From positions 23,080 through 87,079 of the forward strand of contig QWHN01000003.1 in the NCBI GenBank assembly GCA_021404905.1: a DNA stretch of 64,000 nt, given 5' to 3'. Under the pieces are notes generated by a model. That model was not told the DNA's origin. It searched no databases and saw only the letters and a program-made list of their open reading frames with translations. Below, in pieces: positions 1 through 64,000 of the stretch; position 1 is the first letter of the stretch, and each line of letters starts with the position of its first letter. A program made the translations under genes and the position numbers. The DNA comes from Candidatus Saccharibacteria bacterium CPR2. Its GTDB lineage: Bacteria; Patescibacteriota; Saccharimonadia; Saccharimonadales; QWHN01.

Positions 1-360
1 ATAAGCGGAGGAAAAGCACCTTACGCAATAAGTGTAGATTGGGGCGACGGTACCGTAGATCTAATTAGCCGTGAATTTGCCGGAGAATTTGAGATATCCC
101 ATGTTTATAAAGAACCGGGTACTTATAATGTGATAATAAAAATCACCGACGCGAATGGAAAAACCGCTTACTTGCAACTTGTAGCGGTAGCTAACGGTCC
201 GGTCGACACCACAACCACAAAACAATATGAGGACAAAGATCTAACCACGCAAACAAAAATTATCTTATGGCCGATGTATCTGTTAATCCCGTTGATACCA
301 ACAGCCTTTTATCTAGGCAAACGCCACGAACTCCACAGCCTGAAGAACCGCTTCAAATAA
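1..360 (+). CDS. C-terminal part of a surface protein: PKD-like domain plus C-terminal membrane anchor (5' end outside window)
   Basis: Frame 1 is open from base 1. Translation ISGGKAPYAISVDWGDGT...HVYKEPGTYNVIIKITDANGKTA fits the PKD-domain pattern (WxxGDG ... GxYxV). The tail ILWPMYLLIPLIPTAFYLGKRH is a hydrophobic helix followed by basic residues. Confidence 0.6.
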   Translation: MSGGKAPYAISVDWGDGTVDLISREFAGEFEISHVYKEPGTYNVIIKITDANGKTAYLQLVAVANGPVDTTTTKQYEDKDLTTQTKIILWPMYLLIPLIPTAFYLGKRHELHSLKNRFK

Positions 361-425
361 CATCAACCCATTGTTTATATAAGGGTTTGAAAGATTAGCC
401 GTTTACGGAGAATCATCAAAATCAT

Positions 426-481
426 CAAGGACAGACCCTGTAAATAACAGGGGTATTCTATACTCACAGGGTCTGTCCTTG
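426..481. repeat. Inverted pair of the 15-mer CAAGGACAGACCCTG (family C)
   Basis: Forward copy at 426-440 and exact reverse complement at 467-481, 26 nt apart. The same 15-mer recurs at 27333-27347, 27394-27408 and 39846-39860. Confidence 0.9.
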
Positions 482-531
482 TAATGCTCATAAAGCACGA
501 CAAAAACCTTATTAAACCATAATTTGCTATT

Positions 532-596
532 TTGCAGGGAGCCACCCTGCAAATACAGAGGTGGCTCATCTGTTATTGCAGGGTGGCTCCCTGCAA
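532..596. repeat. Compound palindrome built on TTGCAGGG(N5)CCCTGCAA (family D)
   Basis: TTGCAGGGAGCCACCCTGCAA (532-552) and its exact reverse complement TTGCAGGGTGGCTCCCTGCAA (576-596) flank a 23-nt centre. A related copy lies at 62855-62915. Confidence 0.85.
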
Positions 597-640
597 GACG
601 CTACGTTTCATATAAGCAAGGTGTTATACTGTTCCAGATT

Positions 641-1912
641 ATGAACAGGCTACCAAGAAATACTAAAGTTTATGTTGCCATGAGTGGTGGAGTTGATAGC
701 TCCGTGACTGCCGCGCTTCTCAAAGACCAGGGATATGATCTAACGGGTGTTTATATGAAAAACTGGACCAAAGACTTACCTGGTATGCGTTGCCCGTGGA
801 AAGAAGATGTGGCGGACGCAAAGCGTGTTGCAGTTGGGCTTGGCATCCCTTTTGAGATCTTTGATTTTCAAAAAGACTACAAGCAAAAAGTCGTAGACTA
901 TATGATCGATTCGTTTAAAAAAGGACTTACGCCAAACCCGGACATTATGTGCAACCAAGAGATAAAGTTTAAGTTGTTTTTGGAGACTGCGCTGGAGAAT
1001 GGAGCCGATTTAATAGCCACCGGACACTATGCCAGCCTGAAATCACTGGGCGCTTTGACTGCTAGATCGGCGAAGCCGACTACCCCTCAAAGCTCTCTGG
1101 GATCTACGTCGTCTAAACCTCCAGTACTCACTCATCGTATTGACGTGTACGACTCATTGCGTGCTTCGGTTTATCCTAGTAGCTCACCAGAGCCAATAAT
1201 TTCAGATACAGAAGTAGGAATGTTTATGGCTAAAGATGAGGCCAAAGACCAGACATATTTTTTATATCGCGTCTCTCAGGGGGCTTTGAAAAAAACTTTA
1301 ATGCCAATCGGTGATTATGCGAAATCAGAAGTTCGCGAATTGGCGAAAAAATATAAATTACCTACGGCAAACAAAAAGGACTCTGTCGGTATTTGTTTTG
1401 TGGGCGAGGTTGGGATTAAAGATTTTTTGGCGCAATATGTTAAAACTTCATCTGGCCCGATAGTAGACTCAGAAGGTAAGACAATCGGCCAACATGACGG
1501 CGCGATATTTTATACCATCGGTCAGCGCCATGGCTTAAAAGTTGGAGGCGGTTTCCCTTACTATGTTTGCGGCAAAGACATGAAGACGAATACGGTTTAC
1601 GTAACGCGGGACTTGGACGATGAAAGACTGTGGTCGGATGAGATTAAAATTATCCAAACGCATTGGATTAATTTACCGCCAAAGCCAGGTGAAAAATATA
1701 GAGTTCGTGTCAGACATCAGGGTGAATTAATTGACTGTCATGTTTCATCTCTAGCCAAAAATATCGCCACTCTAAAACTGGAAAAAGAAGTTCGGGCATT
1801 AGCCCCCGGCCAGTCCGCGGTGCTTTACTCGAAGTCGTTAGTGTTGGGTGGCGGAATCATAAATCTTTACAGGAAAACTGTTGTTTCAAGGCACCCCATT
1901 CTGCAAAACTAA
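641..1912 (+). CDS. mnmA: tRNA-specific 2-thiouridylase MnmA, with an unusual Ser/Pro/Thr-rich internal insertion
   Basis: PP-loop VYVAMSGGVDSSV, GHYA and KDQTYFLY motifs. ATG 641 is preferred over the track start 524 because 524-640 is the palindromic repeat. Confidence 0.9.
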   Translation: MNRLPRNTKVYVAMSGGVDSSVTAALLKDQGYDLTGVYMKNWTKDLPGMRCPWKEDVADAKRVAVGLGIPFEIFDFQKDYKQKVVDYMIDSFKKGLTPNPDIMCNQEIKFKLFLETALENGADLIATGHYASLKSLGALTARSAKPTTPQSSLGSTSSKPPVLTHRIDVYDSLRASVYPSSSPEPIISDTEVGMFMAKDEAKDQTYFLYRVSQGALKKTLMPIGDYAKSEVRELAKKYKLPTANKKDSVGICFVGEVGIKDFLAQYVKTSSGPIVDSEGKTIGQHDGAIFYTIGQRHGLKVGGGFPYYVCGKDMKTNTVYVTRDLDDERLWSDEIKIIQTHWINLPPKPGEKYRVRVRHQGELIDCHVSSLAKNIATLKLEKEVRALAPGQSAVLYSKSLVLGGGIINLYRKTVVSRHPILQN

Positions 1913-2297
1913 ATATATGTCTACATATATTTTGAAGCTGAACTTCATCTGGAGTAAATTTACAATCTTGTCTGGGTTGGTCGAAACCAAATAAACCATT
2001 TAGCTCTCGACGCATCTCCCTGCCTATTTGTTCTCTTTCTATTTCAGACTCTTTACTCTCAAGATCCAGTGACCCCATCCTTTTGCCAAATTCAAATGCT
2101 CTTTTCATTAAGCTAGGCAAATTTTCTTCTTCTATGCCATGATCTGCAAAATATGGCATGCAAAACCCCGGCTTGCCAACAGCCTCGGCAACCAACCATT
2201 CTATCTCCTGCTCTATATTCGGATTATTATAAGGATCAAAATCCATGCCAGAATCGGCAATTGTTTCAGTCATCTCTTTAATAGTTATATTAGACAT
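1857..2297 (-). CDS. Hypothetical acidic protein
   Basis: ORF with ATG at 2297 (MSNITIKEMTE...). No recognisable motif. Its 3' end overlaps the mnmA 3' end convergently by 56 nt. Confidence 0.5.
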   Translation of the reverse strand: MSNITIKEMTETIADSGMDFDPYNNPNIEQEIEWLVAEAVGKPGFCMPYFADHGIEEENLPSLMKRAFEFGKRMGSLDLESKESEIEREQIGREMRRELNGLFGFDQPRQDCKFTPDEVQLQNICRHIFSFAEWGALKQQFSCKDL

Positions 2298-2374
2298 CGA
2301 GAATAATACTCTCAAATACACCAAAGTCAATAGTTATTGATAATTGGCTGAAATTCGGCTACAATACCTCTGAT

Positions 2375-4273
2375 ATGAACGCTCACGAAATTCGCAGGAT
2401 CTATTTAGATTTTTTTAAGCAAAAAAATCACGCTATTTTACCTCGCACTACATTAGTGCCTCAAAACGACCCCACAACTTTGTTTACTGGTTCTGGGATG
2501 CAACCGATGTTGCCATATTTGCTTGGTGATGATCATCCAGAGGGGAAACGTTTGGCGGATTCTCAGACTTGTTTGCGAGCCGAGGATATTGAAGAAGTTG
2601 GGGATAACCGCCATACGACTTTTTTTGAAATGCTCGGCAACTGGAGTCTGGGAGATTATTTCAAGTCAGATCAACTACCTTGGTTTTTTGAGTTTTTGAC
2701 TGATGTAGTGGGACTTGATCCAAACAAACTTTACGTTTCTTGTTTTGCAGGAGACCAGGCTGCCAACATTTCTAAAGACGAAGAATCCGCGCACCTTTGG
2801 CAAAAACTTTTTGAAGACAAAAATGTGAGTGCCGAAATCATAGAGCTGGGCTCAGGCGAAGATGGCGCTAAAAAAGGTATGCAGGGCGGACGCATTTTTT
2901 ATTACGACGCGTCAAAAAACTGGTGGAGTCGAACCGGCGAGCCATCAAAAATGCCTTCAGGGGAACCGGGCGGGCCAGACAGTGAAGTTTTTTATGAGTT
3001 TAGTGAGATAGAGCACGACACAGCTTATGGTGAAAACTGCCACCCCAACTGCGATTGCGGCAGATATTTGGAAATTGGCAACTCCGTTTTTATGGAATAT
3101 ATCAAGCAAGATGATGGAAAATTGGTACATTTGCCGAAAAAAAACGTGGATTTTGGCGGAGGTTTGGAGCGTATCGCGGCGGCATCTTTAAACACTCCTG
3201 ATGTATTTAAAATCAGTTTGCTTTGGCCGATTGTTCAAAAGCTCGAAGAAGTATCCGGCCAAAAATATGAAGATCACCAGGAAAGCATGAGAGTAATTGC
3301 CGATCATTTACGGGCAGCTACATTTTTAGCGGTTGATGGCGTAATGCCCAGCAATAAGCAACAAGGCTACGTAATGCGTCGGTTAATGCGCCGGGCGATT
3401 CGGTTTTCTCTTGATTTAAATTTTGATTTTAACGTGTGCGAGCAAGTCGTGCCGGTGGTCGCCGATATTTACCACAATGATTTTCCCGAAGTTGCTCAGA
3501 ATCGAGAAATGATAACGGATGTCATGATTAAAGAAGAAAAGGCGTTTAAGCAGACCTTAAGGAAGGGTTTAAAAGTTTTTGAAAAACTTCTGGCCCGGAA
3601 GCACGAAGTACGAGGCACAAAGCACGGCGAAGTTATATTTAAGCTTTATGACACTTACGGATTTCCAGTTGAATTAACAATAGAAGAAGCACAGAAAAAA
3701 AACATCAAATTGGAAGATGAATGGCAAAAAGATTTTGATAATTTGCTCAAAGAACAACGTGAACGTTCACGTACGGCCACAAAAGGTGAATTTAAAGGTG
3801 GACTAGAAGGTTCTAACCCCATGCATAAGAAATATCACACTGCTACCCATCTGTTATACCGTGCTTTGAGGTTAGTCTTGGGCGATCACGTTTACCAACG
3901 AGGCAGTAATATTACTGAGGAAAGATTAAGATTTGATTTTTCCCATTCGGAAAAAATGACGGATGAAGAAATCAAAAAAACCGAAGATATTGTTAATAAA
4001 CAGATTAAAAATGACCTGCCGGTAAGGTGGGTAGAAATGAACACCAAAGAGGCTCAAGATCAAGGCGCGCGCGGACATTTTGGCGAGAAATACGGCGAAA
4101 CCAGCAAGGTTTACATAATGGGTGATGAGAAGAATCCGTTTAGCATGGAGCTATGCGGAGGGCCGCATGTAGATCATACCGGCGAATTATCAGAAGGCGA
4201 TAAAAAATTTAAAATAGTAAAAGAACAATCATCTTCAGCCGGAATTCGCAGAATTAAGGCGGTTTTGGAATAA
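2375..4273 (+). CDS. alaS: Alanine--tRNA ligase, short form lacking the C-terminal C-Ala domain
   Basis: Class-II core (FTGSGMQPM; WSLGDYF). Editing-domain metal motifs HTATHLLYRAL (HxxxH) and CGGPHV (CxxxH). Only 632 aa; the protein ends just after the editing domain. Confidence 0.9.
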   Translation: MNAHEIRRIYLDFFKQKNHAILPRTTLVPQNDPTTLFTGSGMQPMLPYLLGDDHPEGKRLADSQTCLRAEDIEEVGDNRHTTFFEMLGNWSLGDYFKSDQLPWFFEFLTDVVGLDPNKLYVSCFAGDQAANISKDEESAHLWQKLFEDKNVSAEIIELGSGEDGAKKGMQGGRIFYYDASKNWWSRTGEPSKMPSGEPGGPDSEVFYEFSEIEHDTAYGENCHPNCDCGRYLEIGNSVFMEYIKQDDGKLVHLPKKNVDFGGGLERIAAASLNTPDVFKISLLWPIVQKLEEVSGQKYEDHQESMRVIADHLRAATFLAVDGVMPSNKQQGYVMRRLMRRAIRFSLDLNFDFNVCEQVVPVVADIYHNDFPEVAQNREMITDVMIKEEKAFKQTLRKGLKVFEKLLARKHEVRGTKHGEVIFKLYDTYGFPVELTIEEAQKKNIKLEDEWQKDFDNLLKEQRERSRTATKGEFKGGLEGSNPMHKKYHTATHLLYRALRLVLGDHVYQRGSNITEERLRFDFSHSEKMTDEEIKKTEDIVNKQIKNDLPVRWVEMNTKEAQDQGARGHFGEKYGETSKVYIMGDEKNPFSMELCGGPHVDHTGELSEGDKKFKIVKEQSSSAGIRRIKAVLE

Positions 4274-4281
4274 AATCAAAA

Positions 4282-4356
4282 ATTAGGAAGTAGGAATCAG
4301 CAATTAGAAACTAGCGTTTTCAAAAACTAAATCCTAGTTTCCAATTGCTATTTCCC
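4282..4356. repeat. Degenerate copy of the TAGGAA/TAGAAA-word palindromic intergenic repeat (family A)
   Basis: GGAATCAGCAATTAGAAACTAG ... CTAGTTTCCAATTGCTATTTCC forms a roughly 22-bp imperfect hairpin just after the alaS stop. The word content matches the copies at 16811, 41365, 47638 and 62705. Confidence 0.7.
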
Positions 4357-4533
4357 GTCTTTATCCCCTTTTAAACACACCTTTGTGGAAGTAAAACAAA
4401 ACAGATTGAACTGATGACTGTTTGCAGTCCGAGCAGAGCGAGGACAAGTTCCGCAAGTTCAGTATGTTTTGGTGTAACTGGAACAAAGACAGTTGTTTGA
4501 ACTGGGGCGATACTTTTGGTAAAAGTACAAGCG

Positions 4534-4646
4534 ACAACTCTTACGCTTTTTTATGAGCTAAGGTACAATGTTATAGATGATATACGATAAAATAAAGGCC
4601 AAAGTTAAATCCCGTCAATCTGAGAATTCCAGGTATATCGTGTCTC
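4534..4646 (+). repeat. Direct repeat DR-A: orphan copy of the ftsA promoter region and first ~24 codons
   Basis: Hand alignment to 7893-8005 shows 109/113 identical positions. It encodes MIYDKIKAKVKSRQSENSRYIVS, then diverges into a stop. Confidence 0.9.
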
Positions 4647-4770
4647 CGCTCTCATAGGGATAAGCCCTAAGAGTAGCAGTGATCTCCTTTTGCTAGTTGA
4701 ATGGCGATCAAGCATTATAATTCTAAAGTGTCATGCGGATAATTATAGTGGGGTCGGTTGGAGTAAATTG

Positions 4771-6501
4771 ATGTCTAAAAGAATTAACATTTTACTTAAG
4801 AGATATAAAAATAGGCCAGAGAGCCACCCGACAATAATACTAGGGCAATTTGAGAGAGTCGGCTCTACTTATGTATTAGATACATATGAAAAGACAAATA
4901 TCGTTCACAATGAACCGTATAAGCAATTAGTTCCTACGGAATGGCCTATTTCATGTAGATATGATGACCAGCTTTCAACTATTGATGATTTTTTACTAGA
5001 TAAAAAAATCAGTTTGGAACATAAATATTGGTTGTATAATTTTGTATTGTCGCGATACTCCCCAGGCTCACAGGTGCTGAAAGAAACGAGCCTGCATCTT
5101 GCCCTTCCACAATTTCTCGAGTTATTCCCATATCACAAGCTAAAAGTGTTATCTAGGAATCCGCTTGGCATTGTTTCATCTTTTAAACGAAATGATCTTT
5201 ATGAGTTATGGAAATACGATAAAACGCGAGCAAGGCTAGACATACAAATAAAATCCGGAGCTGATAAATATTCAAGATTAACGTGCTTTACCAACAATGG
5301 ATCTCTATGGGATGAAAAACTGATGTGGCTAATTGGCCTAAATTCAATAATTTTATCTTGCAATTTAGCTAATATGGTATATGACACCGAATATTATGAT
5401 GATTTAATCAAACAATCTAACCCGACTAATTTAAAATTTAAAAATAAGGACAAAGAAGATTCTATATTTACCACAAACATTTGCAAAGAATACGATGATT
5501 TTGACAGAAGATTAACAAACACCGAGATTCGGAGGCTTAAATCCACAGCCGAATCCTGCATAGACTATGTCTATAAAAATTTTAATAAGAAAGAACGCCT
5601 CTTATTTGACAGGATATTTGGTTTCTATTTTTTGGGCAATGAAGCCAATTACACTTCCAAACGCACCCAAAATACCATGCATAGCCCGAGGGTTAACACG
5701 AGTACGCCAGGAAATTACAAAATAGTCGAGCGGGACGAGCTATACAACTATGAAGAAAAATATATACGAATGAAGGGAAGTCAGAATGTGCTATGGGCAA
5801 AGGGCTTGGTTACGAACGAAGCGATGTGTCATTTTCTGAATAATCTCCTGAGTGCGGGTTTTAGGTCGTCATTAAACTATTTGTTAGTTCGAGACAATAT
5901 GCCTCCCGAAAGGGGTGGTAGAATAATTTACAACAAAAGTTCCAACAGATTCGTTATGGTAAAAGGTTTCGAAAAACATCCTGTTTATTGGGTGAGTTGG
6001 TTATGCGCGTCAATATTCGCTAAGTATTGTGGCAGAAAATTACCAACTATCCATCAATGGATGAAGGCGTTCTATGCGAATAAGAGCATACTGATCAATA
6101 ATCAAAACAATCACTCGTATCTACATGATGATGTCGTCCCGACAGGAAAAACCTACAAGGGTTTACCTAAAGACTTCTTTGGTAATTTAAAAGTGTGGTG
6201 TAGAGATTGGGATATTAGTGCGGACAAGATAATGTTATCCAAAAATCTGGCTGGGATATCCTGGAAACATTACTATCACGATAAATACAAAATATGTTCC
6301 GAGAAACCATTCTTAACAAACTCAAGAGTGATTGGTATTCGGCTGGTTACTAGTCAGGCTGTCAGCAAAGAAAGAACAATCTATGGGATCGTCGAAGATC
6401 TAAATGATATAAATGACATCATTGCAAAGTCAGATATACGCACACCTAAAGATGCAAGTAGATTAAATGAAGCAGTGTCCGATATTTTAGATGGCTCGTA
6501 A
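4771..6501 (+). CDS. Fusion protein: sulfotransferase-like N-terminal domain plus FGE/SUMF1 (sulfatase-modifying-factor) like C-terminal domain
   Basis: N-terminal part: PAPS-loop-like QFERVGSTYV and RNPLGIVSSFKR. C-terminal part: HPVYWVSWLCASIFAKYCGRKLPTIHQWMKA and GNLKVWCRDW resemble the FGE-sulfatase core (PV..VSW..A..y..W.G.RLPTE.EW; GNV.EW). ATG 4771 is preferred over track start 4690. Confidence 0.55.
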   Translation: MSKRINILLKRYKNRPESHPTIILGQFERVGSTYVLDTYEKTNIVHNEPYKQLVPTEWPISCRYDDQLSTIDDFLLDKKISLEHKYWLYNFVLSRYSPGSQVLKETSLHLALPQFLELFPYHKLKVLSRNPLGIVSSFKRNDLYELWKYDKTRARLDIQIKSGADKYSRLTCFTNNGSLWDEKLMWLIGLNSIILSCNLANMVYDTEYYDDLIKQSNPTNLKFKNKDKEDSIFTTNICKEYDDFDRRLTNTEIRRLKSTAESCIDYVYKNFNKKERLLFDRIFGFYFLGNEANYTSKRTQNTMHSPRVNTSTPGNYKIVERDELYNYEEKYIRMKGSQNVLWAKGLVTNEAMCHFLNNLLSAGFRSSLNYLLVRDNMPPERGGRIIYNKSSNRFVMVKGFEKHPVYWVSWLCASIFAKYCGRKLPTIHQWMKAFYANKSILINNQNNHSYLHDDVVPTGKTYKGLPKDFFGNLKVWCRDWDISADKIMLSKNLAGISWKHYYHDKYKICSEKPFLTNSRVIGIRLVTSQAVSKERTIYGIVEDLNDINDIIAKSDIRTPKDASRLNEAVSDILDGS

Positions 6502-7056
6502 AATCAAGCATTGGTCAATTATATATTTGCAAATTTCCGGTATTTTATCGTTGTTGCCATTGTGTATCCTTACATCAGTTAAGTCTTTTACCTCATCCAG
6601 CTCATTTGCATCGTGGGCGTCAATAGCTAGCAATTGCGCGAGATTATCTACTTTATGCTTAACTAATCTACTTGTATGAGCTGGTGAGCCCCGACTAGTA
6701 CTTCTCGCGAGTCTTTCTTCTTGTGTCGCGATAACGTTGATAACATAAAAATTACGTTTTTTTAGTTCTTTTACGATTGCTGGAGATCTTACGCCATCTA
6801 CAGCCAAAGGATTTGGTAAATTATCTGAGAAAAAGTATAAAAGACCATTCAATGCAATCAATTCTTCTCTGGCATTCCTGTAGTCGGCGGGGGTAAATTC
6901 TGTTTCTGATGGTCGTGTATTAGCCAAGTGATTTAAAATATATTCCCCGGTATTAATACGACAGTATCCGAATTGTTCCTCTAAAGCACGTGCGATAGTG
7001 GATTTACCGGTCAGTATTTGGCCTGTAAGTAACAGATTTGGTTTGTCTGCGATCAT
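6487..7056 (-). CDS. P-loop nucleotide/nucleoside kinase-like protein
   Basis: Walker A TGQILTGKST. VDGVRSP...VINVIATQEERLARS resembles small adenylate/dephospho-CoA-kinase-like ATPases. Confidence 0.5.
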   Translation of the reverse strand: MIADKPNLLLTGQILTGKSTIARALEEQFGYCRINTGEYILNHLANTRPSETEFTPADYRNAREELIALNGLLYFFSDNLPNPLAVDGVRSPAIVKELKKRNFYVINVIATQEERLARSTSRGSPAHTSRLVKHKVDNLAQLLAIDAHDANELDEVKDLTDVRIHNGNNDKIPEICKYIIDQCLILRAI

Positions 7057-7073
7057 TTGTATATACTTAGAGC

Positions 7074-7508
7074 ATGTTTATAAGGGCTACCTGCTTTTGT
7101 ATTAAAGATTGTAAGGTATTGGTTGTCAAACAAAACTTTCCAGACGTAGACAGGGAATGGTCCCTTCCCGGGGGTAAGGTCGAAGAAAGTGAAACACTAT
7201 TTGAGGCGGTTGTGCGTGAGACAAAAGAAGAAACAGGCGTATTGGTTGAACCTAAGAAATTACTATATATAACGGAATCAATTCAAAAAGAAAAACACAT
7301 ACTACATATATTGATAGCATGCGACTATATTGAGGGAACAACTGGTGTAGGGCTGAAGTTAACTAAGAACGAGAGAATACCTATTGTTAAATTTATTTAT
7401 ATAGAAGAGTTGAAAAAGCTGGGTTTTGCCAACAAATTTATCAATTTAATTGAAACGAATTTTCCGGAACCTGTTTATCGCGGTAAAAAGGAAAATATAG
7501 GTTTGTAG
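7074..7508 (+). CDS. NUDIX hydrolase
   Basis: Nudix box GGKVEESETLFEAVVRETKEETGV (GX5EX7REUXEEXGU). Confidence 0.85.
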   Translation: MFIRATCFCIKDCKVLVVKQNFPDVDREWSLPGGKVEESETLFEAVVRETKEETGVLVEPKKLLYITESIQKEKHILHILIACDYIEGTTGVGLKLTKNERIPIVKFIYIEELKKLGFANKFINLIETNFPEPVYRGKKENIGL

Positions 7509-7532
7509 ATACTGTTCGATAATGTTATAAGT

Positions 7533-7772
7533 ATGTTTATTATGGCAGAAAATACAGGCCAGGATCCAACAGGTATTGATGCAATTTTTTCGGATATAGT
7601 TCACCGAGTTCCAGAACTTTTTGATTATGACGCTCGTCCAAGGGAAGTTCCATCTGAGCTTTTTGAACACCCCCCCAGGGGGCACATTGCTTTTAACGGT
7701 GGTTACGAGCAAGGCAAAGAGCTACCTTCGTGTAAAGATAATGGAGAACAAGATCAAGTCATAGAAGAATGA
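7533..7772 (+). CDS. Small acidic hypothetical protein
   Basis: 79-codon ORF, the last gene of the islet. No motif recognised. Confidence 0.35.
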   Translation: MFIMAENTGQDPTGIDAIFSDIVHRVPELFDYDARPREVPSELFEHPPRGHIAFNGGYEQGKELPSCKDNGEQDQVIEE

Positions 7773-7892
7773 TAAAAATATCCAATCAGAAAAACCAAAG
7801 CAACAATCTCTACATAAAGTGCCCGATTCCTTATCAAAAAATACATAAAAACCGCATTACAAAGCATTGTTTTTAAGTACAAAATCACAGTC

Positions 7893-8005
7893 ACAACTCT
7901 TACGCTTTTTTATGAGCTAAGGTACAATGTTATAGATGATATTCGACAAAATAAAGACCAAAGTTAAATCCCGGCAATCTGAGAATTCCAGGTATATCGT
8001 GTCTC
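7893..8005 (+). repeat. Direct repeat DR-B: functional ftsA promoter region and 5' end
   Basis: Partner of 4534-4646. Contains a TACAAT -10-like hexamer and the real ftsA start at 7936. Confidence 0.9.
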
Positions 8006-9210
8006 TCGATGTTGGTACCGAGTTTGTTAAAGCACTGATTGGGAGGGTTGACGGGGACGCAATAGAAATTATTGGCGTTGGCCGCAAACATCAGGAACTG
8101 GCGGATATGCACTCTGGGGCCATTGCGGACATCAGCGCGGTGGTTGCGAATTGCGAGAGCGCTTTGACGCAGGCCGAAAAACAAGCCGGGGTTAGTGCCA
8201 GGCAAACTGTTATCGGAGTAGCTGGTGAACTCGTAAAAGGAACAAATGGCACGATTCGTTATAAGCGCGCTAATCCTAAGCAGGAAATAACCATGGACGA
8301 AATGGAGTATATTGTAAAAAAAGTCCAGGAACGAGCTCAAAAACAGGCTAAGAAGCAATTAAATTGGGAACTCGGTATAAATGATGTTGACATTCGTATG
8401 GTCAACAGCGCGATTGTTTCAATACAGATTGACGGATATAAAGTCAGCAACCCCATTGGTTTTCAGGGTCGAGACGTAGCGATCCAGCTTTACACCGCTT
8501 TCGCGCCAATGATTCACATCGGAGCGCTTGAAAGAACCGCGACGGATCTCGACCTGGATTTAATAGCAATCGCAGCCGAACCGTTCGCGGTAGCACGCTC
8601 AGTTATCGGAGATGATGCCAGTAGCAATTTTAGCGCGGTTTTGATTGACGTAGGAGGCGGAACAACAGATATAGCCGTGGTTAATGACGGTGGTGTCGAA
8701 GGTACAAAGATGTTTGGAATCGGCGGCAGAAGCTTTACGAAAAATATCGCCAGTGAACTGAATCTAAGTTTTGGGGTGGCTGAAGAATTAAAGTTAAGGT
8801 TAAGTTCAGGAAAACTTGAAAAATCTCAGGAAGAAACAGCGCTTAAAGCCGTTCAAAAAACTCTTGCCGTTTGGCTGAGTGGAGTCGAGTTGGCGCTGAG
8901 TGAGTTTGAAAGCCTGGATCGTTTACCGACAAAAATTTTACTGTGCGGCGGCGGCGCTAGTCTAAAAGCCTTGGTTGATGCCCTAAAACAGAAACAGTGG
9001 CACATAAATCTGCCTTTTAGCAGGCAGCCCGACATACAGTATATCCAGCCGGAACAGGTAATTAAAATTACAGACACGACGGGTAAAGTCACGGATCATA
9101 GCTACATTACGCCAATGGGCTTGTTGAGAGTGGGCCATGATACAATACAAACCAGCAATGACACCAGTTCATCAATAACAGAGAAACTTAATCGAATGCT
9201 TAGAATATGA
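7936..9210 (+). CDS. ftsA: Actin-like cell-division protein FtsA
   Basis: SLDVGTEFVKALIG (phosphate-1), VLIDVGGGTTDIAV (phosphate-2), MFGIGGRSFTKNIA..AEELK, and a C-terminal amphipathic tail EKLNRMLRI. Confidence 0.75.
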   Translation: MIFDKIKTKVKSRQSENSRYIVSLDVGTEFVKALIGRVDGDAIEIIGVGRKHQELADMHSGAIADISAVVANCESALTQAEKQAGVSARQTVIGVAGELVKGTNGTIRYKRANPKQEITMDEMEYIVKKVQERAQKQAKKQLNWELGINDVDIRMVNSAIVSIQIDGYKVSNPIGFQGRDVAIQLYTAFAPMIHIGALERTATDLDLDLIAIAAEPFAVARSVIGDDASSNFSAVLIDVGGGTTDIAVVNDGGVEGTKMFGIGGRSFTKNIASELNLSFGVAEELKLRLSSGKLEKSQEETALKAVQKTLAVWLSGVELALSEFESLDRLPTKILLCGGGASLKALVDALKQKQWHINLPFSRQPDIQYIQPEQVIKITDTTGKVTDHSYITPMGLLRVGHDTIQTSNDTSSSITEKLNRMLRI

Positions 9211-9361
9211 GATCATTTACCAATTATCATTTAGCATTTAGCAATAATTTTGCATTATACAGCTGCCAATGGTCGCATCTTTTTAGAAAGAAAACTGAAA
9301 ATTGCCAATTTAATATTAACTGTAAACTGACAATTGTAAATTTGAGCGAGCAGGGAAAGCG

Positions 9362-10975
9362 ATGAAGAAGGATGTAATCTACATTGATGCTGATGATGAC
9401 ATTACGGCGATAATTGACAAAGTCAAGGGGTCTTCAGCTAAGATCATCGCGCTTGTTCCGCCAAAGCGCTCTACTGTCTTGCAAAGCTTGGTTAATATGA
9501 AGCTTTTAAAGCGCACCGCGGATGACGCTTCAAAAAGGATTGTATTAATTACCAACGAACAATCGCTTTTACCTTTAGCCGGCGGAATCGGGCTATACGT
9601 GGCGCGAAATTTACAATCCAAGCCATACATTCCTGAGGCAAAAGGATATGAACCTTCAGCGAAAGAGAACGTAATAGATGAAAGCGGAGAATTGGATGAG
9701 AGTCATAAGGTCCTGTCCCATAAACCATCCCAGACACAAGCTGTGCCTCCAAAGGCTCCAACAAGCTTCAGCAAAGACAAACCAGCTTCACCAAAGAAAA
9801 AAAGAATTCCAAGTTTTGAGAAGTTCCGCACTAAGTTATTTCTGATAATTGGGGGAGTGCTATTACTTGCCATTTTATGGTTCGTCGCATTTTGGGTAAT
9901 GCCTAAAGCCAATATTGTAATAAAGGCGCAAACGTCCAGAATTGAGATTAACGAATCATTTAATGTTGGTAAGAATTTGGAAACAAATAACGAGAAGAAC
10001 ACGTTCAAAGCCGAGGAACAAACGTTATCTAAAACAGTTACGGAAAAGTTTAAGGCTACTGGGGAAAAGAATATTGGCAACAAGGCGTCTGGAACTATTA
10101 CGGTTCAAAACTGCGATTCCTCAAGCTCAATAGAAGTTCCAGCAGGCACGACTTTTACTTCTTCGGGCGGTTTAAGTTTTGTCAGTTCTCAAGCGGCTAC
10201 GGTTTCGGGCGGTTCATTCTCCGGCGGTTCTTGTAGCGCTCCTGGAGAAAATAATGTCACTGTAACTGCCGATAAGCCCGGCGGAGAATATAATCTGGCT
10301 AGTGGCACGTCATACACATTGTCGGGTCAAAGCGGGTTTGTAACAGGCTATGGCGGGCAAATGAGTGGCGGCACGACTCAAATGGCCAAGGTCATTACCC
10401 AAGCTGATGTGGATGAGGCTAAAAACAAGCTTAGCCAGCAAAATAACGAAGAAGCAAAACAAGAACTATCCGCCAAATTTAATAAGGATTCCACTTATAT
10501 TCTAGGGGCTACCTTTACGGTTACCAGTTCACAGCCCACGGTTAGTCCAGCAGTTGACACACAAGCGGATGAGGGCACCGCGACTATGCAAATAACTTAT
10601 ACTATGCTTGCGCTTAGCAAAGACGAGTTTAACTCTTATCTTGATTTTAAAATTGAAGGCAAGATTGATAAAAACAAACAAGAAATATACGAAAATGGCA
10701 TTGAAAACATCAAACTATCACTAACCAGCCAAGACGGTTCAAAAACTTTTCTGTTTTCCGCTAAAGCAAATGCTTATGTCGGGCCAAAGTACGATAAAGA
10801 CGAGATTGCCAAAGAAATCAGCGGCAAACGATTCAGCGAGGTGATTAAAATACTGGAGAGCAGGCCAGGTGTTAATTCCGCGGATGTAAAATTCTCTCCT
10901 TTCTGGGTAAGTAAAGCCCCGCGGCCAAGCAGGATAAATATTGAGTTTGAAGTTTCCGAACACAACTTGCAGTAA
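9362..10975 (+). CDS. Hypothetical single-pass membrane protein with a large Ser/Thr/Gly-rich extracytoplasmic region
   Basis: Soluble N-domain, one TM helix (LFLIIGGVLLLAILWFVAFWVMP), then beta-rich sequence (ASGTITVQN...VPAGTTFTSSGGLSF). Sits directly after ftsA. Confidence 0.6.
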   Translation: MKKDVIYIDADDDITAIIDKVKGSSAKIIALVPPKRSTVLQSLVNMKLLKRTADDASKRIVLITNEQSLLPLAGGIGLYVARNLQSKPYIPEAKGYEPSAKENVIDESGELDESHKVLSHKPSQTQAVPPKAPTSFSKDKPASPKKKRIPSFEKFRTKLFLIIGGVLLLAILWFVAFWVMPKANIVIKAQTSRIEINESFNVGKNLETNNEKNTFKAEEQTLSKTVTEKFKATGEKNIGNKASGTITVQNCDSSSSIEVPAGTTFTSSGGLSFVSSQAATVSGGSFSGGSCSAPGENNVTVTADKPGGEYNLASGTSYTLSGQSGFVTGYGGQMSGGTTQMAKVITQADVDEAKNKLSQQNNEEAKQELSAKFNKDSTYILGATFTVTSSQPTVSPAVDTQADEGTATMQITYTMLALSKDEFNSYLDFKIEGKIDKNKQEIYENGIENIKLSLTSQDGSKTFLFSAKANAYVGPKYDKDEIAKEISGKRFSEVIKILESRPGVNSADVKFSPFWVSKAPRPSRINIEFEVSEHNLQ

Positions 10976-11021
10976 TAGTTATGCCTGCTGAATTAATTTG
11001 AGAATATAGAGATTTTGATCA

Positions 11022-11432
11022 ATGCAATTTAATAACGCTATAGCACTGGATGTGGGAGACAAGAGAATCGGCATCGCCAGGGTCAATAAAATTGCCCAGA
11101 TTGTCCGTCCGCTAGCAACAATAATTCGCGAGGGGGATGAATTTAAGCAATTAAAGGACATTATTTCTCGAGAGAGCATTGATTTAATTGTAATAGGCCG
11201 GCCTCGCAACATGAAGGGCGAAGAGACTTTGCAAACCGCGAGAATCGAAGAATTTGTTAGATTATTACCAGAAAATGGGATAAATATAAAAATTGTTTTT
11301 CAGGACGAATCTCTAACGTCTGTCCAAGCTGAAAATTTGCTAAAACAAGAGAAAAGAGATTATAACAAAAGTGATATAGATATGAGGGCAGCGTGCATCA
11401 TTCTGCAGGATTTCCTGGAAAGTAACATTTAA
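11022..11432 (+). CDS. ruvX: Putative pre-16S rRNA nuclease / Holliday-junction resolvase-like YqgF
   Basis: N-terminal IALDVGDKRIGIA motif and a ~135 aa size typical of YqgF/RuvX. Confidence 0.8.
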   Translation: MQFNNAIALDVGDKRIGIARVNKIAQIVRPLATIIREGDEFKQLKDIISRESIDLIVIGRPRNMKGEETLQTARIEEFVRLLPENGINIKIVFQDESLTSVQAENLLKQEKRDYNKSDIDMRAACIILQDFLESNI

Positions 11433-11437
11433 AAATT

Positions 11438-12466
11438 ATGGTAAGTTTTTTTAAATCCAAGGTTTTTATTATCGTGCTAGTCACCCTAACTATTTTAGGC
11501 ATCGGTGCAATAGGCGCATGGTATGGTGTAAACAGCTGGTACAAAAATTCTCTTGAGCCGAGAGATAAAATGGGCAGAGATGTTGTGGTAACAATAGAAA
11601 GTGGCCAAGGAGTGAGCGACATTGGGGACCTTCTTGAAAATAAGGCGGTTATTATAAGTTCAAAAGCATTTGGATGGTATGTATCACGCCAAAACGTTAA
11701 AGATCAACTTCAAGCAGGCACATACCGTTTAAGTCCGGCTTATTCAGTCCCCGAAATCGTCGAAATACTGGCAAATGGACGCGTGGATGTTAAATCAGTA
11801 ACTTTTACGCCCGGAATGCGCCTTGATCAAATAGAAGCCGTGCTAAAGGAGGAATTTGAAATATCTAAAGTAAGAGAAGCGCTAAATAAAAGATATGACC
11901 ACCCTGTGTTTAGTTTTATACCTGAAGGTTCGACCCTTGAGGGCTACATTTATCCGGACACTTATCAGATAAATAGCGAATCAAAACCAGAGGATGTTGT
12001 TAAGATGGCCTTAGATGAATTTGCTGCGAATCTGGAAGAGCCAATTAAACAAGGCATAGAAAAACAGGGTTTGAATATTCATCAGGCTGTTATTATCGCT
12101 TCGATCGTTCAGCAGGAAGTTCCGGATTATAAAACTCAGATTACGGTCGCGCAGGTTTTCTTAAAGCGATTTAGAGACCGAATGCCTTTGGGGGCCGACC
12201 CTACATTTAAGTATGCGGCTGCGATAACTGGAGCGGAATCAAGCCCTGATCTTGATTCGCCCTATAACACGAGAAAAAATACCGGCTTGCCACCCGGGCC
12301 TATTGGTAATTTTTTGATCGATGCGCTGCGAGCAGTATCCAGCCCAGACAACACCGATTATCTTTATTTTGTATCTGGCGATGATGGAATTACCAGATTT
12401 TCCAAAACGGAAGAAGAACATAACGTACTGGTGGAACAGTATTGCAAAGAGCTCTGTTCGCAGTAG
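11438..12466 (+). CDS. mltG: Endolytic murein transglycosylase MltG (YceG-like)
   Basis: N-terminal TM, AGTYRLSP, YNTRKNTGLPPGPIGNF and YLYFVSGDDG motifs. Confidence 0.85.
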   Translation: MVSFFKSKVFIIVLVTLTILGIGAIGAWYGVNSWYKNSLEPRDKMGRDVVVTIESGQGVSDIGDLLENKAVIISSKAFGWYVSRQNVKDQLQAGTYRLSPAYSVPEIVEILANGRVDVKSVTFTPGMRLDQIEAVLKEEFEISKVREALNKRYDHPVFSFIPEGSTLEGYIYPDTYQINSESKPEDVVKMALDEFAANLEEPIKQGIEKQGLNIHQAVIIASIVQQEVPDYKTQITVAQVFLKRFRDRMPLGADPTFKYAAAITGAESSPDLDSPYNTRKNTGLPPGPIGNFLIDALRAVSSPDNTDYLYFVSGDDGITRFSKTEEEHNVLVEQYCKELCSQ

Positions 12467-12499
12467 GATTGACATAAGAATTTTAATATTTTAGTAGAT

Positions 12500-12761
12500 A
12501 TGTTCTAACGGGGGTAGGACAGTGTGGAAAAACAATTGACTCCAGTCTCCGGCTTTGTTAAAATCACAAGCGTCTATCGGGTACTTTGGCAGTGGGAGCT
12601 TACCTTTGTTGCAGAATCAGAGCTGGTGGCACCAATGTCATCTGATAGCCTTCCGAGAAAGGTCGACACGAGAATAGATATGCGAGGTCGGCATTTCTCT
12701 GTCCCGATAACATCGGGAGCAAGACCAAGTATCGGAAGCGGTTCCAGCGGTAACGCGGAAC
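12500..12761 (+). promoter_or_regulatory. Structured, GC-enriched 5' leader of the LysM-CHAP hydrolase gene; possible ydaO-type (c-di-AMP) riboswitch
   Basis: About 260 nt are noncoding, with 32/60 G+C at 12661-12720, and four overlapping artefactual ORFs on both strands. AATCAGAGCTGGTGGCACCAAT resembles the ydaO core AUCAGAGCGGGGGACCCAAU. The hairpin GTTCCAGCG-GTAA-CGCGGAAC abuts the ATG at 12762. Confidence 0.4.
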
Positions 12762-13970
12762 ATGGAGAAGACAATTATTAGTACGAATATAAAGGCGAAA
12801 TCCGCTGTGGTTGGTCGCATACAAAAAAGTACTAAGAAAATAAACCGCTCTGCATTGAGCGTTGAAAAAACTTCTCGAATAATCAAGAATACTGTAACTA
12901 AAGACAAGCTCAGCATTGTTGCCAAATTTACCAAAAACCATTTGCTTGCGATTGGGCAAATAGCTCTCTTTGTATTTGTTGTAGTTTTAGTTACTGTCGG
13001 TTCTCAATCTAAAGAAAGCGGTGGCGCAGTAAAATCCGCTGACCCGACCATTGTTGGAGGTTACGGCGGCGTCAGGACGGTCGATGAAGTAGCTGCTGCC
13101 AGTATTGCGGCGGACATCGCCCAATCCGCGGAATTGATAGTCGCTGATAACGTTTCAAATCTGGCGGATTCAAGAAGCGCGCAAGTTGAGTTCTCTACGT
13201 CGCAAGGCAACTATTTATCTAAACCCCATCTTGTGCCAACTACAGGCGCCATTGGCAACAGCGTAACAACTTATGTGGCTGTTGAAGGTGACACTATTGA
13301 CTCAATAGCACAGAAGTTTAATATAACCAGTGACACAATCCGTTGGGCTAATGATATTGTGGGCAATAATGTTAGCCCCGGCAGAAGTCTAAAAATTCTT
13401 CCTGTCAGCGGTGTGTTGCATACTGTTACTGAAGGTGAAACTGCTGAAGCTATCGCTGAAAAATACAGGGCTAATTCAAAAGAAATAATTTCCTTTAATG
13501 ATGCTGAAATTGCCGGACTGAGAACCGGGCAACAGATTGTTGTACCAAACGGCTTACAACCAGCTCCTGCTCGACCAGCTTACTTTAGTAATGCTTCGAG
13601 CTATGTTGCGGGATTTGGCTTTGGTTCAGAACCTCTTTATGGGGGAAATGGTTATAGCTACGGATATTGTACTTGGCATGCTGCTAATCGTCGTGCCGAA
13701 ATTGGCCGTCCTGTCCCGAGGAATCTAGGCAACGCTATTACCTGGGCATCTCTATCGAGGTTGGCTGGTTTCGAAGTAGGATCGACTCCAAAAGAAGGAG
13801 CGGTTCTTTGGCATAGAAACATTGGGGGGCTGGGCCATGTTGGGTTTGTAGAAAGCATAAATCCTGATGGATCGTTGCGTGTTTCAGACATGAATTATCC
13901 TATTTGGGGAACTGTCACCTATCGAACCGTAAATGCAGACGAATTCGGAAATTACCTGTTTATCTATTAA
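12762..13970 (+). CDS. Secreted peptidoglycan hydrolase: two LysM domains plus C-terminal CHAP domain
   Basis: LysM repeats YVAVEGDTIDSIAQKFNITSDTIRWAN and HTVTEGETAEAIAEKYRANSKEIISFND. CHAP motifs YGYCTWHAANRR and GHVGFVESINPDGSLRVSDMNY. Confidence 0.85.
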   Translation: MEKTIISTNIKAKSAVVGRIQKSTKKINRSALSVEKTSRIIKNTVTKDKLSIVAKFTKNHLLAIGQIALFVFVVVLVTVGSQSKESGGAVKSADPTIVGGYGGVRTVDEVAAASIAADIAQSAELIVADNVSNLADSRSAQVEFSTSQGNYLSKPHLVPTTGAIGNSVTTYVAVEGDTIDSIAQKFNITSDTIRWANDIVGNNVSPGRSLKILPVSGVLHTVTEGETAEAIAEKYRANSKEIISFNDAEIAGLRTGQQIVVPNGLQPAPARPAYFSNASSYVAGFGFGSEPLYGGNGYSYGYCTWHAANRRAEIGRPVPRNLGNAITWASLSRLAGFEVGSTPKEGAVLWHRNIGGLGHVGFVESINPDGSLRVSDMNYPIWGTVTYRTVNADEFGNYLFIY

Positions 13971-14080
13971 TTAATTTTGTAAAACAAAAACGCTGATAAT
14001 GAGGAAGCGACTTTATGGAGACGAAGTCGCTTCTTTTCTTTATAGCTTTAAACTTTACACTTTCAACTTTATACTGATGA

Positions 14081-15370
<1,290 letters not shown>

Positions 15371-15373
15371 ATT

Positions 15374-16810
15374 ATGAGTTTTTACTTTTATGATCTGGAA
15401 ACATCTGGCAGAGACCCGCGCAGTCAGCGGATTATGCAATTTGCCGGCCAGCGCACCAATGACGATTTCGAGCCAGTAGGAGAACCGCTAGTAGAATATA
15501 TTGCTCTTAGCGACGAGGTTTTACCAGATCCGGAAGCAGTTCTTATTACAGGAATTACACCGCAAAAAACTCAGGAGCTAGGGTACTCTGAAGCGGAATT
15601 TTTGAAACTGTTTTATAAACACGCCGCCAAACCCAACACGATTTTTCTTGGATATAACACCATCAGATTTGATGATGAATTTATGCGTTTTGCTCTGTAT
15701 AGAAATTTTTATGACCCCTATGAATGGCAGTGGAAAGATGGGTGCTCTAAGTGGGACATTCTTGATGTAGTGCGTATGGCAAGGGCTCTGCGGCCCGAGG
15801 GGATTAAGTGGCCGGTTACAGACGAAGGCAAGCCAAGCAATAAGCTGGAAGCTATTACGGATGCTAATTCAATCACGCACAAGGCAAAACATGATGCCCA
15901 TAGCGATGTGCTTGGAACAATCGCGGTCGCAAGAATGCTAAAAGAAAAACAACCCAAATTATTTAATTTTCTCTTAGAGCATCGGCAAAAAGATAAAATC
16001 AGCAAAGTCGTCTCCTTAAGCGATCCAAAACCATTTGTTCATACCTCTGGTAAACTTTCTGGTGAATTTTTGAGTACGTCAATTTTTGTGCCAATCGCGG
16101 CTCACCCGACAAATTCCAGTGCTATTTTGGTTTACGATTTAAGATATGACCCGACACCATTCAAAAATTTATCATCAGAAGAACTTGCGGATCGGATTTT
16201 TCTCTCAAGGGAGGAACTGGATAAAAGCGACATCGAACGTTTACCTGTAAAATCCATTCATGTTAATAGGGCGCCAGCAGTAGCTCCTTTGGGCGTGCTT
16301 GATCAAAATGCCCAGCAGAGAATTCAGCTGACAATAGAGGACGCAGCCAAGAACTTAAAAAAACTTGCTCAAATAAAGAATTTCGCTGCGCTAATTCATG
16401 GCGCCTTTTCTATAGAAAGAGAATATGAAGAATCTGATGATGTTGACACAATGCTCTATCAAGGTTTTTTTGACGATCACGATAAAAAATTAATAACAAA
16501 AGTTCGGGGGCTAGATGCAAATAGCTTAGCTGATTACAATCCAGAGTTTCACGATGGTCGCTTGGACAGCTTATTGTTGCGTTATAAGGCTCGTAATTAC
16601 CCAAATTCTCTGTCTGAATCTGAACGATCTTTATGGGAAGTTTATAAGCAAAAGCGCTTAATTGAGGGAGCACTTGGCGCATTGAGCCTGGAATCGTTTC
16701 TAGGAAAGCTCAACGAATTGTCGGTAACTGTTTCGGGAGATACGGATAAAGAGTTTTTACTGGAAGAACTTGCGCTTTATGCCCAATCCATTGCACCAAC
16801 GGATGGGTAG
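15374..16810 (+). CDS. sbcB: Exodeoxyribonuclease I
   Basis: FYDLETSG (ExoI motif), IRFDDEF, HDAHSD. The 478 aa length matches SbcB. Confidence 0.85.
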   Translation: MSFYFYDLETSGRDPRSQRIMQFAGQRTNDDFEPVGEPLVEYIALSDEVLPDPEAVLITGITPQKTQELGYSEAEFLKLFYKHAAKPNTIFLGYNTIRFDDEFMRFALYRNFYDPYEWQWKDGCSKWDILDVVRMARALRPEGIKWPVTDEGKPSNKLEAITDANSITHKAKHDAHSDVLGTIAVARMLKEKQPKLFNFLLEHRQKDKISKVVSLSDPKPFVHTSGKLSGEFLSTSIFVPIAAHPTNSSAILVYDLRYDPTPFKNLSSEELADRIFLSREELDKSDIERLPVKSIHVNRAPAVAPLGVLDQNAQQRIQLTIEDAAKNLKKLAQIKNFAALIHGAFSIEREYEESDDVDTMLYQGFFDDHDKKLITKVRGLDANSLADYNPEFHDGRLDSLLLRYKARNYPNSLSESERSLWEVYKQKRLIEGALGALSLESFLGKLNELSVTVSGDTDKEFLLEELALYAQSIAPTDG

Positions 16811-16933
16811 TATGGAGTATAGAGTATAGATGTTAGGAAACAGCAATTGGGAAATAGAAAATAGTATATTTTTAAAAACTAATTCCTAGTTTCTAATTCC
16901 CAGTTCCTATTTTCTAGTTTCTATGTTTCTAAA
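16811..16933. repeat. TAGGAA/TAGAAA-word palindromic intergenic repeat (family A), well-conserved copy
   Basis: AGGAAACAGCAATTGGGAAATAGAAAATAGTATATTTTTAAAAACTAATTCCTAG... Its reverse complement aligns over ~100 nt with 41365-41525 and 47638-47733. It fills the gap between convergent genes. Confidence 0.85.
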
Positions 16934-17287
16934 CTATGTGCTGGCGATCTTCAACTCTTCAATTTCAACTTCCGGAGTATGTTTTTGATCTTGTTCTAGA
17001 GTTTTTGCGGTCATTTTAGCCTTAACTGCTTCTTTTCGCGTAGACTCGAGTTTAAAAGCAATTAACTGTTCATTAACCTTTTTTGCCCACCGCCAAATGT
17101 AAACCAAACAGATTAACCCGAGTATTGCTACCATGTAAAGATTAAGTGAAAAGTTGGTTCCAGGAATAATACCCAGCACGAAGAAGTCTAGAATAACTTC
17201 GTCCATGTTTAACAACCCCAGTATTTTGTACGCAATAAATACTAGAGCTACCAAAACCAGGTATTTTTTTACCGCTCTCCAGTTCAT
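16934..17287 (-). CDS. Hypothetical membrane protein
   Basis: Three hydrophobic helices followed by a charged C-terminal tail. No motif recognised. Confidence 0.5.
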   Translation of the reverse strand: MNWRAVKKYLVLVALVFIAYKILGLLNMDEVILDFFVLGIIPGTNFSLNLYMVAILGLICLVYIWRWAKKVNEQLIAFKLESTRKEAVKAKMTAKTLEQDQKHTPEVEIEELKIAST

Positions 17288-17321
17288 AATGACGATATTA
17301 TAACACGTAGATCAACAAAGT

Positions 17322-17576
17322 TCAATGCTTACGTTTAGATTCTTCCCCTGAATGTTTAATAAGCTTTGCTTTTGCTTTTTCGTAATATTTTTTTGCTGTT
17401 TCAAGAGGTTTTTTTGCCCAAGGATAATTTCTGGCAAGCAGACCAAGCCCAAGAAGTATCACCAATAAGCCAGGCCCAGGCAAACCGGGTAGCGACAAAA
17501 TCAATCCAATAACTAACAGCGTGAATCCTACTAAATCATTGGCGACTCTTTTGGTGCTGTTTTTTAAATAATCCAT
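17322..17576 (-). CDS. Small PGPGW-motif transmembrane protein
   Basis: LPGLPGPGLLVILLGLGLLARNYPW matches the PGPGW family signature. Confidence 0.6.
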   Translation of the reverse strand: MDYLKNSTKRVANDLVGFTLLVIGLILSLPGLPGPGLLVILLGLGLLARNYPWAKKPLETAKKYYEKAKAKLIKHSGEESKRKH

Positions 17577-17655
17577 TCTCTGATAATATCACGACGCCAA
17601 CTTCACCTATAGACAATTGCCACAGATAGGCATTCTTCTCTATAATAGATAGGTT

Positions 17656-20490
17656 ATGGCGGAGAATATCACAGTTAAGGGCGCGCGGGAGCATAATCTA
17701 AAAAATATTGACCTCACGATTCCGCGCGAAAAACTTATCGTAATAACAGGATTGTCTGGTTCAGGCAAATCGAGCCTTGCGTTTGACACAATTTACGCTG
17801 AAGGGCAGCGCAGATATGTTGAATCCTTGAGTTCGTATGCGCGCCAGTTTTTAGGGCTAATGGAAAAACCGGACGTTGACCAAATTGACGGACTGAGTCC
17901 GGCTATTTCGATTGATCAAAAATCAACCAGCCGCAATCCACGATCCACGGTTGCTACTGTTACCGAAATTTATGATTATCTGAGGTTGTTATTTGCCAGG
18001 ATCGGTATCCCTCATTGTCCTGCCCGTTTGCCAAACGGGAAGATTTGTTCCAAGCCTGTGTCTCGGCAAACTCCGCAGGTCATTGTTGACAAAATCTTTG
18101 CTTTGGGAAAGGGTGCCAAATTGATAATTTTAGCGCCAATTATTATCGACAAAAAAGGCGAGCATGCGCACGTGCCGGATCAGTTTATGAAAGCGGGTTT
18201 TGCCCGGGCGCGCGTTGACGGAGTAATTTATCCTCTTGATGAATTTCCAAAACTGGATAAACAAAAGAAGCATACCATTGAACTGGTAGTGGACAGAGTT
18301 ATCAATGACGCGGATTCTAGCGGGCGCATAACTCAATCTGTTGAGCAAGCCCTGGAGCTTGCTGATGGGATTGTGAAAGTACAAGATGCCACCAACGAAA
18401 AAGAATATCTATATTCCCAGCATTATGCCTGCATGGACCACCCCGACGTTGCCATCCCCGAGCTGGCACCACGAACTTTTTCCTTTAACTCCCCCCATGG
18501 TGCTTGTCCGGTTTGCACGGGTCTTGGGAACAGGCTGGAGGTTGACCCAAACTTGGTCATCCCCAATGGAAATTTGACCATAGCTGAGGGCGCTATACGC
18601 CCGTGGAATACATTGAGGGTTGACTCATGGTATTACAAAATCATTAAAACCGTTGCCCAGAAGAACGATATTTCGCTTCACATCCCGACGGGCAGTTTAA
18701 GTAAAGATAAATTGGATATTATTCTTTATGGAACCGGCCAGGAACAGCATGAGATTATGCTTGGTAGCGGGCGAAGTTACCACACGACTTTTGAAGGCAT
18801 AATTCCAAATCTTGAAAGGCGTCATAAAGAAACAGAATCTGATTTTGTACGCCGCGAAATCGAAAAGTATATGAGAGAAATCCCGTGCCATGAGTGCGGT
18901 GGCAGAAGATTAAAACCCGAATCTTTAGCGGTAACGATTAACAATATGTCCATTATGGATATCTGCGACTTAGCTATAAATGACGCGGCAGATTTTTTTG
19001 AAAGCCTGAAGCTTAGCGAAAAAGAACTGATAATAGCCAAACAGATTTTAAAAGAGATAAAAGCGCGCATTAGATTTTTGGTTGATGTTGGCCTGGAATA
19101 TTTAAGTTTGTCGCGCGCCGCGAACACGCTCTCTGGCGGTGAAGCTCAAAGAATTCGACTGGCGACGCAAATCGGCTCGGGCCTAATGGGCGTTTTATAT
19201 GTTTTGGACGAACCATCCATTGGTCTGCATCAGCGTGATAATAATCGTTTAATTGAAACGCTCAAAAAAATGCGCGATCTTGGCAACACCGTTATAGTGG
19301 TTGAACACGATGAGGAAACTATCAAAACGGCTGACTTTTTGGTTGATATTGGGCCTGGAGCTGGAGAACATGGCGGATATATCGTTGCCACAGGTACGCC
19401 AAGGGAAGTTGCCAAAAACCAAAAAAGTATAACGGCCGCGTATTTAAATGGCAAAAAATCTATACCTTCACCTAAAAAAAGAAGAATCGGGAGCGGAAAA
19501 TCTTTAACAGTAATCGGTGCGAATGAAAATAATTTAAATAACATTGACGTAGAAATTCCCCTCGGGAAGCTGGTCGTTGTTTCCGGAGTTTCGGGCTCTG
19601 GGAAATCATCTCTGGTGAACGAGATTTTGGCAAAAGAACTGCAACACCGACTTCATCGGGCTAATGTTGTGCCAGGAAGGCATAGCGACATTAAAGGCAT
19701 AGAAAATTTGGACAAAGTAATAGTTATTGACCAGTCGCCTATTGGCAGAACTCCGCGCTCCAATCCGGCAACATATACAGGAGTGTTCACCGCTATTCGC
19801 GAACTTTTTGCCATGACTCCCGAAGCCAGAATAAGAGGTTACAAGGCTGGCCGATTTAGTTTCAATGTGCGCGGAGGAAGATGTGAAAACTGCCGCGGTG
19901 ATGGAATTATAAAAATCGAGATGCATTTTTTACCCGACGTTTATGTGCCGTGCGAAGTGTGCCGCGGCGAGCGCTATAATCGTGAAGCTTTGGAAATACA
20001 CTATAAAGATAAAAATATTGCCAACGTTCTTAATATGACGGTTGAAACGGCTCTTGATTTCTTTAAGAATATTCCTTCGATCCAGCGAAAATTGCAGACT
20101 CTATACGACGTAGGCATTGGCTATATCAGATTAGGCCAACCGGCAACTACTTTATCAGGCGGTGAAGCTCAGCGCATCAAGCTGGCTTCTGAACTTTCCC
20201 GTAGAGCAACCGGTAAAACTCTGTATATTCTAGATGAACCAACGACCGGGCTTCACATGGAAGACGTTAAAAAGTTACTGGAAGTGCTTCATGCGCTTGT
20301 ATCCGCTGGAAATTCCATGATTGTCATTGAACATAATCTTGACGTTATAAAATCTGCTGATTACGTAATAGATATGGGGCCGGAAGGTGGTGACAAAGGG
20401 GGTAATGTAATTGCTAGTGGCACCCCCGAAGAAGTTGCCAAGGAGCCAAAATCTTTTACGGGGAAATATTTACAGAAGATCTTTAAGTAA
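17656..20490 (+). CDS. uvrA: Excinuclease ABC subunit A
   Basis: Two ABC modules ([18 protein letters not shown]; LSGGEAQR twice) and zinc modules (CPVCTG; CENCRGDG...CEVCRG). Confidence 0.97.
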
Positions 20491-20496
20491 AATTTC

Positions 20497-20973
20497 ATGG
20501 GTGAAATCAATCAAAAAAACCCGGAACAAGATAAGCCTACCTCATCCGCGCGATTTGCTGAGGGTTATTACTTTGCTCTTTATTGTTTTGAGCATCCTGA
20601 TGAGGAACGTAGAGCCAATGCCCTGATTGCTGATGTAGATTACGAATTGTCTCCTCCTGTAAAACCGTGGAGCGAAGAGAATAAACGTGAGAGATTAACT
20701 TCGATATTGCGCACGATGGTATTTATTGCAGCGAGAGAACTGATGCCAGATGACAACACAGACACCAGGTTACAGCAATATTGTTTGGAGCAGTGGGAAG
20801 TAGGCAGGGAGTTAGCGCAAGATTTAATAGACGATGAACCTGAGCTGGGTAGTTTAGCGTGCCCTCTTCAGGAAGAACCGGTTTTTCAGAAGATTCTTGG
20901 CCAACTACTAGGCAATCCGAGAAGGTCTTTGTCTATGAAATCACTGACACCAAAGGACCCCAGCCGGTCCTGA
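20497..20973 (+). CDS. Hypothetical protein
   Basis: 158-codon ORF starting 7 nt after uvrA. No motif recognised. Confidence 0.45.
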   Translation: MGEINQKNPEQDKPTSSARFAEGYYFALYCFEHPDEERRANALIADVDYELSPPVKPWSEENKRERLTSILRTMVFIAARELMPDDNTDTRLQQYCLEQWEVGRELAQDLIDDEPELGSLACPLQEEPVFQKILGQLLGNPRRSLSMKSLTPKDPSRS

Positions 20974-20989
20974 CCCTGACTGGTTATCG

Positions 20990-21859
20990 TTATTTTGTTT
21001 GTGTAGCTAAATCTAATTGTTTTAATCTGTCAAATAACGGGTCCATTAACACTGGAGGCATATCCGGTTTATCGCCGTTATCGTACATTTCATCAATTTC
21101 CATATGACCGAGGAAATTTGCTCTTTCCACTGGTATACCTTGCTCTCTCATGAAAGATAAAGACAGGTATATAAATGACTCTAGTTGTTTTGGACTTAGG
21201 TCGTTTAATCCGCTCGCTTCAATTTCTACTCCCTGCGTAAAACTGTTAGCTCCACGAGCATGGCTAGTCATTTGGTTTGCTTCAGTAAATTGAAAGGCGT
21301 TACCATTTTTGTCTATAAAAAACATTACGTTGCAACATTTACCCGGACGGTTGGAAATTGATGAAATAAAATGGTCAACACCATTTTCATACGTTGATGC
21401 TGTCCAGTGTCCAACAAATTTCTCAGGTTTTATGGTTCTTTCTGGCAACTCAGCGCTAAACGCACCAATGTGGTTTTTGTCAATCGTGAATGCATTAAAC
21501 CTATCAACACTTATATTAATTTGGTTAACCAGTTGGTCAATTTCTAGATTTCCAGTATTTTGCTCCTGTGGTTGTTCAATTTGGGCTGTCGTTGGTGGTT
21601 TAGTAGCCTCAACGATATCATTCTTGGCGTAAGTCATTCCAACAAGACTTAATACTACAGCACCAACAATCAACTTTGCTTTTATGCGGTCAAAAACAGT
21701 GCTGGAATCAATTTCTGGTGAGTCGTATATCCCTGATGAATTAATAGCCTCACCAGGTACATAGTAATTATCGTTCAATTCATCGCCCTGGACAGCTATC
21801 GAGCCTGGCGAATAATAACAATAGTTTGACATGGAGTATACATTAGCAGAATATTGCAA
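20990..21859 (-). CDS. Membrane-anchored N-acetylmuramoyl-L-alanine amidase (amidase_2/PGRP-like)
   Basis: TM helix LIVGAVVLSLVGMTYA. HWTAS..., HARGANSFTQGVEIEASG and FLGHMEI resemble the amidase_2 core. Confidence 0.65.
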   Translation of the reverse strand: MQYSANVYSMSNYCYYSPGSIAVQGDELNDNYYVPGEAINSSGIYDSPEIDSSTVFDRIKAKLIVGAVVLSLVGMTYAKNDIVEATKPPTTAQIEQPQEQNTGNLEIDQLVNQINISVDRFNAFTIDKNHIGAFSAELPERTIKPEKFVGHWTASTYENGVDHFISSISNRPGKCCNVMFFIDKNGNAFQFTEANQMTSHARGANSFTQGVEIEASGLNDLSPKQLESFIYLSLSFMREQGIPVERANFLGHMEIDEMYDNGDKPDMPPVLMDPLFDRLKQLDLATQTK

Positions 21860-21892
21860 AAAAGTCTATAACATGTTAGATTATTATATCCT

Positions 21893-22588
21893 TTGCCCCA
21901 AAGGATATTGTCCAGTCTGCGTGGAGAAACGTGGAAGGAAGTGATTCAAATGGCGGGTTATGGAACCCACTCGGGAACCGTGCGAGAGGTGGTCAAGTTT
22001 TTGGGGAAATTTCTCAAAAACACTACTGCCGTCCTCGCCGGGATTCTCATTATCCTGGCGGATGTAATTGTGGGCGGGATCGCCTACATGGAGGCTTTCA
22101 AGGAAGCGGAGGGTGCTTTCACGGTACCTCTCACGGACACAGTGATGTCCGTAGCATTCGCGTTCGGGTTTGGCCTCTCAGTTGTAACATCCGGAGTGCA
22201 GATCGCGCTCTGGAATTGGCTCAAATCAAATCTCGCGACGGAGGGTCGGATGAAGTTCAGACCCGAACATTGGGTCGCCATCGGGTTCGCGATCATACTT
22301 ATGGTCGTAGACACCGGCGCCGACATGGCGGGTCTGACACAGCTAATGTCGCCTGCCAACGCTGGCGGGATTTTGCCTCAAGGGGCGAATCCAGTCATAT
22401 GGCTGGCGTTTATCGCCGGTTCAATGGTGTGCCTTCTCAACGAGGCATTCTTGGATTATTTCTTTGGTCTGGACAAGGAGTCCAAGGTCAAAGAAAAGAC
22501 CAGGAATCGAATTGCCTCAGTGTGTGACGTTTTTTCAAAATGTCGCTCCACCCATTGCCTGTCCTCGCACAAAATTTTATTAGAATAA
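21893..22588 (+). CDS. GC-rich polytopic membrane protein of unknown function
   Basis: Four hydrophobic helices. 35/60 G+C at both 22081-22140 and 22261-22320, against 26/60 at 22621-22680. Alternative-frame ORFs on both strands are consistent with GC-rich foreign DNA. The start may be ATG 21950. Confidence 0.55.
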   Translation: MPQRILSSLRGETWKEVIQMAGYGTHSGTVREVVKFLGKFLKNTTAVLAGILIILADVIVGGIAYMEAFKEAEGAFTVPLTDTVMSVAFAFGFGLSVVTSGVQIALWNWLKSNLATEGRMKFRPEHWVAIGFAIILMVVDTGADMAGLTQLMSPANAGGILPQGANPVIWLAFIAGSMVCLLNEAFLDYFFGLDKESKVKEKTRNRIASVCDVFSKCRSTHCLSSHKILLE

Positions 22589-22599
22589 TATGAAGATAT

Positions 22600-23304
22600 A
22601 TGGAACAACTTAAGATTAAATTCGAAGATAAAAGAGAGCCTTCTAACATTAGGGCTAAGTTAGTAATCACTGCGCTTGCTGGCAGCCTCATCTTTGCTAT
22701 TGGTAAAGCTGAAGCTAGTAGAGAGCCCAAACCCGCAGAACATGAAGATAAAATTGAAACAATCACAACTCCCCAGGAAAATCCTAATACGGCTCCAGAT
22801 CAACAAATAGAATTTGCCTCAAACGAAAAGCTCGCAAATTTTGTGAAGCAACATAAATCAGCTGCTATTAGAGTCCAAGAAGAGTATGGTGTTCCGTATC
22901 AAGTAACTTTGGCTCAAGCGATTCTTGAATCTGGATATGGCGAGTCAGAGCTGGCTAAAAGAGCTAATAATATGTTTGGCATGAAAACTAACTCAGACTG
23001 GCACGGCGATACATATGAGATTATTACAGGTGAGCATACTGACAACGGCCCAGTTAAAGTTATGGCAACTTTTAAGAAATTTACTACAGTAGAAGACGGT
23101 TTTTTGGAATATGGAAATTATCTGAAAAATCGCGGATTTTACGATGATGCGTTTGATAATATAAGCAATCCGGCAAAATTTTTACAGTGTTTAGTTGATG
23201 AAAACGGCCCTCGTTACGCTACTGACCCAGAATATGCCAACAAGGTTTTAGATATAATGAATCAAATTCAAAGCTTTGAGGGCAATCCTAACCTTGCATT
23301 TTGA
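22600..23304 (+). CDS. Secreted mannosyl-glycoprotein endo-beta-N-acetylglucosaminidase-like muramidase
   Basis: Signal/anchor LVITALAGSLIFAIGKAEA. Glucosaminidase motif AQAILESGYGESELAKRANNMFGMK. Confidence 0.8.
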   Translation: MEQLKIKFEDKREPSNIRAKLVITALAGSLIFAIGKAEASREPKPAEHEDKIETITTPQENPNTAPDQQIEFASNEKLANFVKQHKSAAIRVQEEYGVPYQVTLAQAILESGYGESELAKRANNMFGMKTNSDWHGDTYEIITGEHTDNGPVKVMATFKKFTTVEDGFLEYGNYLKNRGFYDDAFDNISNPAKFLQCLVDENGPRYATDPEYANKVLDIMNQIQSFEGNPNLAF

Positions 23305-23402
23305 TAAAGTCTAATTAGCCACTACACAAATTTGAATTATATGCGATAGTATTTAGATATAAGGGTTTAGAAAAAATTATCGGCAAGCACGAACGACCAA
23401 GT

Positions 23403-24881
23403 GTGTATATTCCAAAACATGAAGCCCCTCGAACCGAGATTCCGGGAGATCGTTATTTTGACGACTTAAAAACAAAATTGAAAAAAACTGCCGCGGTTAT
23501 GTCTGCGGCAGTGGCTCTTGGCGGCGCTGTATTTTTTGCAGGGGAGATCAGCGAGGACGAACCAGAGTCGTTGGCAGATGTCGCTACCTCTGTAATTGAA
23601 AGATATTACGAAAATGTGAGCAGTGAAGAAGCCGAAGATAAAAGAGTAGCTGACGATACAGGACCAAGCGACCAAGGCCAATTGACTTTTGCGGACACAT
23701 TAACTCCAGTAGACTCAAAAACACCCGAACAAATTCGACTAGAAAACTTCATATCTTCATACAAGGATGCTGCCATTGTTGCCCAAAATACGTTTCAAGT
23801 GCCCTATGAAGCCGTGTTAGCTGAAGCAATCGTCGCGTCAAATTATGGAGAGATTGAGACAATAAAAACCGCGAATTCGGTGTTTATAGAACCCGTTCCG
23901 ACCGATTGGCAGGGTCCAAAACATAAAATTTATATTAATGAACTTGCGTCTAAAGAAAATATAGATATAAAACTGGCAAATGGTGAACAATTTAGGTTTG
24001 TAGGCGATCAAGAAGGTGACTTTATCTCTGTAAAAGCATATGAGAACGGCCAGCCCAAAGAAACTTCTATGTCTGGCGAGATTTTTAAACTAATGAAAAT
24101 AGGCGGCGTGAAACTGGAAATAATATCTCATCGAGAAGACGGCTTGGTGTTAATTGAAAAACCAATTTATATTCGTAAATTTAATTCTCCTGGCGAATCA
24201 ATATTGCGTTTAGCCGAAATCATGAGGTCTTATTACGTCAGTGACGCGTTGCTTGACAGCAACCCGGGCTGGTTTATAGGCAAACATGCGTTTGTGGCTG
24301 GTCAGCCAGAAAACTACGCGAATCATCGTTTGAACATTATTAATGAAATAAGAAAAACTGAAGGACAACCCGAAACTGGCTTTGCCCCGCCGCCGGAAAC
24401 GAAAGAAATAACGCCTGAATATTATTTACAAGATTCCAGTCAAATACCGTGTCCAGTTGGCGTTGACAGAGGTGCGCGGGTGGGTTACTTCAACGGAGTG
24501 ACTCACAACATTCGTGTTTGTAATATTGTCGACGGTATAACAGTAAACACACTTTTGGCAGGCAATGTTTACAATATGCTACAAGCCGCTGAAGCTGAAG
24601 GGGTGAACATTAAACTTGGTTGGGGTTATGCCAGCTACGAGTTTCAAGCTGAAAAAAGAGAACGAAATGGTTGCAATGATGGTGATGGCTGCGAAACACC
24701 AACAGCGTTGCCGGAGAACTCAGAGCATGTCAATGCTGGAGCAATTGACTTTCGTAACGTCGATGGAACACTTTTAGACTACGGTGACCCAGGACATAAT
24801 TGGCTAAAACTTCATGCTCACGAATACGGGTTTTATCAACTGCCTTCCGAATCTTGGCATTGGTCGTGGAACGGGGAATAA
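23403..24881 (+). CDS. Two-domain wall hydrolase: degenerate glucosaminidase-like domain plus C-terminal M15 (VanY-type) D-Ala-D-Ala carboxypeptidase
   Basis: AVLAEAIVASNYGEIETIKTANSVF (degenerate glucosaminidase). SEHVNAGAIDF ... YGFYQLPSESWHWSWNG (M15 zinc-peptidase motifs). GTG start and an N-terminal TM helix. Confidence 0.7.
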   Translation: MYIPKHEAPRTEIPGDRYFDDLKTKLKKTAAVMSAAVALGGAVFFAGEISEDEPESLADVATSVIERYYENVSSEEAEDKRVADDTGPSDQGQLTFADTLTPVDSKTPEQIRLENFISSYKDAAIVAQNTFQVPYEAVLAEAIVASNYGEIETIKTANSVFIEPVPTDWQGPKHKIYINELASKENIDIKLANGEQFRFVGDQEGDFISVKAYENGQPKETSMSGEIFKLMKIGGVKLEIISHREDGLVLIEKPIYIRKFNSPGESILRLAEIMRSYYVSDALLDSNPGWFIGKHAFVAGQPENYANHRLNIINEIRKTEGQPETGFAPPPETKEITPEYYLQDSSQIPCPVGVDRGARVGYFNGVTHNIRVCNIVDGITVNTLLAGNVYNMLQAAEAEGVNIKLGWGYASYEFQAEKRERNGCNDGDGCETPTALPENSEHVNAGAIDFRNVDGTLLDYGDPGHNWLKLHAHEYGFYQLPSESWHWSWNGE

Positions 24882-24894
24882 TTAAAAACTAATG

Positions 24895-25542
24895 TCAACG
24901 TTTTTTTACTAGCATCTCACGGAGGTGTTTGCGCTGTTTCGGGTCTTTTAAAATGTGGTAAATGGCTGGTGCCACAGATGAAATAACTATTAGTATCACT
25001 ATCGGTAAAAGGTATTTATCTACATTTGGAATTTTTGAACCCAAGAAATAACCTGTATAAGTTATGCCTAAAGCCCAAATTGCCGCTCCAATTATGTTGT
25101 ATGCCAAGAAAGTCGGGTAATGCATTTTGCCAACCCCAGCAATGATGGGCGCAAAAGTTCTCACAATTGGAGTAAAACGCGCCAAAACTATAGTTTTACC
25201 CCCGTGTTTTTTATAAAATTCCTGAGTTCGCGTAATATTATCCTTATTAAACAGCAAAGACTCTTCTTTATTGAAAAGCCTTGGCCCAACTCTGAAGCCA
25301 AAAGCATATCCCACGCTATCACCGGCTACTGCAGCAATAAACACCAGCAGAGCCAAGAGATGTATATTGAACAGTCCTTGGCTAGCCAAAAACCCGGCGG
25401 TAAATAGCAAGCTATCGCCTGGTAAGAAGAAACCTACAAGCAGGCCGGATTCAGTAAACACCATAATTACGACCCCCAAGAGGCCGACTGTACGGATAAG
25501 CGCTGGAATATCAAAATCAAACACTATCGTAAATACTAGCAT
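24895..25542 (-). CDS. DedA-family membrane protein
   Basis: GFFLPGDSLLFTAGFLA motif and topology typical of DedA/SNARE-associated proteins. Confidence 0.85.
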   Translation of the reverse strand: MLVFTIVFDFDIPALIRTVGLLGVVIMVFTESGLLVGFFLPGDSLLFTAGFLASQGLFNIHLLALLVFIAAVAGDSVGYAFGFRVGPRLFNKEESLLFNKDNITRTQEFYKKHGGKTIVLARFTPIVRTFAPIIAGVGKMHYPTFLAYNIIGAAIWALGITYTGYFLGSKIPNVDKYLLPIVILIVISSVAPAIYHILKDPKQRKHLREMLVKKR

Positions 25543-25619
25543 GGGCTATTGTCACAATAAAATTCAGAACCCAACTAACCAACCGATACCTCTAAGGGCG
25601 TGATAAAATTAAAAAGAAT

Positions 25620-26177
25620 ATGGAGAGATTAGAACCAAAAACCAATCTGCTCGGCAAACGTTCCAAGTTATTTGTTCCGGATTTTTTTGTGAAATCTGTA
25701 ACGGAGATTGAACCCAGAAAGTTGAAAAATCTTGGAGTAAGCGCGGTCGCATTTGATGTAGACAGCACTCTAGTGGCGCACGGTTCAAAAAAATTTAGTC
25801 CGAAAATAATAAAATTTTTAGACGAAATGAGGGAGCTTGATTTTATTGAAGGCATTGCTCTAGCCTCAAATAGAAGTAAAAACGGGCTAGCAAAAATTGC
25901 CAGAGAGCATAATTTTAAACTTGTACATGCCAGCCTATATAGTCGCAAGCCATCTTTGTCGTATTACCGTCGTTTAAGCCAAATCCTAAATGTTAAACCT
26001 CGCCAAATTGCTATGGTCGGAGATAAATTGCTTCAAGATGTTTATGGTGCCAACAAAGTCGGTATGGTCTCTATTCTTGTTGAACCTCTCGGCCCTCAAG
26101 CTTGGTATGATGCCTTGTTAATGCGCCGCGCCCGCCAAACAATGAAGCTAAAACGAATTAGCCGTAAGCAAAAATAA
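25620..26177 (+). CDS. HAD-superfamily phosphatase (YqeG-like, subfamily IIIA)
   Basis: FDVDSTLV (DxDxT) and MVGDKLLQDVYGANKVG motifs. Confidence 0.75.
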   Translation: MERLEPKTNLLGKRSKLFVPDFFVKSVTEIEPRKLKNLGVSAVAFDVDSTLVAHGSKKFSPKIIKFLDEMRELDFIEGIALASNRSKNGLAKIAREHNFKLVHASLYSRKPSLSYYRRLSQILNVKPRQIAMVGDKLLQDVYGANKVGMVSILVEPLGPQAWYDALLMRRARQTMKLKRISRKQK

Positions 26178-26189
26178 TATTATTAAATT

Positions 26190-27716
26190 ATGAAAAGAGA
26201 AAATTTGGAGAAAAAAATCTCTCAATTGCCAAGTTGTCCTGGAGTATATTTTTTTAAAAATAAAAAAATGCAAATTATTTATGTTGGTAAAGCTTCAAAC
26301 TTGAAGAATAGAGTCAGGCAGTATTTTCAAAATTCACGTCCTAAAGATCCTAAAACACAAGTTTTAATAAATGAAATTAGTGATGTTGAGATCATTGAGG
26401 TGGCTTCGGAAATTGACGCGTTATTTCTTGAAGCCGAACTCATTAAAAGGTACAAACCACCTTACAACATAGAAGAACGAGACGATAAGTCGAATCTGTT
26501 TATTCGTATTGATATAAACTCACCACATCCAACCGTATCGTTTACGAGGCGGCCGTTTGATGATGGAGCGAAATACTTTGGCCCCTATATATCAGGGCCG
26601 GCAATTCGCAAAGCCATGCGGTATTTACGTCGGGTTTTCCCTTATGACACTAAGGTTGCCAGAAGTAGGAAGCAAAATCTCGAGCATCACCTGGGCTTAT
26701 CTCCAGGACTTGAACTTGGAAAAACTACTTTAAGCGAATATAGGGATAATCTCAGAAGACTTATTTCTTATTTGAAAGGGAATCGTACTAAACTGATCCG
26801 CGAACTTGAAGCTGAAATGAAAAAAACCGCGAAAGCTCAGAATTTCGAACAAGCAGCAATTTATCGAAATCAAATATCACATTTAAAAGAGGTTACTAGG
26901 CAGATTGTTTTTGGTAACGAAGAATTTTTGGATATATCTAAAGACCAAGCGCTAAATGGTTTGTGCGAAATTTTGGGTTTGGCGAACGCCCCAAAACGCA
27001 TCGAAGGCTATGATATCTCTCACATGAGCGGAACTAATAATGTCGCGAGTTTGGTGGTTTTTACTAACGGCTTACCAGATAAGGCACAGTACCGCAAGTT
27101 TAAAATGAGGCTCAAGGGAAATGATGATTTTGCGCATATGCGGGAAGTGTTAACCCGTAGGTTTAGCGGTAATAATCTTCAAAATTGGCCAAAACCGGAT
27201 TTGATCCTTATCGACGGCGGAAAAGGCCAGCTTGCTGCGGCAATTAATGTTCTTCTCGAAAAAAAAATACATATACCAGCCATTGGTTTGGCAAAAAAAC
27301 ATGAGGAAATCATCATCAACCGCGAATATCTTCAAGGACAGACCCTGCAAAATAGAAAAAAAGACAGAGGTAGTATTAACGAAACCGAGTTTTCAAGGAC
27401 AGACCCTGTAAGAGGTGGAAATGGGAAATATGAAGTGCTCTCGTTGGGGGAAGATTCACACGTTAGAAAGTTGCTTCAGAGGATTCGCGATGAATCTCAT
27501 CGTTTTGCCGTAAGTTATCATTCTCTACTCAGAGTCAAAGCGCAAAAAATCAGCGAGCTTGATTCTATAACCGAAATCGGGCCAGCTACAAGAAAAAAAT
27601 TAATTAAAAATTTTGGCAGCGTTTTGGGCATAAAAACTGCCAGCCAAAATGAACTTGCAAAAGTTGTTGGAAAAAATAAAGCTAGTATACTTAGGCAATA
27701 TTTCTCTAAAAAGTAG
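26190..27716 (+). CDS. uvrC: Excinuclease ABC subunit C, with an in-frame insertion carrying two copies of the family C 15-mer
   Basis: GIY-YIG (GVYFFKNKKMQIIYVGKASNLKNRV), UVR motif (FEQAAIYRNQISHLK), IEGYDISH, RDESHRFAV and a C-terminal HhH. Confidence 0.93.
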   Translation: MKRENLEKKISQLPSCPGVYFFKNKKMQIIYVGKASNLKNRVRQYFQNSRPKDPKTQVLINEISDVEIIEVASEIDALFLEAELIKRYKPPYNIEERDDKSNLFIRIDINSPHPTVSFTRRPFDDGAKYFGPYISGPAIRKAMRYLRRVFPYDTKVARSRKQNLEHHLGLSPGLELGKTTLSEYRDNLRRLISYLKGNRTKLIRELEAEMKKTAKAQNFEQAAIYRNQISHLKEVTRQIVFGNEEFLDISKDQALNGLCEILGLANAPKRIEGYDISHMSGTNNVASLVVFTNGLPDKAQYRKFKMRLKGNDDFAHMREVLTRRFSGNNLQNWPKPDLILIDGGKGQLAAAINVLLEKKIHIPAIGLAKKHEEIIINREYLQGQTLQNRKKDRGSINETEFSRTDPVRGGNGKYEVLSLGEDSHVRKLLQRIRDESHRFAVSYHSLLRVKAQKISELDSITEIGPATRKKLIKNFGSVLGIKTASQNELAKVVGKNKASILRQYFSKK

Positions 27717-27729
27717 CAAGAATTTACAC

Positions 27730-28932
27730 ATGAATCACTATCAGCAAAACAGGACACGGCTTGCTAATATTACCGGCGGTCTAATTGTCATTCCCGCAAA
27801 CTATAAAATGGAAATGAGTTTAGATACGGCCTATCCGTTTCGTCAAGATAGCAACTTTTATTATCTCACTGGAGTTGACGAACCAGGCTGGATACTTGTG
27901 ATAGACAAAAATAACGGCGATTATTTAATTGCTCCTAAAAAATCGACCCAGGAAACAATTTTTGATGGTGAAAATAATTTTGAAAATATTAGCGGAATTA
28001 GCGCCGTTAAAAATATATATGAGCATAGAGAAGGCTGGGAAAAACTCAAAAAACAAATAAAAACTGCCAGCCAAATTTATTTGCCCGTATCTTCATCAAA
28101 AATTGATTGGCAAATAGCACCAAACCCGTCGAACATTAGTTTAACGCGTAAAGTTAAAGCAATAAAAACATCAATTAATATCAAAGATATAAAGCCAAAT
28201 TTGGCAAAAATGCGCTCCATCAAGCAAGATTACGAGATTGATTTATTACAAAAAGCGGTTGATAGCACGTGCGAAACTCTAAGAAATGTCAGAAATAACC
28301 TGAAAAATTTTCAAAATGAGAGTGAAGTCGAAGCCGCGATTACGGGCAAATTCGCTATTCAATACGGGGTTTGCCATGCCTATGAACCAATAGTCGCAAG
28401 CAGTAAAAATGCCACGACGATTCATTACATTAAAAACGACTCCGAATTTAGGAATGGTGACCTGCTTCTAATCGATGCCGGTGCATACCAGAATAATTAC
28501 TGTGGTGATATCAGCCGCACGTTTTCGATTGGCGGCGATCCCTCTACTCGCCAGCGCGATATCCACGAGGCAGTGCAATCCGTGTTAACTAAAACTCTAG
28601 AAATATTAAAACCAGGAATCTCGTGGAGGGATTATGTTGCAAAGGTGGAAAAATTCATGGGCGAGGAACTGGTTAAATTAAAGCTAATTTCATCGTCTGA
28701 AAGCAAAAAGAGCATCAGAAAATATTTTCCTCATTTAATCTCACACTCGTTAGGCCTGGATGTGCACGACCCGATAAATTTTGAAGATCCGATAAGTCAG
28801 AATATGGTAATTACAGTCGAGCCGGGTATTTATGTTCCCGAAGAAGGAATCGGTGTGCGTATCGAGGAAGATGTGTTGATTACCAAAAACGGTAACAAGG
28901 TTTTGAGTTCTGATTTAGACACAGAACTCTAA
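27730..28932 (+). CDS. Xaa-Pro aminopeptidase (M24B)
   Basis: IDAGAYQNNYCGDISRTF, HSLGLDVHD, VITVEPGIY and VRIEEDV metal ligands. ATG 27730 is preferred over track start 27649, which overlaps uvrC. Confidence 0.85.
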   Translation: MNHYQQNRTRLANITGGLIVIPANYKMEMSLDTAYPFRQDSNFYYLTGVDEPGWILVIDKNNGDYLIAPKKSTQETIFDGENNFENISGISAVKNIYEHREGWEKLKKQIKTASQIYLPVSSSKIDWQIAPNPSNISLTRKVKAIKTSINIKDIKPNLAKMRSIKQDYEIDLLQKAVDSTCETLRNVRNNLKNFQNESEVEAAITGKFAIQYGVCHAYEPIVASSKNATTIHYIKNDSEFRNGDLLLIDAGAYQNNYCGDISRTFSIGGDPSTRQRDIHEAVQSVLTKTLEILKPGISWRDYVAKVEKFMGEELVKLKLISSSESKKSIRKYFPHLISHSLGLDVHDPINFEDPISQNMVITVEPGIYVPEEGIGVRIEEDVLITKNGNKVLSSDLDTEL

Positions 28933-28986
28933 TGGTTTCTGAATCTGAGAAGCATAACCATAATATTTGGGGTATAATCAGTCTAT

Positions 28987-29361
28987 ATGCGTTGGCAACT
29001 TATTAGATTTGGTTTGCGGTGGGGCGCAAACAGTTTGGGCTTATGGATAGCGGCCCAGCTTTTTGATTCTGTGGAGTACAACAATCGTCTGCGAACAATT
29101 TTTTTCGCGGGACTCGTACTCTCGCTGGTGAATGTAATCATTAAACCTATTGTTGTAATACTTTCTTTGCCGGCGATCGTGTTTACTCTTGGAATATTTA
29201 TCGTTTTTGTGAACGGTTTAATGGTATACTTGGCGAGTCTATTAGTTCCAGCTTTTGAGGTAGATAGTTATGGAACAGCTATTGTTGCAGGGATGATAAT
29301 AGGCTTGGTAAACTATTCTCTAACGGCATTTTGGGATAGGAAGCAATTACACGATGGATAA
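28987..29361 (+). CDS. YvlD/phage-holin-4-like small membrane protein
   Basis: 124 aa with four helices and a GANSLGLWIAAQLF N-terminus typical of the family. Confidence 0.6.
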   Translation: MRWQLIRFGLRWGANSLGLWIAAQLFDSVEYNNRLRTIFFAGLVLSLVNVIIKPIVVILSLPAIVFTLGIFIVFVNGLMVYLASLLVPAFEVDSYGTAIVAGMIIGLVNYSLTAFWDRKQLHDG

Positions 29362-29569
29362 AGTTTTAAACATCATTACTATAGTTTCGATGGTTTTTAT
29401 GACCTTATTTATTTTGCTGCAATCACGCGGAGCCAGTTTGGGCGCTGGTTTTGGAGGTTCTGGAGAGCTTCATACTACCCGCCGAGGTGTAGATAAAACA
29501 ATGCATCAGATAACGATACTTCTAGCCGTGGTATTTGTTGTGTCGATTTTACTGAGTGTGATGATATAG
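29354..29569 (+). CDS. secG: Preprotein translocase subunit SecG
   Basis: 71 aa, two TM helices, LLQSRGASLGAGFGGSG motif. Confidence 0.8.
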   Translation: MDKVLNIITIVSMVFMTLFILLQSRGASLGAGFGGSGELHTTRRGVDKTMHQITILLAVVFVVSILLSVMI

Positions 29570-29580
29570 CACTTTAAGCT

Positions 29581-31350
29581 ATGCCAAAAAGCAATTATTT
29601 CAAACTAAAGCTTAGACATCAATTCAGAAAAACACAGCATGATGTTAACAAAGCCGGTCAAAGTACAGCCCAACATGTAGATCGTCACATCCTGCGGCGC
29701 TGGCAAAATCTTCAGGAAATTAGACGCTTTATTTCCGGTTGGTTGTTTTTAGCAATTATTCTGGCGGTTGGCGTTATTTTGCAAAGCCGTCAGCTATCAG
29801 CATATTACCAGGAAAATGTTCCAGCGCCTGGAGGAGTTTATGTAGAAGGAATGGCTGGGGAGGCCAAAAATTTTAACCCTATATTTGCTACTGATTTAGT
29901 TGACACATCTGTTTCAAGGTTAATCTTTAGCTCTATTTTAAAATATGATGAGAATAACAAACTTGTTGGGGACTTGGCGTCCAACTGGGAAGTGAATGAA
30001 GACAGCACTCAATACACGATAAAACTAAAGGAGGCTTTTTGGAACGATGGCGCTAAGATAACCAGCGGAGATGTTGTATATACATTTGAACTGGCTCAGC
30101 ATCCCGATACCCGTTCACCCTTAAATTCAAGTTGGCGAGATATTGAGATCCAAGCTATTGACGAACAAACTGTCGTATTTAAATTACCCAACCCATTTAC
30201 ACCTTTCCCCCATTCGTTAACCACTGGCATTCTACCGAAACATATCTTGAGCAATTCCGACAATAAAGATCTACGCTCACACGAATTTAACTTGTCGCCA
30301 AAAGTCAGTTCCGGGCCATTTCAATTTACTCAAATTGTCCAGGATCAAAATGTTAAACAAGTGGAACTTGCTAAAAATGACAAATACCATGGGTCTGAGC
30401 CAATGCTTGACCAATTTATAGTGCGGATATTTAATGACAATGATGCCTTGCTAAAAGCGTTCCAAAATAACGAAATTACCGCCGCGGCGGACATAAAAAA
30501 CGTTGAAGCGCCAATGTTTGACCACAAAAATGAAGGCAAATATATGGCCATGCAACTTTATAGCGGGGTATATGCCTTTTTGCATAATCAGGACGAGTTA
30601 TTACAAGATAAAAATCTTCGTGCTGCTCTGAATGTGGCGACGAACAAAAATGAATTATTTCAATCTTTAGATAAAAAACTTGCTTTAATAGATGGTCCGC
30701 TGCTCAGTGACCATTTGGGCTATCAAAGAGCCGATTCAGTTCATAAATATGATGTTGAAGAAGCAAAGAGGATTCTCAATGAAAATGGTTGGTTGGAAAA
30801 TAGCAACGGTGTGCGCCAAAAAGATGGCAAGAAACTCAAATTAAGCTTAGTGGCTCAAAACAGCGACGAATATCCAATAGCAGCCCAAGAGTTGCAAAAA
30901 CAATGGCAAGCGCTTGGCGCTGAAGTTGAAATTTCACTAGTTGAGCCAAATGAACTTCAGCAAAACCATGTTTCTTCGCATAACTACCAGGTTCTTTTGC
31001 TTGGTGTGACACTAGGAGTTGACCCGGACGTTTTCGCGTATTGGCACTCATCTCAAGCGAGCCTGCGCGGGTTTAACTTATCTGAGTATAAATCTCCTAT
31101 TGCTGACAGAGCGCTTGAAGCCGGACGCACCAGAAACAACCCGGAAATACGAGCTGCGAAATACAAAACTTTCCAAGAACAATGGAGAAGTGATATTCCA
31201 GCCATTCCTCTATATCAGCCGGTTTTTGGATACGCGCTGCAAACTACCGCAACGGGGCCAGCTGGAGGAGATTTAGCTACACCAGAACACAGGTATTCGA
31301 ATATCAGCTTTTGGTCCGTAAACGAACAAACCATCAGAAAAAAACTCTAG
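29581..31350 (+). CDS. Membrane-anchored ABC-transporter solute-binding protein, family 5 (peptide/nickel type)
   Basis: N-terminal anchor helix WLFLAIILAVGVILQS. Length and sequence blocks (NFNPIFA, SGPF.F) are typical of SBP_bac_5. No permease or ATPase genes are adjacent. Confidence 0.7.
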   Translation: MPKSNYFKLKLRHQFRKTQHDVNKAGQSTAQHVDRHILRRWQNLQEIRRFISGWLFLAIILAVGVILQSRQLSAYYQENVPAPGGVYVEGMAGEAKNFNPIFATDLVDTSVSRLIFSSILKYDENNKLVGDLASNWEVNEDSTQYTIKLKEAFWNDGAKITSGDVVYTFELAQHPDTRSPLNSSWRDIEIQAIDEQTVVFKLPNPFTPFPHSLTTGILPKHILSNSDNKDLRSHEFNLSPKVSSGPFQFTQIVQDQNVKQVELAKNDKYHGSEPMLDQFIVRIFNDNDALLKAFQNNEITAAADIKNVEAPMFDHKNEGKYMAMQLYSGVYAFLHNQDELLQDKNLRAALNVATNKNELFQSLDKKLALIDGPLLSDHLGYQRADSVHKYDVEEAKRILNENGWLENSNGVRQKDGKKLKLSLVAQNSDEYPIAAQELQKQWQALGAEVEISLVEPNELQQNHVSSHNYQVLLLGVTLGVDPDVFAYWHSSQASLRGFNLSEYKSPIADRALEAGRTRNNPEIRAAKYKTFQEQWRSDIPAIPLYQPVFGYALQTTATGPAGGDLATPEHRYSNISFWSVNEQTIRKKL

Positions 31351-31396
31351 CTGGCAAAGAGTATCTAAAGTCGCTATTATTTACAAGTTAGCACAT

Positions 31397-31483
31397 GGGG
31401 ATGTGGCGGAATCGGTAGACGCGCTAGCTTCAGGAGCTAGTGGGCATTTGCCCGTGGAGGTTCGAGTCCTCTCATCCTCACCA
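31397..31483 (+). tRNA. tRNA-Leu(CAG)
   Basis: Hand-folded cloverleaf: acceptor GGGGATG/CATCCTC, anticodon loop TTCAGGA, long variable arm TGGGCATTTGCCCGT, T-loop TTCGAGT, encoded CCA. Confidence 0.9.
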
Positions 31484-31624
31484 TTCGACTCGCTTTACTC
31501 GCCTATCTCATTCGATAATGGCGAAAAACAAATTTCATTCTTGGATTGAATATAGGTAATTGTTATTATTGATACATTCGTTAAAGCCATAAGAATTTAA
31601 ACTTTTTTGGGGGTAGAACAATTT

Positions 31625-33256
31625 ATGGAAAAAGTCGCCCAGTACTTGCAAGAACATATAGCTGGCGAAGTAATAACTTCAAAAGATGCGCGAAAATATT
31701 TTTCAACTGATGGCAGTGTTTTTGAATTGGAACCACAAATTATTGTTTACCCCAGGAATTCGAGCGATATAAGGAAAGTCGCGCGCTTTTCCTGGCAGCT
31801 TGCTGAACGTGGCAAACATTTGCCGATCACGGCGCGCGGGCGAGGCAGCGATCAGTCAGGCGGATCTTTAGGTAGCGGTGTTATGGTAGTTTTCCCTGCT
31901 CATATGAATAAGCTCCTCGAGCTCGATACAGGCAAGGGGGTGGTGACAGTTCAGGCTGGCGCTCTTTTTAGTGACTTGCAAAATACACTTCACACTCACG
32001 GCAGGTTTTTGCCCCCCTATCCATCTTCGATCGATTTCAGCACAATCGGCGGCGCGATAGCCAATAATGCTGGCGGTGAGAAAACAGTTAAATACGGGCA
32101 AACACGGAAATTCACTAAAGAGCTGGATGTCGTGCTTGCAAACGGCGAGTTAGTGCGCACAGTTAGGCTTAGCAAGCGTGAGCTTAACCGTAAAAAGGGC
32201 TTAACAAGTTTCGAGGGCGAAGTTTACCGGCAACTTGACAATTTAATAACTGATAATTGGGAACTAATTCAGAATATTTCAATTAACACTACGAAAAATT
32301 CTGCTGGGTATGCCCTCTGGGAGGTAAAGCGAAAAGACGGTTCGTTTGATCTCACTCCTCTTATAGTTGGTTCTCAAAGTACTCTCGGCGTAATTACCGA
32401 AGCGGTTCTTCAAACTGAAAGTTACAACCCCAACCCCACTCTAATCTCAGCCTCTTTTGAAAACATTGATTTAGCTAACCAGGCTGTTGAGGAAATATTA
32501 AAGCTAGGCCCCAGTGCTCTGGAAATCGTAGACAAATATCTGCTTGATTTCATAAAACAAAATAACCCTAACCAATTGGTTGGTTTAGTTGAAGAACCTC
32601 ATCCGGCTTTCATACTTCTGGCTGAATTCGACGACGTTTCCGACAGAAAACAAAAACGACGTTCAAAAAGGGCAGTAAAAATTCTTAAAAATCTTGCGCG
32701 TGATTTTAGCGTGGCGACAGACGAACATGAGCGCGATATGCTTTGGAAGATTCGACACAGTGCAGCCGCAGTAATTTGGCACTCTAACGGCTCTAAAAAA
32801 GCTTTGCCGATTATTGAAGACGGAGTGGTACCGCGCGAGAGATTGAGGGAATACATCAGCGGAATTTACGATTTGTTTAATAAATATAATCTACAAATAG
32901 CTCTATGGGGCCACGCGGGTGACGCGAATCTGCATATGCAACCTTTCTTGGATTTATCAAAGGTTGGCGATAGGCAGTTGGTGTTTAAAATAATGGATGA
33001 ATATTATCAAATGGTCATTAGTTTGGGCGGTAGTACGTCCGGCGAGCACAATGACGGACGGTTGCGCGCACCATACTTGGCGCAACTCTATGGCAACGAT
33101 GTGTACGAATTATTTAAAAAAGTTAAGAAAATATTCGATCCATACAATATCTTGAATCCAGGGGTAAAAGTTAACGTAACTCAAAAAGATGTCGCACCCC
33201 TCCTCCGGAAAGAATATTCCATGGAACACCTCTCGGACCATTTACCCAGAACGTAA
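31625..33256 (+). CDS. FAD-linked oxidase (GlcD / D-lactate dehydrogenase family)
   Basis: PCMH-type FAD-binding N-domain (ARGRGSDQSGGSLG) and C-terminal GGSTSGEHNDGRLR motif. ATG 31625 is preferred over TTG 31607. Confidence 0.8.
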   Translation: MEKVAQYLQEHIAGEVITSKDARKYFSTDGSVFELEPQIIVYPRNSSDIRKVARFSWQLAERGKHLPITARGRGSDQSGGSLGSGVMVVFPAHMNKLLELDTGKGVVTVQAGALFSDLQNTLHTHGRFLPPYPSSIDFSTIGGAIANNAGGEKTVKYGQTRKFTKELDVVLANGELVRTVRLSKRELNRKKGLTSFEGEVYRQLDNLITDNWELIQNISINTTKNSAGYALWEVKRKDGSFDLTPLIVGSQSTLGVITEAVLQTESYNPNPTLISASFENIDLANQAVEEILKLGPSALEIVDKYLLDFIKQNNPNQLVGLVEEPHPAFILLAEFDDVSDRKQKRRSKRAVKILKNLARDFSVATDEHERDMLWKIRHSAAAVIWHSNGSKKALPIIEDGVVPRERLREYISGIYDLFNKYNLQIALWGHAGDANLHMQPFLDLSKVGDRQLVFKIMDEYYQMVISLGGSTSGEHNDGRLRAPYLAQLYGNDVYELFKKVKKIFDPYNILNPGVKVNVTQKDVAPLLRKEYSMEHLSDHLPRT

Positions 33257-33274
33257 CTCTCTCTGCGAAGAAGC

Positions 33275-33440
33275 TAGAACCCATTTTGAGAAAACGGCTG
33301 AATAAAACAGGCGTCAACCCAGAAAAAGCTTTAGCATTTTTTGAGATTTCCCCCGCCGAGATTTTTATTTTTAAGGAAAAGGTTTTTGTCGTGTAGTGCT
33401 GCGCTTGAAGCGCAGGTGGTTCGGGGCTTCGCCTAACTCG
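33275..33440 (+). repeat. GC-rich repeat (family B), copy X
   Basis: Aligns in inverted orientation with 36080-36290. The 30-bp core TTTTTTGAGATTTCCCCCGCCGAGATTTTT (33337-33366) is the exact reverse complement of 36144-36173. Confidence 0.85.
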
Positions 33441-33475
33441 TAAGTTTATCTCTGTTAATGTGCTACTATTAAACA

Positions 33476-34108
33476 ATGATTACAGTTTTAGCGAATTCAG
33501 CGAACGAAGCATGGCTCACAACTTTCAAAACTTTGATGAATGATGGGGACGAAACTGGCAACGATAGATACCTGCGCGATGAAGTAGCACTAATTGAAAT
33601 TTCTAATCCAGAGGTTGAACCCATAGATTCTCGTTTTCCTATGAGTCAAGCGGATGTTGACTTAATAAATAGATATATCTACACGGGTGAGAACGAAGAG
33701 AAAATAACACACGAATGGACGAAACTTTATTATCACCGGGCATTCGACGAGCCAAACTCTCAAATAGAATTCTTGATTAAAAAACTTAACGAAAAACTAC
33801 CGGCCGGAGAAACTCAAATTTCAATGTGGGATAAGAACATCGACCAAGACAAAAAGATATCGCCCTGCACACAGATAATATGGGCACGCATAAAGCATGG
33901 AAAACTTGAGCTACATGTTCATACAAATTCCTCTGATGCTTACAAGAAACTTTTAATGAACATCTTGGAATTTATCTCTTTACAGCACTATATTGCCAGC
34001 CGTATTCATTTACCGGTGGGGAAATATTATCACTTCATAGATTCCTGTCATTTACACCTCAAGGACAGCAACAAGATCCAGCTTCTACAAAGCTATTTAC
34101 AGAAGTAA
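33476..34108 (+). CDS. Short ThyA-family protein (thymidylate synthase / dNMP hydroxymethylase-like)
   Basis: SPCTQIIWARIKHGKLELHVHTNSSDAYKKLLMNI aligns with the ThyA catalytic block PC..QFyV.dGKLs..lyQRS.D...G.pfNI. Downstream, VGKYYHFIDSCHLH matches G......d.HiY. Only 210 aa. Confidence 0.55.
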   Translation: MITVLANSANEAWLTTFKTLMNDGDETGNDRYLRDEVALIEISNPEVEPIDSRFPMSQADVDLINRYIYTGENEEKITHEWTKLYYHRAFDEPNSQIEFLIKKLNEKLPAGETQISMWDKNIDQDKKISPCTQIIWARIKHGKLELHVHTNSSDAYKKLLMNILEFISLQHYIASRIHLPVGKYYHFIDSCHLHLKDSNKIQLLQSYLQK

Positions 34109-34112
34109 ATAT

Positions 34113-34241
34113 GGCAGTACTCAAATAGATCGTAGACACATCCATCTCGTAGAATAGGGTTTGTAAAAACAACTAACTACGAAAGGAGAGACAATAATGT
34201 CTAACCGTATTGGATCATCTACGATCTATTTGAGTACTGCC
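34113..34241. repeat. 129-bp element with perfect 24-bp terminal inverted repeats
   Basis: GGCAGTACTCAAATAGATCGTAGA (34113-34136) and its exact reverse complement (34218-34241). The 81-nt interior holds TAGAAT and AAAGGAGAG-N7-ATG. Confidence 0.9.
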
Positions 34242-34292
34242 AACTTAGTTCGGTTTAGGTCAGAAGTGGTAAACCACTTACAACAATTCTAA
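34197..34292 (+). CDS. Possible 31-aa small ORF starting inside the inverted-repeat element
   Basis: Strong SD GAAAGGAGAG 7 nt upstream of ATG 34197. Translation MSNRIGSSTIYLSTANLVRFRSEVVNHLQQF. It is below the track size cut-off and there is no homology evidence. Confidence 0.3.
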   Translation: MSNRIGSSTIYLSTANLVRFRSEVVNHLQQF

Positions 34293-34347
34293 CATTTACA
34301 CTGTTGTTTTAATATGCTAACAGATAATATCTGGTATAATAACACTA

Positions 34348-34728
34348 ATGAAACAGGGTAAAATCACACCCAATGGTGTTGTGCTTCATACGCACGAAAA
34401 CGCTACCGTCGTATTCTTGACTGAGCAGGGTTTTGACGTTGAGTTACTGCCACCAGTCCAACGCAAAGGCGCACGAACCCCTGATATTAAAATGCTCGAC
34501 GTTGAGTGGGAAATGAAAAGCCCAAGAAGCAACGGCAAATACACCATTGAGCATAGTTTCAGGTCAGCTCTTAAACAATCACCGTACATTATCTTTGATA
34601 TTCGAGGTAGCAAAATACCACAGCAAAAATGTATAGCCGAAATAGAGCGCCGTTTTAACGATTTCAAGAAAGTCAAAAGAGTGATAATCATCACCAAAAC
34701 ACGCAAACTACTTGATTTTAATAAGTAG
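34348..34728 (+). CDS. Small PD-(D/E)xK nuclease-fold protein, toxin-like
   Basis: E(16)...TPDIKMLDVEWEMKSP gives a D-x(n)-E-x-K arrangement. The 126 aa size and the following KQSPYIIFDIRGS block resemble stand-alone REase-fold toxin domains. Confidence 0.45.
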   Translation: MKQGKITPNGVVLHTHENATVVFLTEQGFDVELLPPVQRKGARTPDIKMLDVEWEMKSPRSNGKYTIEHSFRSALKQSPYIIFDIRGSKIPQQKCIAEIERRFNDFKKVKRVIIITKTRKLLDFNK

Positions 34729-34804
34729 ATTTAGTATAATTCCAGATAAGAAATGCGACCTCTGCTGTATAGCTCAGGTCGCATTTCACTTTTCAGAGGA
34801 CTTA

Positions 34805-35254
34805 CTATAAGCCAAGTAGTTGCTTCTTCTTTGTCGTAAACTCTTCTTCGGTTATGATGCCTTTTTCTTTTAATGTTGCTAATTTTTCAAGTTCATCTGC
34901 ACCGCTATGAGATTGTTGGCTACCGCTTGATTGCGATATTTTTGCTTCAATCTTTTCTTTTGCTTCAAGGAAATCTTTATTCTTTCTGGCGTGGAAGTTT
35001 ACAGTATTTTCGTCTGTGGTTGATTGCATAAGACCACTTTTAGCTTCAGAGCCACCTTTTAGGCTTAGCTGAAGATAGCCAGCAGTCATACCAGCTTTTT
35101 TAAGCTGAACAGCAACAATACTCGTGTAGGGTATCGTCTTATCACCTCGAAGCATACCGCCACCAAGCAAAAAGCCTTTCGCACCTCTTTTGATTATTAC
35201 GCCAGCATCAGTAAGTATAATCGTGCCGTTATAGCCTTTATATTCATCGTTCAT
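34805..35254 (-). CDS. Bacterial PH-like (DUF4429-type) domain protein with C-terminal SHOCT domain
   Basis: GTIILTDAGVIIKRGAKGF...IVAVQLKKAGMTAGYLQL (bPH-like). C-terminal ELEKLATLKEKGIITEEEFTTKKKQLLG is the SHOCT signature. Confidence 0.7.
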   Translation of the reverse strand: MNDEYKGYNGTIILTDAGVIIKRGAKGFLLGGGMLRGDKTIPYTSIVAVQLKKAGMTAGYLQLSLKGGSEAKSGLMQSTTDENTVNFHARKNKDFLEAKEKIEAKISQSSGSQQSHSGADELEKLATLKEKGIITEEEFTTKKKQLLGL

Positions 35255-35272
35255 TTTATCTAACCTATCCTT

Positions 35273-35875
35273 TTACAGCCCTACTGAATCTGCGCCATAA
35301 GTGGCTTGAGCTGTCGTGAATTTATCGAACACCAATTGATCGATCAGACCTTGCCTTGAGAAAGACGAAAACTCCATGTATGATTTCGCTTTTTTAGCAG
35401 CTTGTTCATTCCAGTCAGCACCCGCATTGTCTGCGCCATACACAGCGTCTGCATGAGAAAATTTGTCAAATTCCAGTTGTGCGACCAAACCATCACGAGA
35501 AAATCCTGCAAAATCGAGATAACTCTTTGCTTTACTAACAGCATTTTTCTGGCTTGTTGTTTCTGTTGGCTTTGCCGGTTCTTGAGGTTTTGGCTCTTCT
35601 GCTGGCTTCTGCTCTGTTTTTGTTTCCGCTTCTGTAGCCTGTTGTGCAGTTTCTTGAGGTGTTTCTTCTTTGCTTGCTGTATTATTGGTCTGAGGCGTGC
35701 TAGGACTAGCAAGCGAAGCGATTACCACAATGCCCACCAAAATGCTTACTCCTATTTTGGCTCCTTTTGCCCAATTAGTGTACTTCCACATTAGATACAA
35801 ACCTACTGGGAAAAAGAAAATTAGCAATAAGATTATTGCTGGTGTTTTTTCGTACCATTTAGTATTATTTGACAT
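35273..35875 (-). CDS. Membrane-anchored protein with two Ltp-type repeats (phage superinfection-exclusion lipoprotein family)
   Basis: ATG 35875 (MSNNTKWYEKT...), a TM hairpin and a Pro/Glu/Thr linker. Two repeats follow: KAKSYLDFAGFSRDGLVAQLEFDKFSHADAVYGAD and KAKSYMEFSSFSRQGLIDQLVFDKFTTAQATYGAD. The longer track start 36169 runs into repeat DNA. Confidence 0.7.
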   Translation of the reverse strand: MSNNTKWYEKTPAIILLLIFFFPVGLYLMWKYTNWAKGAKIGVSILVGIVVIASLASPSTPQTNNTASKEETPQETAQQATEAETKTEQKPAEEPKPQEPAKPTETTSQKNAVSKAKSYLDFAGFSRDGLVAQLEFDKFSHADAVYGADNAGADWNEQAAKKAKSYMEFSSFSRQGLIDQLVFDKFTTAQATYGADSVGL

Positions 35876-36079
35876 TTTTACTCCTTTGCTTTGGTTAATT
35901 ATATCGCCCGTTTGCGAGAACCAAAAAGCCCGCCACGAGCGGCAGCCGAAGCCACCCAATGCCGTTTCCAGCATTGACCACAGAAAGAAGTACTCATGAC
36001 GAGCTGTTTCTTTCTGTGGATTTGTAAACCATGCCAAGCTATTGCTTGGTTTAGGTTTATGAATTGATTGTACTATTTG

Positions 36080-36290
36080 CACCGCTGTTTTGCCAGATAT
36101 AGCGAAGCGCACCCGACCAGAAAACACCCTTTTCCAAATCCTAAAAAATCTCGGCGGGGGAAATCTCAAAAAATATGCAAAGGGTTTTTCTGGCGGGGCG
36201 CAGCGGGCAGACTTGCCCGCTAGGCGGCGGGGCTGAGCTTACACTTCAGCCTTAGCACTTCGTGCTAAAATAGGTTCTAGCCTTTTCGTA
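36080..36290 (-). repeat. GC-rich repeat (family B), copy Y, inverted relative to copy X
   Basis: 36144-36173 is the exact reverse complement of 33337-33366. Flanks align too (ccagaaaaaccctttgcat vs ccagaaaaagctttagcat; ggaaaagggtgttttc vs ggaaaaggtttttgtc). Confidence 0.85.
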
Positions 36291-36291
36291 T

Positions 36292-36378
36292 TGGTGCGCG
36301 AGAGAGGACTTGAACCTCCACGGGATTGCTCCCAACGGCCCCTCAAGCCGCAGCGTCTACCGATTCCGCCACTCGCGC
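36292..36378 (-). tRNA. tRNA-Leu(GAG)
   Basis: The reverse complement folds as GCGCGAG/CTCGCGC acceptor, anticodon loop TTGAGGG, long variable arm TGGGAGCAATCCCGT, T-loop TTCAAGT, and CCA. Confidence 0.88.
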
Positions 36379-36484
36379 GAATATTTCTTTATCAGCATAG
36401 GGGTCAGCTCTTAAAAAATCAATAAATTTATCACGCTTTCTCCGTAAGTCTAAAGATTCCACAAAAGAAATATCAGAAAATACA

Positions 36485-36595
36485 AAAATTGGAGCTTACA
36501 AGCAAGTTTGCTTGCTAGGCGGCAGAGCCGAGCTTCTCTTATTTAGCGGTTTGTCTCAGAATGGTTCTGGCTTCTTCATAGAGAGACACCAGAAA
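36485..36595 (+). repeat. GC-rich repeat (family B), partial copy Z
   Basis: gcttgctaggcggcagagccgagctt...ggttctggcttcttcata parallels gcccgctaggcggcggggctgagctt...ggttctagccttttcgta in copy Y. It lacks the 30-bp core. Confidence 0.65.
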
Positions 36596-36640
36596 TACTT
36601 TAAACTTTTAAATTTATACTTTATACTACCTCTATTCGAG

Positions 36641-36716
36641 GGTCTATAGCTCAGTCGGCTAGAGCGTCTGGTTTACACCCAGAAGGTCGTAGGTTCGAGT
36701 CCTACTGGACCCACCA
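36641..36716 (+). tRNA. tRNA-Val(TAC)
   Basis: GGGTCTA/TGGACCC acceptor, anticodon loop TTTACAC, T-loop TTCGAGT, CCA. Confidence 0.92.
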
Positions 36717-36815
36717 AATTCGGTTTACTCCAAGATACCCCTAACATAAGCATAAATGCTACCAAAAGTGGCATCAGAGTGTTACAATAAATGGAGCAAT
36801 TAAAGGGGGCTTAAT

Positions 36816-37385
36816 ATGACAATTTTAATAATCTTAGGCGTAGTTTTAGCAGTTTTCGTGCTTTGGCTATGGGCAACCTATAACGGATTGGTCAAAGCGA
36901 ATGTTCGCGTTGATGAGGCGTGGAGCGATATCACCGTTCAGCTCAAAAGACGAACTGATCTAATCCCAAATCTAGTCAATACCGTAAAGGGATATGCAAA
37001 ACACGAGGAAGGTGTTTTTAAGGAAGTTACCGAAGCGCGTTCGGCTATAATGAACGCCAAAGGTGTAAAAGAGACCGCGCAAGCCGAAAATATGTTTGAG
37101 GGCGCTCTAAAAAGCCTGTTTGCGGTCGCGGAAAATTATCCCGATCTTAAAGCCGATCAAAACTTTCGCCACTTACAGGAGGAGCTGGTAGATACGGAAA
37201 ATAAAATCCAGGCGTCGAGGCGCTTTTACAATGGCTCTGCTCGAGATCTGAACATAAAAGTTAAAGTTTTCCCAACCAATATATTTGCCAAGCAACTTGG
37301 CTTTAATGAAAGAGAATTTTTTGAAGTTGAAGACAGAAATGCGATAGAAAATCCTGTCAACGTAGACTTCGGTACAAAATCATAA
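36816..37385 (+). CDS. lemA: LemA-family membrane protein
   Basis: N-terminal TM, then YNGLVKANVRVDEAWSDITVQLKRRTDLIPNLVNTVKGYAKHE, typical of LemA. Confidence 0.85.
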   Translation: MTILIILGVVLAVFVLWLWATYNGLVKANVRVDEAWSDITVQLKRRTDLIPNLVNTVKGYAKHEEGVFKEVTEARSAIMNAKGVKETAQAENMFEGALKSLFAVAENYPDLKADQNFRHLQEELVDTENKIQASRRFYNGSARDLNIKVKVFPTNIFAKQLGFNEREFFEVEDRNAIENPVNVDFGTKS

Positions 37386-37425
37386 TATACCTTTCCTTGA
37401 TCCCTAATTTCTAATCGCCACCTCA

Positions 37426-38307
37426 ATGTATAGCCAAATTGCCAGCAATAAAAGAAAAACCTACATTATCATGTTTTTCTTTTTGCTTTTTGCCGGCTTT
37501 CTGGGCTGGTTCGCTGGATATTATTTCGGTGATGTGAGCATAACCGTTATTGTACTCTCGGTTGCGCTTATGTACGCTTTGTTCAGTTATTTTAACGCGG
37601 CGAAAATTGCAGTGGCAGTGAATGGAGCGCACCCTATTGAGCAAAAAGATAACCCCAGACTTTATAAAATCGTAGAAAATTTGGCGATTACTGAGGGCAT
37701 GCCTATGCCAAAGGTCTATGTTATTAACGATCCTGCTCCTAACGCGTTTGCTACCGGCAGAGACCCTAACCATGCTATCGTGGCTGCGACCACGGGACTG
37801 CTGGAAATTATGGACGATCAAGAGCTCGAAGGCGTAATGGCCCATGAGCTGGGGCATGTAAAAAACTACGACATTCGGGTGATGATGATAGTATTTGCTC
37901 TGGTGACAGTGATCGCCCTGCTGAGCGATATAATACTCAGAATGACTTTTTTCTCGAGAGATGACGACAGCAGAAGCAGCGGAGGAAATGTATTAGTGAT
38001 AGTTGGGCTGGTAGCTATGATTCTCGCGCCGCTTGCCGCGACTTTGTTAAAACTTGCGATTTCACGAAAACGGGAATACCTGGCTGATGCCACCGGAGCT
38101 CTAACTACAAGATATCCGGATGGACTGGCGAGAGCACTAGAGAAAATTGGTCAATACGGCTCTTCTTTGCGCCGTCAAAACAGCTCAACCGCCCATTTGT
38201 TTTTCGCAAATCCACTCAAGGGAGGCTCAATTGCAAGCCTATTTAGTACGCATCCCCCAATTGAGGATAGAATAAATCGCCTGCGTGAAATGAGCACAAG
38301 CCTGTAA
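37426..38307 (+). CDS. htpX: Zinc metalloprotease HtpX (M48)
   Basis: HELGHVKN zinc motif, four TM segments, C-terminal STHPPIEDRI. Confidence 0.9.
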   Translation: MYSQIASNKRKTYIIMFFFLLFAGFLGWFAGYYFGDVSITVIVLSVALMYALFSYFNAAKIAVAVNGAHPIEQKDNPRLYKIVENLAITEGMPMPKVYVINDPAPNAFATGRDPNHAIVAATTGLLEIMDDQELEGVMAHELGHVKNYDIRVMMIVFALVTVIALLSDIILRMTFFSRDDDSRSSGGNVLVIVGLVAMILAPLAATLLKLAISRKREYLADATGALTTRYPDGLARALEKIGQYGSSLRRQNSSTAHLFFANPLKGGSIASLFSTHPPIEDRINRLREMSTSL

Positions 38308-38316
38308 AATTAGTTT

Positions 38317-39255
38317 ATGGTAAAGGCTAAGAAAAAACCGGAAAAGTCCAAGTCAAAGACAAAATCTAATAAAAAGACTCAAAAAAATTTATGGCAAAGA
38401 ATACGTCCGCAAAAGCGCGAGTATGATGAAGTCTTAACGTTTTGGCTGGCGACCAAAGAGACGCTAAAGTTTATAAAAACATCCTGGAAAAAGCTTGGCG
38501 GAATAGCACTGATTTACTTAATTCTCTACCTTTTGTTTGTAAAGGGTAGTGAAAAATTTAATCTTGATGAGATAAATCAATCTCTCGATGAGGTTTTGGG
38601 GGCGAACGGCAACAAGATAATTCGATCAGCTACATTAGTTGGAGTTACTCTAGGCTCTCAAAGTCAAAGCTCTGAATCCAGTTCTGTTTACGGTATGTTT
38701 CTGTCTGTTATATTTATATTAGCCCTCATCTGGGGAGTCAGGCGTCTTAATAATAAAGATAAATTTAAAATAAGAGATGCTTTTTATTTTGGCGTGCAAC
38801 CTATCATTCCGTTTATACTAGTAACCTCTGTTATTGCGGCTCAGCTTATACCATTTGCGCTTGGTAGCTTTTTATACGAAACGGTGAAGCAAAATGCAAT
38901 CGTAGCGTATTTTTGGGAAGAATCCATATTTTTAGGAATTTGGTTAATTGGAGCGCTGTTGAGTGCCTATTGGCTGGCTGTTTCAGTAAATGCTTTATTT
39001 GTAGTTTCTCTGCCGAATATGTATCCGCTTCAGGCTTTAAAGGAAGCAAAGCAGTTGGTTAGATATCGGCGATGGATAGTTTTTCGCCGCATGATTGCCT
39101 TCCCAATTGCGGTTGCGATAGTTGGTTTGATAATTTTAATCATTACGGCGTACTTAGCCCCATCGTTGACAGTTTGGATTTTTGAGATACTTAAAGCATT
39201 TGGGATAGTTGCCATCATTGTTTATTTGTATAAAATCTATCGTTCTATGGTATGA
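38317..39255 (+). CDS. Hypothetical polytopic membrane protein with Lys-rich N-terminus
   Basis: KKKPEKSKSKTKSNKK head followed by about six hydrophobic helices. Overlaps the ligA start by 4 nt. Confidence 0.55.
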   Translation: MVKAKKKPEKSKSKTKSNKKTQKNLWQRIRPQKREYDEVLTFWLATKETLKFIKTSWKKLGGIALIYLILYLLFVKGSEKFNLDEINQSLDEVLGANGNKIIRSATLVGVTLGSQSQSSESSSVYGMFLSVIFILALIWGVRRLNNKDKFKIRDAFYFGVQPIIPFILVTSVIAAQLIPFALGSFLYETVKQNAIVAYFWEESIFLGIWLIGALLSAYWLAVSVNALFVVSLPNMYPLQALKEAKQLVRYRRWIVFRRMIAFPIAVAIVGLIILIITAYLAPSLTVWIFEILKAFGIVAIIVYLYKIYRSMV

Positions 39256-41270
39256 ATGAATCCCAGGCAAAAATCAGGGTAGAAAAATTAAGAGAAGAAA
39301 TAGAGAAGCATCGCTATGCGTACTACGTTTTAGATATTCCAGAGATTAGCGATGAAGCATATGATTCTCTTGTGCACGAGCTGGAAAAACTGGAAGCTAA
39401 ATTTCCTGAATTGGCAGATCCAAATTCTCCTACCAGGCGTGTTGGCGCTAAACCTCTTGAAAAATTTCAATCCGCAAAACATTCGCGCCCAATGCTTAGT
39501 CTCAACGACGCGTTTGATAAAAAGGACGTCGAAGCATGGGTTCAGCGGATTTCAAAATTTTTACCAAAAAGCTATAAGCCCAAGTATCATGTTCAATTAA
39601 AGCTGGACGGTCTTGCTTGCGCCATAATTTATGAAAATGGTATTTTCCAGAAAGCTTTAACCAGGGGTGATGGTAAAGTTGGCGAAGATGTATCTCAAAA
39701 TGTGCGCACTATCAGATCAATTCCGTTAAAATTACGTCGCAGCAGTAAAGCACCAAAAGAAGCATATACGTCAAGGGTTGAAGTTCGTGGCGAGATAGTT
39801 ATTTATAAGAGAGATTTTGAAAAGATTAACAAAGAAAGAGAAGAACAAGGACAGACCCTGTTCATGAATCCGCGCAATACTGCCGCTGGGACGATTAGGC
39901 AACTTGATCCAAAACTGGTAGCTTCGCGCCCCTTAAGGTTTTATGCGTGGGGGCTTGAAATTGATGGAGCCTCAATAGAGAAGCATTCTGAGGAATACGA
40001 ACTTGCCAAGGAACTTGGGTTTGTTGTAAGTACCCAAACTACTGTTGCGTACAATGTTGATGAGGTAATGAAATTCGTAAAAACCTGGGAGCAAAAGCGT
40101 CATGATTTGCCCTTTAATACTGATGGTTTGGTAATTGCTATCAATAATCGGAAAATATATGACGATCTTGGGTCGGTAGGAAAAGCACCGCGAGGGGCCT
40201 TGGCGTATAAATATCCGCCCGAGCAACAGACAACAAAAGTAAAAGACATATTCGTTTCAATTGGCCGAACCGGCGCGGCGACGCCAGTAGCTATGCTTGA
40301 GCCAGTTATAATTGCTGGCTCCAGGGTGGAAATGGCCACGCTTCATAATGAGTCGGAAGTGAAGCGCAAAGACGTGAGAATTGGCGATACCGTAATAGTA
40401 CACAAGGCAGGAGATATTATTCCCGAAATAGTCGAATCTATAAAAAGCTTGAGGGATGGCAGCGAAAAAATTTTTCATATGCCAAAAAAATGTCCGGATT
40501 GCAGCACCGAGTTAATAAAACCAGCTGACGAGGCAGTTTGGCGTTGCCCGAACAGAAATTGTCCTGCTCGCGTGCAAAATCACATCAGGCATTTTGCTTC
40601 TAAATCCGCCATAGACATTGAAGGTCTTGGTGAAAAAAACGTAACTGTCTTACTGGAGTCTGGGCTCATAAAAGACGAGGCGGATTTGTATTCATTAAAA
40701 GAGGAAGACGTTTCGAAACTGGAACGCTTCGCGGAGCTTTCGGCGAAAAATTTAGTAAATGCTATTAATGCCAAGAAAAACCCTAGCTTGGAGAGGTTCA
40801 TTTTTGCTCTCGGGATAAGACATGTAGGTGTGCAAACGGCTATCGATTTAGCCAAAAAATTTGGATCTTTAGAATCACTGACGCGGTCTTCAATCCAGCA
40901 GCTAGAGGAAGTGGACGGCGTTGGCGGGAAAGTCGCCGAGAGCATAGCCGCGTGGTTCGCGGACGACGAAAATCAAAAGTTGTTAAATAAGTTCGAAAAA
41001 GCTGGGGTTAAACCGCAAAAATATGCCATAGTCAGCGGAAAACTGGAAGGCAAATCATTTGTAGTTACGGGTACGCTAGAGACTATGGGCAGGGAAAAAG
41101 CAGCAGAATTAATACGCAAGATGGGTGGCAAATTTATCTCCAGCGTATCAAAAGACACTACTTATCTTGTTGTTGGCGACAATCCTGGGGAGTCAAAACG
41201 CCAGGCAGCAAAAAAACACGGCATTAAAATTATCAACGAAGATGAGTTTATAGGATTATTAAAAAGTTGA
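39252..41270 (+). CDS. ligA: NAD-dependent DNA ligase
   Basis: KLDG adenylation motif, Zn finger CPDCSTELIKPADEAVWRCPNRNCPAR, HhH repeats and a C-terminal BRCT (FVVTGTL...). Confidence 0.95.
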   Translation: MNESQAKIRVEKLREEIEKHRYAYYVLDIPEISDEAYDSLVHELEKLEAKFPELADPNSPTRRVGAKPLEKFQSAKHSRPMLSLNDAFDKKDVEAWVQRISKFLPKSYKPKYHVQLKLDGLACAIIYENGIFQKALTRGDGKVGEDVSQNVRTIRSIPLKLRRSSKAPKEAYTSRVEVRGEIVIYKRDFEKINKEREEQGQTLFMNPRNTAAGTIRQLDPKLVASRPLRFYAWGLEIDGASIEKHSEEYELAKELGFVVSTQTTVAYNVDEVMKFVKTWEQKRHDLPFNTDGLVIAINNRKIYDDLGSVGKAPRGALAYKYPPEQQTTKVKDIFVSIGRTGAATPVAMLEPVIIAGSRVEMATLHNESEVKRKDVRIGDTVIVHKAGDIIPEIVESIKSLRDGSEKIFHMPKKCPDCSTELIKPADEAVWRCPNRNCPARVQNHIRHFASKSAIDIEGLGEKNVTVLLESGLIKDEADLYSLKEEDVSKLERFAELSAKNLVNAINAKKNPSLERFIFALGIRHVGVQTAIDLAKKFGSLESLTRSSIQQLEEVDGVGGKVAESIAAWFADDENQKLLNKFEKAGVKPQKYAIVSGKLEGKSFVVTGTLETMGREKAAELIRKMGGKFISSVSKDTTYLVVGDNPGESKRQAAKKHGIKIINEDEFIGLLKS

Positions 41271-41364
41271 AAGCGCAGCAAACATATCTTATAATCATAA
41301 GCGACTTATGTGACTCGGAGCTTTAGCTCGTGCACATGGGTGGGCGTGCATGAGCCCACAACAA

Positions 41365-41525
41365 ATTAGGAAACAGCAACTAGCAATTAGAAACTAGAAA
41401 ATAGGAACTAGTTTTTAAAACATACTATTTTCTATTTCCTAATTGCTGTTTCCTAATTTCTATACTCTATACTCTATTTCCCAGTTTCTAACTTCTATTT
41501 TCTAACCAATAATTCCCATTTTCTT
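41365..41525. repeat. TAGGAA/TAGAAA-word palindromic intergenic repeat (family A)
   Basis: AGGAAACAGCAA...TTGCTGTTTCCT inverted arms. The core CATACTATTTTCTATTTCCTAATTGCTGTTTCCTAATTTCTATACTCTATACTC is near-identical to 47669-47730 and to the reverse complement of 16811-16870. Confidence 0.85.
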
Positions 41526-41568
41526 ATCAAACCTGATATTATTTATTCAATTTATCGGGAGAAAATTT

Positions 41569-42756
41569 ATGAAGCAACGCACCTTACTGCTGGCGTCGGC
41601 AATTGCCGGGTTAGTAGTTATTTTTTTTGTGCTCAGCAGCGCCATTTCATTTGGGCCAAAGATTGAAGTAAGTGGCAATGTAGTTTTGCCAAAAAATGAA
41701 GTTTTTGTTGGTACGTATCTAAGGGCTGCCAGCGACGTAGAGATAAACGGCACTATTGAGGGTGATGTATTTATTGCCGCTCAAAATATTACTATCAATG
41801 GTATGGTTCGAGGTAACGTTTATTTGGCTGCTGCCAATATTAACGTCAATGGAAACATTGGCGGCGCAGTACACGCGGCTGCCCAAAACGTTAACATAAC
41901 CGGCAGTATAGATCAGAATATTGTTACTGCTGGCGCTACGGTTAATATTGGCTCAGGTGAAGAGAATGACAGGATTGGTGGTGGAGTGATGGCGGCTGGA
42001 AGCGTAGTTAAAGTGAATAGTTTTGTTGCTTCGGATCTTTACGCGGCGGGAGAAAATCTGATTTTAAACTCAGAAATACGCGGTAACGCCCGTCTTGCAG
42101 GCAACAACATAACGCTCGAACAAAACGCACTGGTTAATGGTAATGTAAAGTATGTTTCAGAAAACGATCTTCAGCAAAAAGATGGAAGCAAAGTCATTGG
42201 CTCTACAGAGAAGATTGCCGATAAAACGAAACCAAGTACTGCAACACAATTGAAACAAAATCTTGCCTGGGCACTGTTTGGGGTGCTTTCAACTACGCTT
42301 ATTGGTGCCATACTATTGCGGTCACTGCCTAAAACCACTCGTGAAATCGCCGCAAGGGTTAGAAATAATTTCCTAAAATCTCTTGGTGCTGGTTGGTTGT
42401 TTATCATTACTGTCCCTCTGATATCGCTCTTACTTCTGCCTACGCTAATTGGGATGAAGCTTGCTTTGATAATGATTTTTGTTTACGCACCAATACTCCT
42501 GCTTGGAGGGCTATATGTGGCACTGGCTATTGGCAACTTGATCTTGCCCGAAGAAAAGAAAGATCTTGTAAATGGTTTGAGTGCGTTACTTGTTGGTTTG
42601 GTAATTCTTGGGATTATTCGCTTTATCCCGATAGTGAACGTGTTGTTTGCGTTGATTGTTTCTCCGGCCGGTATAGGCGCATTAGTCTTGCATTTACGGG
42701 ATGGCTACAGGGCAATTAGGGAAAAAGAGCAGAAAGCTATAAAAGCAAAGGCATAG
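41569..42756 (+). CDS. Membrane protein with bactofilin-like beta-helix repeats and a C-terminal multi-TM domain
   Basis: N-terminal TM. Repeats of the type DVEINGTIEGDVFIAAQNITINGMVRGNVYLAAANINVNGNIGG. Four C-terminal hydrophobic helices. Confidence 0.55.
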   Translation: MKQRTLLLASAIAGLVVIFFVLSSAISFGPKIEVSGNVVLPKNEVFVGTYLRAASDVEINGTIEGDVFIAAQNITINGMVRGNVYLAAANINVNGNIGGAVHAAAQNVNITGSIDQNIVTAGATVNIGSGEENDRIGGGVMAAGSVVKVNSFVASDLYAAGENLILNSEIRGNARLAGNNITLEQNALVNGNVKYVSENDLQQKDGSKVIGSTEKIADKTKPSTATQLKQNLAWALFGVLSTTLIGAILLRSLPKTTREIAARVRNNFLKSLGAGWLFIITVPLISLLLLPTLIGMKLALIMIFVYAPILLLGGLYVALAIGNLILPEEKKDLVNGLSALLVGLVILGIIRFIPIVNVLFALIVSPAGIGALVLHLRDGYRAIREKEQKAIKAKA

Positions 42757-42758
42757 AT

Positions 42759-42980
42759 TTGAAGTTACTAATTGAAGTTCCAAATGAAATTGGTAAAGAG
42801 TTTGAAAGTATTGCCAAAAAAGCTGGATTCGCGTCCGCGCAAAGTCTGCTAACAAACTACGTACGTGAAGTTATTCTTGCTGCTCGGTCTGATTTAGCCG
42901 CTCAAAAGGCACGCGAGATAGCAATCGAAACTTCCAAGGATCTAGACAATTTGATACCGCCCGAGAAATTGACAAAATAA
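42759..42980 (+). CDS. Small hypothetical protein, possibly ribbon-helix-helix
   Basis: TTG start. KLLIEVPNEIGKEFESIAKKAGFASAQSLLTNYVREVI has a strand-helix-helix pattern. Weak evidence. Confidence 0.35.
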   Translation: MKLLIEVPNEIGKEFESIAKKAGFASAQSLLTNYVREVILAARSDLAAQKAREIAIETSKDLDNLIPPEKLTK

Positions 42981-43057
42981 AAACGTCTTTACGGTCGTTA
43001 ATTGCATAAATTTAACGTTACTATTACAATTAGGCTAGATAAAAATTGGGGAGGTGT

Positions 43058-43246
43058 ATGTTTAACCTTGGATGGCAAGAACTTTTAATAATATTGCTTA
43101 TACTAGTGCTTATTTTTGGCGCGAAAAAACTTCCGGAATTAATGCGCAGCGTTGGTCGTAGTGCCGGCGAATTCAAAAAAGGCGTTGAAGAAGGCCAATC
43201 TGAAAGTGATAAGAATAAATCCACCACGAAAGGTAACGAAAAGTAA
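43058..43246 (+). CDS. tatA: Twin-arginine translocase subunit TatA/E
   Basis: MFNLGWQELLIILLILVLIFGAKKLPELMRSVGRSAGEFKKG. SD GGGGAGG lies just upstream of ATG 43058. Confidence 0.9.
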   Translation: MFNLGWQELLIILLILVLIFGAKKLPELMRSVGRSAGEFKKGVEEGQSESDKNKSTTKGNEK

Positions 43247-43248
43247 AG

Positions 43249-44157
43249 TTGCAAGACGTAGCGGTGGGTTACGAGACGAGGTTAGACCATAGCAAACCGT
43301 TAATTGAACACTTGCGGGAGCTTAGATTTAGGCTGTCTGTTTGTATTGTAGCGATTGCGGCAATGTCGGTAGTTGGTTTCTGGAAAAGTAATTTGATAAT
43401 CGGCTGGTTGCGCAAACCGCTAGATATGACATTATACTTCTCGGCACCAGCGGGCGGCCTGACGTTTATTATAAAAATTGCGTTATTTTCTGGTTTTTTA
43501 TTGTCTTTGCCGATAGTAATGTATCAGTTTGTGAAATTTATCGCTCCGGTCTTGCCGCAAAAGAAAACTAGAAATAAGCTAATTTCGTTTGTGCTGGCAA
43601 GTTTATTGCTAACTGCCATCGGAGTTGGTTTTGGGTATTTTGTGAGTTTGCCGATCGCTCTTGGTTTTTTAACGTCAATAGTCACTGAAGGCGTAGAACC
43701 ATTAATATCGGCAGATGAATATTTTAATTTCACAGTTGCGTACTTGATCGCGTTTGCCTTGATATTCCAATTGCCTTTAATATTTTTATTTATAAATAAA
43801 ATCAAACCACTTAATCCAAAAAAGTTACTGTTTGGACAAAAATGGGTAATAGTCGCCAGTCTTTTCTTGGCAGCTATATTAACGCCCACACCCGACTTCA
43901 TTAATCAGGCGGTCATGGCCGCGCCAATCATATTGCTCTATCAAATATCCGTACTAATGGTTTGGATCGGGCAATTTACGCGGAAGAAAGAGTTGCCGTT
44001 AGCATCAAGCCCACATGAATTTACTGCGGTTTTGCCAAAGAGTATCAAGGTTCAGCTCCACCCCACACCGGGCGCGTATATAAACGTACAACAGCCAATT
44101 CTCGATTCGCTTAAAAATATGCCAAAATTAGACCCCTTGTTCACAATTAGGCGTTAA
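43249..44157 (+). CDS. tatC: Twin-arginine translocase subunit TatC
   Basis: LIEHLRELRFRL N-terminal motif and six hydrophobic helices. TTG start 3 nt after tatA. Confidence 0.88.
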   Translation: MQDVAVGYETRLDHSKPLIEHLRELRFRLSVCIVAIAAMSVVGFWKSNLIIGWLRKPLDMTLYFSAPAGGLTFIIKIALFSGFLLSLPIVMYQFVKFIAPVLPQKKTRNKLISFVLASLLLTAIGVGFGYFVSLPIALGFLTSIVTEGVEPLISADEYFNFTVAYLIAFALIFQLPLIFLFINKIKPLNPKKLLFGQKWVIVASLFLAAILTPTPDFINQAVMAAPIILLYQISVLMVWIGQFTRKKELPLASSPHEFTAVLPKSIKVQLHPTPGAYINVQQPILDSLKNMPKLDPLFTIRR

Positions 44158-44217
44158 CGATTTGAACCAGCTTATGTAGTTCGTGTATATTGTATAGCGT
44201 AAGCACAGTGTGAAGTT

Positions 44218-44430
44218 ATGCTAAATCTAGATCCTTTGCGAGGGGTTCTAAAAAAGGAGATGACGCGTCGAGAATTTTTGACGCATCTGGGTGCAGCCGT
44301 AATTGCTATGGTAGGCATAACGGCGTTTCTTCGAATAGTCTCTGAATCGTTCAATCCGGCCTCGAAACCCTCCGTGAACAGTACGGATAAAAAAGGAAGT
44401 TCATATGGTGGGGGAGCGTATGGTGCATGA
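44218..44430 (+). CDS. Mini-protein consisting essentially of a twin-arginine signal peptide plus a short Ser/Gly tail
   Basis: MTRREFLTHLGAAVIAMVGITAFL matches (S/T)RRxFLK plus an h-region. No obvious AxA cleavage site. The tail ends GSSYGGGAYGA. The start could be ATG 44260. Confidence 0.55.
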   Translation: MLNLDPLRGVLKKEMTRREFLTHLGAAVIAMVGITAFLRIVSESFNPASKPSVNSTDKKGSSYGGGAYGA

Positions 44431-44441
44431 GGGGGCTATAA

Positions 44442-45455
44442 ATGGCTGACCAAAGATTACCAGTAGTTGGAAGCGATGACGGGCAATGGGGCACCATCCT
44501 TAACCAATTTTTAGAAAAAGAGCACTATAACACCGGTGTAGATAATGTTGACAACGGAGGACATAAGACCGTAACGATACGAGCAGGTACCGCTACTGCG
44601 GGAACTGCGCCACTTAAATTTACATCAGGAACTGTACTTACAACCCCTGAAGCGGGCGCGATGGAGTTTAATTCGGACTCTTTGTATTTCACAACGACTA
44701 CCGGACCTACCAGAAAAACAGTCGCATGGACAGATTTTTCAAACGTGAGCGGCACATTAGGAGTGGCAAACGGAGGCACAGGAGCAACTACTTTAACCGG
44801 AATACTTAAGGGAAATGGCACAAGCGCTTTCACGGCCGTTACAGCTCCCAGCGGTGATATTGTTGGGACTACGGACACTCAGACTTTATCAAATAAAACG
44901 CTAACTACCCCTAAAATTGCTGACCTAGGATATATTGCTGACCCTAATGGAAATGAATATGTAATTTTTGATAGTGTTTCCAGCGCGGTCAATGAGATCA
45001 CGATTACAAATGCGGTTACCACAACGGCGCCACAAATTGCAGCAACTGGCGGCGACACGAATGTTTCGCTCAACTTGTCAGCTAAGGGCACTGGGGCGCT
45101 GGTGGCTAAAAGTGATCTCAATATGGAAGATGAAAATGTCTATTTTACAGAGTACGATAACGGTACAAAAACAACTAACTTTACGGTAGATTGGACTGTC
45201 GGGCAAAAGCAAAAAGTAACGATCAATGCTGCCGGTCCTTTGACGGTTACTTTTACCGCACCTGCTGGCCCATGTAATTTACTTATCAAAATAGTACAAG
45301 GCTCGACACCGGGAACCTTGAGCTGGCCGGGCACTGTAAAATGGCCAGGAGGAACCGCGCCGACGTTGTCTGGTTCTACCAACCAAGTTGATATCGCTTC
45401 TTTTTATTATGACGGCACGAACTATAATGGTGTAGCTAATCTAAACTTCTCATAA
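44442..45455 (+). CDS. Phage tail-fibre-like beta-rich protein without a signal peptide
   Basis: N-terminal LPVVGSDDGQWGTILNQFL, AGTAPLKFTSGTVLTTPEAGAMEFNSDSLYFT, GVANGGTGATTLTG and LSNKTLTTPKI are recurrent blocks of phage fibre/minor tail proteins. No other phage genes are nearby. Confidence 0.5.
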   Translation: MADQRLPVVGSDDGQWGTILNQFLEKEHYNTGVDNVDNGGHKTVTIRAGTATAGTAPLKFTSGTVLTTPEAGAMEFNSDSLYFTTTTGPTRKTVAWTDFSNVSGTLGVANGGTGATTLTGILKGNGTSAFTAVTAPSGDIVGTTDTQTLSNKTLTTPKIADLGYIADPNGNEYVIFDSVSSAVNEITITNAVTTTAPQIAATGGDTNVSLNLSAKGTGALVAKSDLNMEDENVYFTEYDNGTKTTNFTVDWTVGQKQKVTINAAGPLTVTFTAPAGPCNLLIKIVQGSTPGTLSWPGTVKWPGGTAPTLSGSTNQVDIASFYYDGTNYNGVANLNFS

Positions 45456-45457
45456 AA

Positions 45458-46624
45458 ATGTCCAAAATCGTAAAAGTAATCCCGCTTTTTAATGCAATAA
45501 CTGGCACAACCGCAAGTACCTCCTATGTAGCCATCTCAGCGCAACCTATAGTTTACTGGGACAACGATGCCTACGATGGAACTGTTGAAGTGTATTTTGA
45601 GGCTGTTTTATCTACGACCTCAGGAGGAACAGCATATGCTCAAGCCTACACCAATGCTGGTTCTGCGGTGACTGGCGCCGAAGTAACCACTACGTCAACG
45701 ACTGCGACCAGAGTGCGTAGTGGCGATATAAAATCTAACCTTTCCGATAATACCGACTATGTTTTTCGCATAAAAGCAAGTTCTGGCGCGACTACCACGG
45801 TACATACGGCAAGACTGATCGTGGTTCAAAGCGGAATAGTTACGAAAACCGAAACGCAAATATCACTTGCCGGACAGTATGCGAGCACAACCAGCACCAG
45901 TGTAGTAGACCGTGGATATACTTATCTATTTTACTACGATAGTGCTCAGTTTGACGGGACCGTAACCATATATTTAGAATCAACTGGAGCAAGGACTGGA
46001 TTCGGTTCTAATTACCACTTTACGTTTTTATACGACACGTCAAATAACTTTGTTTCAGACTCTACGTTAACTTTCAATAACAACGCATATTATAGAAAGC
46101 GCTCATCGGCCATTTCACTTACGGATGGCTTAACTTATAAGGTGCGATTCCGCACTACGTCCGCATTTAGTACGGCACAAAGCGGCGACGCGCGTTTAAT
46201 TGTGCAGCAGTCTGACTTTACCAAAACGGAAACGCATTACACAATTAGAACTTCAGAACAAACTGATACAACAACTGCCGGATCAAACCTCAACGGTTAT
46301 ATTTATTGGGATAATGACGAATGGAGCGTAGTAAAAAACACCATTTATTATGAGTCTACTCTTTCAATATCAGACGGCACGAAAACCGCGTATCTGGACT
46401 TAAATGACGGTACGAGCGATTTGGTGACAAACAGCACTTCGTCTACCTCGAAAACCAGAGTTAGGAGTAGTGCCATAACGCCGTCGGACAACACAACATA
46501 CGACGCTCAACTTAGCATAAGCGCGACAACAGCCACAGCCACTTCAAACGGTCCACGGTTGATAGTCCAGTCCATAATTACCAATCCATACGGCAATCCG
46601 CCTTTTTACGGAATGAATTTTTAA
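45458..46624 (+). CDS. Hypothetical protein made of three ~125-aa tandem repeats
   Basis: Each repeat ends ARLIVVQS / ARLIVQQS / PRLIVQS and contains a Y(W/Y)D(N/S)(D/A) block. No signal peptide. Confidence 0.6.
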   Translation: MSKIVKVIPLFNAITGTTASTSYVAISAQPIVYWDNDAYDGTVEVYFEAVLSTTSGGTAYAQAYTNAGSAVTGAEVTTTSTTATRVRSGDIKSNLSDNTDYVFRIKASSGATTTVHTARLIVVQSGIVTKTETQISLAGQYASTTSTSVVDRGYTYLFYYDSAQFDGTVTIYLESTGARTGFGSNYHFTFLYDTSNNFVSDSTLTFNNNAYYRKRSSAISLTDGLTYKVRFRTTSAFSTAQSGDARLIVQQSDFTKTETHYTIRTSEQTDTTTAGSNLNGYIYWDNDEWSVVKNTIYYESTLSISDGTKTAYLDLNDGTSDLVTNSTSSTSKTRVRSSAITPSDNTTYDAQLSISATTATATSNGPRLIVQSIITNPYGNPPFYGMNF

Positions 46625-46651
46625 AGACTCTGAGTATTATATTATTTAGTT

Positions 46652-47590
46652 ATGCTGAGGGCATCTAACCAAATTGCTAAGTCGGTGATTATCATTATTT
46701 TTGTATTTTTGTTTCAAGCGCCAAATATCTCGTTTGCGCAAAACGAACCCAGCAAAGAGGGTATAGAACTAAAACCATCGAGACTCAACTACCAGCTTAG
46801 TCCTGGAGACAAAAGCGGAGACAAGTTAACCATAAAGAATCTTGGCACTTTAAGCGTTAATATAAAATTCTACTTAGAGCCGTACGGCCTGGAGGGTGAA
46901 CAATACGAACAAAAGTTCGAAAAATTGCCGGGTTGGAAAACGGCTGAGGAATGGATAAGTTTTGATAAAGACGAAATTGAGTTGAATCCTGATGAAGAAA
47001 AAACCGTATTGATTAATATTAATGTTCCCGGTAATGCTGAGGTCGGAGGCCACTACGGCGCTATTTTCGCTGAAACAACCCCGAAAGATAGCCAAACCGA
47101 AAGCATAAAAACGTCAAAACGAGTCGGCGCGCTGGTGTATTTTGAAATAGGAGGCGAATTAACTAAAAACTTAAGCGTTGAAAGTTATAGTTCAAAGTGG
47201 TGGAGCAAGAATAATACGCTAGAGTACAATTTACGCATAAAAAATTCTGGTAATACTCACGCGTTAACTAACACAACACTTTATGCCAAGCGATTTGGAT
47301 TTGGCTCATGGAGCGTGGAGAAGAAAGCAAATATTTTTCCCGGCACTATTCGCAAAATAGATATGAATATTTCTGATCTGTCGCCCGGACTTTATCGCGT
47401 CAGAGCCAAGGTAAGCGCCGATGGCCTTCAAGAAGAAACTGGAACAAGATGGGTGTTGGTAGCCTCCGTTTGGCAGATAGCATTGGCCGCACTTCTGTTA
47501 ATAGCGATAACGACCTTGATAGTTAATAAATTGAAAAACAAAAAAACACCAGCCAAGGACAGAAAACAGCAATTGGAAACTAGAATCTAG
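46652..47590 (+). CDS. DUF916/DUF3324-like cell-surface protein with C-terminal TM anchor (paralogue 1)
   Basis: Signal peptide, two beta-sandwich-like halves (IELKPSRLNYQLSPGD..LTIKNLG; GGHYGAIFAE; VGALVYFEIGGE; SPGLYRVRAKV), TM helix VWQIALAALLLIAITTLIV, and a basic tail. Confidence 0.5.
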   Translation: MLRASNQIAKSVIIIIFVFLFQAPNISFAQNEPSKEGIELKPSRLNYQLSPGDKSGDKLTIKNLGTLSVNIKFYLEPYGLEGEQYEQKFEKLPGWKTAEEWISFDKDEIELNPDEEKTVLININVPGNAEVGGHYGAIFAETTPKDSQTESIKTSKRVGALVYFEIGGELTKNLSVESYSSKWWSKNNTLEYNLRIKNSGNTHALTNTTLYAKRFGFGSWSVEKKANIFPGTIRKIDMNISDLSPGLYRVRAKVSADGLQEETGTRWVLVASVWQIALAALLLIAITTLIVNKLKNKKTPAKDRKQQLETRI

Positions 47591-47733
47591 AATCTGGAAT
47601 CTAGAATCTAGTAAAAAGTTATCAAGTTCATAAAGTTGGAGATAGCAATTAGCAACTAGGAATTAGTTTTTAAAAATATACTATTTTCTATTTCCTAATT
47701 GCTGTTTCCTAATTTCTATACGCTATACTTCAT
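47581..47733. repeat. TAGAATC tandem run followed by a family A palindromic intergenic repeat
   Basis: tagaatctagaatctggaatctagaatctag (47581-47611), then GCAATTAGCAACTAGGAATTAGTTTTTAAAAATATACTATTTTCTATTTCCTAATTGCTGTTTCCTAATTTC. Confidence 0.85.
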
Positions 47734-47735
47734 AC

Positions 47736-48278
47736 TCAATCCGTTTCTGGAGTAACTGTGTATTGAATCGTATCCGTAAATTGTCCGGCGGCTGTCGCGA
47801 GAGTGGCTTTGACGCCGTATGTCACGGTTGTTACATCACCAGACGTAAAGGGCCCGTTCGCGTCTTTGAGCAACACGTTTGACGTAGTTACACCAACAAA
47901 ATCGCTTGAACCGTCCGTATTGTAACCCCAAGTGTCGTTTGCCAAAGCCGCCGGAGATCCATTAGCGCTGGCTGGAATATTAAAACTCCCGTTTACGAGA
48001 TTGGTGTTCGCGTCCTTATCTTTTATGTAGAGTTTATAACCAATGACGTCGCTGCTGGTAACGGTCACTGTGTCGGTAGAAGTCGACAAAACGCCGGATG
48101 TCGACGGGGTGAGGTTGATTGTAATTGAGCCGGAAGTCGTAAGAGAAATAGAGGTTTCATCGCCATAAGGCACATTGGCGTTATAGATTCCGCTGCCATA
48201 TGGATTCGCATTTACATTGCCAATAAAAAAAACGGTTACTACTAGAATAAATGACAGGGTTAGAACCAACGCACGCAT
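47736..48278 (-). CDS. Secreted Thr/Ser-rich beta protein, small fimbrial-subunit-like paralogue
   Basis: Signal peptide MRALVLTLSFILVVTVFFIGNVNA. The C-terminal block AAGQFTDTIQYTVTPE is related to the C-termini of the 48344 and 49458 proteins. Confidence 0.55.
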   Translation of the reverse strand: MRALVLTLSFILVVTVFFIGNVNANPYGSGIYNANVPYGDETSISLTTSGSITINLTPSTSGVLSTSTDTVTVTSSDVIGYKLYIKDKDANTNLVNGSFNIPASANGSPAALANDTWGYNTDGSSDFVGVTTSNVLLKDANGPFTSGDVTTVTYGVKATLATAAGQFTDTIQYTVTPETD

Positions 48279-48343
48279 AGTTATTACTGTTAATATATCA
48301 CATTAAGCATAATTATTTTTTCAAAATTAGCTATAATAAATGC

Positions 48344-49381
48344 ATGAGAAGAGTATTTGGGATTGCTGGGTTATCCTTGCTGGTTGTTTTGGGTACTCTG
48401 GTTAATATTCTTTCCATGCCAAATCAAGCCAGAGCGGATGTTATCGCGGATAGAGTGATGTCTCTAACCAGTACGGCCGCTGGCGTTAGTGGAGTTGTAT
48501 ACACGTTTTCGTTCGATGTTCCTTCGACAACCATAATTAAATCTTTTAAAGCCGAGATATGCACTACTGCCAGTGGTACCTGTACTCCCCCGTCTGACTT
48601 TAGCGCCTTGTCCGCGGACTTAAATTCTCAGCCCAGCGGCTTTGGCGATGCTAGCGGATGGACTGACGAAAGCCTCACAGGAGCGATGAGAATGAAAAAC
48701 TCTACCAACTCCAGTTCTCCTGGTGCCACTCAATCCGTCGCCTTCAATACGGTTACCAACCCTTCCGATATGGCAACATCCTTTTTCGCGCGCATTTATA
48801 CGTACTCTGACGATTCTTACACGACTTTGATTGATGGTGGCACAATTGTATCGCCTACGGGCGAAGACAGTGTTTTGACAGTCAATGTAGACGAAGTTAT
48901 GTCATTTTGTATTTATACTGGCGCAAATTGTGCTGCCGGTGGATATTCGGTAAGCCTTGGTGCTATTTCAATATCAACGACCGGCTTCGGTACCAGTAAA
49001 ATGGATGTTGCAACTAACGCGGGAAGCGGTTTTAACATCACGGTTTCAGGTAATACGCTGAGCTCGGCATCGGATAGCATTATTGCTTTGGCATCTCAAA
49101 CTGCTTCTTCAGTTGGATCTAGCCAGTTTGGAATAAACTTGGTGGATAACGTTAACCCAGACGTCGGTAGCTTTAGAACGGGCGACACCAATGCGAACCC
49201 AACCAATAGCTATGACGACATTGATCTTTATAAATTTGTCAGCGGAGAAACAATTGCAAGCTCTACTCAACCCACAAACACCTCAACTTTTACAGTCGCC
49301 TACATTGCCAACATTGCCTCCGACACGGAAGCGGGAAGTTATTCTACCACTCTAACATACAACTGCTCGGCAACTTTTTAA
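48344..49381 (+). CDS. Secreted fimbrial/SCPU-like subunit paralogue
   Basis: Signal peptide ending QARA. VDEVMSFCIY..., SSQFGINL, and the C-terminus FTVAYIANIASDTEAGSYSTTLTYNCSATF. Confidence 0.55.
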   Translation: MRRVFGIAGLSLLVVLGTLVNILSMPNQARADVIADRVMSLTSTAAGVSGVVYTFSFDVPSTTIIKSFKAEICTTASGTCTPPSDFSALSADLNSQPSGFGDASGWTDESLTGAMRMKNSTNSSSPGATQSVAFNTVTNPSDMATSFFARIYTYSDDSYTTLIDGGTIVSPTGEDSVLTVNVDEVMSFCIYTGANCAAGGYSVSLGAISISTTGFGTSKMDVATNAGSGFNITVSGNTLSSASDSIIALASQTASSVGSSQFGINLVDNVNPDVGSFRTGDTNANPTNSYDDIDLYKFVSGETIASSTQPTNTSTFTVAYIANIASDTEAGSYSTTLTYNCSATF

Positions 49382-49457
49382 TTTTAATTTAAGGTTGACT
49401 AGTAGCATTATTTTACATTATTCTTAAACCATAAGAGAAAAGGATGCCGTGAGGGGT

Positions 49458-50513
49458 ATGAAATCAAAAAGAATTAGATATTCGGCATTGTTGTTGGCGG
49501 TTCTGCTTGTTGTAGCGCAGCTCGTGTTTATAACGGACAAAGGCGAGGCGGCTGCAACAACTTCAAAATCCGACATTTTATCTCGGCTGAAAACCAGTAC
49601 GGCTGCGAACCATGAAATAAAATTTGTTACTCCAAGTGGTGTTGATGCTGGGGAGACGATCACGTTAACGTTCGATGCTGGATTCAGCATGGGCTCAGTC
49701 GCGTTTGGAGATATAGATTTGGCGGAAGATAGTGACAATGATTGTACTAATGGCGGTTTTAGCGACAAAACTTTGGCCGCAACTCCCTCGGGAGCTACTT
49801 GGGGAGCAGCTATATCCGGGCAGGTTTTAACCTTCACGAGTGGTACGGGGACGATTACCGCGGACAGGTGTGTCCAAGTAGAAATTGGCACCAATGCTTC
49901 CGGCGGTAGTAATCAAATTACGAACCCAGGCACTGGTGGCACTAAAGAGGTAAACATTGGTGGCACATTTGGGGATACTGGCGATATAGCGGTCGTAATA
50001 CTCAGTGATGATCAAGTTGTTGTTACGGCAACAGTTGATGAGTCTATGACTTTCAGTATTTCGGACAATACCATAGAATTTGGCACATTGTCTGCCAGTG
50101 ATGATTTCTTCGCTGATGATTCCGGAGGTAACGCGACGGAAGTAGAAGCCCATAACCTTGTGGCTGGGACTAATGCTTCGGGTGGGTATGGTATTACCAT
50201 AAACGGTAGTACGCTAACTGCGGGCGCGTATACCATTGATGCGATTGGCGCTTCAAACACTGCCTCCGCTACAGGGACGGAACAATATGGTATTCGCATG
50301 ACTGCATCGGGTGGGTCAGGTACTGTCAGTACTCCTTATGCTGCAGCGGGTTTTGCTCTTGATACTGGTTCCTTCCCAGATCAAGTGGCGTCCTCGACCG
50401 GCGCGTCTGCTAACACGACTTATTCTGTGCGCTATCTCGCTAATATAGCGTCAAACACTGAAGCTGGTGCATATAGCGCCACTATGACATACGTAGCAAC
50501 CGCGATTTTTTAG
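49458..50513 (+). CDS. Secreted fimbrial/SCPU-like subunit paralogue
   Basis: Signal peptide. VDESMTFSISDNTIEFGTL, TEQYGIRM, and the C-terminus YSVRYLANIASNTEAGAYSATMTYVATAIF, parallel to the 48344 protein. Confidence 0.55.
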   Translation: MKSKRIRYSALLLAVLLVVAQLVFITDKGEAAATTSKSDILSRLKTSTAANHEIKFVTPSGVDAGETITLTFDAGFSMGSVAFGDIDLAEDSDNDCTNGGFSDKTLAATPSGATWGAAISGQVLTFTSGTGTITADRCVQVEIGTNASGGSNQITNPGTGGTKEVNIGGTFGDTGDIAVVILSDDQVVVTATVDESMTFSISDNTIEFGTLSASDDFFADDSGGNATEVEAHNLVAGTNASGGYGITINGSTLTAGAYTIDAIGASNTASATGTEQYGIRMTASGGSGTVSTPYAAAGFALDTGSFPDQVASSTGASANTTYSVRYLANIASNTEAGAYSATMTYVATAIF

Positions 50514-50572
50514 GTTTTCATTAAAAATAATGAGACAGCCTAATTCATTTGCTACAATGTTGTGAGATTGTT

Positions 50573-51613
50573 ATGAAGAATATACTTCTAAGGTATTCTC
50601 TGGTTCTAATCGGGGCTTCGATTGGTCTATTGCTGTTTTTGCAAATAAATAATGTCAATGCCGCGCAAAGTATTACTCAAGGTCAGGGGTTTGAGATATC
50701 TCCACCGCTTATTGATCTTGCGACGAATCCAGGCAGGAAAATCCCAGTCAAGCTAAAACTCACTAATATTACGGATGCCAGCTTTAGGGTATCCGCAAAA
50801 GTTTATGATTTTGAACCAAAAGGGGAAACCGGTACGGCGAGCATCATAGAGGATCCTAATATAGAACCTCCTTTTTCGCTCAAAGCCTGGGTATCTGAGG
50901 TTGATGAGTTTGATTTCGCTCCAAAAGAAAAAAAGGAAATTGATATAACAATAGATGTTCCGGAAAACGCTGAGCCTGGTGGACATTTTGGGCTGATACG
51001 CTTCTCAGGGAAATTACCCGAAGTAGGCGAAGGCCAAGTGGGTCTGTCTGCCAGTATAGACAGTTTGATACTGCTAAAAGTTGCAGGTGAGACGAATGAA
51101 CGTTTGTTCGTCAAGGAATTTTACAGCGGGCCGAGTCACGGCACGCTTAAAAAACAAAAGTTTTTCGAAAAAGCGAATTTGGTTTTCGCGACTCGTCTTG
51201 AAAACGAAGGTAATGTACATGTTAAACCGGTTGGAAATATCGAAATATTTAATGTGCTAAATAAAAAAGTTGCGAATATTGAATTCAATAACACCGGCGG
51301 GAATGTTTTGCCAGGTAGTATTCGCAGATTTGAAAATAACTTTGAAGGGCGTAATATGTTTGGGCCGTATAAAGCCCAGCTAACACTTACCTATGGCGCA
51401 GGAAACACTTTATCATCAGAAAAAATTTTATTCTGGATTTTACCCTATAAAATAATTGCTCTAATCAGTGCAATAATAATTCTTTTAGCCTTAATTATCA
51501 CCAAATTCGTCAAAAGATACCGAAAATACGCCAGGATTGCCAAGAAGGCTGAAGAAGCGAAGGATGATAAAGAAGAAACTAAAAACAAAAAGAAAAAAAC
51601 TGAGAAAAAGTAA
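50573..51613 (+). CDS. DUF916/DUF3324-like cell-surface protein with C-terminal TM anchor (paralogue 2)
   Basis: Same architecture as 46652-47590: FEISPPLIDLATNPGRKIPVKLKLTNIT, GGHFGLIRFSG, SLILLKVAGE, TM helix IIALISAIIILLALIITKFV, and a Lys-rich tail. Confidence 0.5.
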   Translation: MKNILLRYSLVLIGASIGLLLFLQINNVNAAQSITQGQGFEISPPLIDLATNPGRKIPVKLKLTNITDASFRVSAKVYDFEPKGETGTASIIEDPNIEPPFSLKAWVSEVDEFDFAPKEKKEIDITIDVPENAEPGGHFGLIRFSGKLPEVGEGQVGLSASIDSLILLKVAGETNERLFVKEFYSGPSHGTLKKQKFFEKANLVFATRLENEGNVHVKPVGNIEIFNVLNKKVANIEFNNTGGNVLPGSIRRFENNFEGRNMFGPYKAQLTLTYGAGNTLSSEKILFWILPYKIIALISAIIILLALIITKFVKRYRKYARIAKKAEEAKDDKEETKNKKKKTEKK

Positions 51614-51713
51614 GAGAGCAAAGAACAAAACAGGGTAAGGCAAATTTGGGATTATACGTGTTATAATCTTTTTAGCTTAGTCTAGTAAACAAAAATCTAA
51701 GCAAAAACAAAAA

Positions 51714-52616
51714 ATGCTAGTTTTAAAGAAAATAATTCCACCGTTTTTTTTCTTGTTTGTTTTTTTGGTAAATTTTGGCAATGTCTTCGCGCTTGATACG
51801 ACTGTAACGGCCTATGTAAATCCCACTGCTCCACCTCTAGCGCCAGTTATCACAAGCCCTCTAAATACGGAAGTGACTTATACTGACTCACCCAATATTT
51901 TGGTAGAAGGAAATAGCGAGAGCTTCGCGACAATAAAGGTGTATGTTAATTCTGTTTATAGGGGCGAAGTTACCGCTGCGAACGGTGGACTGTTTAGTAT
52001 CAGCACACCTCTATATTTGGGGCAAAATATCATTTATGTTACAGCAACAAATAATCTTGGCACTAGTCCGCCTTCCGATACGGTAGAGGTTTTTAGAGAC
52101 GCGCCACCCGCACAACCAGCCCAGCCTTCTGGAGTGGATGAAAGCTCACAGCCGGTTGCAGAGCAAACAACTCCGAGGGAACCGGCTGGTGCAGATAAAA
52201 CACCAAGTGCGCCTACTATAGAATCCATTAATGACGGTGATAAAACCAGTTCATATAATATTGTTGTCAGTGGCCACGCGAACGGAGCTGACAGCGTAGA
52301 GATATATGTCAATGGTGGGCTGGTTGCTAAGATTTTTCTTGACGAAGATGGATTTTATAGCGCACTGGTAGCACTCAAGAAAGGCGACAATTTCATAGAA
52401 GTGTATGCTATTAACAAATACGGCAAGAGTTTGTCTGCGAGGGTAAGTATTGTAGTAGAAGATAAAGAAAAAGATAAAAATCCGATCACAACCCTTTATA
52501 TATCACCAGATTATTTGGAGGAAATTTTGTTAATAATTTGTTACACTCTACTTGCGATTTTGGCATTAATGTCGCTGAAAAAACGGCAAAAAAGTTTTGG
52601 GTACCCTAAACATTAA
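51714..52616 (+). CDS. Membrane-anchored protein with two Ig-like domains
   Basis: Signal peptide. Two ~90-aa repeats (SPNILVEGNSESFATIKVYVNS...NIIYVTATN; YNIVVSGHANGADSVEIYVNG...NFIEVYAIN), a Pro/Ala linker and a C-terminal TM plus KKRQK. Confidence 0.55.
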   Translation: MLVLKKIIPPFFFLFVFLVNFGNVFALDTTVTAYVNPTAPPLAPVITSPLNTEVTYTDSPNILVEGNSESFATIKVYVNSVYRGEVTAANGGLFSISTPLYLGQNIIYVTATNNLGTSPPSDTVEVFRDAPPAQPAQPSGVDESSQPVAEQTTPREPAGADKTPSAPTIESINDGDKTSSYNIVVSGHANGADSVEIYVNGGLVAKIFLDEDGFYSALVALKKGDNFIEVYAINKYGKSLSARVSIVVEDKEKDKNPITTLYISPDYLEEILLIICYTLLAILALMSLKKRQKSFGYPKH

Positions 52617-52661
52617 AGGGGCCGTAGCCCTCCGATGGTTGGCGGATGGCTAGAGTTTTCT

Positions 52662-52736
52662 GGGGTCGTCGTATAACGGCTAGTACGTATCCATGGCATG
52701 GATAAAATGGGAGTTCGATTCTCCCCGACTCCACCA
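52662..52736 (+). tRNA. tRNA-Ala(GGC)
   Basis: Acceptor GGGGTCG/CGACTCC with the G3:U70 alanine identity pair, anticodon loop ATGGCAT, T-loop TTCGATT, CCA. Confidence 0.85.
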
Positions 52737-52756
52737 ATAGAAACTTGTATTCTAAG

Positions 52757-52831
52757 GGGCCGGTAGCTCAGAGGCAGAGCATCGCATTCGCATTGCGGGG
52801 GTCGTGGGTTCAATTCCCACTCGGTCCACCA
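52757..52831 (+). tRNA. tRNA-Ala(CGC)
   Basis: Acceptor GGGCCGG/TCGGTCC with G3:U70, anticodon loop TTCGCAT, T-loop TTCAATT, CCA. Confidence 0.88.
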
Positions 52832-52912
52832 GCGCGACTAATTAAGGGCTAAAGAGCTTTTGCATTTATCATATACCCAGAGTTATACTTGAATAAGTAA
52901 AAGGGTGATGTT

Positions 52913-53683
52913 ATGGAATGGATAATAGCAATTTTATCGCCAATTTTCCTTATTATTTTTTTGGTGATTATATCTGGAATACGCATCATCAACCAATATG
53001 AACGCGGGGTCATACTAACGCTTGGCCGTTATAGCGGCACACGTCATCCCGGATTAAACATAATAATCCCAGTAATCCAACAGTTAATTAAAGTAGACAT
53101 GCGTCTTGCGACAGTTGACATACCGGGGCAAGAAGTGATAACTCGAGATAATGTAACGATAGGTATAGACGCGGTTGTATACTTTAGGGTAAAAAATGCC
53201 GAACAGGCAGTGCTTGAAGTTCAGAATTTTAGGCTTGCGACTGTTCAGTATGCTCAAGCCGCGATGCGCGACGTAGTTGGAGGCGTAAATATGGACACCT
53301 TACTTTCCGAACGTGAACGAGTCACGGAAGATATAAAAAACATTGTTGATATAGAAACAGAACAATGGGGGATAGATATTGAAAGCATTAAAGTCCAAAA
53401 CGTAGAACTTCCTCAAGACATGAAACGCGCGATGGCAAAACAAGCGGAAGCAGAGCGAGAACGGCGAGCCGTGATTATTAATGCCGAAGGTGAATACGCA
53501 GCAGCCCAGAAAATTGCCGAAGCTGCTCACGTACTTAGTAGTGTCCCTGGCGCCATGAACCTGCGAACACTGGAGACTTTGGAAAAAATTTCCGTTGAAA
53601 AATCACAAAAAACTCTGTTCGTACTACCTACCGACCTGTACGATACAACCACGCGCGTGGCCAGCCTGGACGCATCTGACTAG
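52913..53683 (+). CDS. SPFH/Band-7 (stomatin/prohibitin-like) membrane protein
   Basis: N-terminal TM, RIINQYERGVILTLGRY, and a C-terminal AKQAEAERERRA coiled region. Confidence 0.88.
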   Translation: MEWIIAILSPIFLIIFLVIISGIRIINQYERGVILTLGRYSGTRHPGLNIIIPVIQQLIKVDMRLATVDIPGQEVITRDNVTIGIDAVVYFRVKNAEQAVLEVQNFRLATVQYAQAAMRDVVGGVNMDTLLSERERVTEDIKNIVDIETEQWGIDIESIKVQNVELPQDMKRAMAKQAEAERERRAVIINAEGEYAAAQKIAEAAHVLSSVPGAMNLRTLETLEKISVEKSQKTLFVLPTDLYDTTTRVASLDASD

Positions 53684-53812
53684 AAAATTTTTTAGCGGTA
53701 CAACGGATTGAAATTTTTCTGTATAATTAGTCTGCTCAACTCTTATTTAAAAAGGAGTAGTGTTTAACATTTGGCAGTTAGCATTAAGCATTAATTTGTC
53801 ATTGAACAATGG

Positions 53813-53877
53813 TCATTGATAATTTATTGAAAACTGTAAACTGTTAATTGAAAAGTGTTTTTGCACAGCAAAAACGA
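53813..53877 (+). promoter_or_regulatory. AT-rich upstream module (family E) ending at the 5' end of the tRNA-like sequence
   Basis: TCATTGATAATTTATTGAAAACTGTAAACTGTTAATTGAAAAGTG... aligns at about 75% with 55315-55377 upstream of tRNA-Gly and partly with 9300-9345. Confidence 0.5.
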
Positions 53878-54115
53878 GGCGCTATAGCTCAGTTGGTAAA
53901 GCGGAGGCTTGATAAGCGTCAACCCTGAGCCTGTCGAATGGATTGACCTTTATAGCAAGCTGATATAATTATTCAATCAGCGAGTGTTAGAGCCTTGTGT
54001 CCCTGGTTCGGTGAACACAGCTCCTCAGTCAAACGAAAATGCTTGCATTTTCAATTGGCGAGGAGCGAGGAAGGAGGTCGAAGCCAACAGGCAAGACCGA
54101 TGTCCAGGTGGCGAA
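53878..54115 (+). pseudogene. Disrupted or decayed tRNA (Phe/Ile-like) upstream of tRNA-Phe
   Basis: A perfect 5' half GGCGCTATAGCTCAGTTGGTAAAGCGGAGGCTTGATAA is followed by ~76 nt of unrelated sequence. Then comes AGAGCCTTGTGTCCCTGGTTCG (19/22 identical to tRNA-Phe), ~90 nt more, then TGTCCAGGTGGCGAA. The 3' acceptor pairs at only 5/7 positions. Confidence 0.5.
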
Positions 54116-54144
54116 ATCTTGTAGTTACTTTAAACTAGTTGTGA

Positions 54145-54220
54145 GGCACCTTAGCTCAGTTGGTAGAGCAGAGGCTTGAAGAGCCTTGTGTCCTCGGTTC
54201 GAGTCCGAGAGGTGCCACCA
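54145..54220 (+). tRNA. tRNA-Phe(GAA)
   Basis: GGCACCT/AGGTGCC acceptor, anticodon loop TTGAAGA, T-loop TTCGAGT, CCA. Confidence 0.93.
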
Positions 54221-54294
54221 GTTCGTTCGATAGTTTCAGCTTACGTGAGTTTCTTCGTAACTCACTTTCAGCTTCCATATCGAGCCTCACTTTC

Positions 54295-54329
54295 AAATCA
54301 ACAAACAGCTTTGCTTGGTTTGTTGATTT
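54295..54329 (+). terminator. Hairpin terminator candidate after tRNA-Phe
   Basis: AAATCAACAAAC-agctttgcttg-GTTTGTTGATTT forms a 12-bp perfect stem ending in TTT. Confidence 0.55.
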
Positions 54330-54438
54330 GGGAGAAAAACATCTAATTATGTAAAAGAGAAGCTAGGCCTGCATTTTGGAGTCAGCTTGAAACGTTGACC
54401 CGTGTGAAATAAGTTATTAGCGCAAAACTAGATAAACA

Positions 54439-55269
54439 ATGAAACAACGCTTGCAAAATCAGGCTATCGCTCTGTCTTTAACGGCAATTACTTGCGCCGT
54501 AATGGTAGTGATTCTTTGGGTGGAAGTTGTATTGCTAAATAAAGTTACCAGCGAAAAAATCCTACTTCACGTTAGGCTGGGCGATGTATTGGTAGGGCTG
54601 ACAATTTATTTAAAAACCGCTATAGATTTCGCGATTTTTATTGGGCGTCTCATGGATAAAAATCCAGGTCTAAAAGGGCGTATTGGCATAGAAATTGGCA
54701 CGGCTCTGGGCAACGCGGTTGGAACATTCGCGATTCTGCTTATCTGGACATTTTTTAAAGAAGTAAATTGGCTGCTTGCGATAATGATAATTATTGCCGC
54801 GTTGGTGCTTGTGCGCCTCGCGCAGGATAGTCTGGACCACGTCAACACAAAAAATCCTAATTATCCAAAATGGTTTAGTAAACTTACAACTATTTTTGAT
54901 AATTTCCTGCGCTTGGCGAACAGGATGTTTGAGCCGATTTTGTCTAAAGTCTTGCCTTCCCATTCGCTTAAAGTAGAGGCAAAGAACACGTTTTTGAGCT
55001 TACTCGTCATGTCTTTTACGGTTCCGTTTATTCTGGGATTGGATGATTTTGCCGGTTATGTGCCTTTGTTCAACATTGTAAACGTGTTCGGATTCGCGAT
55101 TGGCGTGTTTGTCGGGCACATGATACTGAACATATTCCTATACATTTCTCCTTCAAGAACAATCAAAGCGGTTAAAAACCCGATCATCGCGCTGTTTGGC
55201 AGCATCGCGTTTGTTTTACTGGCCGTCTGGGGTTTCGTTGAGGCCTATAAACTTCTCTTCCTCCATTAA
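54439..55269 (+). CDS. Hypothetical polytopic membrane protein
   Basis: Seven to eight hydrophobic helices. Repeated acidic motifs AIDFAIFIG and GLDDFAGYV suggest a two-repeat transporter-like fold. No confident family call. Confidence 0.55.
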   Translation: MKQRLQNQAIALSLTAITCAVMVVILWVEVVLLNKVTSEKILLHVRLGDVLVGLTIYLKTAIDFAIFIGRLMDKNPGLKGRIGIEIGTALGNAVGTFAILLIWTFFKEVNWLLAIMIIIAALVLVRLAQDSLDHVNTKNPNYPKWFSKLTTIFDNFLRLANRMFEPILSKVLPSHSLKVEAKNTFLSLLVMSFTVPFILGLDDFAGYVPLFNIVNVFGFAIGVFVGHMILNIFLYISPSRTIKAVKNPIIALFGSIAFVLLAVWGFVEAYKLLFLH

Positions 55270-55314
55270 TCTTGATTGGGTTGTGATAAAATTAGTTTTG
55301 CTATTGACCAATTA

Positions 55315-55377
55315 TCATTGATAACTTATTGAAAATTGTTAACTTGTAACTGATAATTGTTTTGTCACGCAAAATAT
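55315..55377 (+). promoter_or_regulatory. AT-rich upstream module (family E) with a sigma-70-like promoter for tRNA-Gly
   Basis: TTGAAA-17 nt-GATAAT lies about 25 nt before the tRNA 5' end. Homologous to 53813-53877. Confidence 0.5.
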
Positions 55378-55454
55378 GCGGGTGTAGCTCAGTTGATTAG
55401 AGCGCATCCTTGCCAAGGATGAGGCCAGGGGTTTGAGTCCCCTCACCCGCACCA
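55378..55454 (+). tRNA. tRNA-Gly(GCC)
   Basis: GCGGGTG/CACCCGC acceptor, anticodon loop TTGCCAA, CCA. The D-loop reads AGTTGATTA and the T-loop TTTGAGT, implying an A19/U56 pair instead of G19/C56. Confidence 0.88.
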
Positions 55455-55507
55455 ATACAACCCAAACGTTTTTCAAACAGTATACTTTCAAACAATTGAG
55501 GCTATTT

Positions 55508-55876
55508 ATGTCCGATAAGCATCAAGAATTAGATAACATCCTGGAACAGCACTTCGAAATAAGTGAGGTCAGTTGGGGCGAACAAGAAGATTTTGATGCC
55601 ACAAATATGGCCACAATTCACGAAGACAAAGCTGATACGGTTTCAAATAAAGGACATTTTACAGTCCATAACTTTGTAGATAAAAATGATAACCGTTACA
55701 AGCTAGTTCATTACAAGGGGAACTTTCAGGATGATGATGAGCTGGTAACTTTTATGAAAGATGCTGAATACAGCACCATAAAGGACTACGAAACTGTACA
55801 GCCTAAAACAAGTGTGAGCAACTACACGCTTTACAAGCTCATCCCTTATACAGTTAATGGCGAACCACAATGGTAG
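55508..55876 (+). CDS. Hypothetical protein
   Basis: ATG 55508 (MSDKHQELDNILEQH...). The track start 55433 lies inside tRNA-Gly. Confidence 0.45.
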   Translation: MSDKHQELDNILEQHFEISEVSWGEQEDFDATNMATIHEDKADTVSNKGHFTVHNFVDKNDNRYKLVHYKGNFQDDDELVTFMKDAEYSTIKDYETVQPKTSVSNYTLYKLIPYTVNGEPQW

Positions 55877-55918
55877 TTATATTAGCTCGCCTGAAAGATT
55901 AAATATTTCAACCAGGTG

Positions 55919-55985
55919 CTTTAGTTTATAATCATTGACGGCACTGATAGCAGATGTTTGAAATGCGTCAACTATCTTGCACCAA
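55919..55985 (+). repeat. 67-nt promoter-like repeat, copy 1
   Basis: CTTTAGTTTATAATC...GATGTTTGAAATGCGTCAACTATCTTGCACCAA. 61/67 identical to 56576-56642, with the last 34 nt identical. Confidence 0.85.
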
Positions 55986-55998
55986 TACCATAAGCATT

Positions 55999-56538
55999 AT
56001 GAACAGTACTAAACTTTCTCAACAAGAATTAGACGAGTTTGACAGTATGCACGGCAAAGCTAAGCTAGACCTACTTTTCAGACTTGTTGAACAATCCACT
56101 AAAGCGTTCATACAATCTGGTTCACAGGTTAGTGACTTGAATACACTACTTGCAACTTACGAGAGTCTGTCTGACGATGATTTACGACGAAACTTAATCG
56201 TTCACTACCTGTATGATGAGATGTTCTCTCCTGAATGGGATGACTACGACATTGAGGCACTAAGGCAACCTGATGAGAATGAGTCAGACTTCTTGAAAGC
56301 AAAAGCTGAATCAGTTCTGAAAATTGTGGAAGATTATAAAGTCGGAGTTGAATATACTGAAGAAAAATATGTGGCTGCACTTGTCGGCAGTGAGTATGTG
56401 AGGGCAGAAAGTATGGATTATGACCGACAAAAGAAAGAGTTAAGGGTTGAGTATCCAGAGAGCAAACTCTTCATTGTCACGAAGCATTTCGGTAGAGACC
56501 ACACTACTCTACATATTGGCTACGAAGAGGTTAATTAA
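55999..56538 (+). CDS. Hypothetical acidic protein
   Basis: ATG 55999 (MNSTKLSQQELDEF...). The longer track start at 55954 lies in the shared repeat. Confidence 0.45.
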   Translation: MNSTKLSQQELDEFDSMHGKAKLDLLFRLVEQSTKAFIQSGSQVSDLNTLLATYESLSDDDLRRNLIVHYLYDEMFSPEWDDYDIEALRQPDENESDFLKAKAESVLKIVEDYKVGVEYTEEKYVAALVGSEYVRAESMDYDRQKKELRVEYPESKLFIVTKHFGRDHTTLHIGYEEVN

Positions 56539-56575
56539 GTAACTTGTCCGATAGCTGAAATTCCTTGGCTAGTAA

Positions 56576-56642
56576 CTTTAGTTTATAATCGTTGGTAGCA
56601 CTAATAGCTGATGTTTGAAATGCGTCAACTATCTTGCACCAA
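56576..56642 (+). repeat. 67-nt promoter-like repeat, copy 2
   Basis: See 55919-55985. Confidence 0.85.
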
Positions 56643-56715
56643 ATGTTTAATTTTGCTTCGCCGACATTTCACTCGATTGAAATTGAACATCCCAAAAGTG
56701 TATAATTTAGCCACT

Positions 56716-56994
56716 ATGAATGGCGTTGCAACTAAAGGTGATATCAAAGATATCATGAAGCAAATTGATCATATGGCGGCAAAGATTGTCGAAAGGTTTG
56801 ATCGTATAGAGAAATCACTCGAGGAAAAAGCAACAAAAGATGATATTCGTAAAATTATGGATACATTGGATTTCATATCGAAGCGTCAAGAAATATCTGA
56901 CGATGAACGGCTAGTTATGGGCCATCAGCTTGAGCGTTTAGATCAATGGACTCATGAACTTGCGAAAAAAATAGGTTACAAACTATCTACTTGA
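56716..56994 (+). CDS. Small coiled-coil protein (paralogue of 57084-57410)
   Basis: ATG 56716, preceded by TATAAT at 56701-56706. The C-terminus LERLDQWTHELAKKIGYKLS parallels IARLERWIEQIAEKTGVKLT in the neighbour. Confidence 0.5.
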   Translation: MNGVATKGDIKDIMKQIDHMAAKIVERFDRIEKSLEEKATKDDIRKIMDTLDFISKRQEISDDERLVMGHQLERLDQWTHELAKKIGYKLST

Positions 56995-57083
56995 TTAAAA
57001 TCGATCTGCAACCTGTATCAACTCAACCCAAACATTTTTCAAACATTTGAGCCTTACTAGGCTCTTTTTGTTATAATTGCGTT

Positions 57084-57410
57084 ATGACAGAAATTACAAA
57101 GTTAGAAAAGAAGTTGGACAAACGGTTTGAAAAAATTGACAAACGGTTTGATGATCTGACTATGCTAATGAGCGATTTTGCAAATGACGTTAATGCCAGA
57201 TTCGACCAACAAGATGCCAGATTCGACCGAATTGAAGCCCGGCTCGATAAATTAGAGGCAAGCCATCAAAGACTACTGAGTACGATAGACGCTTTAATTA
57301 AACGCATAGACGATTACGAAACCGAACTTGTAGCAAGAGATCACAAAATCGCAAGGCTCGAACGTTGGATCGAACAAATAGCAGAAAAAACCGGCGTAAA
57401 GCTGACATAA
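57084..57410 (+). CDS. Small coiled-coil protein (paralogue of 56716-56994)
   Basis: Heptad-rich sequence with repeated RFD/RFE units (KRFEKIDKRFDD, ARFDQQDARFDRIEARLDKLE). Confidence 0.5.
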   Translation: MTEITKLEKKLDKRFEKIDKRFDDLTMLMSDFANDVNARFDQQDARFDRIEARLDKLEASHQRLLSTIDALIKRIDDYETELVARDHKIARLERWIEQIAEKTGVKLT

Positions 57411-57490
57411 TACCATCACTCGCACCGAGTAGTATCAATTGTAAGACAAGCTCATTATGTTTTTGCTTTCTGCTGTTTTACAATTGAGCC

Positions 57491-58282
57491 ATGAAGCATA
57501 AGCAATATGGGTTCGCGTTAGTTGAAGTTTTTCTTGTTATCTTGGTTGTAGTTGTTATTGGTGTGGCCGGTTATTTAGTGCTAAATAAAAAATCGACTGG
57601 CAAAAATGGCTCAGGACAATCGAAAACTTCAAACGAAGAAAGTGCTAGTCAAGCCAAGATAAAACACCTTGGAGTTAATCTGGATTATTATAACCCTGCC
57701 ACCAACAAAGCCGGTGATTTTGTGTTTACCAAAGCAAAGTTTACGTCAGGGATACAGCTGTTATTCACGGATTTTGGATATGTCATTGAGGGTGAAAATA
57801 CTGACACAGGGCAAGACAAGGCTAATCCGCAACCCACCTTTATTTTACCGCTTGGCTCAAAAGTATATTCGCCGGTTGACGGCGAGGTGCAAGATGTACC
57901 ACAACTTTATAGTAGTGACTACAGCGTAATGATAAGAACCGAAGACAGCGAATTGGTATTCGAAACCGAGCACGTTATAAACGTTAAAGTAAAGAAAGGC
58001 GATAAAGTTAAAGCCGGCCAGGAAATCGCCGAAGTCAGTGGTTACTCCGCGCATGGATATGATGGCATGGGCCTGGTTGAAATCGGCGTGCTTAGGGGCG
58101 GGAACCCTCCGGAACATCTTTGCCCGTTTGATTATTTAGATGATTCTATAAAAGATGAAACTATAAACAAAATCAACGCTCTTAAAAAATCTTGGGAAGA
58201 ATATCGGGGCGATGATAACTTGTATGATGAGTCAAAAGAAGTTACGCCAGGTTGTCTAACGCAAGATCCAATACCTGGTTAA
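57491..58282 (+). CDS. Type IV pilin-like N-terminus fused to a degenerate LytM/M23-like domain
   Basis: Prepilin motif KQYGFALVEVFLVILVV (G/F...E5). VYSPVDGEV and VKKGDKVKAGQEIAEVSG match the M23 barrel, but the HxH position reads GLVEIG. Confidence 0.6.
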   Translation: MKHKQYGFALVEVFLVILVVVVIGVAGYLVLNKKSTGKNGSGQSKTSNEESASQAKIKHLGVNLDYYNPATNKAGDFVFTKAKFTSGIQLLFTDFGYVIEGENTDTGQDKANPQPTFILPLGSKVYSPVDGEVQDVPQLYSSDYSVMIRTEDSELVFETEHVINVKVKKGDKVKAGQEIAEVSGYSAHGYDGMGLVEIGVLRGGNPPEHLCPFDYLDDSIKDETINKINALKKSWEEYRGDDNLYDESKEVTPGCLTQDPIPG

Positions 58283-58377
58283 ATAAATTTTATTTTCAGT
58301 AAATAAAACTAAAGCTCTGATTTCAATATTGTGGCTAAATAATATATAGTTTATAGAGGTAACCTGAGGATTTATTA

Positions 58378-58788
58378 ATGGGAGCCTGGCCCTGGCGTGA
58401 ATGGCATAAGAGAGCAGAATGTAGGCAGCAGTTTTCTGAAGAAGGAGACAAAAAAGAAGCGGCGCGGATATTTTTCGGGCCGGAAACGACAAGTGGCAGA
58501 AAACATGAAAATAAAGAAGAAATTATCGCAAGATTAAAAACAGCTGCGGAAATTTGTGGGCGCTGCGCGGTCATTAACGAGTGTTATCAACAGTTACAAA
58601 ATATTGAGCTGAAAGTAAGAGATAACAAAGGAGGTATCTGGGCTGGTCATCTGGTGTTTAAACAGCCTAGGGGTAGCGGAACACTTGCTGAAACAGCAAT
58701 TTTGCCACTAGAAGAAGCGATCCAACATTTTGAAGAACATACCAGAAAAAGACAGCCTCAAGAAAAACCAGACACTGACGTTGCTTAA
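58378..58788 (+). CDS. WhiB-like (Wbl) iron-sulfur transcription factor
   Basis: W..AEC(15)...FFGPE...AAEIC(60)GRC(63)AVINEC(69) gives the C-Xn-C-X2-C-X5-C pattern. The GGIWAGH turn corresponds to G(V/I)WGG. It aligns well by eye with WhiB1. Confidence 0.75.
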   Translation: MGAWPWREWHKRAECRQQFSEEGDKKEAARIFFGPETTSGRKHENKEEIIARLKTAAEICGRCAVINECYQQLQNIELKVRDNKGGIWAGHLVFKQPRGSGTLAETAILPLEEAIQHFEEHTRKRQPQEKPDTDVA

Positions 58789-58874
58789 TATTTATAAATT
58801 GCTTTTAGCAAACAACAATCCTTGCAGTCTTAGATTTGCCAAGATACGATATTAGAGTAGTATTTTGTCTGTAT

Positions 58875-58948
58875 GGCGCGTTGGCCGAGGAGTTAGGCAC
58901 ATCTCTGCAAAAGATGTTACAGCGGTGCGAGTCCGCTACGCGCCTCCA
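58875..58948 (+). tRNA. tRNA-Cys(GCA)
   Basis: GGCGCGT/ACGCGCC acceptor, anticodon loop CTGCAAA, U73 discriminator, CCA. The T-loop reads TGCGAGT (G at position 55), which is unusual. Confidence 0.8.
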
Positions 58949-58968
58949 TACTTCGCGTAAAGCTTCGT

Positions 58969-59148
58969 ATGGCAAGCCATTCTAATCCTATCACGGATGT
59001 TGATGCCCTGATTAGACTAAGCCATATTAATGGCGACAAGTCAGATAACCGACTAGAGAACTTAAGAATACTATGCCCAAATTGCCATAGCCTTCAACCC
59101 ACACATCGTGATAAAAATAAGAAGGTAAGATATGCGCGGGTGACGTAA
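58969..59148 (+). pseudogene. HNH endonuclease fragment (59 codons) wedged between two tRNA genes
   Basis: MASHSNPITDVDALIRLSHINGDKSDNRLENLRILCPNCHSLQPTHRDKNKK carries the H-N-(N)-H/CxxCH core only. The last 15 nt overlap tRNA-Leu(TAA). It is below the track size cut-off. Confidence 0.6.
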
Positions 59149-59220
59149 CTGGTAGCCGTACTAGACTTAAAATCTGGGGGTCGCAAGACCGTGTGGGTTC
59201 GAGTCCCACCCCGCGCACCA
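59134..59220 (+). tRNA. tRNA-Leu(TAA)
   Basis: GCGCGGG/CCCGCGC acceptor, anticodon loop CTTAAAA, long variable arm GGGTCGCAAGACCGT, T-loop TTCGAGT, CCA. Confidence 0.88.
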
Positions 59221-59273
59221 CGCTCTACACAAAGTTTCCTGTGGTAAGCTTTCGGCGATGATACAATAGATTT

Positions 59274-60032
59274 ATGAATTTGATAGTTAACAATTTGAAG
59301 ATACATGTTCAAGATGTTGGCAAACGTTCTAAACCCTGCGTTTTGTTTTTACACGGATGGGGTGCTTCGGGGAATAGTTTTTCAAAGTTGATTGAAGAGA
59401 TTGGTGATAATTACCGATGCGTAGCTCCAGATTTGCCCGGTTTTGGTGCGAGTGAAATACCAACGAAAGCTTGGGGCGTCAAGGAATACGCGAATTTTGT
59501 ACACGACTTAACCGCTAAATTAGGAATAAAAAAGATTCATGCGATTTGCAGCCATTCCATGGGTGGCCGGATTGCCATGCACATTACTGCCCAAAGGATT
59601 CTCAGGCCTGGGAAGCTGATCTTAATCGGATCCCACGGGATAGTGCAGGCAAAGTCTTTGCGAAATCGCGCATATAAGGTAGTAGCGAAAGTGGGCAAAA
59701 AAGCAACACTTGTACTGCCCAACCGTGTTCGTTCGCAGCTTAGAGATAAATTGTATAGACAAGCAGGGGCTAGTGATTATCTTACCGCTGGAGCTATGCG
59801 CGATACCTTTATAAATTTAATAAATACAGATAGTCAGCCGGACGCGGCCTTAATAGATATTCCTTCCCTGTTAATCTACGGTAAGAATGATAAACAAACA
59901 CCGCCGTCTTTTGGCAAGATATTTCATGAATTAATGCCCAACTCCAAGTTAAATATTGTCTCTGGAGCCGATCATTTTATACACGAGACTGAACCAAAAA
60001 TTGTTGCAACTCAACTTAAGGAGTTTTTGTGA
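59274..60032 (+). CDS. Alpha/beta-fold hydrolase
   Basis: HGWGASG, nucleophile elbow SHSMGG, C-terminal GADHFIHE. Confidence 0.8.
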   Translation: MNLIVNNLKIHVQDVGKRSKPCVLFLHGWGASGNSFSKLIEEIGDNYRCVAPDLPGFGASEIPTKAWGVKEYANFVHDLTAKLGIKKIHAICSHSMGGRIAMHITAQRILRPGKLILIGSHGIVQAKSLRNRAYKVVAKVGKKATLVLPNRVRSQLRDKLYRQAGASDYLTAGAMRDTFINLINTDSQPDAALIDIPSLLIYGKNDKQTPPSFGKIFHELMPNSKLNIVSGADHFIHETEPKIVATQLKEFL

Positions 60033-61480
60033 TACAGAGAATATTAAGTTTTTATCACCCAAATTATTACAAAACTTTAGTAGCTATGCTGCAAGAGTGC
60101 GAGTACGAGGCTAATCAATTTTACAAATGGTTTTGGCGCAGAAAGGATTTTGATTTTAAGAGGCACGAAAATTCTTACAAGCCTACCGCGAAATCCAAAT
60201 TACTATTGCTTATAATGCTTACGCTAGCTGCTATCTTGTCCGTGTTTAGCCTCGCACTTATTGTTAAGTGGTACATCTCCGGATTTGATATGTTCTTTTT
60301 ATTTTGGGGACTTTCTCTTTTTGTTGGCACGCCTTTGTTTATAGCGGCTATTGTTCCAATACTTGTAAAAGTAGGCGAAATTATTATTCAAAAACCTAAA
60401 GAAAAGCAAATTATTGCCGAGGCTGCGAGGGTTTTTAAAAACTCCAAAGCGAAGGTCATAGTAGTTGCTGGAAGTTACGGCAAAACATCAATGAAAGAAA
60501 TTTTGTTTGCCATTTTGTCCTCAGAGAAAAAAACTGCCGCCACCCCGGGCAATTACAATACTCCTCTAGGAATAGGCAAATTTGTAAAAAAGCTTGACGG
60601 TGACGAAGAAGTGATAATTGTCGAGATGGGCGAATATAAACCCGGAGACATAAAAGAGCTTTGTGAAATAGTAGACCCGGATATTGGCGTAATTACAGGT
60701 ATTAATGAGCAGCACCATGAGAGATTTAAAACCATCGATGCTGCTATTAGCACAATCCATGAGCTTAGCGATTATTTAGACGATAAGCCTGTTTATATTA
60801 ATGCCCAGAGCCCCTACCAGCGCGAAGAAGTTAGCCCTTCAGCACATTCTTACAGCCAAAGCGGCGTGGGAGAGTGGAAAGTAAAAAACGCAAAAACAGG
60901 CCTAAAGGGTACAGAATTTGATCTGGTTAGCCCAAAGCAAACCATCAAGATAAAAACTAAATTATTAGGGCTGCATCAAATTGGGCCTATCTGTGCTGCG
61001 GTTGCTATCGCAAAGAACTTAGGGCTGGACAATACAGCGATTGAGAATGCGGTAAAAAGCATTCCTCAAGCCAAGCACAGGCTGCAAATATTAAACCAAT
61101 TTGGCGCGACTATAATCGATGATAGTTACAACGGAAATCCAACTGGGTTTGAGGCAGGAATAAAATTTTTGGCTGATCTAAAAAATGCCGTGCGAAAAGT
61201 TTATGTTACTCCCGGGATATTTGAACTTGGAGATAAGGAGGAAGAAATTCATTATAATTTGGGCAAAAAAATAGGTGAAACAGCAATAGATGAGGTGGTT
61301 TTTGTTAGAACTAATGGCGCGGAGATTATGGCCAAGGGTATCGCCGAAGCCAAGGGAAACCAAAATATAACCTGGGTCGATGATCCGTCTGATTTTTATA
61401 GCCATTTGGATTTATACATAAAAGCAGGTGATGTAGTAATGCTCCAAAATTGCGCGCCGGAGCATTATCTGAAAAAATAA
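60029..61480 (+). CDS. murF: MurF-like Mur ligase with a membrane-spanning N-terminal region
   Basis: P-loop VVAGSYGKTSMKE, IIDDSYNGNP, and GDVVMLQ near the end. The first ~125 aa hold three hydrophobic helices instead of the usual soluble N-domain. Confidence 0.7.
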   Translation: MIQRILSFYHPNYYKTLVAMLQECEYEANQFYKWFWRRKDFDFKRHENSYKPTAKSKLLLLIMLTLAAILSVFSLALIVKWYISGFDMFFLFWGLSLFVGTPLFIAAIVPILVKVGEIIIQKPKEKQIIAEAARVFKNSKAKVIVVAGSYGKTSMKEILFAILSSEKKTAATPGNYNTPLGIGKFVKKLDGDEEVIIVEMGEYKPGDIKELCEIVDPDIGVITGINEQHHERFKTIDAAISTIHELSDYLDDKPVYINAQSPYQREEVSPSAHSYSQSGVGEWKVKNAKTGLKGTEFDLVSPKQTIKIKTKLLGLHQIGPICAAVAIAKNLGLDNTAIENAVKSIPQAKHRLQILNQFGATIIDDSYNGNPTGFEAGIKFLADLKNAVRKVYVTPGIFELGDKEEEIHYNLGKKIGETAIDEVVFVRTNGAEIMAKGIAEAKGNQNITWVDDPSDFYSHLDLYIKAGDVVMLQNCAPEHYLKK

Positions 61481-61486
61481 AGCCTC

Positions 61487-62704
61487 ATGAAATATCACCA
61501 CAAACCATCAGGGTCTGACTCTTTGCGGGAAATTTTGCCGCGTGAACCTCTGTTATTAATGGGCGCTGGTCCTGTGCCAATAGCCGAGCCGGTGTCTCGA
61601 GCTAATGGAGTGATTATCAATCATCTTGGCGATACAATGTCGCGAGTAATAACCGGCGTCCAAAAAATGTCCCAATATGTATTTCAAACTAAATCAGACA
61701 AAATTATCGGAGTTGCCGGGCCTTCATCCGCGGCTATGGAAATGACAATAACCAATTTACTCTGGCCGGGCCGCAAAGTATTGGTACTAAAAAATGGAAC
61801 GTTCAGCGCGCGTTTTGGAGAAATGGCGGAAGCTGTTGGTGCAGATGTAGACTATATTGAGCCAAAAACCCAACCTGGCTATATCGAGGCAAGGGCTGTG
61901 AAAAACGCGCTAAAGAATAAACAATATGATGTGCTTACTATAACTCACGGCGAGACATCATGTGGTGTATTGAATCCTGAAATTGAAGAAATATCATTCT
62001 TGGCCAAAGAGCGTGGGGTATTAATAATCGTAGACGCCGTTGTGACGCTAGGCGCAATGCCTGTTTTTATGGAAAAATGGGGGCTGGACGCAGTTATAGC
62101 TGGCGGTCAAAAAGCGCTGGGCTCAATTCCGGGGATTTCTCTGGTTGCGTTTTCAGAATCTGCGTGGGGTGTAATCGAAAATCGCAAAAATACTATTCCA
62201 CACTGGTGTTTGGACGCACGTAAGGCTTGGGAATTTTGGGGTTTTCATAACTATCACTACACTGCACCGGTTCCAGGAGTGTTAGCTTTGCATGAAGCAC
62301 TAAATCTGATAGAAGAGGAAACATTGGCAGTTAGATTTGCCCGCCATAGCATGAGCTCAAAAGCGCTTCAAGAGGCAATTAAGGCCATGGGTTTAGATTT
62401 ATACGCGCCAGAGGATATGCGCCTTAATTCCGTTGTAGCGATAGAATCTCCAGATAGCGCAAGCAATGCAAAAATACGAAACTATATGTCAGAGACTTTT
62501 GGCGTTGAAATCTCCGGCGCGTTTGGGCTGGATATAATGCGAATAGGCCAAATGGGCGAACAGTGCCGAGCGCACAATTTATTTAAAACTCTCTATGCTC
62601 TTGGAATTTCATGCAGATATTATGGGGTGGATGTTAATATCGCAAAAGCGATGTCAGTACTTGAGGAAAACCTGGCTCAAGATCCGGAAACGTTTGTACC
62701 ATAG
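61487..62704 (+). CDS. Class-V pyridoxal-phosphate aminotransferase (alanine-glyoxylate / serine-pyruvate type)
   Basis: ITHGETSCG, VDAVVTLG, GGQKALGSIPG (PLP lysine). Confidence 0.75.
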   Translation: MKYHHKPSGSDSLREILPREPLLLMGAGPVPIAEPVSRANGVIINHLGDTMSRVITGVQKMSQYVFQTKSDKIIGVAGPSSAAMEMTITNLLWPGRKVLVLKNGTFSARFGEMAEAVGADVDYIEPKTQPGYIEARAVKNALKNKQYDVLTITHGETSCGVLNPEIEEISFLAKERGVLIIVDAVVTLGAMPVFMEKWGLDAVIAGGQKALGSIPGISLVAFSESAWGVIENRKNTIPHWCLDARKAWEFWGFHNYHYTAPVPGVLALHEALNLIEEETLAVRFARHSMSSKALQEAIKAMGLDLYAPEDMRLNSVVAIESPDSASNAKIRNYMSETFGVEISGAFGLDIMRIGQMGEQCRAHNLFKTLYALGISCRYYGVDVNIAKAMSVLEENLAQDPETFVP

Positions 62705-62995
62705 CGATTAGGAACTGGCAATCAGGAAATAGAAAATAGTATATTTTTAAAAACTAGTTCCTAATTCCCAACTTCTAGTTTTCAATTTTCATTCGCTTGG
62801 TAGCGAATCAATTTTCAAATTCTTTTTCCTAATTGCCAATTGCTATTTGCTCTCTTGCAGGGTGGCACCCTGCAAGAACAGATAGTGGCCCCTGGAGTTG
62901 AAAGGAGCCACCCTTACTACTGTTCTCTCCTAATTCCCAATTCCTATTTTCTAGTTTCCAATTTCTGTTTTCTGTTCCCGGCCGGCTATTTCATT
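62705..62995. repeat. Composite intergenic repeat block: family A copy, a family D TTGCAGGG palindrome (62855-62915) and more TAGGAA-type words
   Basis: GGAAATAGAAAATAGTATATTTTTAAAAACTAGTTCCTAATTCC (family A core). TTGCAGGGTGGCACCCTGCAAGAACAGAT is related to the reverse complement of 532-596. Confidence 0.8.
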
Positions 62996-63024
62996 TTCTT
63001 GGCTCCATAGATATACTTAAAAGT

Positions 63025-64000
63025 ATGAAGAACGTTGCAGTGATTTTTGGGGGACGTTCGACGGAACATGATGTGTCTATCGTTACGGCTCTTTCCTCAA
63101 TAATTGCGCCGATCGAGATGCTTTCGGGCTATAAACCAATTCCTGTATATATCGCGCGCGATGGTTCCTGGTACACCGGCGATGACCTTAAAGAAGTTCA
63201 TTTTTATAGTGGCGGCAACTTGGAAGATAAACTCAAGAAAATGAAAAAATTAAGCTTGAAGTTTGACGATGGACTTTGGCTGCTTAAACCCGGTCTTGGC
63301 GGCGAAAAAATTCGTGTTGATATTGTCTTCCCATCGATGCATGGCACATATGGCGAAGATGGCAGCTTAATGGGATTACTGAGAATGGCGGGGGTGCCAT
63401 TTGTTGGATGCGATATGGCCGCTTCCGTTATTGCAATGGATAAGGTGTTAACCAAACAGCTTGTAAGTGATGCTGGTCTTGCAGTCACAAAATATGTTTG
63501 GTTTGAAAAGCGGGATTGGCAAAAAAATAGCAAAGAGATAATAACGAAAATCAACAACTTGAAATATCCTCTGTTTGTTAAGCCCGCTCATCTTGGTTCA
63601 AGTATTGCTATTACTAAAGTCAAAACTAAGGACGAGCTGGAGAATGCCCTTGAAGTAGCTATGCATTACGACGATAAAATATTGGTTGAGGAGGGCGTTA
63701 CCAATTTAACGGAAGTAACCGTGCCGGTAATGGGTAATGACAAACCAAGAGTTGGAATGGTTGAGGAAAGCCTTGCTAAGGCTGAGTTCTTTGATTTTGA
63801 AAGTAAATACATGAATGGTGGCAAAAAAATAAAAGGTTTTGGCAAGGATGAGGGCGGCGATAAAAGCACCTGGAGCCGCATCCCGGCAAAAATCCCCAAA
63901 CCTCTTTATAAAGAATGCGAAAACCTTGCGCTCGCCACTTATAAGGTTCTTGGGTGTAGCGGTATATCAAGAGTGGATTTGCTGATTGATAGCGGCAAAA
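63025..64000 (+). CDS. ddl: D-alanine--D-alanine ligase (3' end outside window)
   Basis: Absent from the ORF track because it has no stop in the window. ATG 63025, and frame 1 reads through to 64000. MKNVAVIFGGRSTEHDVS, HGTYGEDGSLMGLLRMAGVPFVGC, FVKPAHLGSSIAI, SRVDLLID. Confidence 0.9.
   Translation, partial: MKNVAVIFGGRSTEHDVSIVTALSSIIAPIEMLSGYKPIPVYIARDGSWYTGDDLKEVHFYSGGNLEDKLKKMKKLSLKFDDGLWLLKPGLGGEKIRVDIVFPSMHGTYGEDGSLMGLLRMAGVPFVGCDMAASVIAMDKVLTKQLVSDAGLAVTKYVWFEKRDWQKNSKEIITKINNLKYPLFVKPAHLGSSIAITKVKTKDELENALEVAMHYDDKILVEEGVTNLTEVTVPVMGNDKPRVGMVEESLAKAEFFDFESKYMNGGKKIKGFGKDEGGDKSTWSRIPAKIPKPLYKECENLALATYKVLGCSGISRVDLLIDSGK

Follow-up and report, generated by a model that had tools for sequence, protein, structure and literature searches.

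A 15-nucleotide quasi-palindromic word in uvrC, ligA and an intergenic hairpin of a Saccharibacteria genome, and its resemblance to DNA uptake sequences

The 15-mer CAAGGACAGACCCTG, referred to here as W, occurs in five exact copies within a 64-kb stretch of DNA (the window), a chromosome segment with a GC content of 41.7% from a Candidatus Saccharibacteria bacterium CPR2 strain. In the genome of its closest relative the corresponding sites in uvrC and ligA carry related words with other letters, and comparison of the aligned genes indicates that conservation at the DNA level acts on the word as such, which is uniform inside a genome and spelled otherwise between genomes. The single mechanism that we rank highest for this pattern, as a tentative choice among several, is an uptake-sequence-like tag of self DNA.

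The window encodes an MnmA protein identical to NCBI protein MCE7936769.1, and the proteins homologous to its UvrC, LigA and MnmA come from Saccharimonadales. Among its genes are mnmA, alaS, ftsA, ruvX, obg, sbcB, uvrA, uvrC, ligA, tatC and nine tRNAs. W is the most repeated word of 11–15 nt in a k-mer census of the window, it was absent from all of 100 dinucleotide-preserving shuffles, and allowing up to three mismatches revealed no extra site in the window (shuffle mean 0.75). An analysis of the bare sequence (the original prediction) had reported five exact copies, three of them inside conserved genes; all five are confirmed at the positions it gave, two in uvrC and one in ligA (Table 1). 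Its description of W as independent of reading frame and as present both in and outside genes also holds, since the word is read in two frames in uvrC (LQGQTLQ and FSRTDPV), again in ligA (EQGQTLF), and recurs in the intergenic hairpin H1. The partial matches it listed at 61508 and 51043 proved to be single extra 9-mers at 61509 and 51040, which represent chance, since about 0.5 matches are expected per 9-mer.

Table 1. Positions in the window of the copies of W and of related hairpin features.
Feature	Position	Strand	Description
W copy 1	426..440	+	Exact match; 5' arm of hairpin H1, pairs with 467-481
W copy 2	467..481	-	Exact match; 3' arm of hairpin H1
W copy 3	27333..27347	+	uvrC site 1 (variable loop), read in frame QGQTL
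W copy 4	27394..27408	+	uvrC site 2, frame RTDP, 61 bp past site 1
W copy 5	39846..39860	+	ligA, frame QGQTL; in place of the family's xGLPK, length unchanged
Box AACAGGGGTA	446..455	+	In the H1 loop; degenerate third arm-like copy
Hairpin H2	532..596		TTGCAGGGAGCCACCCTGCAA / 24 nt / TTGCAGGGTGGCTCCCTGCAA; same build as H1, other word
Hairpin H3	62855..62917		TTGCAGGGTGGCACCCTGCAA / 22 nt / degenerate partner; decayed relative of H2

Chance, a recent segmental duplication, and an assembly or adapter artefact are excluded as sources of W, and we give this trivial explanation practically no weight. Besides the empty shuffles, the flanks of the five copies are alike only in one T on either side (about 16 bases in total), so one duplicated segment, which the original prediction had named as the finding that would overturn it, cannot account for them. 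Identical copies recur in independent assemblies from several sequencing runs, which excludes an assembly artefact, and the orthologous sites are occupied in a genome about 25–30% diverged at the nucleotide level. UvrC variants of the same protein cluster, being identical to the window in DNA, added no information. The sequence covered comprises approximately 73 kb of this genome, approximately 25 kb of the sister genome described below and 16 kb of a metagenome-assembled genome (MAG WB4_3_0875). The 9.4 kb upstream of the window hold no further copy, giving a density of about one W per 13–15 kb (five copies in 73 kb of this genome).

All three genic copies lie on the sense strand, in poorly conserved protein loops. 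In ligA, W encodes QGQTL; almost all relatives have xGLPK at this position and the length is the same, indicating that this copy was written by substitutions and not by insertion; an extended symmetry (GAACA...TGTTC) surrounds it. Among Saccharimonadales the uvrC loop varies both in length and in sequence. In this clade UvrC is about 34 residues longer than its nearest short-form relatives, and the uvrC element, whose ends are palindromic, adds approximately 100 bp in frame to a surface loop. No structure is predicted for the uvrC pair of this genome (z = +0.6), although both of its words are exact, which argues that the letters are kept and not the pairing. A reading of QGQTLF as a clamp-binding peptide was dropped because the second uvrC copy lies in another frame and the synonymous positions are frozen.

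In the closest relative (the sister genome, from run ERR4450749) UvrC and LigA share 75% protein identity with those of the window, and nucleotide identity across uvrC and ligA is 70–72%. Comparison of uvrC and ligA orthologues, as the original prediction had advised, showed that the sister genome carries variant words at all three genic sites. Where the window has W, its ligA and uvrC site 1 carry CAAGGACWGTCCTTG, which reads CAAGGACAGTCCTTG in ligA and as the reverse complement of that word in uvrC site 1. These two words define the perfect palindrome CAAGGAC-W-GTCCTTG (its central W being the A/T ambiguity code), named S. The word at uvrC site 2 is CCAGGACAGACCCTG, named W'. W differs from the sister word at positions 10 and 13, and the same two letters differ at two unlinked sites. 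Raw 15-nt identity windows were non-discriminating because conserved protein motifs score high too, and a test of third-codon positions was used in their place: 14 of the 15 third positions at the three sites are identical between window and sister, against a background of 0.44–0.45 (binomial P = 1e-4), and the spacer between the uvrC sites is identical at 21 of 46 positions (46%). It is this combination of frozen third positions, a diverged spacer and an unfolded uvrC pair that points to conservation of the word at the DNA level.

Templated "correction" of quasi-palindromes is an established mutagenesis route, and S can be derived from W by making the right arm the complement of the left. Such correction, acting site by site, could therefore have produced the parallel double change in the sister genome; it would leave the exactness of W at three loci of the present genome unexplained. 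Taken together, the ligA copy and the frozen synonymous sites speak against a pure mobile-element footprint, and the genic copies, unfolded here yet exact, speak against a pure structural element. What remains is a word read as sequence by some putative cognate factor.

The hairpin that the original prediction placed downstream of the PKD-domain gene is confirmed. H1 lies 66 nt past the stop of that gene, consists of W copies 1 and 2 as inverted arms around a 26-nt loop, and folds as DNA at -18.6 kcal/mol (z = -7.2). Fifty bases past H1 sits H2, and the two jointly reach an RNA fold of -92 kcal/mol (z = -9.9). The arms of H1, H2 and H3 all fit the quasi-palindromic pattern CARGG-N5-CCYTG, and each of the three loops, that of H2 included, holds a degenerate third copy of the arm. 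This pattern was found eight times in the window against 0.085 expected, and W belongs to a wider family of CARGG-N5-CCYTG quasi-palindromes. A 9–10-mer of the box in the H1 loop recurs in the spacer of the uvrC pair at another Saccharimonadales locus (L143) and directly past a hairpin at locus L032 of MAG WB4_3_0875. Scanning metagenomes for the inverted W pair yielded no match. In viral sequences W had 19 single matches, consistent with chance, and the H2 arm and the S palindrome had none, so that no phage link was found for any of the three words. The sister's counterpart of H1 was sought through MnmA homologues, which returned close strains or unrelated lineages, the sister genome not being among them.

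Members of the family also occupy the uvrC loop of other Saccharimonadales. The L143 loop holds CAGGGTCCGACCCTG twice, and this pair folds (z = -4.8) with each site on itself. The loop of L240, a locus with 54% GC, holds CAGGGTCCGACCCTG and CAGGGTGGGACCCTG, and here site 1 pairs with site 2 in one long hairpin (z = -5.9); no further palindrome copy was present there within 21.6 kb. L151, L163 and L173 carry TTGCARGG-N5-CCYTGCAA in the loop, and all three matches of the full GCARGG-N5-CCYTGC pattern in 464 kb of Saccharimonadales loci fall inside uvrC. W is a hybrid of two half-sites, CAAGGAC as in S (A) and CAGGGTC as in L143 and L240 (B), which are combined as AA in the sister genome and strain L226, as AB in the present genome, and as BB in L143 and L240. 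The uvrC palindrome pair is older than W. At L170 (1794-1824) the uvrC loop holds an unrelated perfect palindrome, GTACAAATTGCGAA-aaa-TTCGCAATTTGTAC, and the loop seems to collect palindromes of any sequence.

A scan of species-representative genomes gave at least 120 matches to W, with about 1,100 chance matches expected in the 596 Gb searched, and among the matches listed nearly all were chance singletons. MAG WB4_3_0875 stood out, carrying W as a perfect hairpin with an 18-bp stem and as a second hairpin that contains one mismatch; these lie at gene 3' ends, in two intergenic regions (L032 and L081). It had no other words above chance in common with the window. No NCBI-sourced UvrC homologue among those listed outside the CPR2 cluster exceeded approximately 60% identity, and this MAG is probably distant from CPR2 if its uvrC was assembled and indexed.

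Closer at hand, strains about 93% identical to the window retain H1 unchanged, and H2 either unchanged or with a single C-to-T change. They also carry added palindromes past alaS that are absent from the window, namely CAGGGTTCAGCCCTG, S and, in two strains, W'. The presence of W, S and W' together in such a strain shows that several spellings can share one genome, and the differences past alaS among strains show that spacers gain and lose elements. Relative to positions 1-14900 of the window, strains L225–L227 are 99.4% identical up to position 1035, 72% across the 3' part of mnmA, 85–89% in alaS and 93% beyond. Such blocks (99, 72, 89 and 93%) indicate frequent homologous recombination with diverged DNA, so that the strains are mosaics.

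Several of these observations would be expected if W belonged to a family of hairpin repeats of REP/BIME, dRS3/NTS or MITE type with a cognate enzyme. On this view the enzyme (a RAYT-type Y1 transposase, an Ssn-type single-stranded DNA nuclease or a recombinase) would copy or homogenise units made up of arm, spacer with third box, and arm, and the uvrC pair would be an old in-frame insertion, as with Rickettsia palindromic elements. We regard this explanation as a close rival of the self tag, and as only somewhat less likely. It accords with the one build shared by H1, H2 and H3 at gene ends, with the alignment of H1 and the uvrC element through their spacers, including a common ACAGRGGTA box, and with the roughly 34 residues added to UvrC and the long hairpin of the L240 uvrC element. 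The palindromes past alaS in related strains that are missing here, the breaking of short-read contigs at repeat-rich spacers, and the presence of W in a MAG without other words detected in common with the window point the same way. Selfish repeats would nevertheless be expected to decay, whereas the genic copies are kept at orthologous sites with third positions frozen; nor does the explanation suit a ligA copy that is not an insertion, or a uvrC pair that is unfolded here with both words exact.

Individual members of this class resemble W in different ways. The dRS3 repeat (ATTCCC-N8-GGGAAT) is likewise built as arm, variable centre and arm (PMC11893778), and dRS3/NTS with Ssn nucleases and NIME of Neisseria share with the W family short inverted arms with a variable centre, a location near genes and hairpins, as well as an arrangement of two palindromes bracketing a 25–50-bp spacer and a link to transformation. 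They differ from it in that W has copies inside coding sequence and in the words themselves. The Ssn-related motif HGTCWY...RNCYNB (PMC11893778) was not matched on the plus or the minus strand of the window, which also contains no small single-domain GIY-YIG gene, UvrC alone having a GIY-YIG motif. REP, BIME and REPIN elements resemble the W family as imperfect palindromes at gene 3' ends, in inverted doublets with a linker and with a genome-specific sequence, and H1 and H2 fold as long hairpins in the manner of REP/BIME-type doublets. REP elements, however, are strictly extragenic, whereas three of the five W copies lie inside uvrC and ligA; W copies are also partly single, genic and orthologously conserved, and have no GTAG-type head. 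No RAYT (Y1 transposase) was recognised among the window ORFs, all of which were inspected by eye and 20 scanned against Pfam. The Rickettsia palindromic elements share with the uvrC element an in-frame palindromic insertion placed within a surface loop of an enzyme of essential type. The uvrC element is shorter, the residues that it adds (about 34 relative to short-form relatives) have no counterpart in ligA, where the copy involves no insertion, and between genomes only the ends of the uvrC element and not its body are conserved. The suggestion of the original prediction that W could be the site or footprint of a mobile or recombination system is therefore plausible as far as composite hairpins of REP/BIME or dRS3/NIME type are concerned; a simple insertion footprint does not fit a ligA copy that adds no length.

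The symmetry of W (10 of 15 positions, and perfect in the sister's word) invites another explanation, that a dimeric protein with a chromosome-organising or regulatory role binds it, as at parS, Noc, matS or SlmA sites or at a DNA-damage operator, W being present at a few tens of sites per chromosome and inside genes because the genome is compact. A length of 15 bp with 7-1-7 symmetry and half-sites combined as AA, AB and BB across genomes would suit such a protein, as would paired sites, conserved orthologous positions and a location in DNA-repair genes. A density of about one per 13 kb fits the class of architectural or regulatory dimer sites. Mixed half-site combinations would be expected within the genome, though, and each of the five copies is one and the same asymmetric hybrid; lone half-sites show no clear enrichment (16 against 6.5 expected, with five of the 16 within W), and the sites lie deep inside genes and not in promoters. 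A consensus scan found no canonical parS in the window. Weighing these points, we rank a dimer site third, as a less likely yet close rival of the self tag.

Recognition might instead occur on RNA, with the H1 region being transcribed, its 3' arm (CAGGGUCUGUCCUUG) pairing with the uvrC and ligA mRNAs, and the expression of these repair genes thereby coupled to a small RNA. The genic copies are on the sense strand in three of three cases, H1 and H2 are very stable as RNA hairpins, and the C-to-T change of H2 in related strains would retain a G-U pair on the plus strand. Set against this, three of three on the sense strand is not significant, the presumed seed is locked in a perfect 16-bp stem, and complementarity at 15 of 15 positions goes beyond what small-RNA targeting needs. 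No Rfam family reached its gathering score in a search with H1 and H2, and a permissive search returned weak generic hairpin and snoRNA models only, all well short of the gathering thresholds. Scans of H1 and H2 for simple consensus elements yielded no T-tailed terminator and no convincing promoter, the sole promoter-like match being at chance level. An RNA-level role thus appears highly improbable.

On the reading as a self tag, W would be a recognition word, read as sequence. It is neither a relic of duplication nor of a single mobile insertion; it is the present spelling, in this genome, of the quasi-palindromic CARGG-N5-CCYTG words that a clade of Saccharimonadales carries as arms of short intergenic hairpins at gene ends, and in uvrC and ligA also as bare copies, introduced by point substitution where the protein loop is tolerant. 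A competence or pilus protein would read the tag on double-stranded DNA, so that uptake and recombination would be biased to tagged DNA. Both the reading of W by a protein and the link to DNA uptake are what we infer from the distribution and conservation of the word. To our knowledge, biased uptake and recombination, as with the DUS of Neisseriaceae and the USS of Pasteurellaceae, is the sole process giving words that are written by substitution, uniform within a genome and variable in dialect, and it is for this reason that an uptake-like tag is rated most likely. The exactness of W, its over-representation, the constraint at the DNA level, the variant spelling at orthologous sites and the inverted pairs at gene ends all speak for it.

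The likeness to DUS and USS extends to a short exact word present on either strand, within genes in any frame as well as between them, to inverted-pair hairpins at gene ends (H1 here, L032 and L081 in the MAG), and to a location in tolerant protein regions and genome-maintenance genes, same-site dialects between lineages and a transformable host group. Genome-maintenance genes make up approximately 8 of the 57 kb or so of coding sequence in the window, and both genes with W are among them (P ~0.02), which matches the bias of DUS toward such genes (Davidsen 2004, PMC373393, as cited in PMC3630211). Dialects of DUS and their inverted-pair terminators have been described (PMC3630211). Natural transformation in Saccharibacteria is comEC-dependent, and com genes are conserved across CPR (PMC10633639). 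The recombination mosaics formed by strains of this species were also counted in favour of the tag.

Several observations count against an uptake tag. First, its density is low. W is over-represented in the window (five copies against none in shuffles), and the DUS/USS class occurs roughly once per kb; genomes of roughly 2.4 Mb contain 2,426–5,918 DUS (PMC3630211), so that W is 10–30 times less dense in the sequence covered. Second, W is 15 nt long and quasi-palindromic, with perfectly palindromic relatives, and we know of no DUS or USS that is palindromic. Third, W, S and W' co-occur within one related strain, H2 and H3 are built of other words, the hairpins contain a third box, and the uvrC pair is old. 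Finally, cultivated Saccharibacteria have been transformed with synthetic DNA having only 545-bp native flanks (PMC10633639), and a check for competence genes, which the original prediction had recommended, found no competence, pilus or transposase genes in the window (ORF translations read, 20 proteins scanned against Pfam). The resemblance to DNA uptake sequences that it had proposed is therefore partly supported: exactness, frame independence, copies both within genes and between them, and inverted pairs agree with it, and the same-site dialects and the location in genome-maintenance genes can be added to these; over the sequence covered the density is lower, the word is quasi-palindromic, and the window has no competence genes. 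HIP1 of cyanobacteria offers a further comparison, being likewise a palindromic word in coding and non-coding sequence that is kept beyond protein needs; it differs as a perfect palindrome of 8 bp that is hundreds of times denser.

Saccharibacteria are ultra-small epibionts only recently shown to be naturally transformable, and we know of no account of how they discriminate self from foreign DNA. No uptake sequence for Patescibacteria/CPR was described in the literature searched. A more specific proposal, that W is the first uptake-sequence-type self tag outside Proteobacteria, spelled in lineage dialects, biasing transformation of Saccharibacteria and favouring DNA-repair genes, we put forward as a doubtful one. 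A short word under apparent selection at the DNA level and spelled otherwise in a sister genome would nonetheless be a concrete and testable candidate for self-DNA discrimination. If W is not a self tag, it would represent dispersed palindromic repeats of a new class, in otherwise nearly repeat-free genomes. Either way it could serve as a handle for transforming uncultivated CPR lineages, for finding the protein that reads W, and for tracing recombination in populations.

The window contains other features of note. A second, AT-rich repeat family (4274-4361, 16826-16931, 41363-41522, 47628-47743 and 62701-62980) forms long imperfect hairpins directly past the ends of genes including alaS, sbcB and ligA; its words include TAGGAAACAGCAATT and GAAATAGAAAATAG, and same-strain short-read contigs end there. 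Two direct repeats of 113 nt, 96% identical (4534-4646 and 7893-8005), flank a 3.2-kb segment encoding an FGE-sulfatase-like protein, a small reverse-strand gene and a NUDIX protein, and the absence of this segment from the approximately 93%-identical strains L225–L227 marks it as a strain-specific island. A LOOT RNA (Rfam RF03000) at 35941-36057 on the minus strand scores 82.6 bits, clearing the gathering score by a wide margin, and adjoins tRNA-Leu and tRNA-Val genes. The 5' half of tRNA-Phe has a further copy at 53876-53917, which is 83% identical to 54143-54184, is not called as a tRNA and may be an integration scar. Owing to a 103-nt repeat, 78% identical, at 55883-55985 and 56540-56642, two adjacent ORFs have a common N-terminus, MFEMRQLSCT. 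A small ORF (34348-34728) encodes a CdiA C-terminal toxin-like domain, and the ORF at 57491-58282 encodes an M23-peptidase protein with a prepilin-like N-terminus (GFALVEV).

Follow-up and report, generated by a model that had tools for sequence, protein, structure and literature searches.

The ftsA locus of Candidatus Saccharibacteria bacterium CPR2 raises the question of how a block of foreign DNA came to lie within the coding start of an essential cell-division gene, and how the gene stayed intact. The locus lies in the 64,000-nucleotide stretch analysed here (the window). The original prediction described an islet of four genes between duplicated copies of the ftsA promoter and 5' end, and attributed it either to an element that supplies its own replacement 5' end or to a duplication-mediated insertion. 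On balance, the islet is probably an insertion-duplication allele of an alaS-ftsA hotspot, carrying a cassette that was acquired horizontally and set in place by recombination.

A repeat search of the 64-kb window recovered two copies of a 113-nt direct repeat, at 4534-4646 and 7893-8005 (spacing 3359), as the sole repeat of such kind. They match at 109 of 113 positions (96%), the figure previously obtained by hand alignment. The left copy, on the + strand, comprises the ftsA promoter region (43 nt, with a -10-like TACAAT) followed by 23 codons and 1 nt, rather than the 24 codons first counted, and the right copy supplies the promoter and 5' end that serve ftsA. In the left copy, the -10 lies where a TATAAT is conserved 5' of ftsA in about 75 species. 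The duplication takes in 7 nt ahead of the inferred -35 and stops at the edge of the conserved core of FtsA; the protein's N-terminal tail shows little conservation among species. Local alignment of the outer flanks shows that homology ends abruptly on either side; the scores equal the shuffle mean, and a longer, degraded duplication extending past 113 nt was rejected. An 8-mer, AAGTACAA, found 5' of both copies did not reach significance, and inspection of the repeat by eye gave no convincing 11-6-11 match to a dif/Xer-type site.

As predicted, the right copy continues into an intact ftsA (7936..9210, + strand, 424 aa, Pfam FtsA), whose product is 97% identical in amino-acid sequence to protein P0001 of islet-free strains, and the left copy soon ends. 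The latter opens a truncated ftsA' stub ORF of 26 codons (4577..4657, + strand; MIYDKIKAKVKSRQSENSRYIVSPLS, then stop), which reads MIYDKIKAKVKSRQSENSRYIVS from 4577, followed by PLS and a stop at 4655-4657. No terminator was found on the + strand between 4657 and 4771; a hairpin at 4649-4673 was considered for this role but is no better than shuffled sequences (z = -1.2) and has no T run. The gene survives the islet because its promoter and first 23 codons are duplicated on both sides.

The four mismatches between the copies (left/right: 4584/7943 A/T, 4588/7947 T/C, 4598/7957 G/A and 4615/7974 T/G) are all coding, and the 43 nt 5' of the ATG are the same in both. They span 32 nt and are flanked by end blocks of 50 and 31 nt free of mismatches, a pattern also compatible with two alleles having been combined by a site-specific or homologous crossover. 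With the sister-strain contigs L085 and L086 as reference, both copies have in common four lineage-specific states (4609/7968, 4612/7971, 4614/7973 and 4633/7992), which indicates that the duplicated segment was copied from this lineage's own ftsA allele. Of the four sites at which the copies differ, three have the right copy's base in the sister strains and one has the left copy's, leaving three derived changes in the left copy and one synonymous change in the right. Tested in this way, both copies derive from the recipient lineage's own sequence and not from a roaming element. The idea of an element bringing its own replacement 5' end therefore fares poorly, since the copies are of the host lineage's allele, the ftsA site is unused in about 90 genomes examined and the cassette family shows no taxonomic discordance; the alternative offered with it, a duplication-mediated insertion, is the better fit.

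The search for an empty site in close relatives, suggested in the original prediction, was successful both in near-identical strains and in 76 other Saccharimonadales species. In six contigs from near-identical strains (L085-L090) the 113-nt segment is single-copy and the islet is missing, with window positions 4284-4646 and 7893-14000 mapping to one continuous stretch. No ftsA 5' duplication was found in 80 GTDB loci, the six sister-strain contigs or L091, and in the 76 GTDB loci containing both alaS and ftsA the space between them is free of islet genes. Gene order across the 80 loci (mnmA-alaS-ftsA-p537-ruvX-yceG) is kept wherever the contig reaches. The presence of one segment copy and no islet in the sister strains and 76 species indicates an insertion with target duplication, and bears out the claim that the inserted DNA is flanked by a duplicated ftsA promoter and 5' end. 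The hallmark of insertion-duplication is accordingly present, namely heterologous DNA between direct copies of a host segment of which the empty allele has just one.

The inserted segment (4647..7892, 3,246 bp) has a GC content of 0.369, the lowest of all 3.2-kb stretches of the window (0.416 +/- 0.015), and related cassettes occupy other loci in Saccharibacteria; both findings agree with the earlier view that the four islet genes are unrelated to the alaS/ftsA backbone. Ancestral presence of the islet followed by loss in the relatives was rejected as its deep history on the basis of the single-copy sites in 76 species, the outlying GC content and the occurrence of the cassette elsewhere. The 113-nt repeat had 0 matches in JGI metagenomes. 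The species itself is present only in Logan and NCBI data.

The left flank is formed by the conserved core gene alaS (2375..4273, + strand, 632 aa, Pfam tRNA-synt_2c and tRNA_SAD). Just 3' of alaS lies a REP-like palindromic intergenic element (4280..4345) of repeat families D1-D3, which have further copies at about 16830, 41363, 47632 and 62705. This element is the left edge of a variable spot in the sister strains, and in L086-L090 a different insert of ~950 nt lies inside it. The gap between alaS and ftsA measures between 47 nt and 6.2 kb in 76 species and has three different contents among otherwise identical strains. The alaS-ftsA spacer is a recombination hotspot in Saccharimonadales.

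The islet is embedded in a mosaic tract of raised divergence of ~14 kb (685..15013). Compared with the islet-free strains, there are 0 mismatches in 5,955 nt upstream of 685 and 64 mismatches in the 350 nt from 685 onwards, a sharp recombination breakpoint. Divergence within the tract reaches ~27% where sequences are alignable, and the hyp157 stretch is unalignable. The ftsA core is 80-90% identical, with mismatches mostly at third codon positions. The final mismatch of the tract is at 15,013, followed by 0 mismatches up to 16,867, and the genome on both sides is otherwise 100% identical to that of the islet-free strains. A diverged tract in an otherwise identical background implies that presence or absence of the islet was exchanged by homologous recombination via the flanking core genes, although the recipients could be the islet-free strains instead of this strain. 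Saccharibacteria are naturally competent (PMC10633639), and transformation yields patchy mosaic tracts (PMC13344027).

As far as the data allow a test, the islet is not a product of misassembly. It is very improbable that the assembler made a chimeric join between an empty-site chromosome and a separate (e.g. circular) islet molecule with one repeat, or misjoined a strain mixture. Such an error would be in keeping with the left repeat never being wholly crossed by a Logan contig, and k=31 graphs of an integrated islet and of a circle-plus-empty-site mixture are alike at the shared stretches. However, the islet was recovered at 100% identity in independent Logan assemblies from three runs, and one contig (L001), from a different assembler and run, joins the islet, right repeat, ftsA and 4.5 kb of chromosome unbroken at 100% identity. 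Contigs L084 and L002 enter the shared stretches and break off after exactly k-1 = 30 nt, the behaviour of a genuine two-copy repeat, and contig ends in SRR8954568 are placed exactly where a true repeat of this kind would put them. The copies differ at four positions, unlike repeats collapsed or duplicated by an assembler, and empty sites are missing from all contigs that bear the ftsA or alaS allele of this strain.

As an insertion-duplication allele, the locus consists of the 3,246-bp cassette placed after ftsA codon 23 with the host's own 113-nt segment on both sides. This segment would amount to a minimal promoter, a near-leaderless start and the variable N-terminal tail. The right copy would keep the essential ftsA fully functional; the left would be a dead stub whose predicted promoter reads towards the cassette, with no terminator between, and may be active. 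The structure would have been made by recombination and not by an islet-encoded enzyme. By one possible route (Campbell type), circularised DNA carrying the cassette beside the 113-nt segment would have recombined with the chromosome in a single crossover; by another, one-step break-repair or strand invasion would have kept the displaced resident strand. Neither a circular form nor a donor allele nor a read across the junction came to light, which speaks against this reading. The host 113-nt piece would first have been joined to the foreign cassette, by a route that is conjectural. From then on, ordinary homologous recombination in the core genes on either side would have maintained the allele and moved it from strain to strain, with natural transformation as the probable vehicle.

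We consider it rather unlikely that the islet is instead the remnant or satellite of an integrative element, with a tyrosine or serine recombinase encoded elsewhere in the genome or lost by deletion, a circular element whose attP included the ftsA promoter and 5' end, and repeats representing attL and attR, on the model of the dusA-targeting islands. Bounding direct repeats, a hallmark of integrative elements, are present (4534-4646 and 7893-8005); they bracket the foreign DNA exactly and restore the target gene, and the clustering of mismatches between two perfect end blocks is as in hybrid att sites. The same anatomy, with no recombinase of its own, is known from the MccH47 island (PMC3191183). 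Among the related cassettes, one (L099) adjoins tRNA-Trp and has a 19-nt att-like copy of the tRNA 3' end, another (L095) is located inside a conjugative element beside T4SS conjugation genes, and in the nearest (L096) the two ends meet head to tail at a single ~100-nt site, a repeat with no Rfam or tRNA match. Given the tRNA/att-like remnant and the conjugative element, integrase-driven transfer is in play for the family. At ftsA, however, no recombinase turned up in the islet itself, as noted earlier for an integrase, nor in the 10 kb on either side, nor, by Pfam, in ten further mid-size ORFs of the window, and tblastn of the window with a Streptomyces integrase and with an IS30 transposase gave no match. 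Nothing is integrated at the ftsA 5' end in about 90 other genomes, where recurrent use of ftsA as an attachment site was looked for, and the poorly conserved N-terminal tail would be a poor general attachment site. Both copies being of the host allele type, an attP would need to have been captured from this very lineage. Moreover, the four cassette genes take up the 3.2 kb, and no flanking repeats of at least 20 nt surround five homologous cassettes (L092, L093, L095, L098 and L103), a result that also led us to reject the idea that the cassette generally comes with flanking repeats. A transposon or IS was rejected as well: Pfam detected no transposase domain in the islet, terminal inverted repeats are missing (inverted matching of the two ends gives 6 nt at best, under the shuffle mean), and the duplication is 113 nt compared with the usual 2-15 bp.

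A further reading, to which we give a similarly low probability, is that the target site was duplicated in one step during an illegitimate insertion, through staggered breaks ~113 nt apart, end joining that captured foreign DNA or template switching in replication, and that the copies, identical at first, diverged in place. Both copies come from the same allele, the homology boundaries are sharp and the islet has no mobility genes, all as this reading would have it, and three derived changes on the left with one synonymous change on the right fit relaxed constraint on the stub. Yet no known bacterial process regularly yields target duplications of 113 nt, and no microhomology was recognisable, as judged without the donor sequence. 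The ends, 7 nt upstream of the -35 and at the FtsA core border, look selected or structured, though viability selection could explain them. This reading overlaps with the insertion-duplication allele that we favour and differs from it only in route. We take the islet for a genuine product of recombination, unusual yet explicable, and not for a self-mobile element.

Comparable structures are known from several systems. Genomic islands and prophages specific for dusA, found in over 200 genomes, have a dedicated tyrosine integrase by the att site and a 21-bp att consensus (Farrugia et al. 2015, PMC4482086). Like the islet, they occupy the 5' end of a housekeeping gene, are bounded by imperfect direct repeats and keep a usable promoter and 5' end (PMC4482086). 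They replace the 5' end with element-derived sequence, whereas the 113 nt here are the host lineage's own allele; furthermore, the islet has no integrase and its site was used once among about 90 genomes. The microcin H47 island of E. coli (13 kb), with att sites widespread in E. coli, undergoes RecA-independent excision and integration, as shown experimentally (Azpiroz et al. 2011, PMC3191183; PMC5426353). It resembles the islet in being small, in its long imperfect direct repeats arranged in identity blocks and in having no recombinase gene of its own, but the repeat here is unique and belongs to an essential gene, and any mobility of the islet is hypothetical. Homology-facilitated illegitimate recombination (HFIR) occurs in naturally competent bacteria (PMC3240628). 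Campbell-type integration and HFIR, like the islet, place heterologous DNA between direct copies of a short host segment and need no mobility enzyme. Insertion-duplication mutagenesis is a tool of pneumococcal genetics. The Campbell-type and HFIR cases are laboratory or experimentally induced events, whereas the islet is natural, fixed and in an essential gene. We know of no described natural, fixed case in which an insertion into an essential gene carries a duplication that just rebuilds the promoter and N-terminus. Hotspots flanked by core genes hold variable accessory or defence islets whose alleles are swapped by homologous recombination, leaving diverged tracts in a clonal frame. The variable cargo between syntenic core genes and the diverged tract in a clonal background are both found here; the usual hotspot cargo lies in an intergenic spacer, however, and the islet lies within the ftsA coding start, offset by the duplication. 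Being an insertion-duplication allele that arose in nature, it suggests that a genome-reduced, naturally competent CPR bacterium can gain accessory genes without dedicated mobile-element machinery, even in an essential cell-division gene, as long as the promoter and 5' end are restored by a short duplication.

The four islet genes are as originally described: a sulfotransferase-FGE fusion, a P-loop kinase-like gene, a NUDIX hydrolase and a small protein. The fusion protein (4771..6501, + strand, 576 aa) is detected by Pfam solely through an FGE-sulfatase-like stretch at residues 391-436, and has PDB profile matches to FGE and CalU17. Its AlphaFold model (pLDDT 77) gave Foldseek matches to STF9, TPST, curacin sulfotransferase and CalU17 with probabilities of 0.9-0.99 and weak E-values, and tblastn matched a Streptomyces gene annotated as sulfotransferase. 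Together these matches support an N-terminal sulfotransferase fold joined to a C-terminal FGE-type fold, and the annotations of Streptomyces homologues name the SUMF1/EgtB/PvdO family and sulfotransferase. The kinase-like gene (6487..7056, - strand, 189 aa; Pfam AAA_18 at 1.5e-8) is convergent with the fusion gene, overlaps it by 15 nt, and keeps its position and orientation in those homologous cassettes that have it. The NUDIX hydrolase (7074..7508, + strand, 144 aa; Pfam NUDIX at 1.7e-15) matches the profile of the PADLOC candidate PDC-S07 over its full length (2.3e-13). The fourth member (7533..7772, + strand) is a small protein of 76-79 aa with a conserved C-terminal GHIAFxGxF motif and homologues in L092, L096 and L103; it has no family match in Pfam, NCBIfam, PHROGs or PADLOC.

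Homologues of the fusion protein form 24 clusters among 5.8 billion proteins, and the nearest cassette homologue is 48% identical. Every match with a named source is from Saccharibacteria, and the taxonomic discordance proposed as a check on the islet proteins was not seen. A distant version on Streptomyces plasmids has fusion homologues 25% identical, with fusion and NUDIX genes side by side and the NUDIX proteins 39-55% identical. A phage or plasmid origin was rejected, tblastn with the fusion protein giving 0 matches in 50,697 phage records and 0 in IMG/VR, and the 25%-identical homologues being the only ones on plasmids.

A likeness to nucleotide-depleting or -modifying defence genes comes from the PDC-S07 NUDIX, from a weak match of the kinase to the kinase part of the PADLOC 'dCTPase' (3e-4) and from sister cassettes, which add two dCTP-deaminase-like genes and house-cleaning NTPases. 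PDC-S07 is, however, a single-gene candidate by PADLOC, the window cassette has no deaminase, and the fusion protein has no counterpart model in PADLOC, PHROGs or NCBIfam. No described PADLOC system had all its components matched; the NUDIX alone fits a candidate single-gene model. It is a speculative and quite doubtful proposition that the four genes form a new nucleotide-directed conflict or defence module, common to Saccharibacteria and the plasmids of their actinobacterial hosts, which moves without an integrase and duplicates ~100 nt of target, ftsA and L096 being independent cases. The cassette is rare, uncharacterised and conserved as a unit, and is a reasonable candidate for functional studies of episymbionts, whether on nucleotide metabolism or on defence against phages; the near-clonal strains with and without the islet offer a ready comparison of its effect.

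Window positions 4284-4646 and 7893-14000 form one continuous stretch, with a single 113-nt copy and no islet, in six contigs of near-identical sister strains (L085-L090), and the window allele is therefore a 3,246-bp insertion (4647-7892) with a 113-nt target duplication. These contigs were reached through a protein search in which P0001, the FtsA of the islet-free strains (97% identical to the window FtsA), was found on many Logan contigs. The mapped extents differ, the left flank covering 4511-4646 in L085 and the right flank 7893-13682 in the shorter L090. The 113 nt are also single-copy in L091, a more distant strain (FtsA 90%), so that the empty site expected from the original prediction was present in relatives.

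The direct repeat bracketing the islet (4534-4646 and 7893-8005; 113 nt, 96% identical, spacing 3359) was confirmed as the single two-copy family in a repeat search of the window. Four mismatches read from the sequence separate the left and right copies (4584/7943, A/T; 4588/7947, T/C; 4598/7957, G/A; 4615/7974, T/G), making 31-mers such as GATATACGATAAAATAAAGGCCAAAGTTAAAT specific to the left copy, and the 43 nt 5' of the ATG do not differ. Local alignment of the sequences flanking the repeat on the outside scored at the shuffle mean, and the homology therefore stops sharply at both sides. The right copy continues into an intact ftsA (7936-9210, plus strand, 424 aa, Pfam FtsA). The left copy holds a plus-strand stub, starting at 4577 and stopping at 4655-4657, which encodes MIYDKIKAKVKSRQSENSRYIVS followed by PLS and a stop. 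The predicted duplication of the ftsA 5' end is thus correct, but it comprises 23 codons and one base rather than the first 24 codons.

The structure does not behave as an assembly artefact. The islet occurs at 100% identity in Logan contigs of three sequencing runs, and L001, a contig of the islet-carrying strain, runs unbroken from the islet interior across the right repeat into 4.5 kb of chromosome. Of two further contigs of this strain, L084 ends 30 nt into the left repeat, and L002 starts 30 nt before the left-repeat end and stops 30 nt into the right repeat, exactly as a k=31 graph breaks at a true repeat with shared stretches of 50 and 31 nt. No Logan contig spanning the entire left repeat was found, and the left junction is taken from the deposited assembly and the k=31 graph logic.

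FtsA relatives in GTDB genomes (61-65% identity) belong without exception to Saccharibacteria/Saccharimonadales, and an identical fusion protein is recorded in NCBI under 'Candidatus Saccharibacteria bacterium CPR2'. The order mnmA-alaS-ftsA-p537-ruvX-yceG is kept in 80 GTDB loci, as far as the contigs reach. The alaS-ftsA gap is bimodal, 47-141 nt versus about 1 kb with a ~300-aa gene, with a maximum of 6.2 kb; this minus-strand gene is present in about half of the species. None of the 80 loci has islet genes in the gap (the lone distant NUDIX match, in L047, sits elsewhere) or a duplicated ftsA 5' end.

The original prediction had offered an element supplying a replacement 5' end as one explanation, and this was not borne out. 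Of the four positions that distinguish the two copies, three have the right-copy base in the sister strains and one has the left-copy base. At 4609/7968, 4612/7971, 4614/7973 and 4633/7992 the window copies are alike and both unlike the sister strains. The duplicated 113 nt are the host lineage's own: because both copies share these four states, the left one is a copy of an own-lineage ftsA allele, not a 5' end imported by a roaming element. Besides its representative P0001, the 90% FtsA cluster contains a single sequence, presumably the window protein, and the protein cluster search found no known native FtsA starting MIYDKIKAKV. The islet encodes no mobility of its own: its space is filled by its four genes, and it has no terminal inverted repeats. 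The statement that no integrase is present was upheld for the islet itself, and no recombinase or transposase was found within 10 kb either side or among ten further ORFs; integrase and IS30 transposase probes gave no match.

The islet lies centrally within a ~14-kb mosaic tract, which is itself set in a clonal frame. The window strain and P0001-type strains are identical outside 685-15,013, with 0 mismatches in the 5,955 nt upstream (window extended with L084) and a sharp breakpoint at 685 inside mnmA, followed by 64 mismatches in the next 350 nt. Identity in the tract is about 73% for the 3' part of mnmA (divergence reaches ~27% where alignable), 85-98% for alaS and 80-90% for the ftsA core, where most mismatches fall at third codon positions; the hyp157 stretch does not align to the islet-free strains. 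Divergence declines patchily rightward to the last mismatch at 15,013, with none thence to 16,867. The sister strains also differ mutually, L086-L090 carrying ~950 nt of inserted DNA, which includes a membrane-like ORF of 162 aa, inside a REP-like element after alaS, where the L085 spacer is different again. The window mnmA ORF contains a low-complexity insert of ~48 aa that the 375-aa sister version lacks. REP-like palindromic intergenic elements, with arms of 7-nt TAGNAAN periods, lie at 4280-4345, 16826-16927, 41363-41508, 47628-47743 and 62701-62780.

Given its place within this tract, presence or absence of the islet has been exchanged by homologous recombination via the flanking core genes, whichever strain was the recipient. 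Since almost 8 kb of the frame are free of substitutions, the four repeat mismatches must be older than the exchange; either the donor lineage had already carried the duplicated structure for some time, or two slightly different alleles went into building it. We infer transformation as the vehicle, as natural competence is described for Saccharibacteria (PMC10633639) and transformation leaves patchy donor segments behind (PMC13344027).

A TATAAT-type -10 lies about 8-20 nt before the ftsA ATG in nearly all species compared (80 GTDB loci L004-L083, Saccharimonadales), and this conserved position suggests that ftsA mRNAs are leaderless or near-leaderless. An extended form (TGGTATATAAT-like), 8-20 nt before the start codon, is strongly conserved in the same loci. 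In the window the -10 is TACAAT, and because its last base is 7 nt before the ATG, the 113 nt plausibly contain the whole ftsA promoter and a near-leaderless start. On its 5' side the duplication extends 7 nt beyond the inferred -35, and on its 3' side it reaches as far as the edge of the conserved LDVGTE core. Survival is restricted to events that rebuild the promoter and N-terminus of the essential ftsA, whichever the route, which may explain these limits. The interval separating the left promoter copy from the cassette contains no terminator, and the fusion gene (4771-6501) therefore probably receives additional transcription from the stub promoter. A TATAGT ~20 nt upstream of the fusion-gene ATG, shared with the homologous cassette L096, suggests that this gene has its own promoter as well.

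We favour recombination as the origin of the insertion-duplication, which could have arisen through a single crossover with a circularised fragment carrying the cassette beside the 113 nt, or through strand invasion or break repair in one step. Insertion by an integrase acting in trans or since lost is the main rival explanation. The islet does resemble dusA-targeting islands (PMC4482086) in its 5'-end insertion, its repeats and the restored gene, but has neither the integrase nor the recurrent site that define those islands. The rival is weakened because both repeat copies are the host allele, the 113-nt site is not otherwise used in the genomes compared, and the FtsA N-terminal tail is poorly conserved. 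Long imperfect repeats composed of identity blocks are shared with the integrase-less MccH47 island (PMC3191183). With recombination as the favoured route, the allele resembles a laboratory insertion-duplication placed in a recombination hotspot flanked by core genes. The islet at ftsA is real and beyond the ordinary, and is explicable by known recombination processes; most worth following are its uncharacterised cassette and a possible second case of duplication (L096).

The first cassette gene (4771-6501, plus strand) encodes a 576-aa protein in which Pfam detects only an FGE-sulfatase-like stretch. A profile of 22 homologues matched formylglycine-generating enzymes and CalU17 in PDB, and the AlphaFold model (pLDDT 77, pTM 0.82) matched CalU17 and the sulfotransferases STF9, TPST and curacin ST with probabilities of 0.9-0.99 and weak E-values, so the predicted name, sulfotransferase-FGE fusion, is reasonable. 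It is followed by an AAA_18 kinase-like gene (6487-7056, minus strand), a NUDIX hydrolase identified by domain search (7074-7508, plus strand) and a small protein (7533-7772, plus strand) with no family in any library searched, which shares a C-terminal GHIAFxGxF motif with the small proteins of three homologous cassettes. The NUDIX matches the PADLOC candidate PDC-S07, itself untested; the other cassette genes matched no described defence system in PADLOC. From domain content, a role in nucleotide metabolism or defence would be a guess. The islet is the lowest-GC 3.2 kb in the window (0.369 vs 0.416 +/- 0.015), which would fit recent acquisition from a lower-GC relative; other cassettes equal their hosts in GC.

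The fusion family is rare (24 clusters in 5.8 billion proteins), and its source-named matches, the window protein aside, are all Saccharibacteria at 38-48% identity. Conserved neighbours are a convergent AAA_18 kinase and a house-cleaning NTPase (NUDIX, HAD plus NTPase_I-T, or Ham1), often with the small GHIAF protein. In more distant cassettes (L092, L093 and L095; about 10001-15300) the fusion gene and the kinase are separated by two dCTP-deaminase-like genes (PF22769) in tandem, and Ham1 or NTPase_I-T plus HAD hydrolases replace NUDIX, a gene content that points to a nucleotide-pool theme. Cassette position varies between chromosomes. The L095 cassette adjoins T4SS conjugation genes and an Mrr nuclease. 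Another, in L099, lies 290 nt downstream of tRNA-Trp (38-113), and in the intervening DNA, at about 305-325, 19 nt of the tRNA 3' end, agtcctgtctcccctgcca, recur; such a copy beside an island is the usual scar of integrase-mediated insertion. No flanking repeats of at least 20 nt were found at five homologous cassette loci.

Full-length distant fusion homologues (25% identity) occur on Streptomyces plasmids, adjoining a NUDIX 39-55% identical to the cassette NUDIX. Since Actinobacteria are the hosts of cultivated Saccharibacteria, transfer of the pair between episymbiont and host lineages is conceivable. Conservation of the fusion and NUDIX pair between Saccharibacteria and Streptomyces plasmids (NUDIX up to 55%, fusion ~25%) was noted for L101 (Streptomyces plasmid NZ_CP108689; 7131-14548) and L092 (13452-13886); the neighbours on the plasmid are a radical SAM protein, a dTMP kinase and another NUDIX.

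The nearest cassette, L096 (48% identity), has the four-gene layout of the window. Its Logan contig, 3,136 nt long and from ERR3200795, starts and finishes with the same 17 nt, and by k=31 logic a perfect repeat of 43 nt must then be present at either end. These ends (1-73 and 3091-3136) map head to tail on a contiguous 100-nt stretch of the JGI contig L107 (2428-2527), and partly on L105 and L106 (L106 3874-3932). Among JGI soil metagenome contigs the ~100-nt intergenic element has two or more different contexts; it has no Rfam or tRNA match. L096 could be a cassette that integrated with an imperfect duplication of ~100 nt, a circle alongside a chromosomal site, or a cassette lying between two copies of a dispersed intergenic repeat.

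Elsewhere in the window, 53876-53917 is 83% identical over 42 nt to the tRNA-Phe 5' half (54143-54184) and lies 267 nt upstream of tRNA-Phe. ARAGORN called no tRNA there; the segment may be a pseudogene, or a tRNA that the program missed, in which case its anticodon loop is GAT-like. A further long direct repeat of 103 nt, with 78% identity and a spacing of 657 nt, occupies 55883-55985 and 56540-56642. A LOOT RNA (RF03000, 82.6 bits) lies at 35941-36057 on the minus strand, overlapped by a mechanical ORF (35273-36169, minus strand) with Lipoprotein_Ltp domains at its C-terminus.

Follow-up and report, generated by a model that had tools for sequence, protein, structure and literature searches.

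A 2.8-kb accessory segment of Candidatus Saccharibacteria bacterium CPR2 as a probable decayed member of a tRNA-linked cassette architecture

The DNA analysed here is a 64-kb stretch from Candidatus Saccharibacteria bacterium CPR2, called the window throughout. A 2.8-kb segment within it, bracketed by inverted repeats, is probably the cargo of a decayed cassette without a recombinase, belonging to an architecture that is specific to Saccharibacteria and linked to tRNA genes. By alignment and covariance, the two arms of the segment are copies of an element of about 180-300 nt, structured and quasi-palindromic, that occurs across the Saccharibacteria and that we have named E. In relatives, the same layout hosts a small mobile element encoding a large serine recombinase (LSR), and it is for this reason that we regard the window locus as a decayed, recombinase-less member. 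We found no published description of this cassette system, and E has no match in Rfam.

Read from the outside in, E begins with an outer tip (TGGYR, a hairpin and GCTMGAACC), followed by helices P1 and P2; further inward come a long helix, P3, and its loop of about 45 nt, which holds the conserved core. Copies that we call "complete" have, in addition, P4, P1', P5 and P6. Of the cells, 93.8% are paired; the corresponding figures are 80.6% for shuffles and about 41% for slid controls. Double (compensatory) changes are seen at 22 pairs. The family was collected using the 19-nt core as the query, which retrieved 59 genome and 73 metagenome stretches, and a flank test found a genuine E copy in 107 of them. 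The named genomes with genuine copies are almost all Saccharibacteria MAGs. Because the core itself was the query for most family members, its apparent invariance is inflated; LSR-anchored loci do show core variants, such as TTTGGATTATCCCCCGCCGA and GTAACTCTCCCGCCGT. The covariance model used below, R1, covers P1, P2 and P3 with the core, and was built from 24 copies in other genomes. The repeats and tRNA genes of the window are as follows.

33257-33436, plus strand: left arm, a copy of E (R1 and alignment to other copies)
33269-33283: A-box of the left arm, GAAGAAGCTAGAACC
33337-33366, plus strand: core loop of the left arm, the loop of the long P3 hairpin
33399-33415: hairpin P4 of the left arm
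36098-36291, minus strand: right arm, a full copy of E of the inverted-repeat type (R1)
36144-36173, minus strand: core copy of the right arm
36292-36378, minus strand: tRNA-Leu(gag), whose 3' end (36292) touches the right arm
36411-36591, minus strand: third, degenerate copy of E, upstream of tRNA-Leu(gag) (alignments and R1)
36640-36716, plus strand: tRNA-Val(tac)

The original prediction had drawn attention to a 30-bp exact inverted match beside tRNA genes. Both tRNA genes are there, and the sequence TTTTTTGAGATTTCCCCCGCCGAGATTTTT does occur exactly twice in the 64 kb, at 33337-33366 (plus) and 36144-36173 (minus), with no additional match at up to 3 mismatches and a chance expectation of 0 (100 shuffles); the true length of the exact identity is 31 bp (33336-33366 with 36144-36174). 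Around it, the arms are similar over 55 nt at 82% without gaps and over 94 nt at 78% with gaps (E 4e-14), and a separate outer block of 22 nt (33266-33287 with 36267-36288) matches at 86%. Thus, of the 170-210 bp of arm similarity that had been proposed, about 95 nt (78%) and the 22-nt block stand, and the full length is reached only across a segment of about 45 nt, comprising helices P1 and P2, which the right arm has and the left lacks.

The right arm is matched by R1 over the full length of the model (134.8 bits, E 1e-28), and more than 100 copies from other Saccharibacteria share 75-93% identity with it. It consists of an A-box, two small hairpins, the 5' strand of P1, P2, P3, the core loop and P3'; its outermost tip (TGGYR and hairpin) is truncated, and it abuts the 3' end of tRNA-Leu. 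What the left arm retains, besides a degenerate tip and the A-box, is P3 (stem and P3' strand) with the core loop, hairpin P4 and a strand resembling P1'; P1, P2 and TGGTG are absent, and R1 matches the arm at 33319-33389, in P3 and the core only (model positions 53-128; 55.5 bits, E 6e-11). The left tip carries no more than a degenerate mimic of a tRNA end. A third partial copy, predicted to lie beyond tRNA-Leu(gag), is real, though degenerate: it keeps an intact outer tip (CACCA, 36587-36591 on the plus strand), the A-box, P1 and P2, its core (36452-36480) has decayed, and it resembles the left arm over 49 nt at 84% (E 1.4e-7) and the right arm over 28 nt at 82%. The R1 match to this copy is marginal (36411-36541, minus strand; 18.1 bits, E 0.015), and an R1 scan of the 64 kb gave, beyond the three copies, only matches with E of at least 0.09 or reverse-strand echoes of the arms.

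Two E copies pointing inward around 0.9-3.6 kb of variable cargo are found in about 30 lineages. In the family layout, the tip of one copy adjoins a tRNA 3' end. The core order is plus and then minus, that is, inward, in 29 of 29 loci with two cores 0.3-6 kb apart, a set that includes the window (plus at 33337, minus at 36144) and in which a few loci are one pair seen in two assemblies. In relatives, the two arms as a rule match without a single difference over 140-210 bp; in the first 14 related pairs, the exact match ran for 91-185 bp and stopped sharply, on the outer side, at TGGYR. The window arms, 78% alike over 94 nt, have neither near-identity over such a length nor an intact tip of TGGYR and hairpin, and for these reasons we call this copy of the architecture decayed. 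The block that is identical between them is the most conserved part of the E family. The 30 identical bases have persisted as the part of E under the strongest constraint, and the comparison with other copies indicates that the identity reflects constraint rather than recent duplication or exchange. E is also scarce, with three copies in the 64 kb, all at one locus, and one to four per related MAG. The repeat is, accordingly, low-copy and tied to tRNA genes and variable cargo, and is not the ubiquitous intergenic element that the original prediction had named as its counter-case.

The relatives show what the window has apparently lost. There, a gene for an LSR with Resolvase, Recombinase and Zn_ribbon_recom domains lies 200-280 bp outside one arm in the mapped loci, and LSRs were detected in about 30 E-bearing stretches. 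The element that carries the gene measures 1.80-1.83 kb at most loci, and up to 2.5 kb with passenger DNA. Its terminal inverted repeats, of 94-141 nt (about 130 bp), are 94-100% identical, and the right one encodes the C-terminus of the recombinase. The position of this element is precise: on one side it meets the outer tip of an E copy (ending in CACCA), on the other the 3' end of a tRNA gene (beginning with TGGTG), and the two junctions are mutually reverse-complementary. Tip and tRNA end co-vary, TGGTG occurring with Leu or Ile, TGGTA with Arg and TGGCG with Ser; among 20 loci, there is 1 exception. In an independent check of six lineages, anchored on the LSR protein instead of the core, a perfect E pair of 167-210 bp lay beside the left terminal repeat in five and a partial E in the sixth, and a tRNA gene lay at the right terminal repeat in all six.

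It is tempting to propose that the E tip, which mirrors the tRNA 3' end, would form together with it a dyad-symmetric site into which the 1.8-kb element inserts. The symmetry and co-variation of the sequences suggest that the tip may act as an LSR half-site, and, given the roughly 130-bp terminal inverted repeats on the element, the layout would follow an attP × attB logic. At the window locus, a tRNA gene likewise stands at the tip of one arm, and no LSR element lies between the two. Since the element is missing, tRNA-Leu(gag) directly touches the truncated tip of the right arm, and, as neither window arm has an intact tip, this junction is an unconvincing insertion site today. The predicted absence of a recombinase holds: neither an LSR homologue (tblastn) nor an LSR-element terminal repeat was found in the 64 kb, and Pfam gave no recombinase among the eight genes scanned, the four of the cassette and four in its flanks. 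Judged as a tRNA-linked island, the segment thus has no integrase next to the tRNA gene among these eight genes. Nor did related loci show any direct repeat at the far border derived from the tRNA 3' end.

Between the arms, the segment carries the following features.

33476-34108, plus strand: short thymidylate-synthase-like gene, 210 aa (Pfam PF00303, E 5.8e-10)
34112-34242, no strand: perfect 25-bp inverted repeat with an 81-nt spacer
34348-34728, plus strand: CdiA_C-like toxin-domain gene, 126 aa (Pfam PF18451, E 9.6e-15)
34750-34787, no strand: hairpin between two convergent transcription units
34805-35254, minus strand: gene with DUF4429 (bPH-like) and SHOCT domains, 149 aa (Pfam)
35273-35875, minus strand: Ltp-like lipoprotein gene with two Lipoprotein_Ltp repeats, 200 aa (Pfam)
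35941-36057, minus strand: LOOT sRNA gene (Rfam RF03000, 82.6 bits)

Pfam agrees with the four accessory-type genes first listed for the cassette, and the small inverted-repeat element is equally real; what that inventory had overlooked is the LOOT sRNA gene between the Ltp gene and the right arm. This gene covers model positions 1-121 of 121 and scores well above the RF03000 gathering score of 46.4; a promoter/terminator scan places a promoter-like site at 36096-36067 and a terminator-like hairpin at 35946-35928. A LOOT gene following an incomplete arm is also seen in two other loci, L060 and L076, and in L076 an LSR terminal repeat adjoins that arm. The thymidylate-synthase-like gene reaches 67 bits with NCBIfam TIGR03283, which is under that family's cut-off. 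The 25-bp inverted-repeat element is overlapped by a 31-codon ORF (34197-34292) preceded by an AAGGAG Shine-Dalgarno motif, and the hairpin at 34750-34787 is probably a bidirectional terminator.

That the enclosed segment is accessory, as had been suggested, is borne out by two Logan contigs, L008 and L009, which are without the cassette and have flanks 97-99% identical to the window (97.3% in glcD, 99.1% from tRNA-Leu to ligA). As in a tRNA-linked island, then, the segment is present in some strains and absent in close relatives. A three-way alignment of L008 with both window junctions gives the endpoints of its deletion:

33414-33428, plus strand: left endpoint, AGGTGGTTCGGGGCT
36222-36234, plus strand: right endpoint, AGGCGGCGGGGCT, the complement of the P1 strand of the right arm

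The left endpoint is an imperfect direct repeat of the right one. A second, independent cassette-less case, L159 compared with L158 and L160 (98% flank identity), has another junction, inside hairpin P2. Because the junctions differ, we infer loss rather than gain in L008 and L159, and in both relatives the junction sequences point to deletion at short direct repeats within the arms. Such repeats are unavoidable in arms that are palindromic and inverted, and deletion between them would generate the cassette-less allele. Cargo would be lost, and presumably also exchanged, through recombination inside the arms, and gene conversion or flipping may maintain the arm identity in relatives.

Could the segment be an active invertible switch, as the original prediction had allowed? 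The cores or arms would then be crossover sites, and the 2.8 kb would flip and switch the two convergent operons, with RecA or a recombinase encoded elsewhere. The geometry recalls the Mu G and P1 C segments, and relatives have fully identical arms of 140-210 bp adjoined by a serine recombinase gene. Moreover, L048 and L063 have a common cargo gene in opposite orientation relative to the LSR, which implies that flips occur on evolutionary time scales. Counted by lineage, the "complete" E end lies distal to the LSR in about 13 cases and proximal to it in about 4, and 2 lineages have it on both arms; the ratio of distal to proximal is strongly skewed and not 1:1. For the window itself we saw no sign of inversion: the arms have only 31 exact bp within 78% similarity, no invertase of the Gin/Hin/Cin type or of a shufflon lies in or next to the segment, the flipped junction was found in no metagenome contig, and the one unitig that spans the left core (L005) has the orientation of the window. 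The LSR's own sites would be, in addition, the terminal repeats and the tip/tRNA junction rather than the core, and the cargo of most loci is an ordinary one-directional operon, without a two-alternative logic. We consider active inversion quite improbable. A non-autonomous transposon, running from arm to arm with terminal inverted repeats of about 180 bp and mobilised in trans by a tip-recognising LSR, would account for the sharp end of arm identity at TGGYR in all pairs, for the perfect palindromic site formed when both tips are joined, and for related cargo (CdiA_C-like, LOOT) in different species. Target-site duplications were absent at 13 pairs, as expected for serine recombinases; by the standard of MITEs or insertion sequences, this absence and the grouping of three copies at one locus, instead of many dispersed ones, are negative findings. 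No precise empty site was found, however, as both cassette-less alleles retain the outer parts of both arms and their junctions differ, and cargo occupies syntenic places (the glcD and LemA/HtpX neighbourhoods) in several species. LSRs have attP × attB specificity and do not recombine two "B"-type sites; the LSR here would pair terminal-repeat sites with tip/tRNA sites, and a pair of tip half-sites would be "B" with "B". This reading, too, is unlikely.

Compatible with the decayed cassette proposed here, and doubtful as an account of the arms in its own right, is the idea that they are structured non-coding RNAs or 5' leaders facing each operon. The core would be the functional loop, for example a C-rich loop pairing with G-rich ribosome-binding sites, and the inverted arrangement would be a by-product. 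The six helices with compensatory changes, the conserved unpaired loop and the fold z-score of the right arm (-5.8) fit this idea, as does the position of the window arms, the left one upstream of the ThyA-like gene and the right one upstream of the LOOT-Ltp-SHOCT unit, with the units pointing inward. A "complete" E lies directly upstream of the first cargo gene in five of eight loci examined, and several copies closely follow a tRNA gene that has the same orientation and could be co-transcribed with it. Yet folding energy and G-U counts are equal on both strands, a symmetry just as compatible with a palindrome at the DNA level, and the favoured strand varies from helix to helix. Neither E nor the sequence before it showed a conserved promoter, the cargo operon in many loci runs into an arm and not out of it, and the search of Rfam was negative. 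As for a prophage remnant, Ltp-type lipoproteins are typical of temperate phages according to the Pfam description, and tRNA adjacency is typical of integrated phages too. The arm and the whole cassette, however, have no DNA similarity to 50,697 phage records, a search of 2.9 million viral contigs gave only 1 hit, and Pfam finds no phage structural or replication genes in the cassette. An assembly artefact is contradicted by independent assemblies from several samples, which reproduce the cassette base for base. We give a prophage or an artefact hardly any credence. Hence the original suggestion of a non-autonomous cassette or remnant came close in its first part, since relatives share the architecture with an adjoining LSR element, and the prophage part of it falls away.

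Going beyond the decayed cassette, we offer tentatively, as a conjecture with the odds against it, that E is a new class of structured nucleic-acid element (RNA or folded single-stranded DNA) which, with the minimal 1.8-kb LSR element, constitutes a natural "landing pad" system in Saccharibacteria. The recombinase would act on the site made by the E tip and a tRNA end, the inverted E copies would frame a slot whose cargo can be exchanged or flipped, and the conserved C-rich loop would make the functional contact, whether with the recombinase, with a host factor or with a G-rich ribosome-binding site. If so, the window would preserve the fossil of such a slot.

Among known systems, LOOT RNA is represented in the cassette by a clear full-length member, a separate gene of 117 nt with its own promoter-like site and terminator that is not part of the repeat. 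Its place directly behind an E arm in three species (the window, L060 and L076) appears not to have been noted before; the main text of the LOOT paper is silent on genomic context (Weinberg et al. 2017, PMC5737381).

The LSR of the relatives has the same set of Resolvase, Recombinase and zinc-ribbon domains as the recombinases of known integrative elements (Bxb1/phiC31-type phage integrases, SCCmec CcrAB/CcrC, Anabaena XisF and Tn4451 TnpX). Its best NCBIfam matches are CcrB, XisF and CcrC, all below the family cut-offs, and it is about 27% identical to phage integrases. The ends of the relatives' element and its target flanks are each dyad-symmetric, like attP and attB, there is no target duplication in this element either, and the element inserts at a conserved gene's 3' end. 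The relatives' element differs in its size of 1.8 kb and its near-perfect terminal repeats of about 130 bp, and also in that the variable cargo lies outside the recombinase element, between the inverted E copies. These LSR features are known from the relatives and are absent from the window itself.

The invertible segments with an adjacent serine recombinase, namely Mu G with Gin, P1 C with Cin (0.6-kb repeats) and e14 P with Pin, and also the FLP-flipped repeats of the yeast 2-micron plasmid, resemble the E system in having long inverted repeats that bracket a few kb, with a recombinase gene just outside one repeat. Unlike them, the E system has a large, integrase-like recombinase whose sites probably lie outside the repeats and a cargo without alternative gene halves, and no flipping was detected in the window. 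MITE-flanked integrons and cassettes, composite elements, REP/BIME and the Neisseria Correia elements likewise flank accessory genes with inverted, structured, non-coding palindromes. E differs from these in its very low copy number (one to four per genome, three at the window locus), in the lack of target duplications, and in its tie to tRNA 3' ends and a serine recombinase element.

Two sites in the whole 64 kb carry the 30-mer TTTTTTGAGATTTCCCCCGCCGAGATTTTT, at 33337-33366 on the forward strand and at 36144-36173 on the reverse strand; no further match with up to three mismatches occurs in the 64 kb, and none is expected in shuffled sequence. The inverted repeat of the original prediction is real and its location correct. 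By exact look-up of its proteins, the window belongs to Candidatus Saccharibacteria bacterium CPR2. Exact inverted identity between the arms amounts to 31 bp. The similarity does extend further, as had been claimed, not over 170-210 bp but as an alignment around the core (55 nt at 82% ungapped; 94 nt at 78% gapped, E 4e-14) plus a separate outer block of 22 nt, 33266-33287 / 36267-36288, that is 86% complementary. About 45 nt of the right arm are missing from the left arm. The arms and the neighboring tRNA genes are:

33257-33436, forward strand: left arm
36098-36291, reverse strand: right arm
36292-36378, reverse strand: tRNA-Leu(gag)
36640-36716, forward strand: tRNA-Val(tac)

Both arms are copies of E, a structured, quasi-palindromic element of Saccharibacteria. 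With a covariance model of E (R1, covering P1, P2, P3 and the core), built from other genomes only, the scores are 134.8 bits for the right arm, 55.5 bits for the left arm, where just P3 and the core match, and 18.1 bits for a third copy. There is no other convincing R1 match in the 64 kb, the rest having E values of at least 0.09 or being reverse-strand echoes of the arms. The tip of the right arm is truncated, and the left arm lacks P1 and P2 and its TGGTG. The third copy is present between the two tRNA genes, as predicted, but is weaker, with its core nearly gone.

The order within the locus is tRNA-Leu(gag), right arm, LOOT, Ltp and SHOCT genes, convergent CdiA_C-like and ThyA-like genes, and the left, “complete” arm. 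Pfam confirms the four genes named originally; overlooked was a LOOT sRNA gene (RF03000, 82.6 bits) at 35941-36057 on the reverse strand, whose unit, with its own promoter-like site and terminator, spans 35928-36096 directly behind the right arm. Since LOOT also lies directly behind an incomplete arm in two related stretches, L060 (2491-2611) and L076 (504-623), it may be a regular passenger of E cassettes. In the gap between the ThyA-like and CdiA_C-like genes lie the two 25-bp halves of a perfect inverted repeat, 81 nt apart, overlapped by a 31-codon ORF, MSNRIGSSTIYLSTANLVRFRSEVVNHLQQF, with an AAGGAG site upstream (34112-34292, including the ORF); this ORF might be a small gene that provides immunity to, or regulates, the downstream toxin-like gene. 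A PADLOC defence-system search gave weak, sub-threshold matches only. No phage or plasmid similarity was found apart from a SHOCT motif, and almost no similarity to viral contigs.

Retrieval by the 19-nt core yielded 59 stretches from a collection of one genome per species and 73 from metagenomes. A flank test passes 107 stretches as genuine E, those from named genomes being mostly Saccharibacteria MAGs; those that fail are chance matches in coding regions, of which about four were expected in the genome scan, as estimated from the collection size. In the oriented alignment, the core is the loop of the long helix P3, whose stems show compensatory changes, such as CCAGAAAAACCC/GGGTTTTTCTGG versus CCAGCCGCCCCC/GGGGTTGGCTGG. 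The outer tip consists of TGGYR, a hairpin with the loop ATTTTACAAC, and then GCTMGAACC; further parts are helix P1 and hairpin P2, and “complete” copies additionally have P4, the P1 partner strand, P5, and P6. Among 20 diverse copies, 93.8% of cells are paired, versus 80.6% after shuffling and about 41% with slid partners, and double changes are found at 22 pairs. No Rfam family covers the arms of the window or of the related stretch L018 in searches at gathering and permissive E-value thresholds. The core differs at 1 to about 7 of its 19 positions in loci anchored on the recombinase described below; thus, it is strongly conserved, not invariant. Because the 30 identical bases of the window coincide with this most conserved block of the family, their survival is explained without recent exchange.

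What E does may lie at the RNA level or at the DNA level: it folds equally well on both strands, and G-U versus A-C counts and folding energies are contradictory or equal. We rejected the core as a sigma-70 promoter: TTGAGA could act as its -35 box, but a conserved -10 is missing downstream, and the TGnTATAAT boxes that the cargo genes themselves possess lie at variable distances, from 27 to about 60 nt. Nor is the tip a tRNA or tmRNA 3′ end, since ARAGORN finds none and the putative T-arm is unpaired; we regard the tip as no more than a tRNA-end mimic. In several solo copies (L056, L051, L132, and L146/L149), a tRNA 3′ end is followed by a palindromic terminator hairpin of 35-42 nt and then by the E tip, which mirrors the tRNA end (AGCCA/TGGCT, CGCCA/TGGCG).

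Loci with two cores 0.3-6 kb apart number 29, the window included, a few being one pair seen in two assemblies; all 29 have the plus-then-minus order and so face inward. Exact identity between the arms spans 91-185 bp in the 14 related pairs compared first (at least 143 bp in 12) and has sharp limits, the outer one at the tip and the inner one just past P3. Usually one arm of the pair extends into a “complete” E. The cargo varies from one species to another: Ldh_2, a zinc alcohol dehydrogenase, peptidase S58 with NUDIX, BtrH_N with PadR, and others. One pair has a tRNA-Gly gene among its cargo (L065:2371-2446), and in L044 (6150-7598) the DNA immediately beyond the far arm holds the gene for a second, distant serine recombinase (26% identity).

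A large serine recombinase (LSR) of 526-580 residues, with Resolvase, Recombinase, and zinc-ribbon domains, is detected in about 30 E-bearing stretches. Its gene lies 200-280 bp outside one arm in the mapped loci, and its 3′ end overlaps a tRNA gene of the opposite strand. Junction comparisons reveal a discrete LSR element, at most loci 1.80-1.83 kb long but reaching 2.5 kb where it includes passenger DNA, and bounded by terminal inverted repeats of 94-141 nt that are 94-100% identical. The right repeat falls within the C-terminal coding region and encodes the last ~40 residues, while the left repeat holds terminator-like hairpins and is followed by a TGGTATAAT promoter and a conserved structured leader. 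A direct repeat of the LSR-adjacent tRNA, as at a classical island border, is absent within the 8-kb loci. Elements holding the LSR only are:

L064, 3365-5167
L050, 4455-6265
L048, 3600-5406
also in L040, L031, L065, and others

Since the family had been retrieved by its core, the test was run again with the recombinase protein as anchor, in six lineages. A perfect E pair (167-210 bp) stands beside the left terminal repeat in five of the six and a partial E in the sixth; a tRNA gene stands at the right terminal repeat in all six.

The LSR element is always placed exactly between the E tip (...CACCA|) and the tRNA 3′ end (|TGGTG...), and its two junctions are reverse complements of one another. 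The first five tip bases match the tRNA type (TGGTG for Leu and Ile, TGGTA for Arg, TGGCG for Ser), with one exception in 20 loci. We infer from this arrangement that the element ends form a symmetric attP and the tip plus tRNA end a symmetric attB. A circular LSR element would then carry the predicted junction ...GTTGCAAT|ATTGCAAC..., and its departure would restore the tip|tRNA junction ...CACCA|TGGTG..., with the crossover predicted at the central AT.

Several features of this element deserve mention. The LSR 5′ leader, which follows the promoter and is about 110 nt long (L064:3530-3642 and equivalents in L031, L048, L050, and L065), has a long-range stem with compensatory changes between lineages, GTGGAACCAAT.../...ATTGGTTCCAC versus GTGGACACAAAC.../...GTTTGTGTCCA, and a G-rich ribosome-binding site; no co-variation is evident for a pairing of that site with the C-rich core. 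In L042, at 840-2640, a recombinase-type terminal repeat pair encloses small ORFs, with no recombinase, and a stretch 68% identical to the CdiA_C-like gene of the window (34327-34552); this may be a non-autonomous derivative with toxin cargo. Longer LSR elements (2.2-2.5 kb; L154:6228-8527, L063, L033) hold a passenger on the stretch from the left terminal repeat to the recombinase gene, in L154 a 2′-5′ RNA ligase-like gene. Many public contigs encoding the recombinase are 1.7-2.0 kb long, the size of the LSR element itself, which is in keeping with assemblies broken at its repeats, with several copies in one genome, or with free circles.

The accessory nature proposed for the segment is borne out by two related stretches, L008 and L009, in which the cassette is absent and the gap between glcD and tRNA-Leu(gag) is only 230 bp, despite flanks 99.1% (LemA/HtpX/LigA) and 97.3% (glcD) identical to the window. 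The L008 allele consists of the left arm up to and including hairpin P4 and then the outer 70 nt of the right arm, joined at AGGCGGCGGGGCT, of which the window has an imperfect direct copy at 33414-33428. In another set of relatives with 98% identical flanks and the same recombinase, L159 lacks the cargo and inner arm halves present in L158 and L160; its remnant is a palindrome of the two outer 88-nt arm parts, joined inside hairpin P2, unlike the P4|P1′ junction of the window/L008 comparison. That the two junctions differ, and that each falls on a short direct repeat, points on sequence grounds to cargo loss by ordinary deletion rather than by site-specific excision; such repeats are inevitable within inverted palindromic arms. 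No allele cleanly lacking the whole arm-cargo-arm unit was found among the relatives compared. Exact look-up of the window glcD protein returned no record, and thus no further left-junction alleles. The cassette is identical base for base in several independent assemblies. Its unitigs end exactly at both cores (33337-36173), as expected from the 31-bp repeat, and exact look-ups of the cassette proteins returned only unitigs that break there. In L154, a cassette and recombinase element lie between SBP_bac_5/tRNA-Leu(cag) and glcD; the corresponding window interval (within 31397-31606) is 123 bp and empty, the cassette being on the opposite side of glcD. The glcD neighborhood looks like a hotspot with several alternative slots.

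Could the arms instead serve to invert the segment, as was also suggested? Across lineages, the “complete” end of E is the recombinase-distal one in about 13 cases and the proximal one in about 4, while in 2 both arms have it, and L048 and L063 carry a common cargo gene in opposite orientations relative to the recombinase; flips therefore do take place on evolutionary time scales, plausibly via homologous recombination between identical arms; such recombination would also maintain arm identity. At the window we find no evidence of inversion: similarity between the arms is 78%, metagenome contigs scanned for the exact flipped junction yielded 0 matches, and one unitig spans the left core in the window orientation. 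The locus matches, by sequence, the family layout minus the recombinase element. It is decayed, with a truncated right tip, losses in the left arm, diverged arms, and a third copy nearly without core; the cassette is real, strain-variable, and probably immobile. Over an active inversion switch, we favor the reading of the locus as a fossil, left by a wider cassette-plus-recombinase system of Saccharibacteria that is apparently undescribed; our literature search on Saccharibacteria and Patescibacteria found no description of such an arrangement.

Like other CPR bacteria, Saccharibacteria have tiny genomes, and their ways of acquiring and losing genes are, to our knowledge, little understood. 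The result for the window by itself is more modest than that for the family, in which an architecture recurs in some 30 lineages: a variable cargo slot between identical copies of a covarying, Rfam-absent element, anchored at a tRNA gene. The orphan LOOT sRNA gains a reproducible genomic context. If the recombinase sites are as inferred, the family would offer an integration system that is compact, defined by its sequence, and native to a phylum that is hard to engineer, and a handle on strain-variable accessory genes (toxin-like, surface, and metabolic) in metagenomes. A symmetric attP at the element ends and a symmetric attB are the layout expected of LSRs; the element described here is a very small one, with unusually long terminal repeats, and inserts at the palindrome made by the E tip and a tRNA end.
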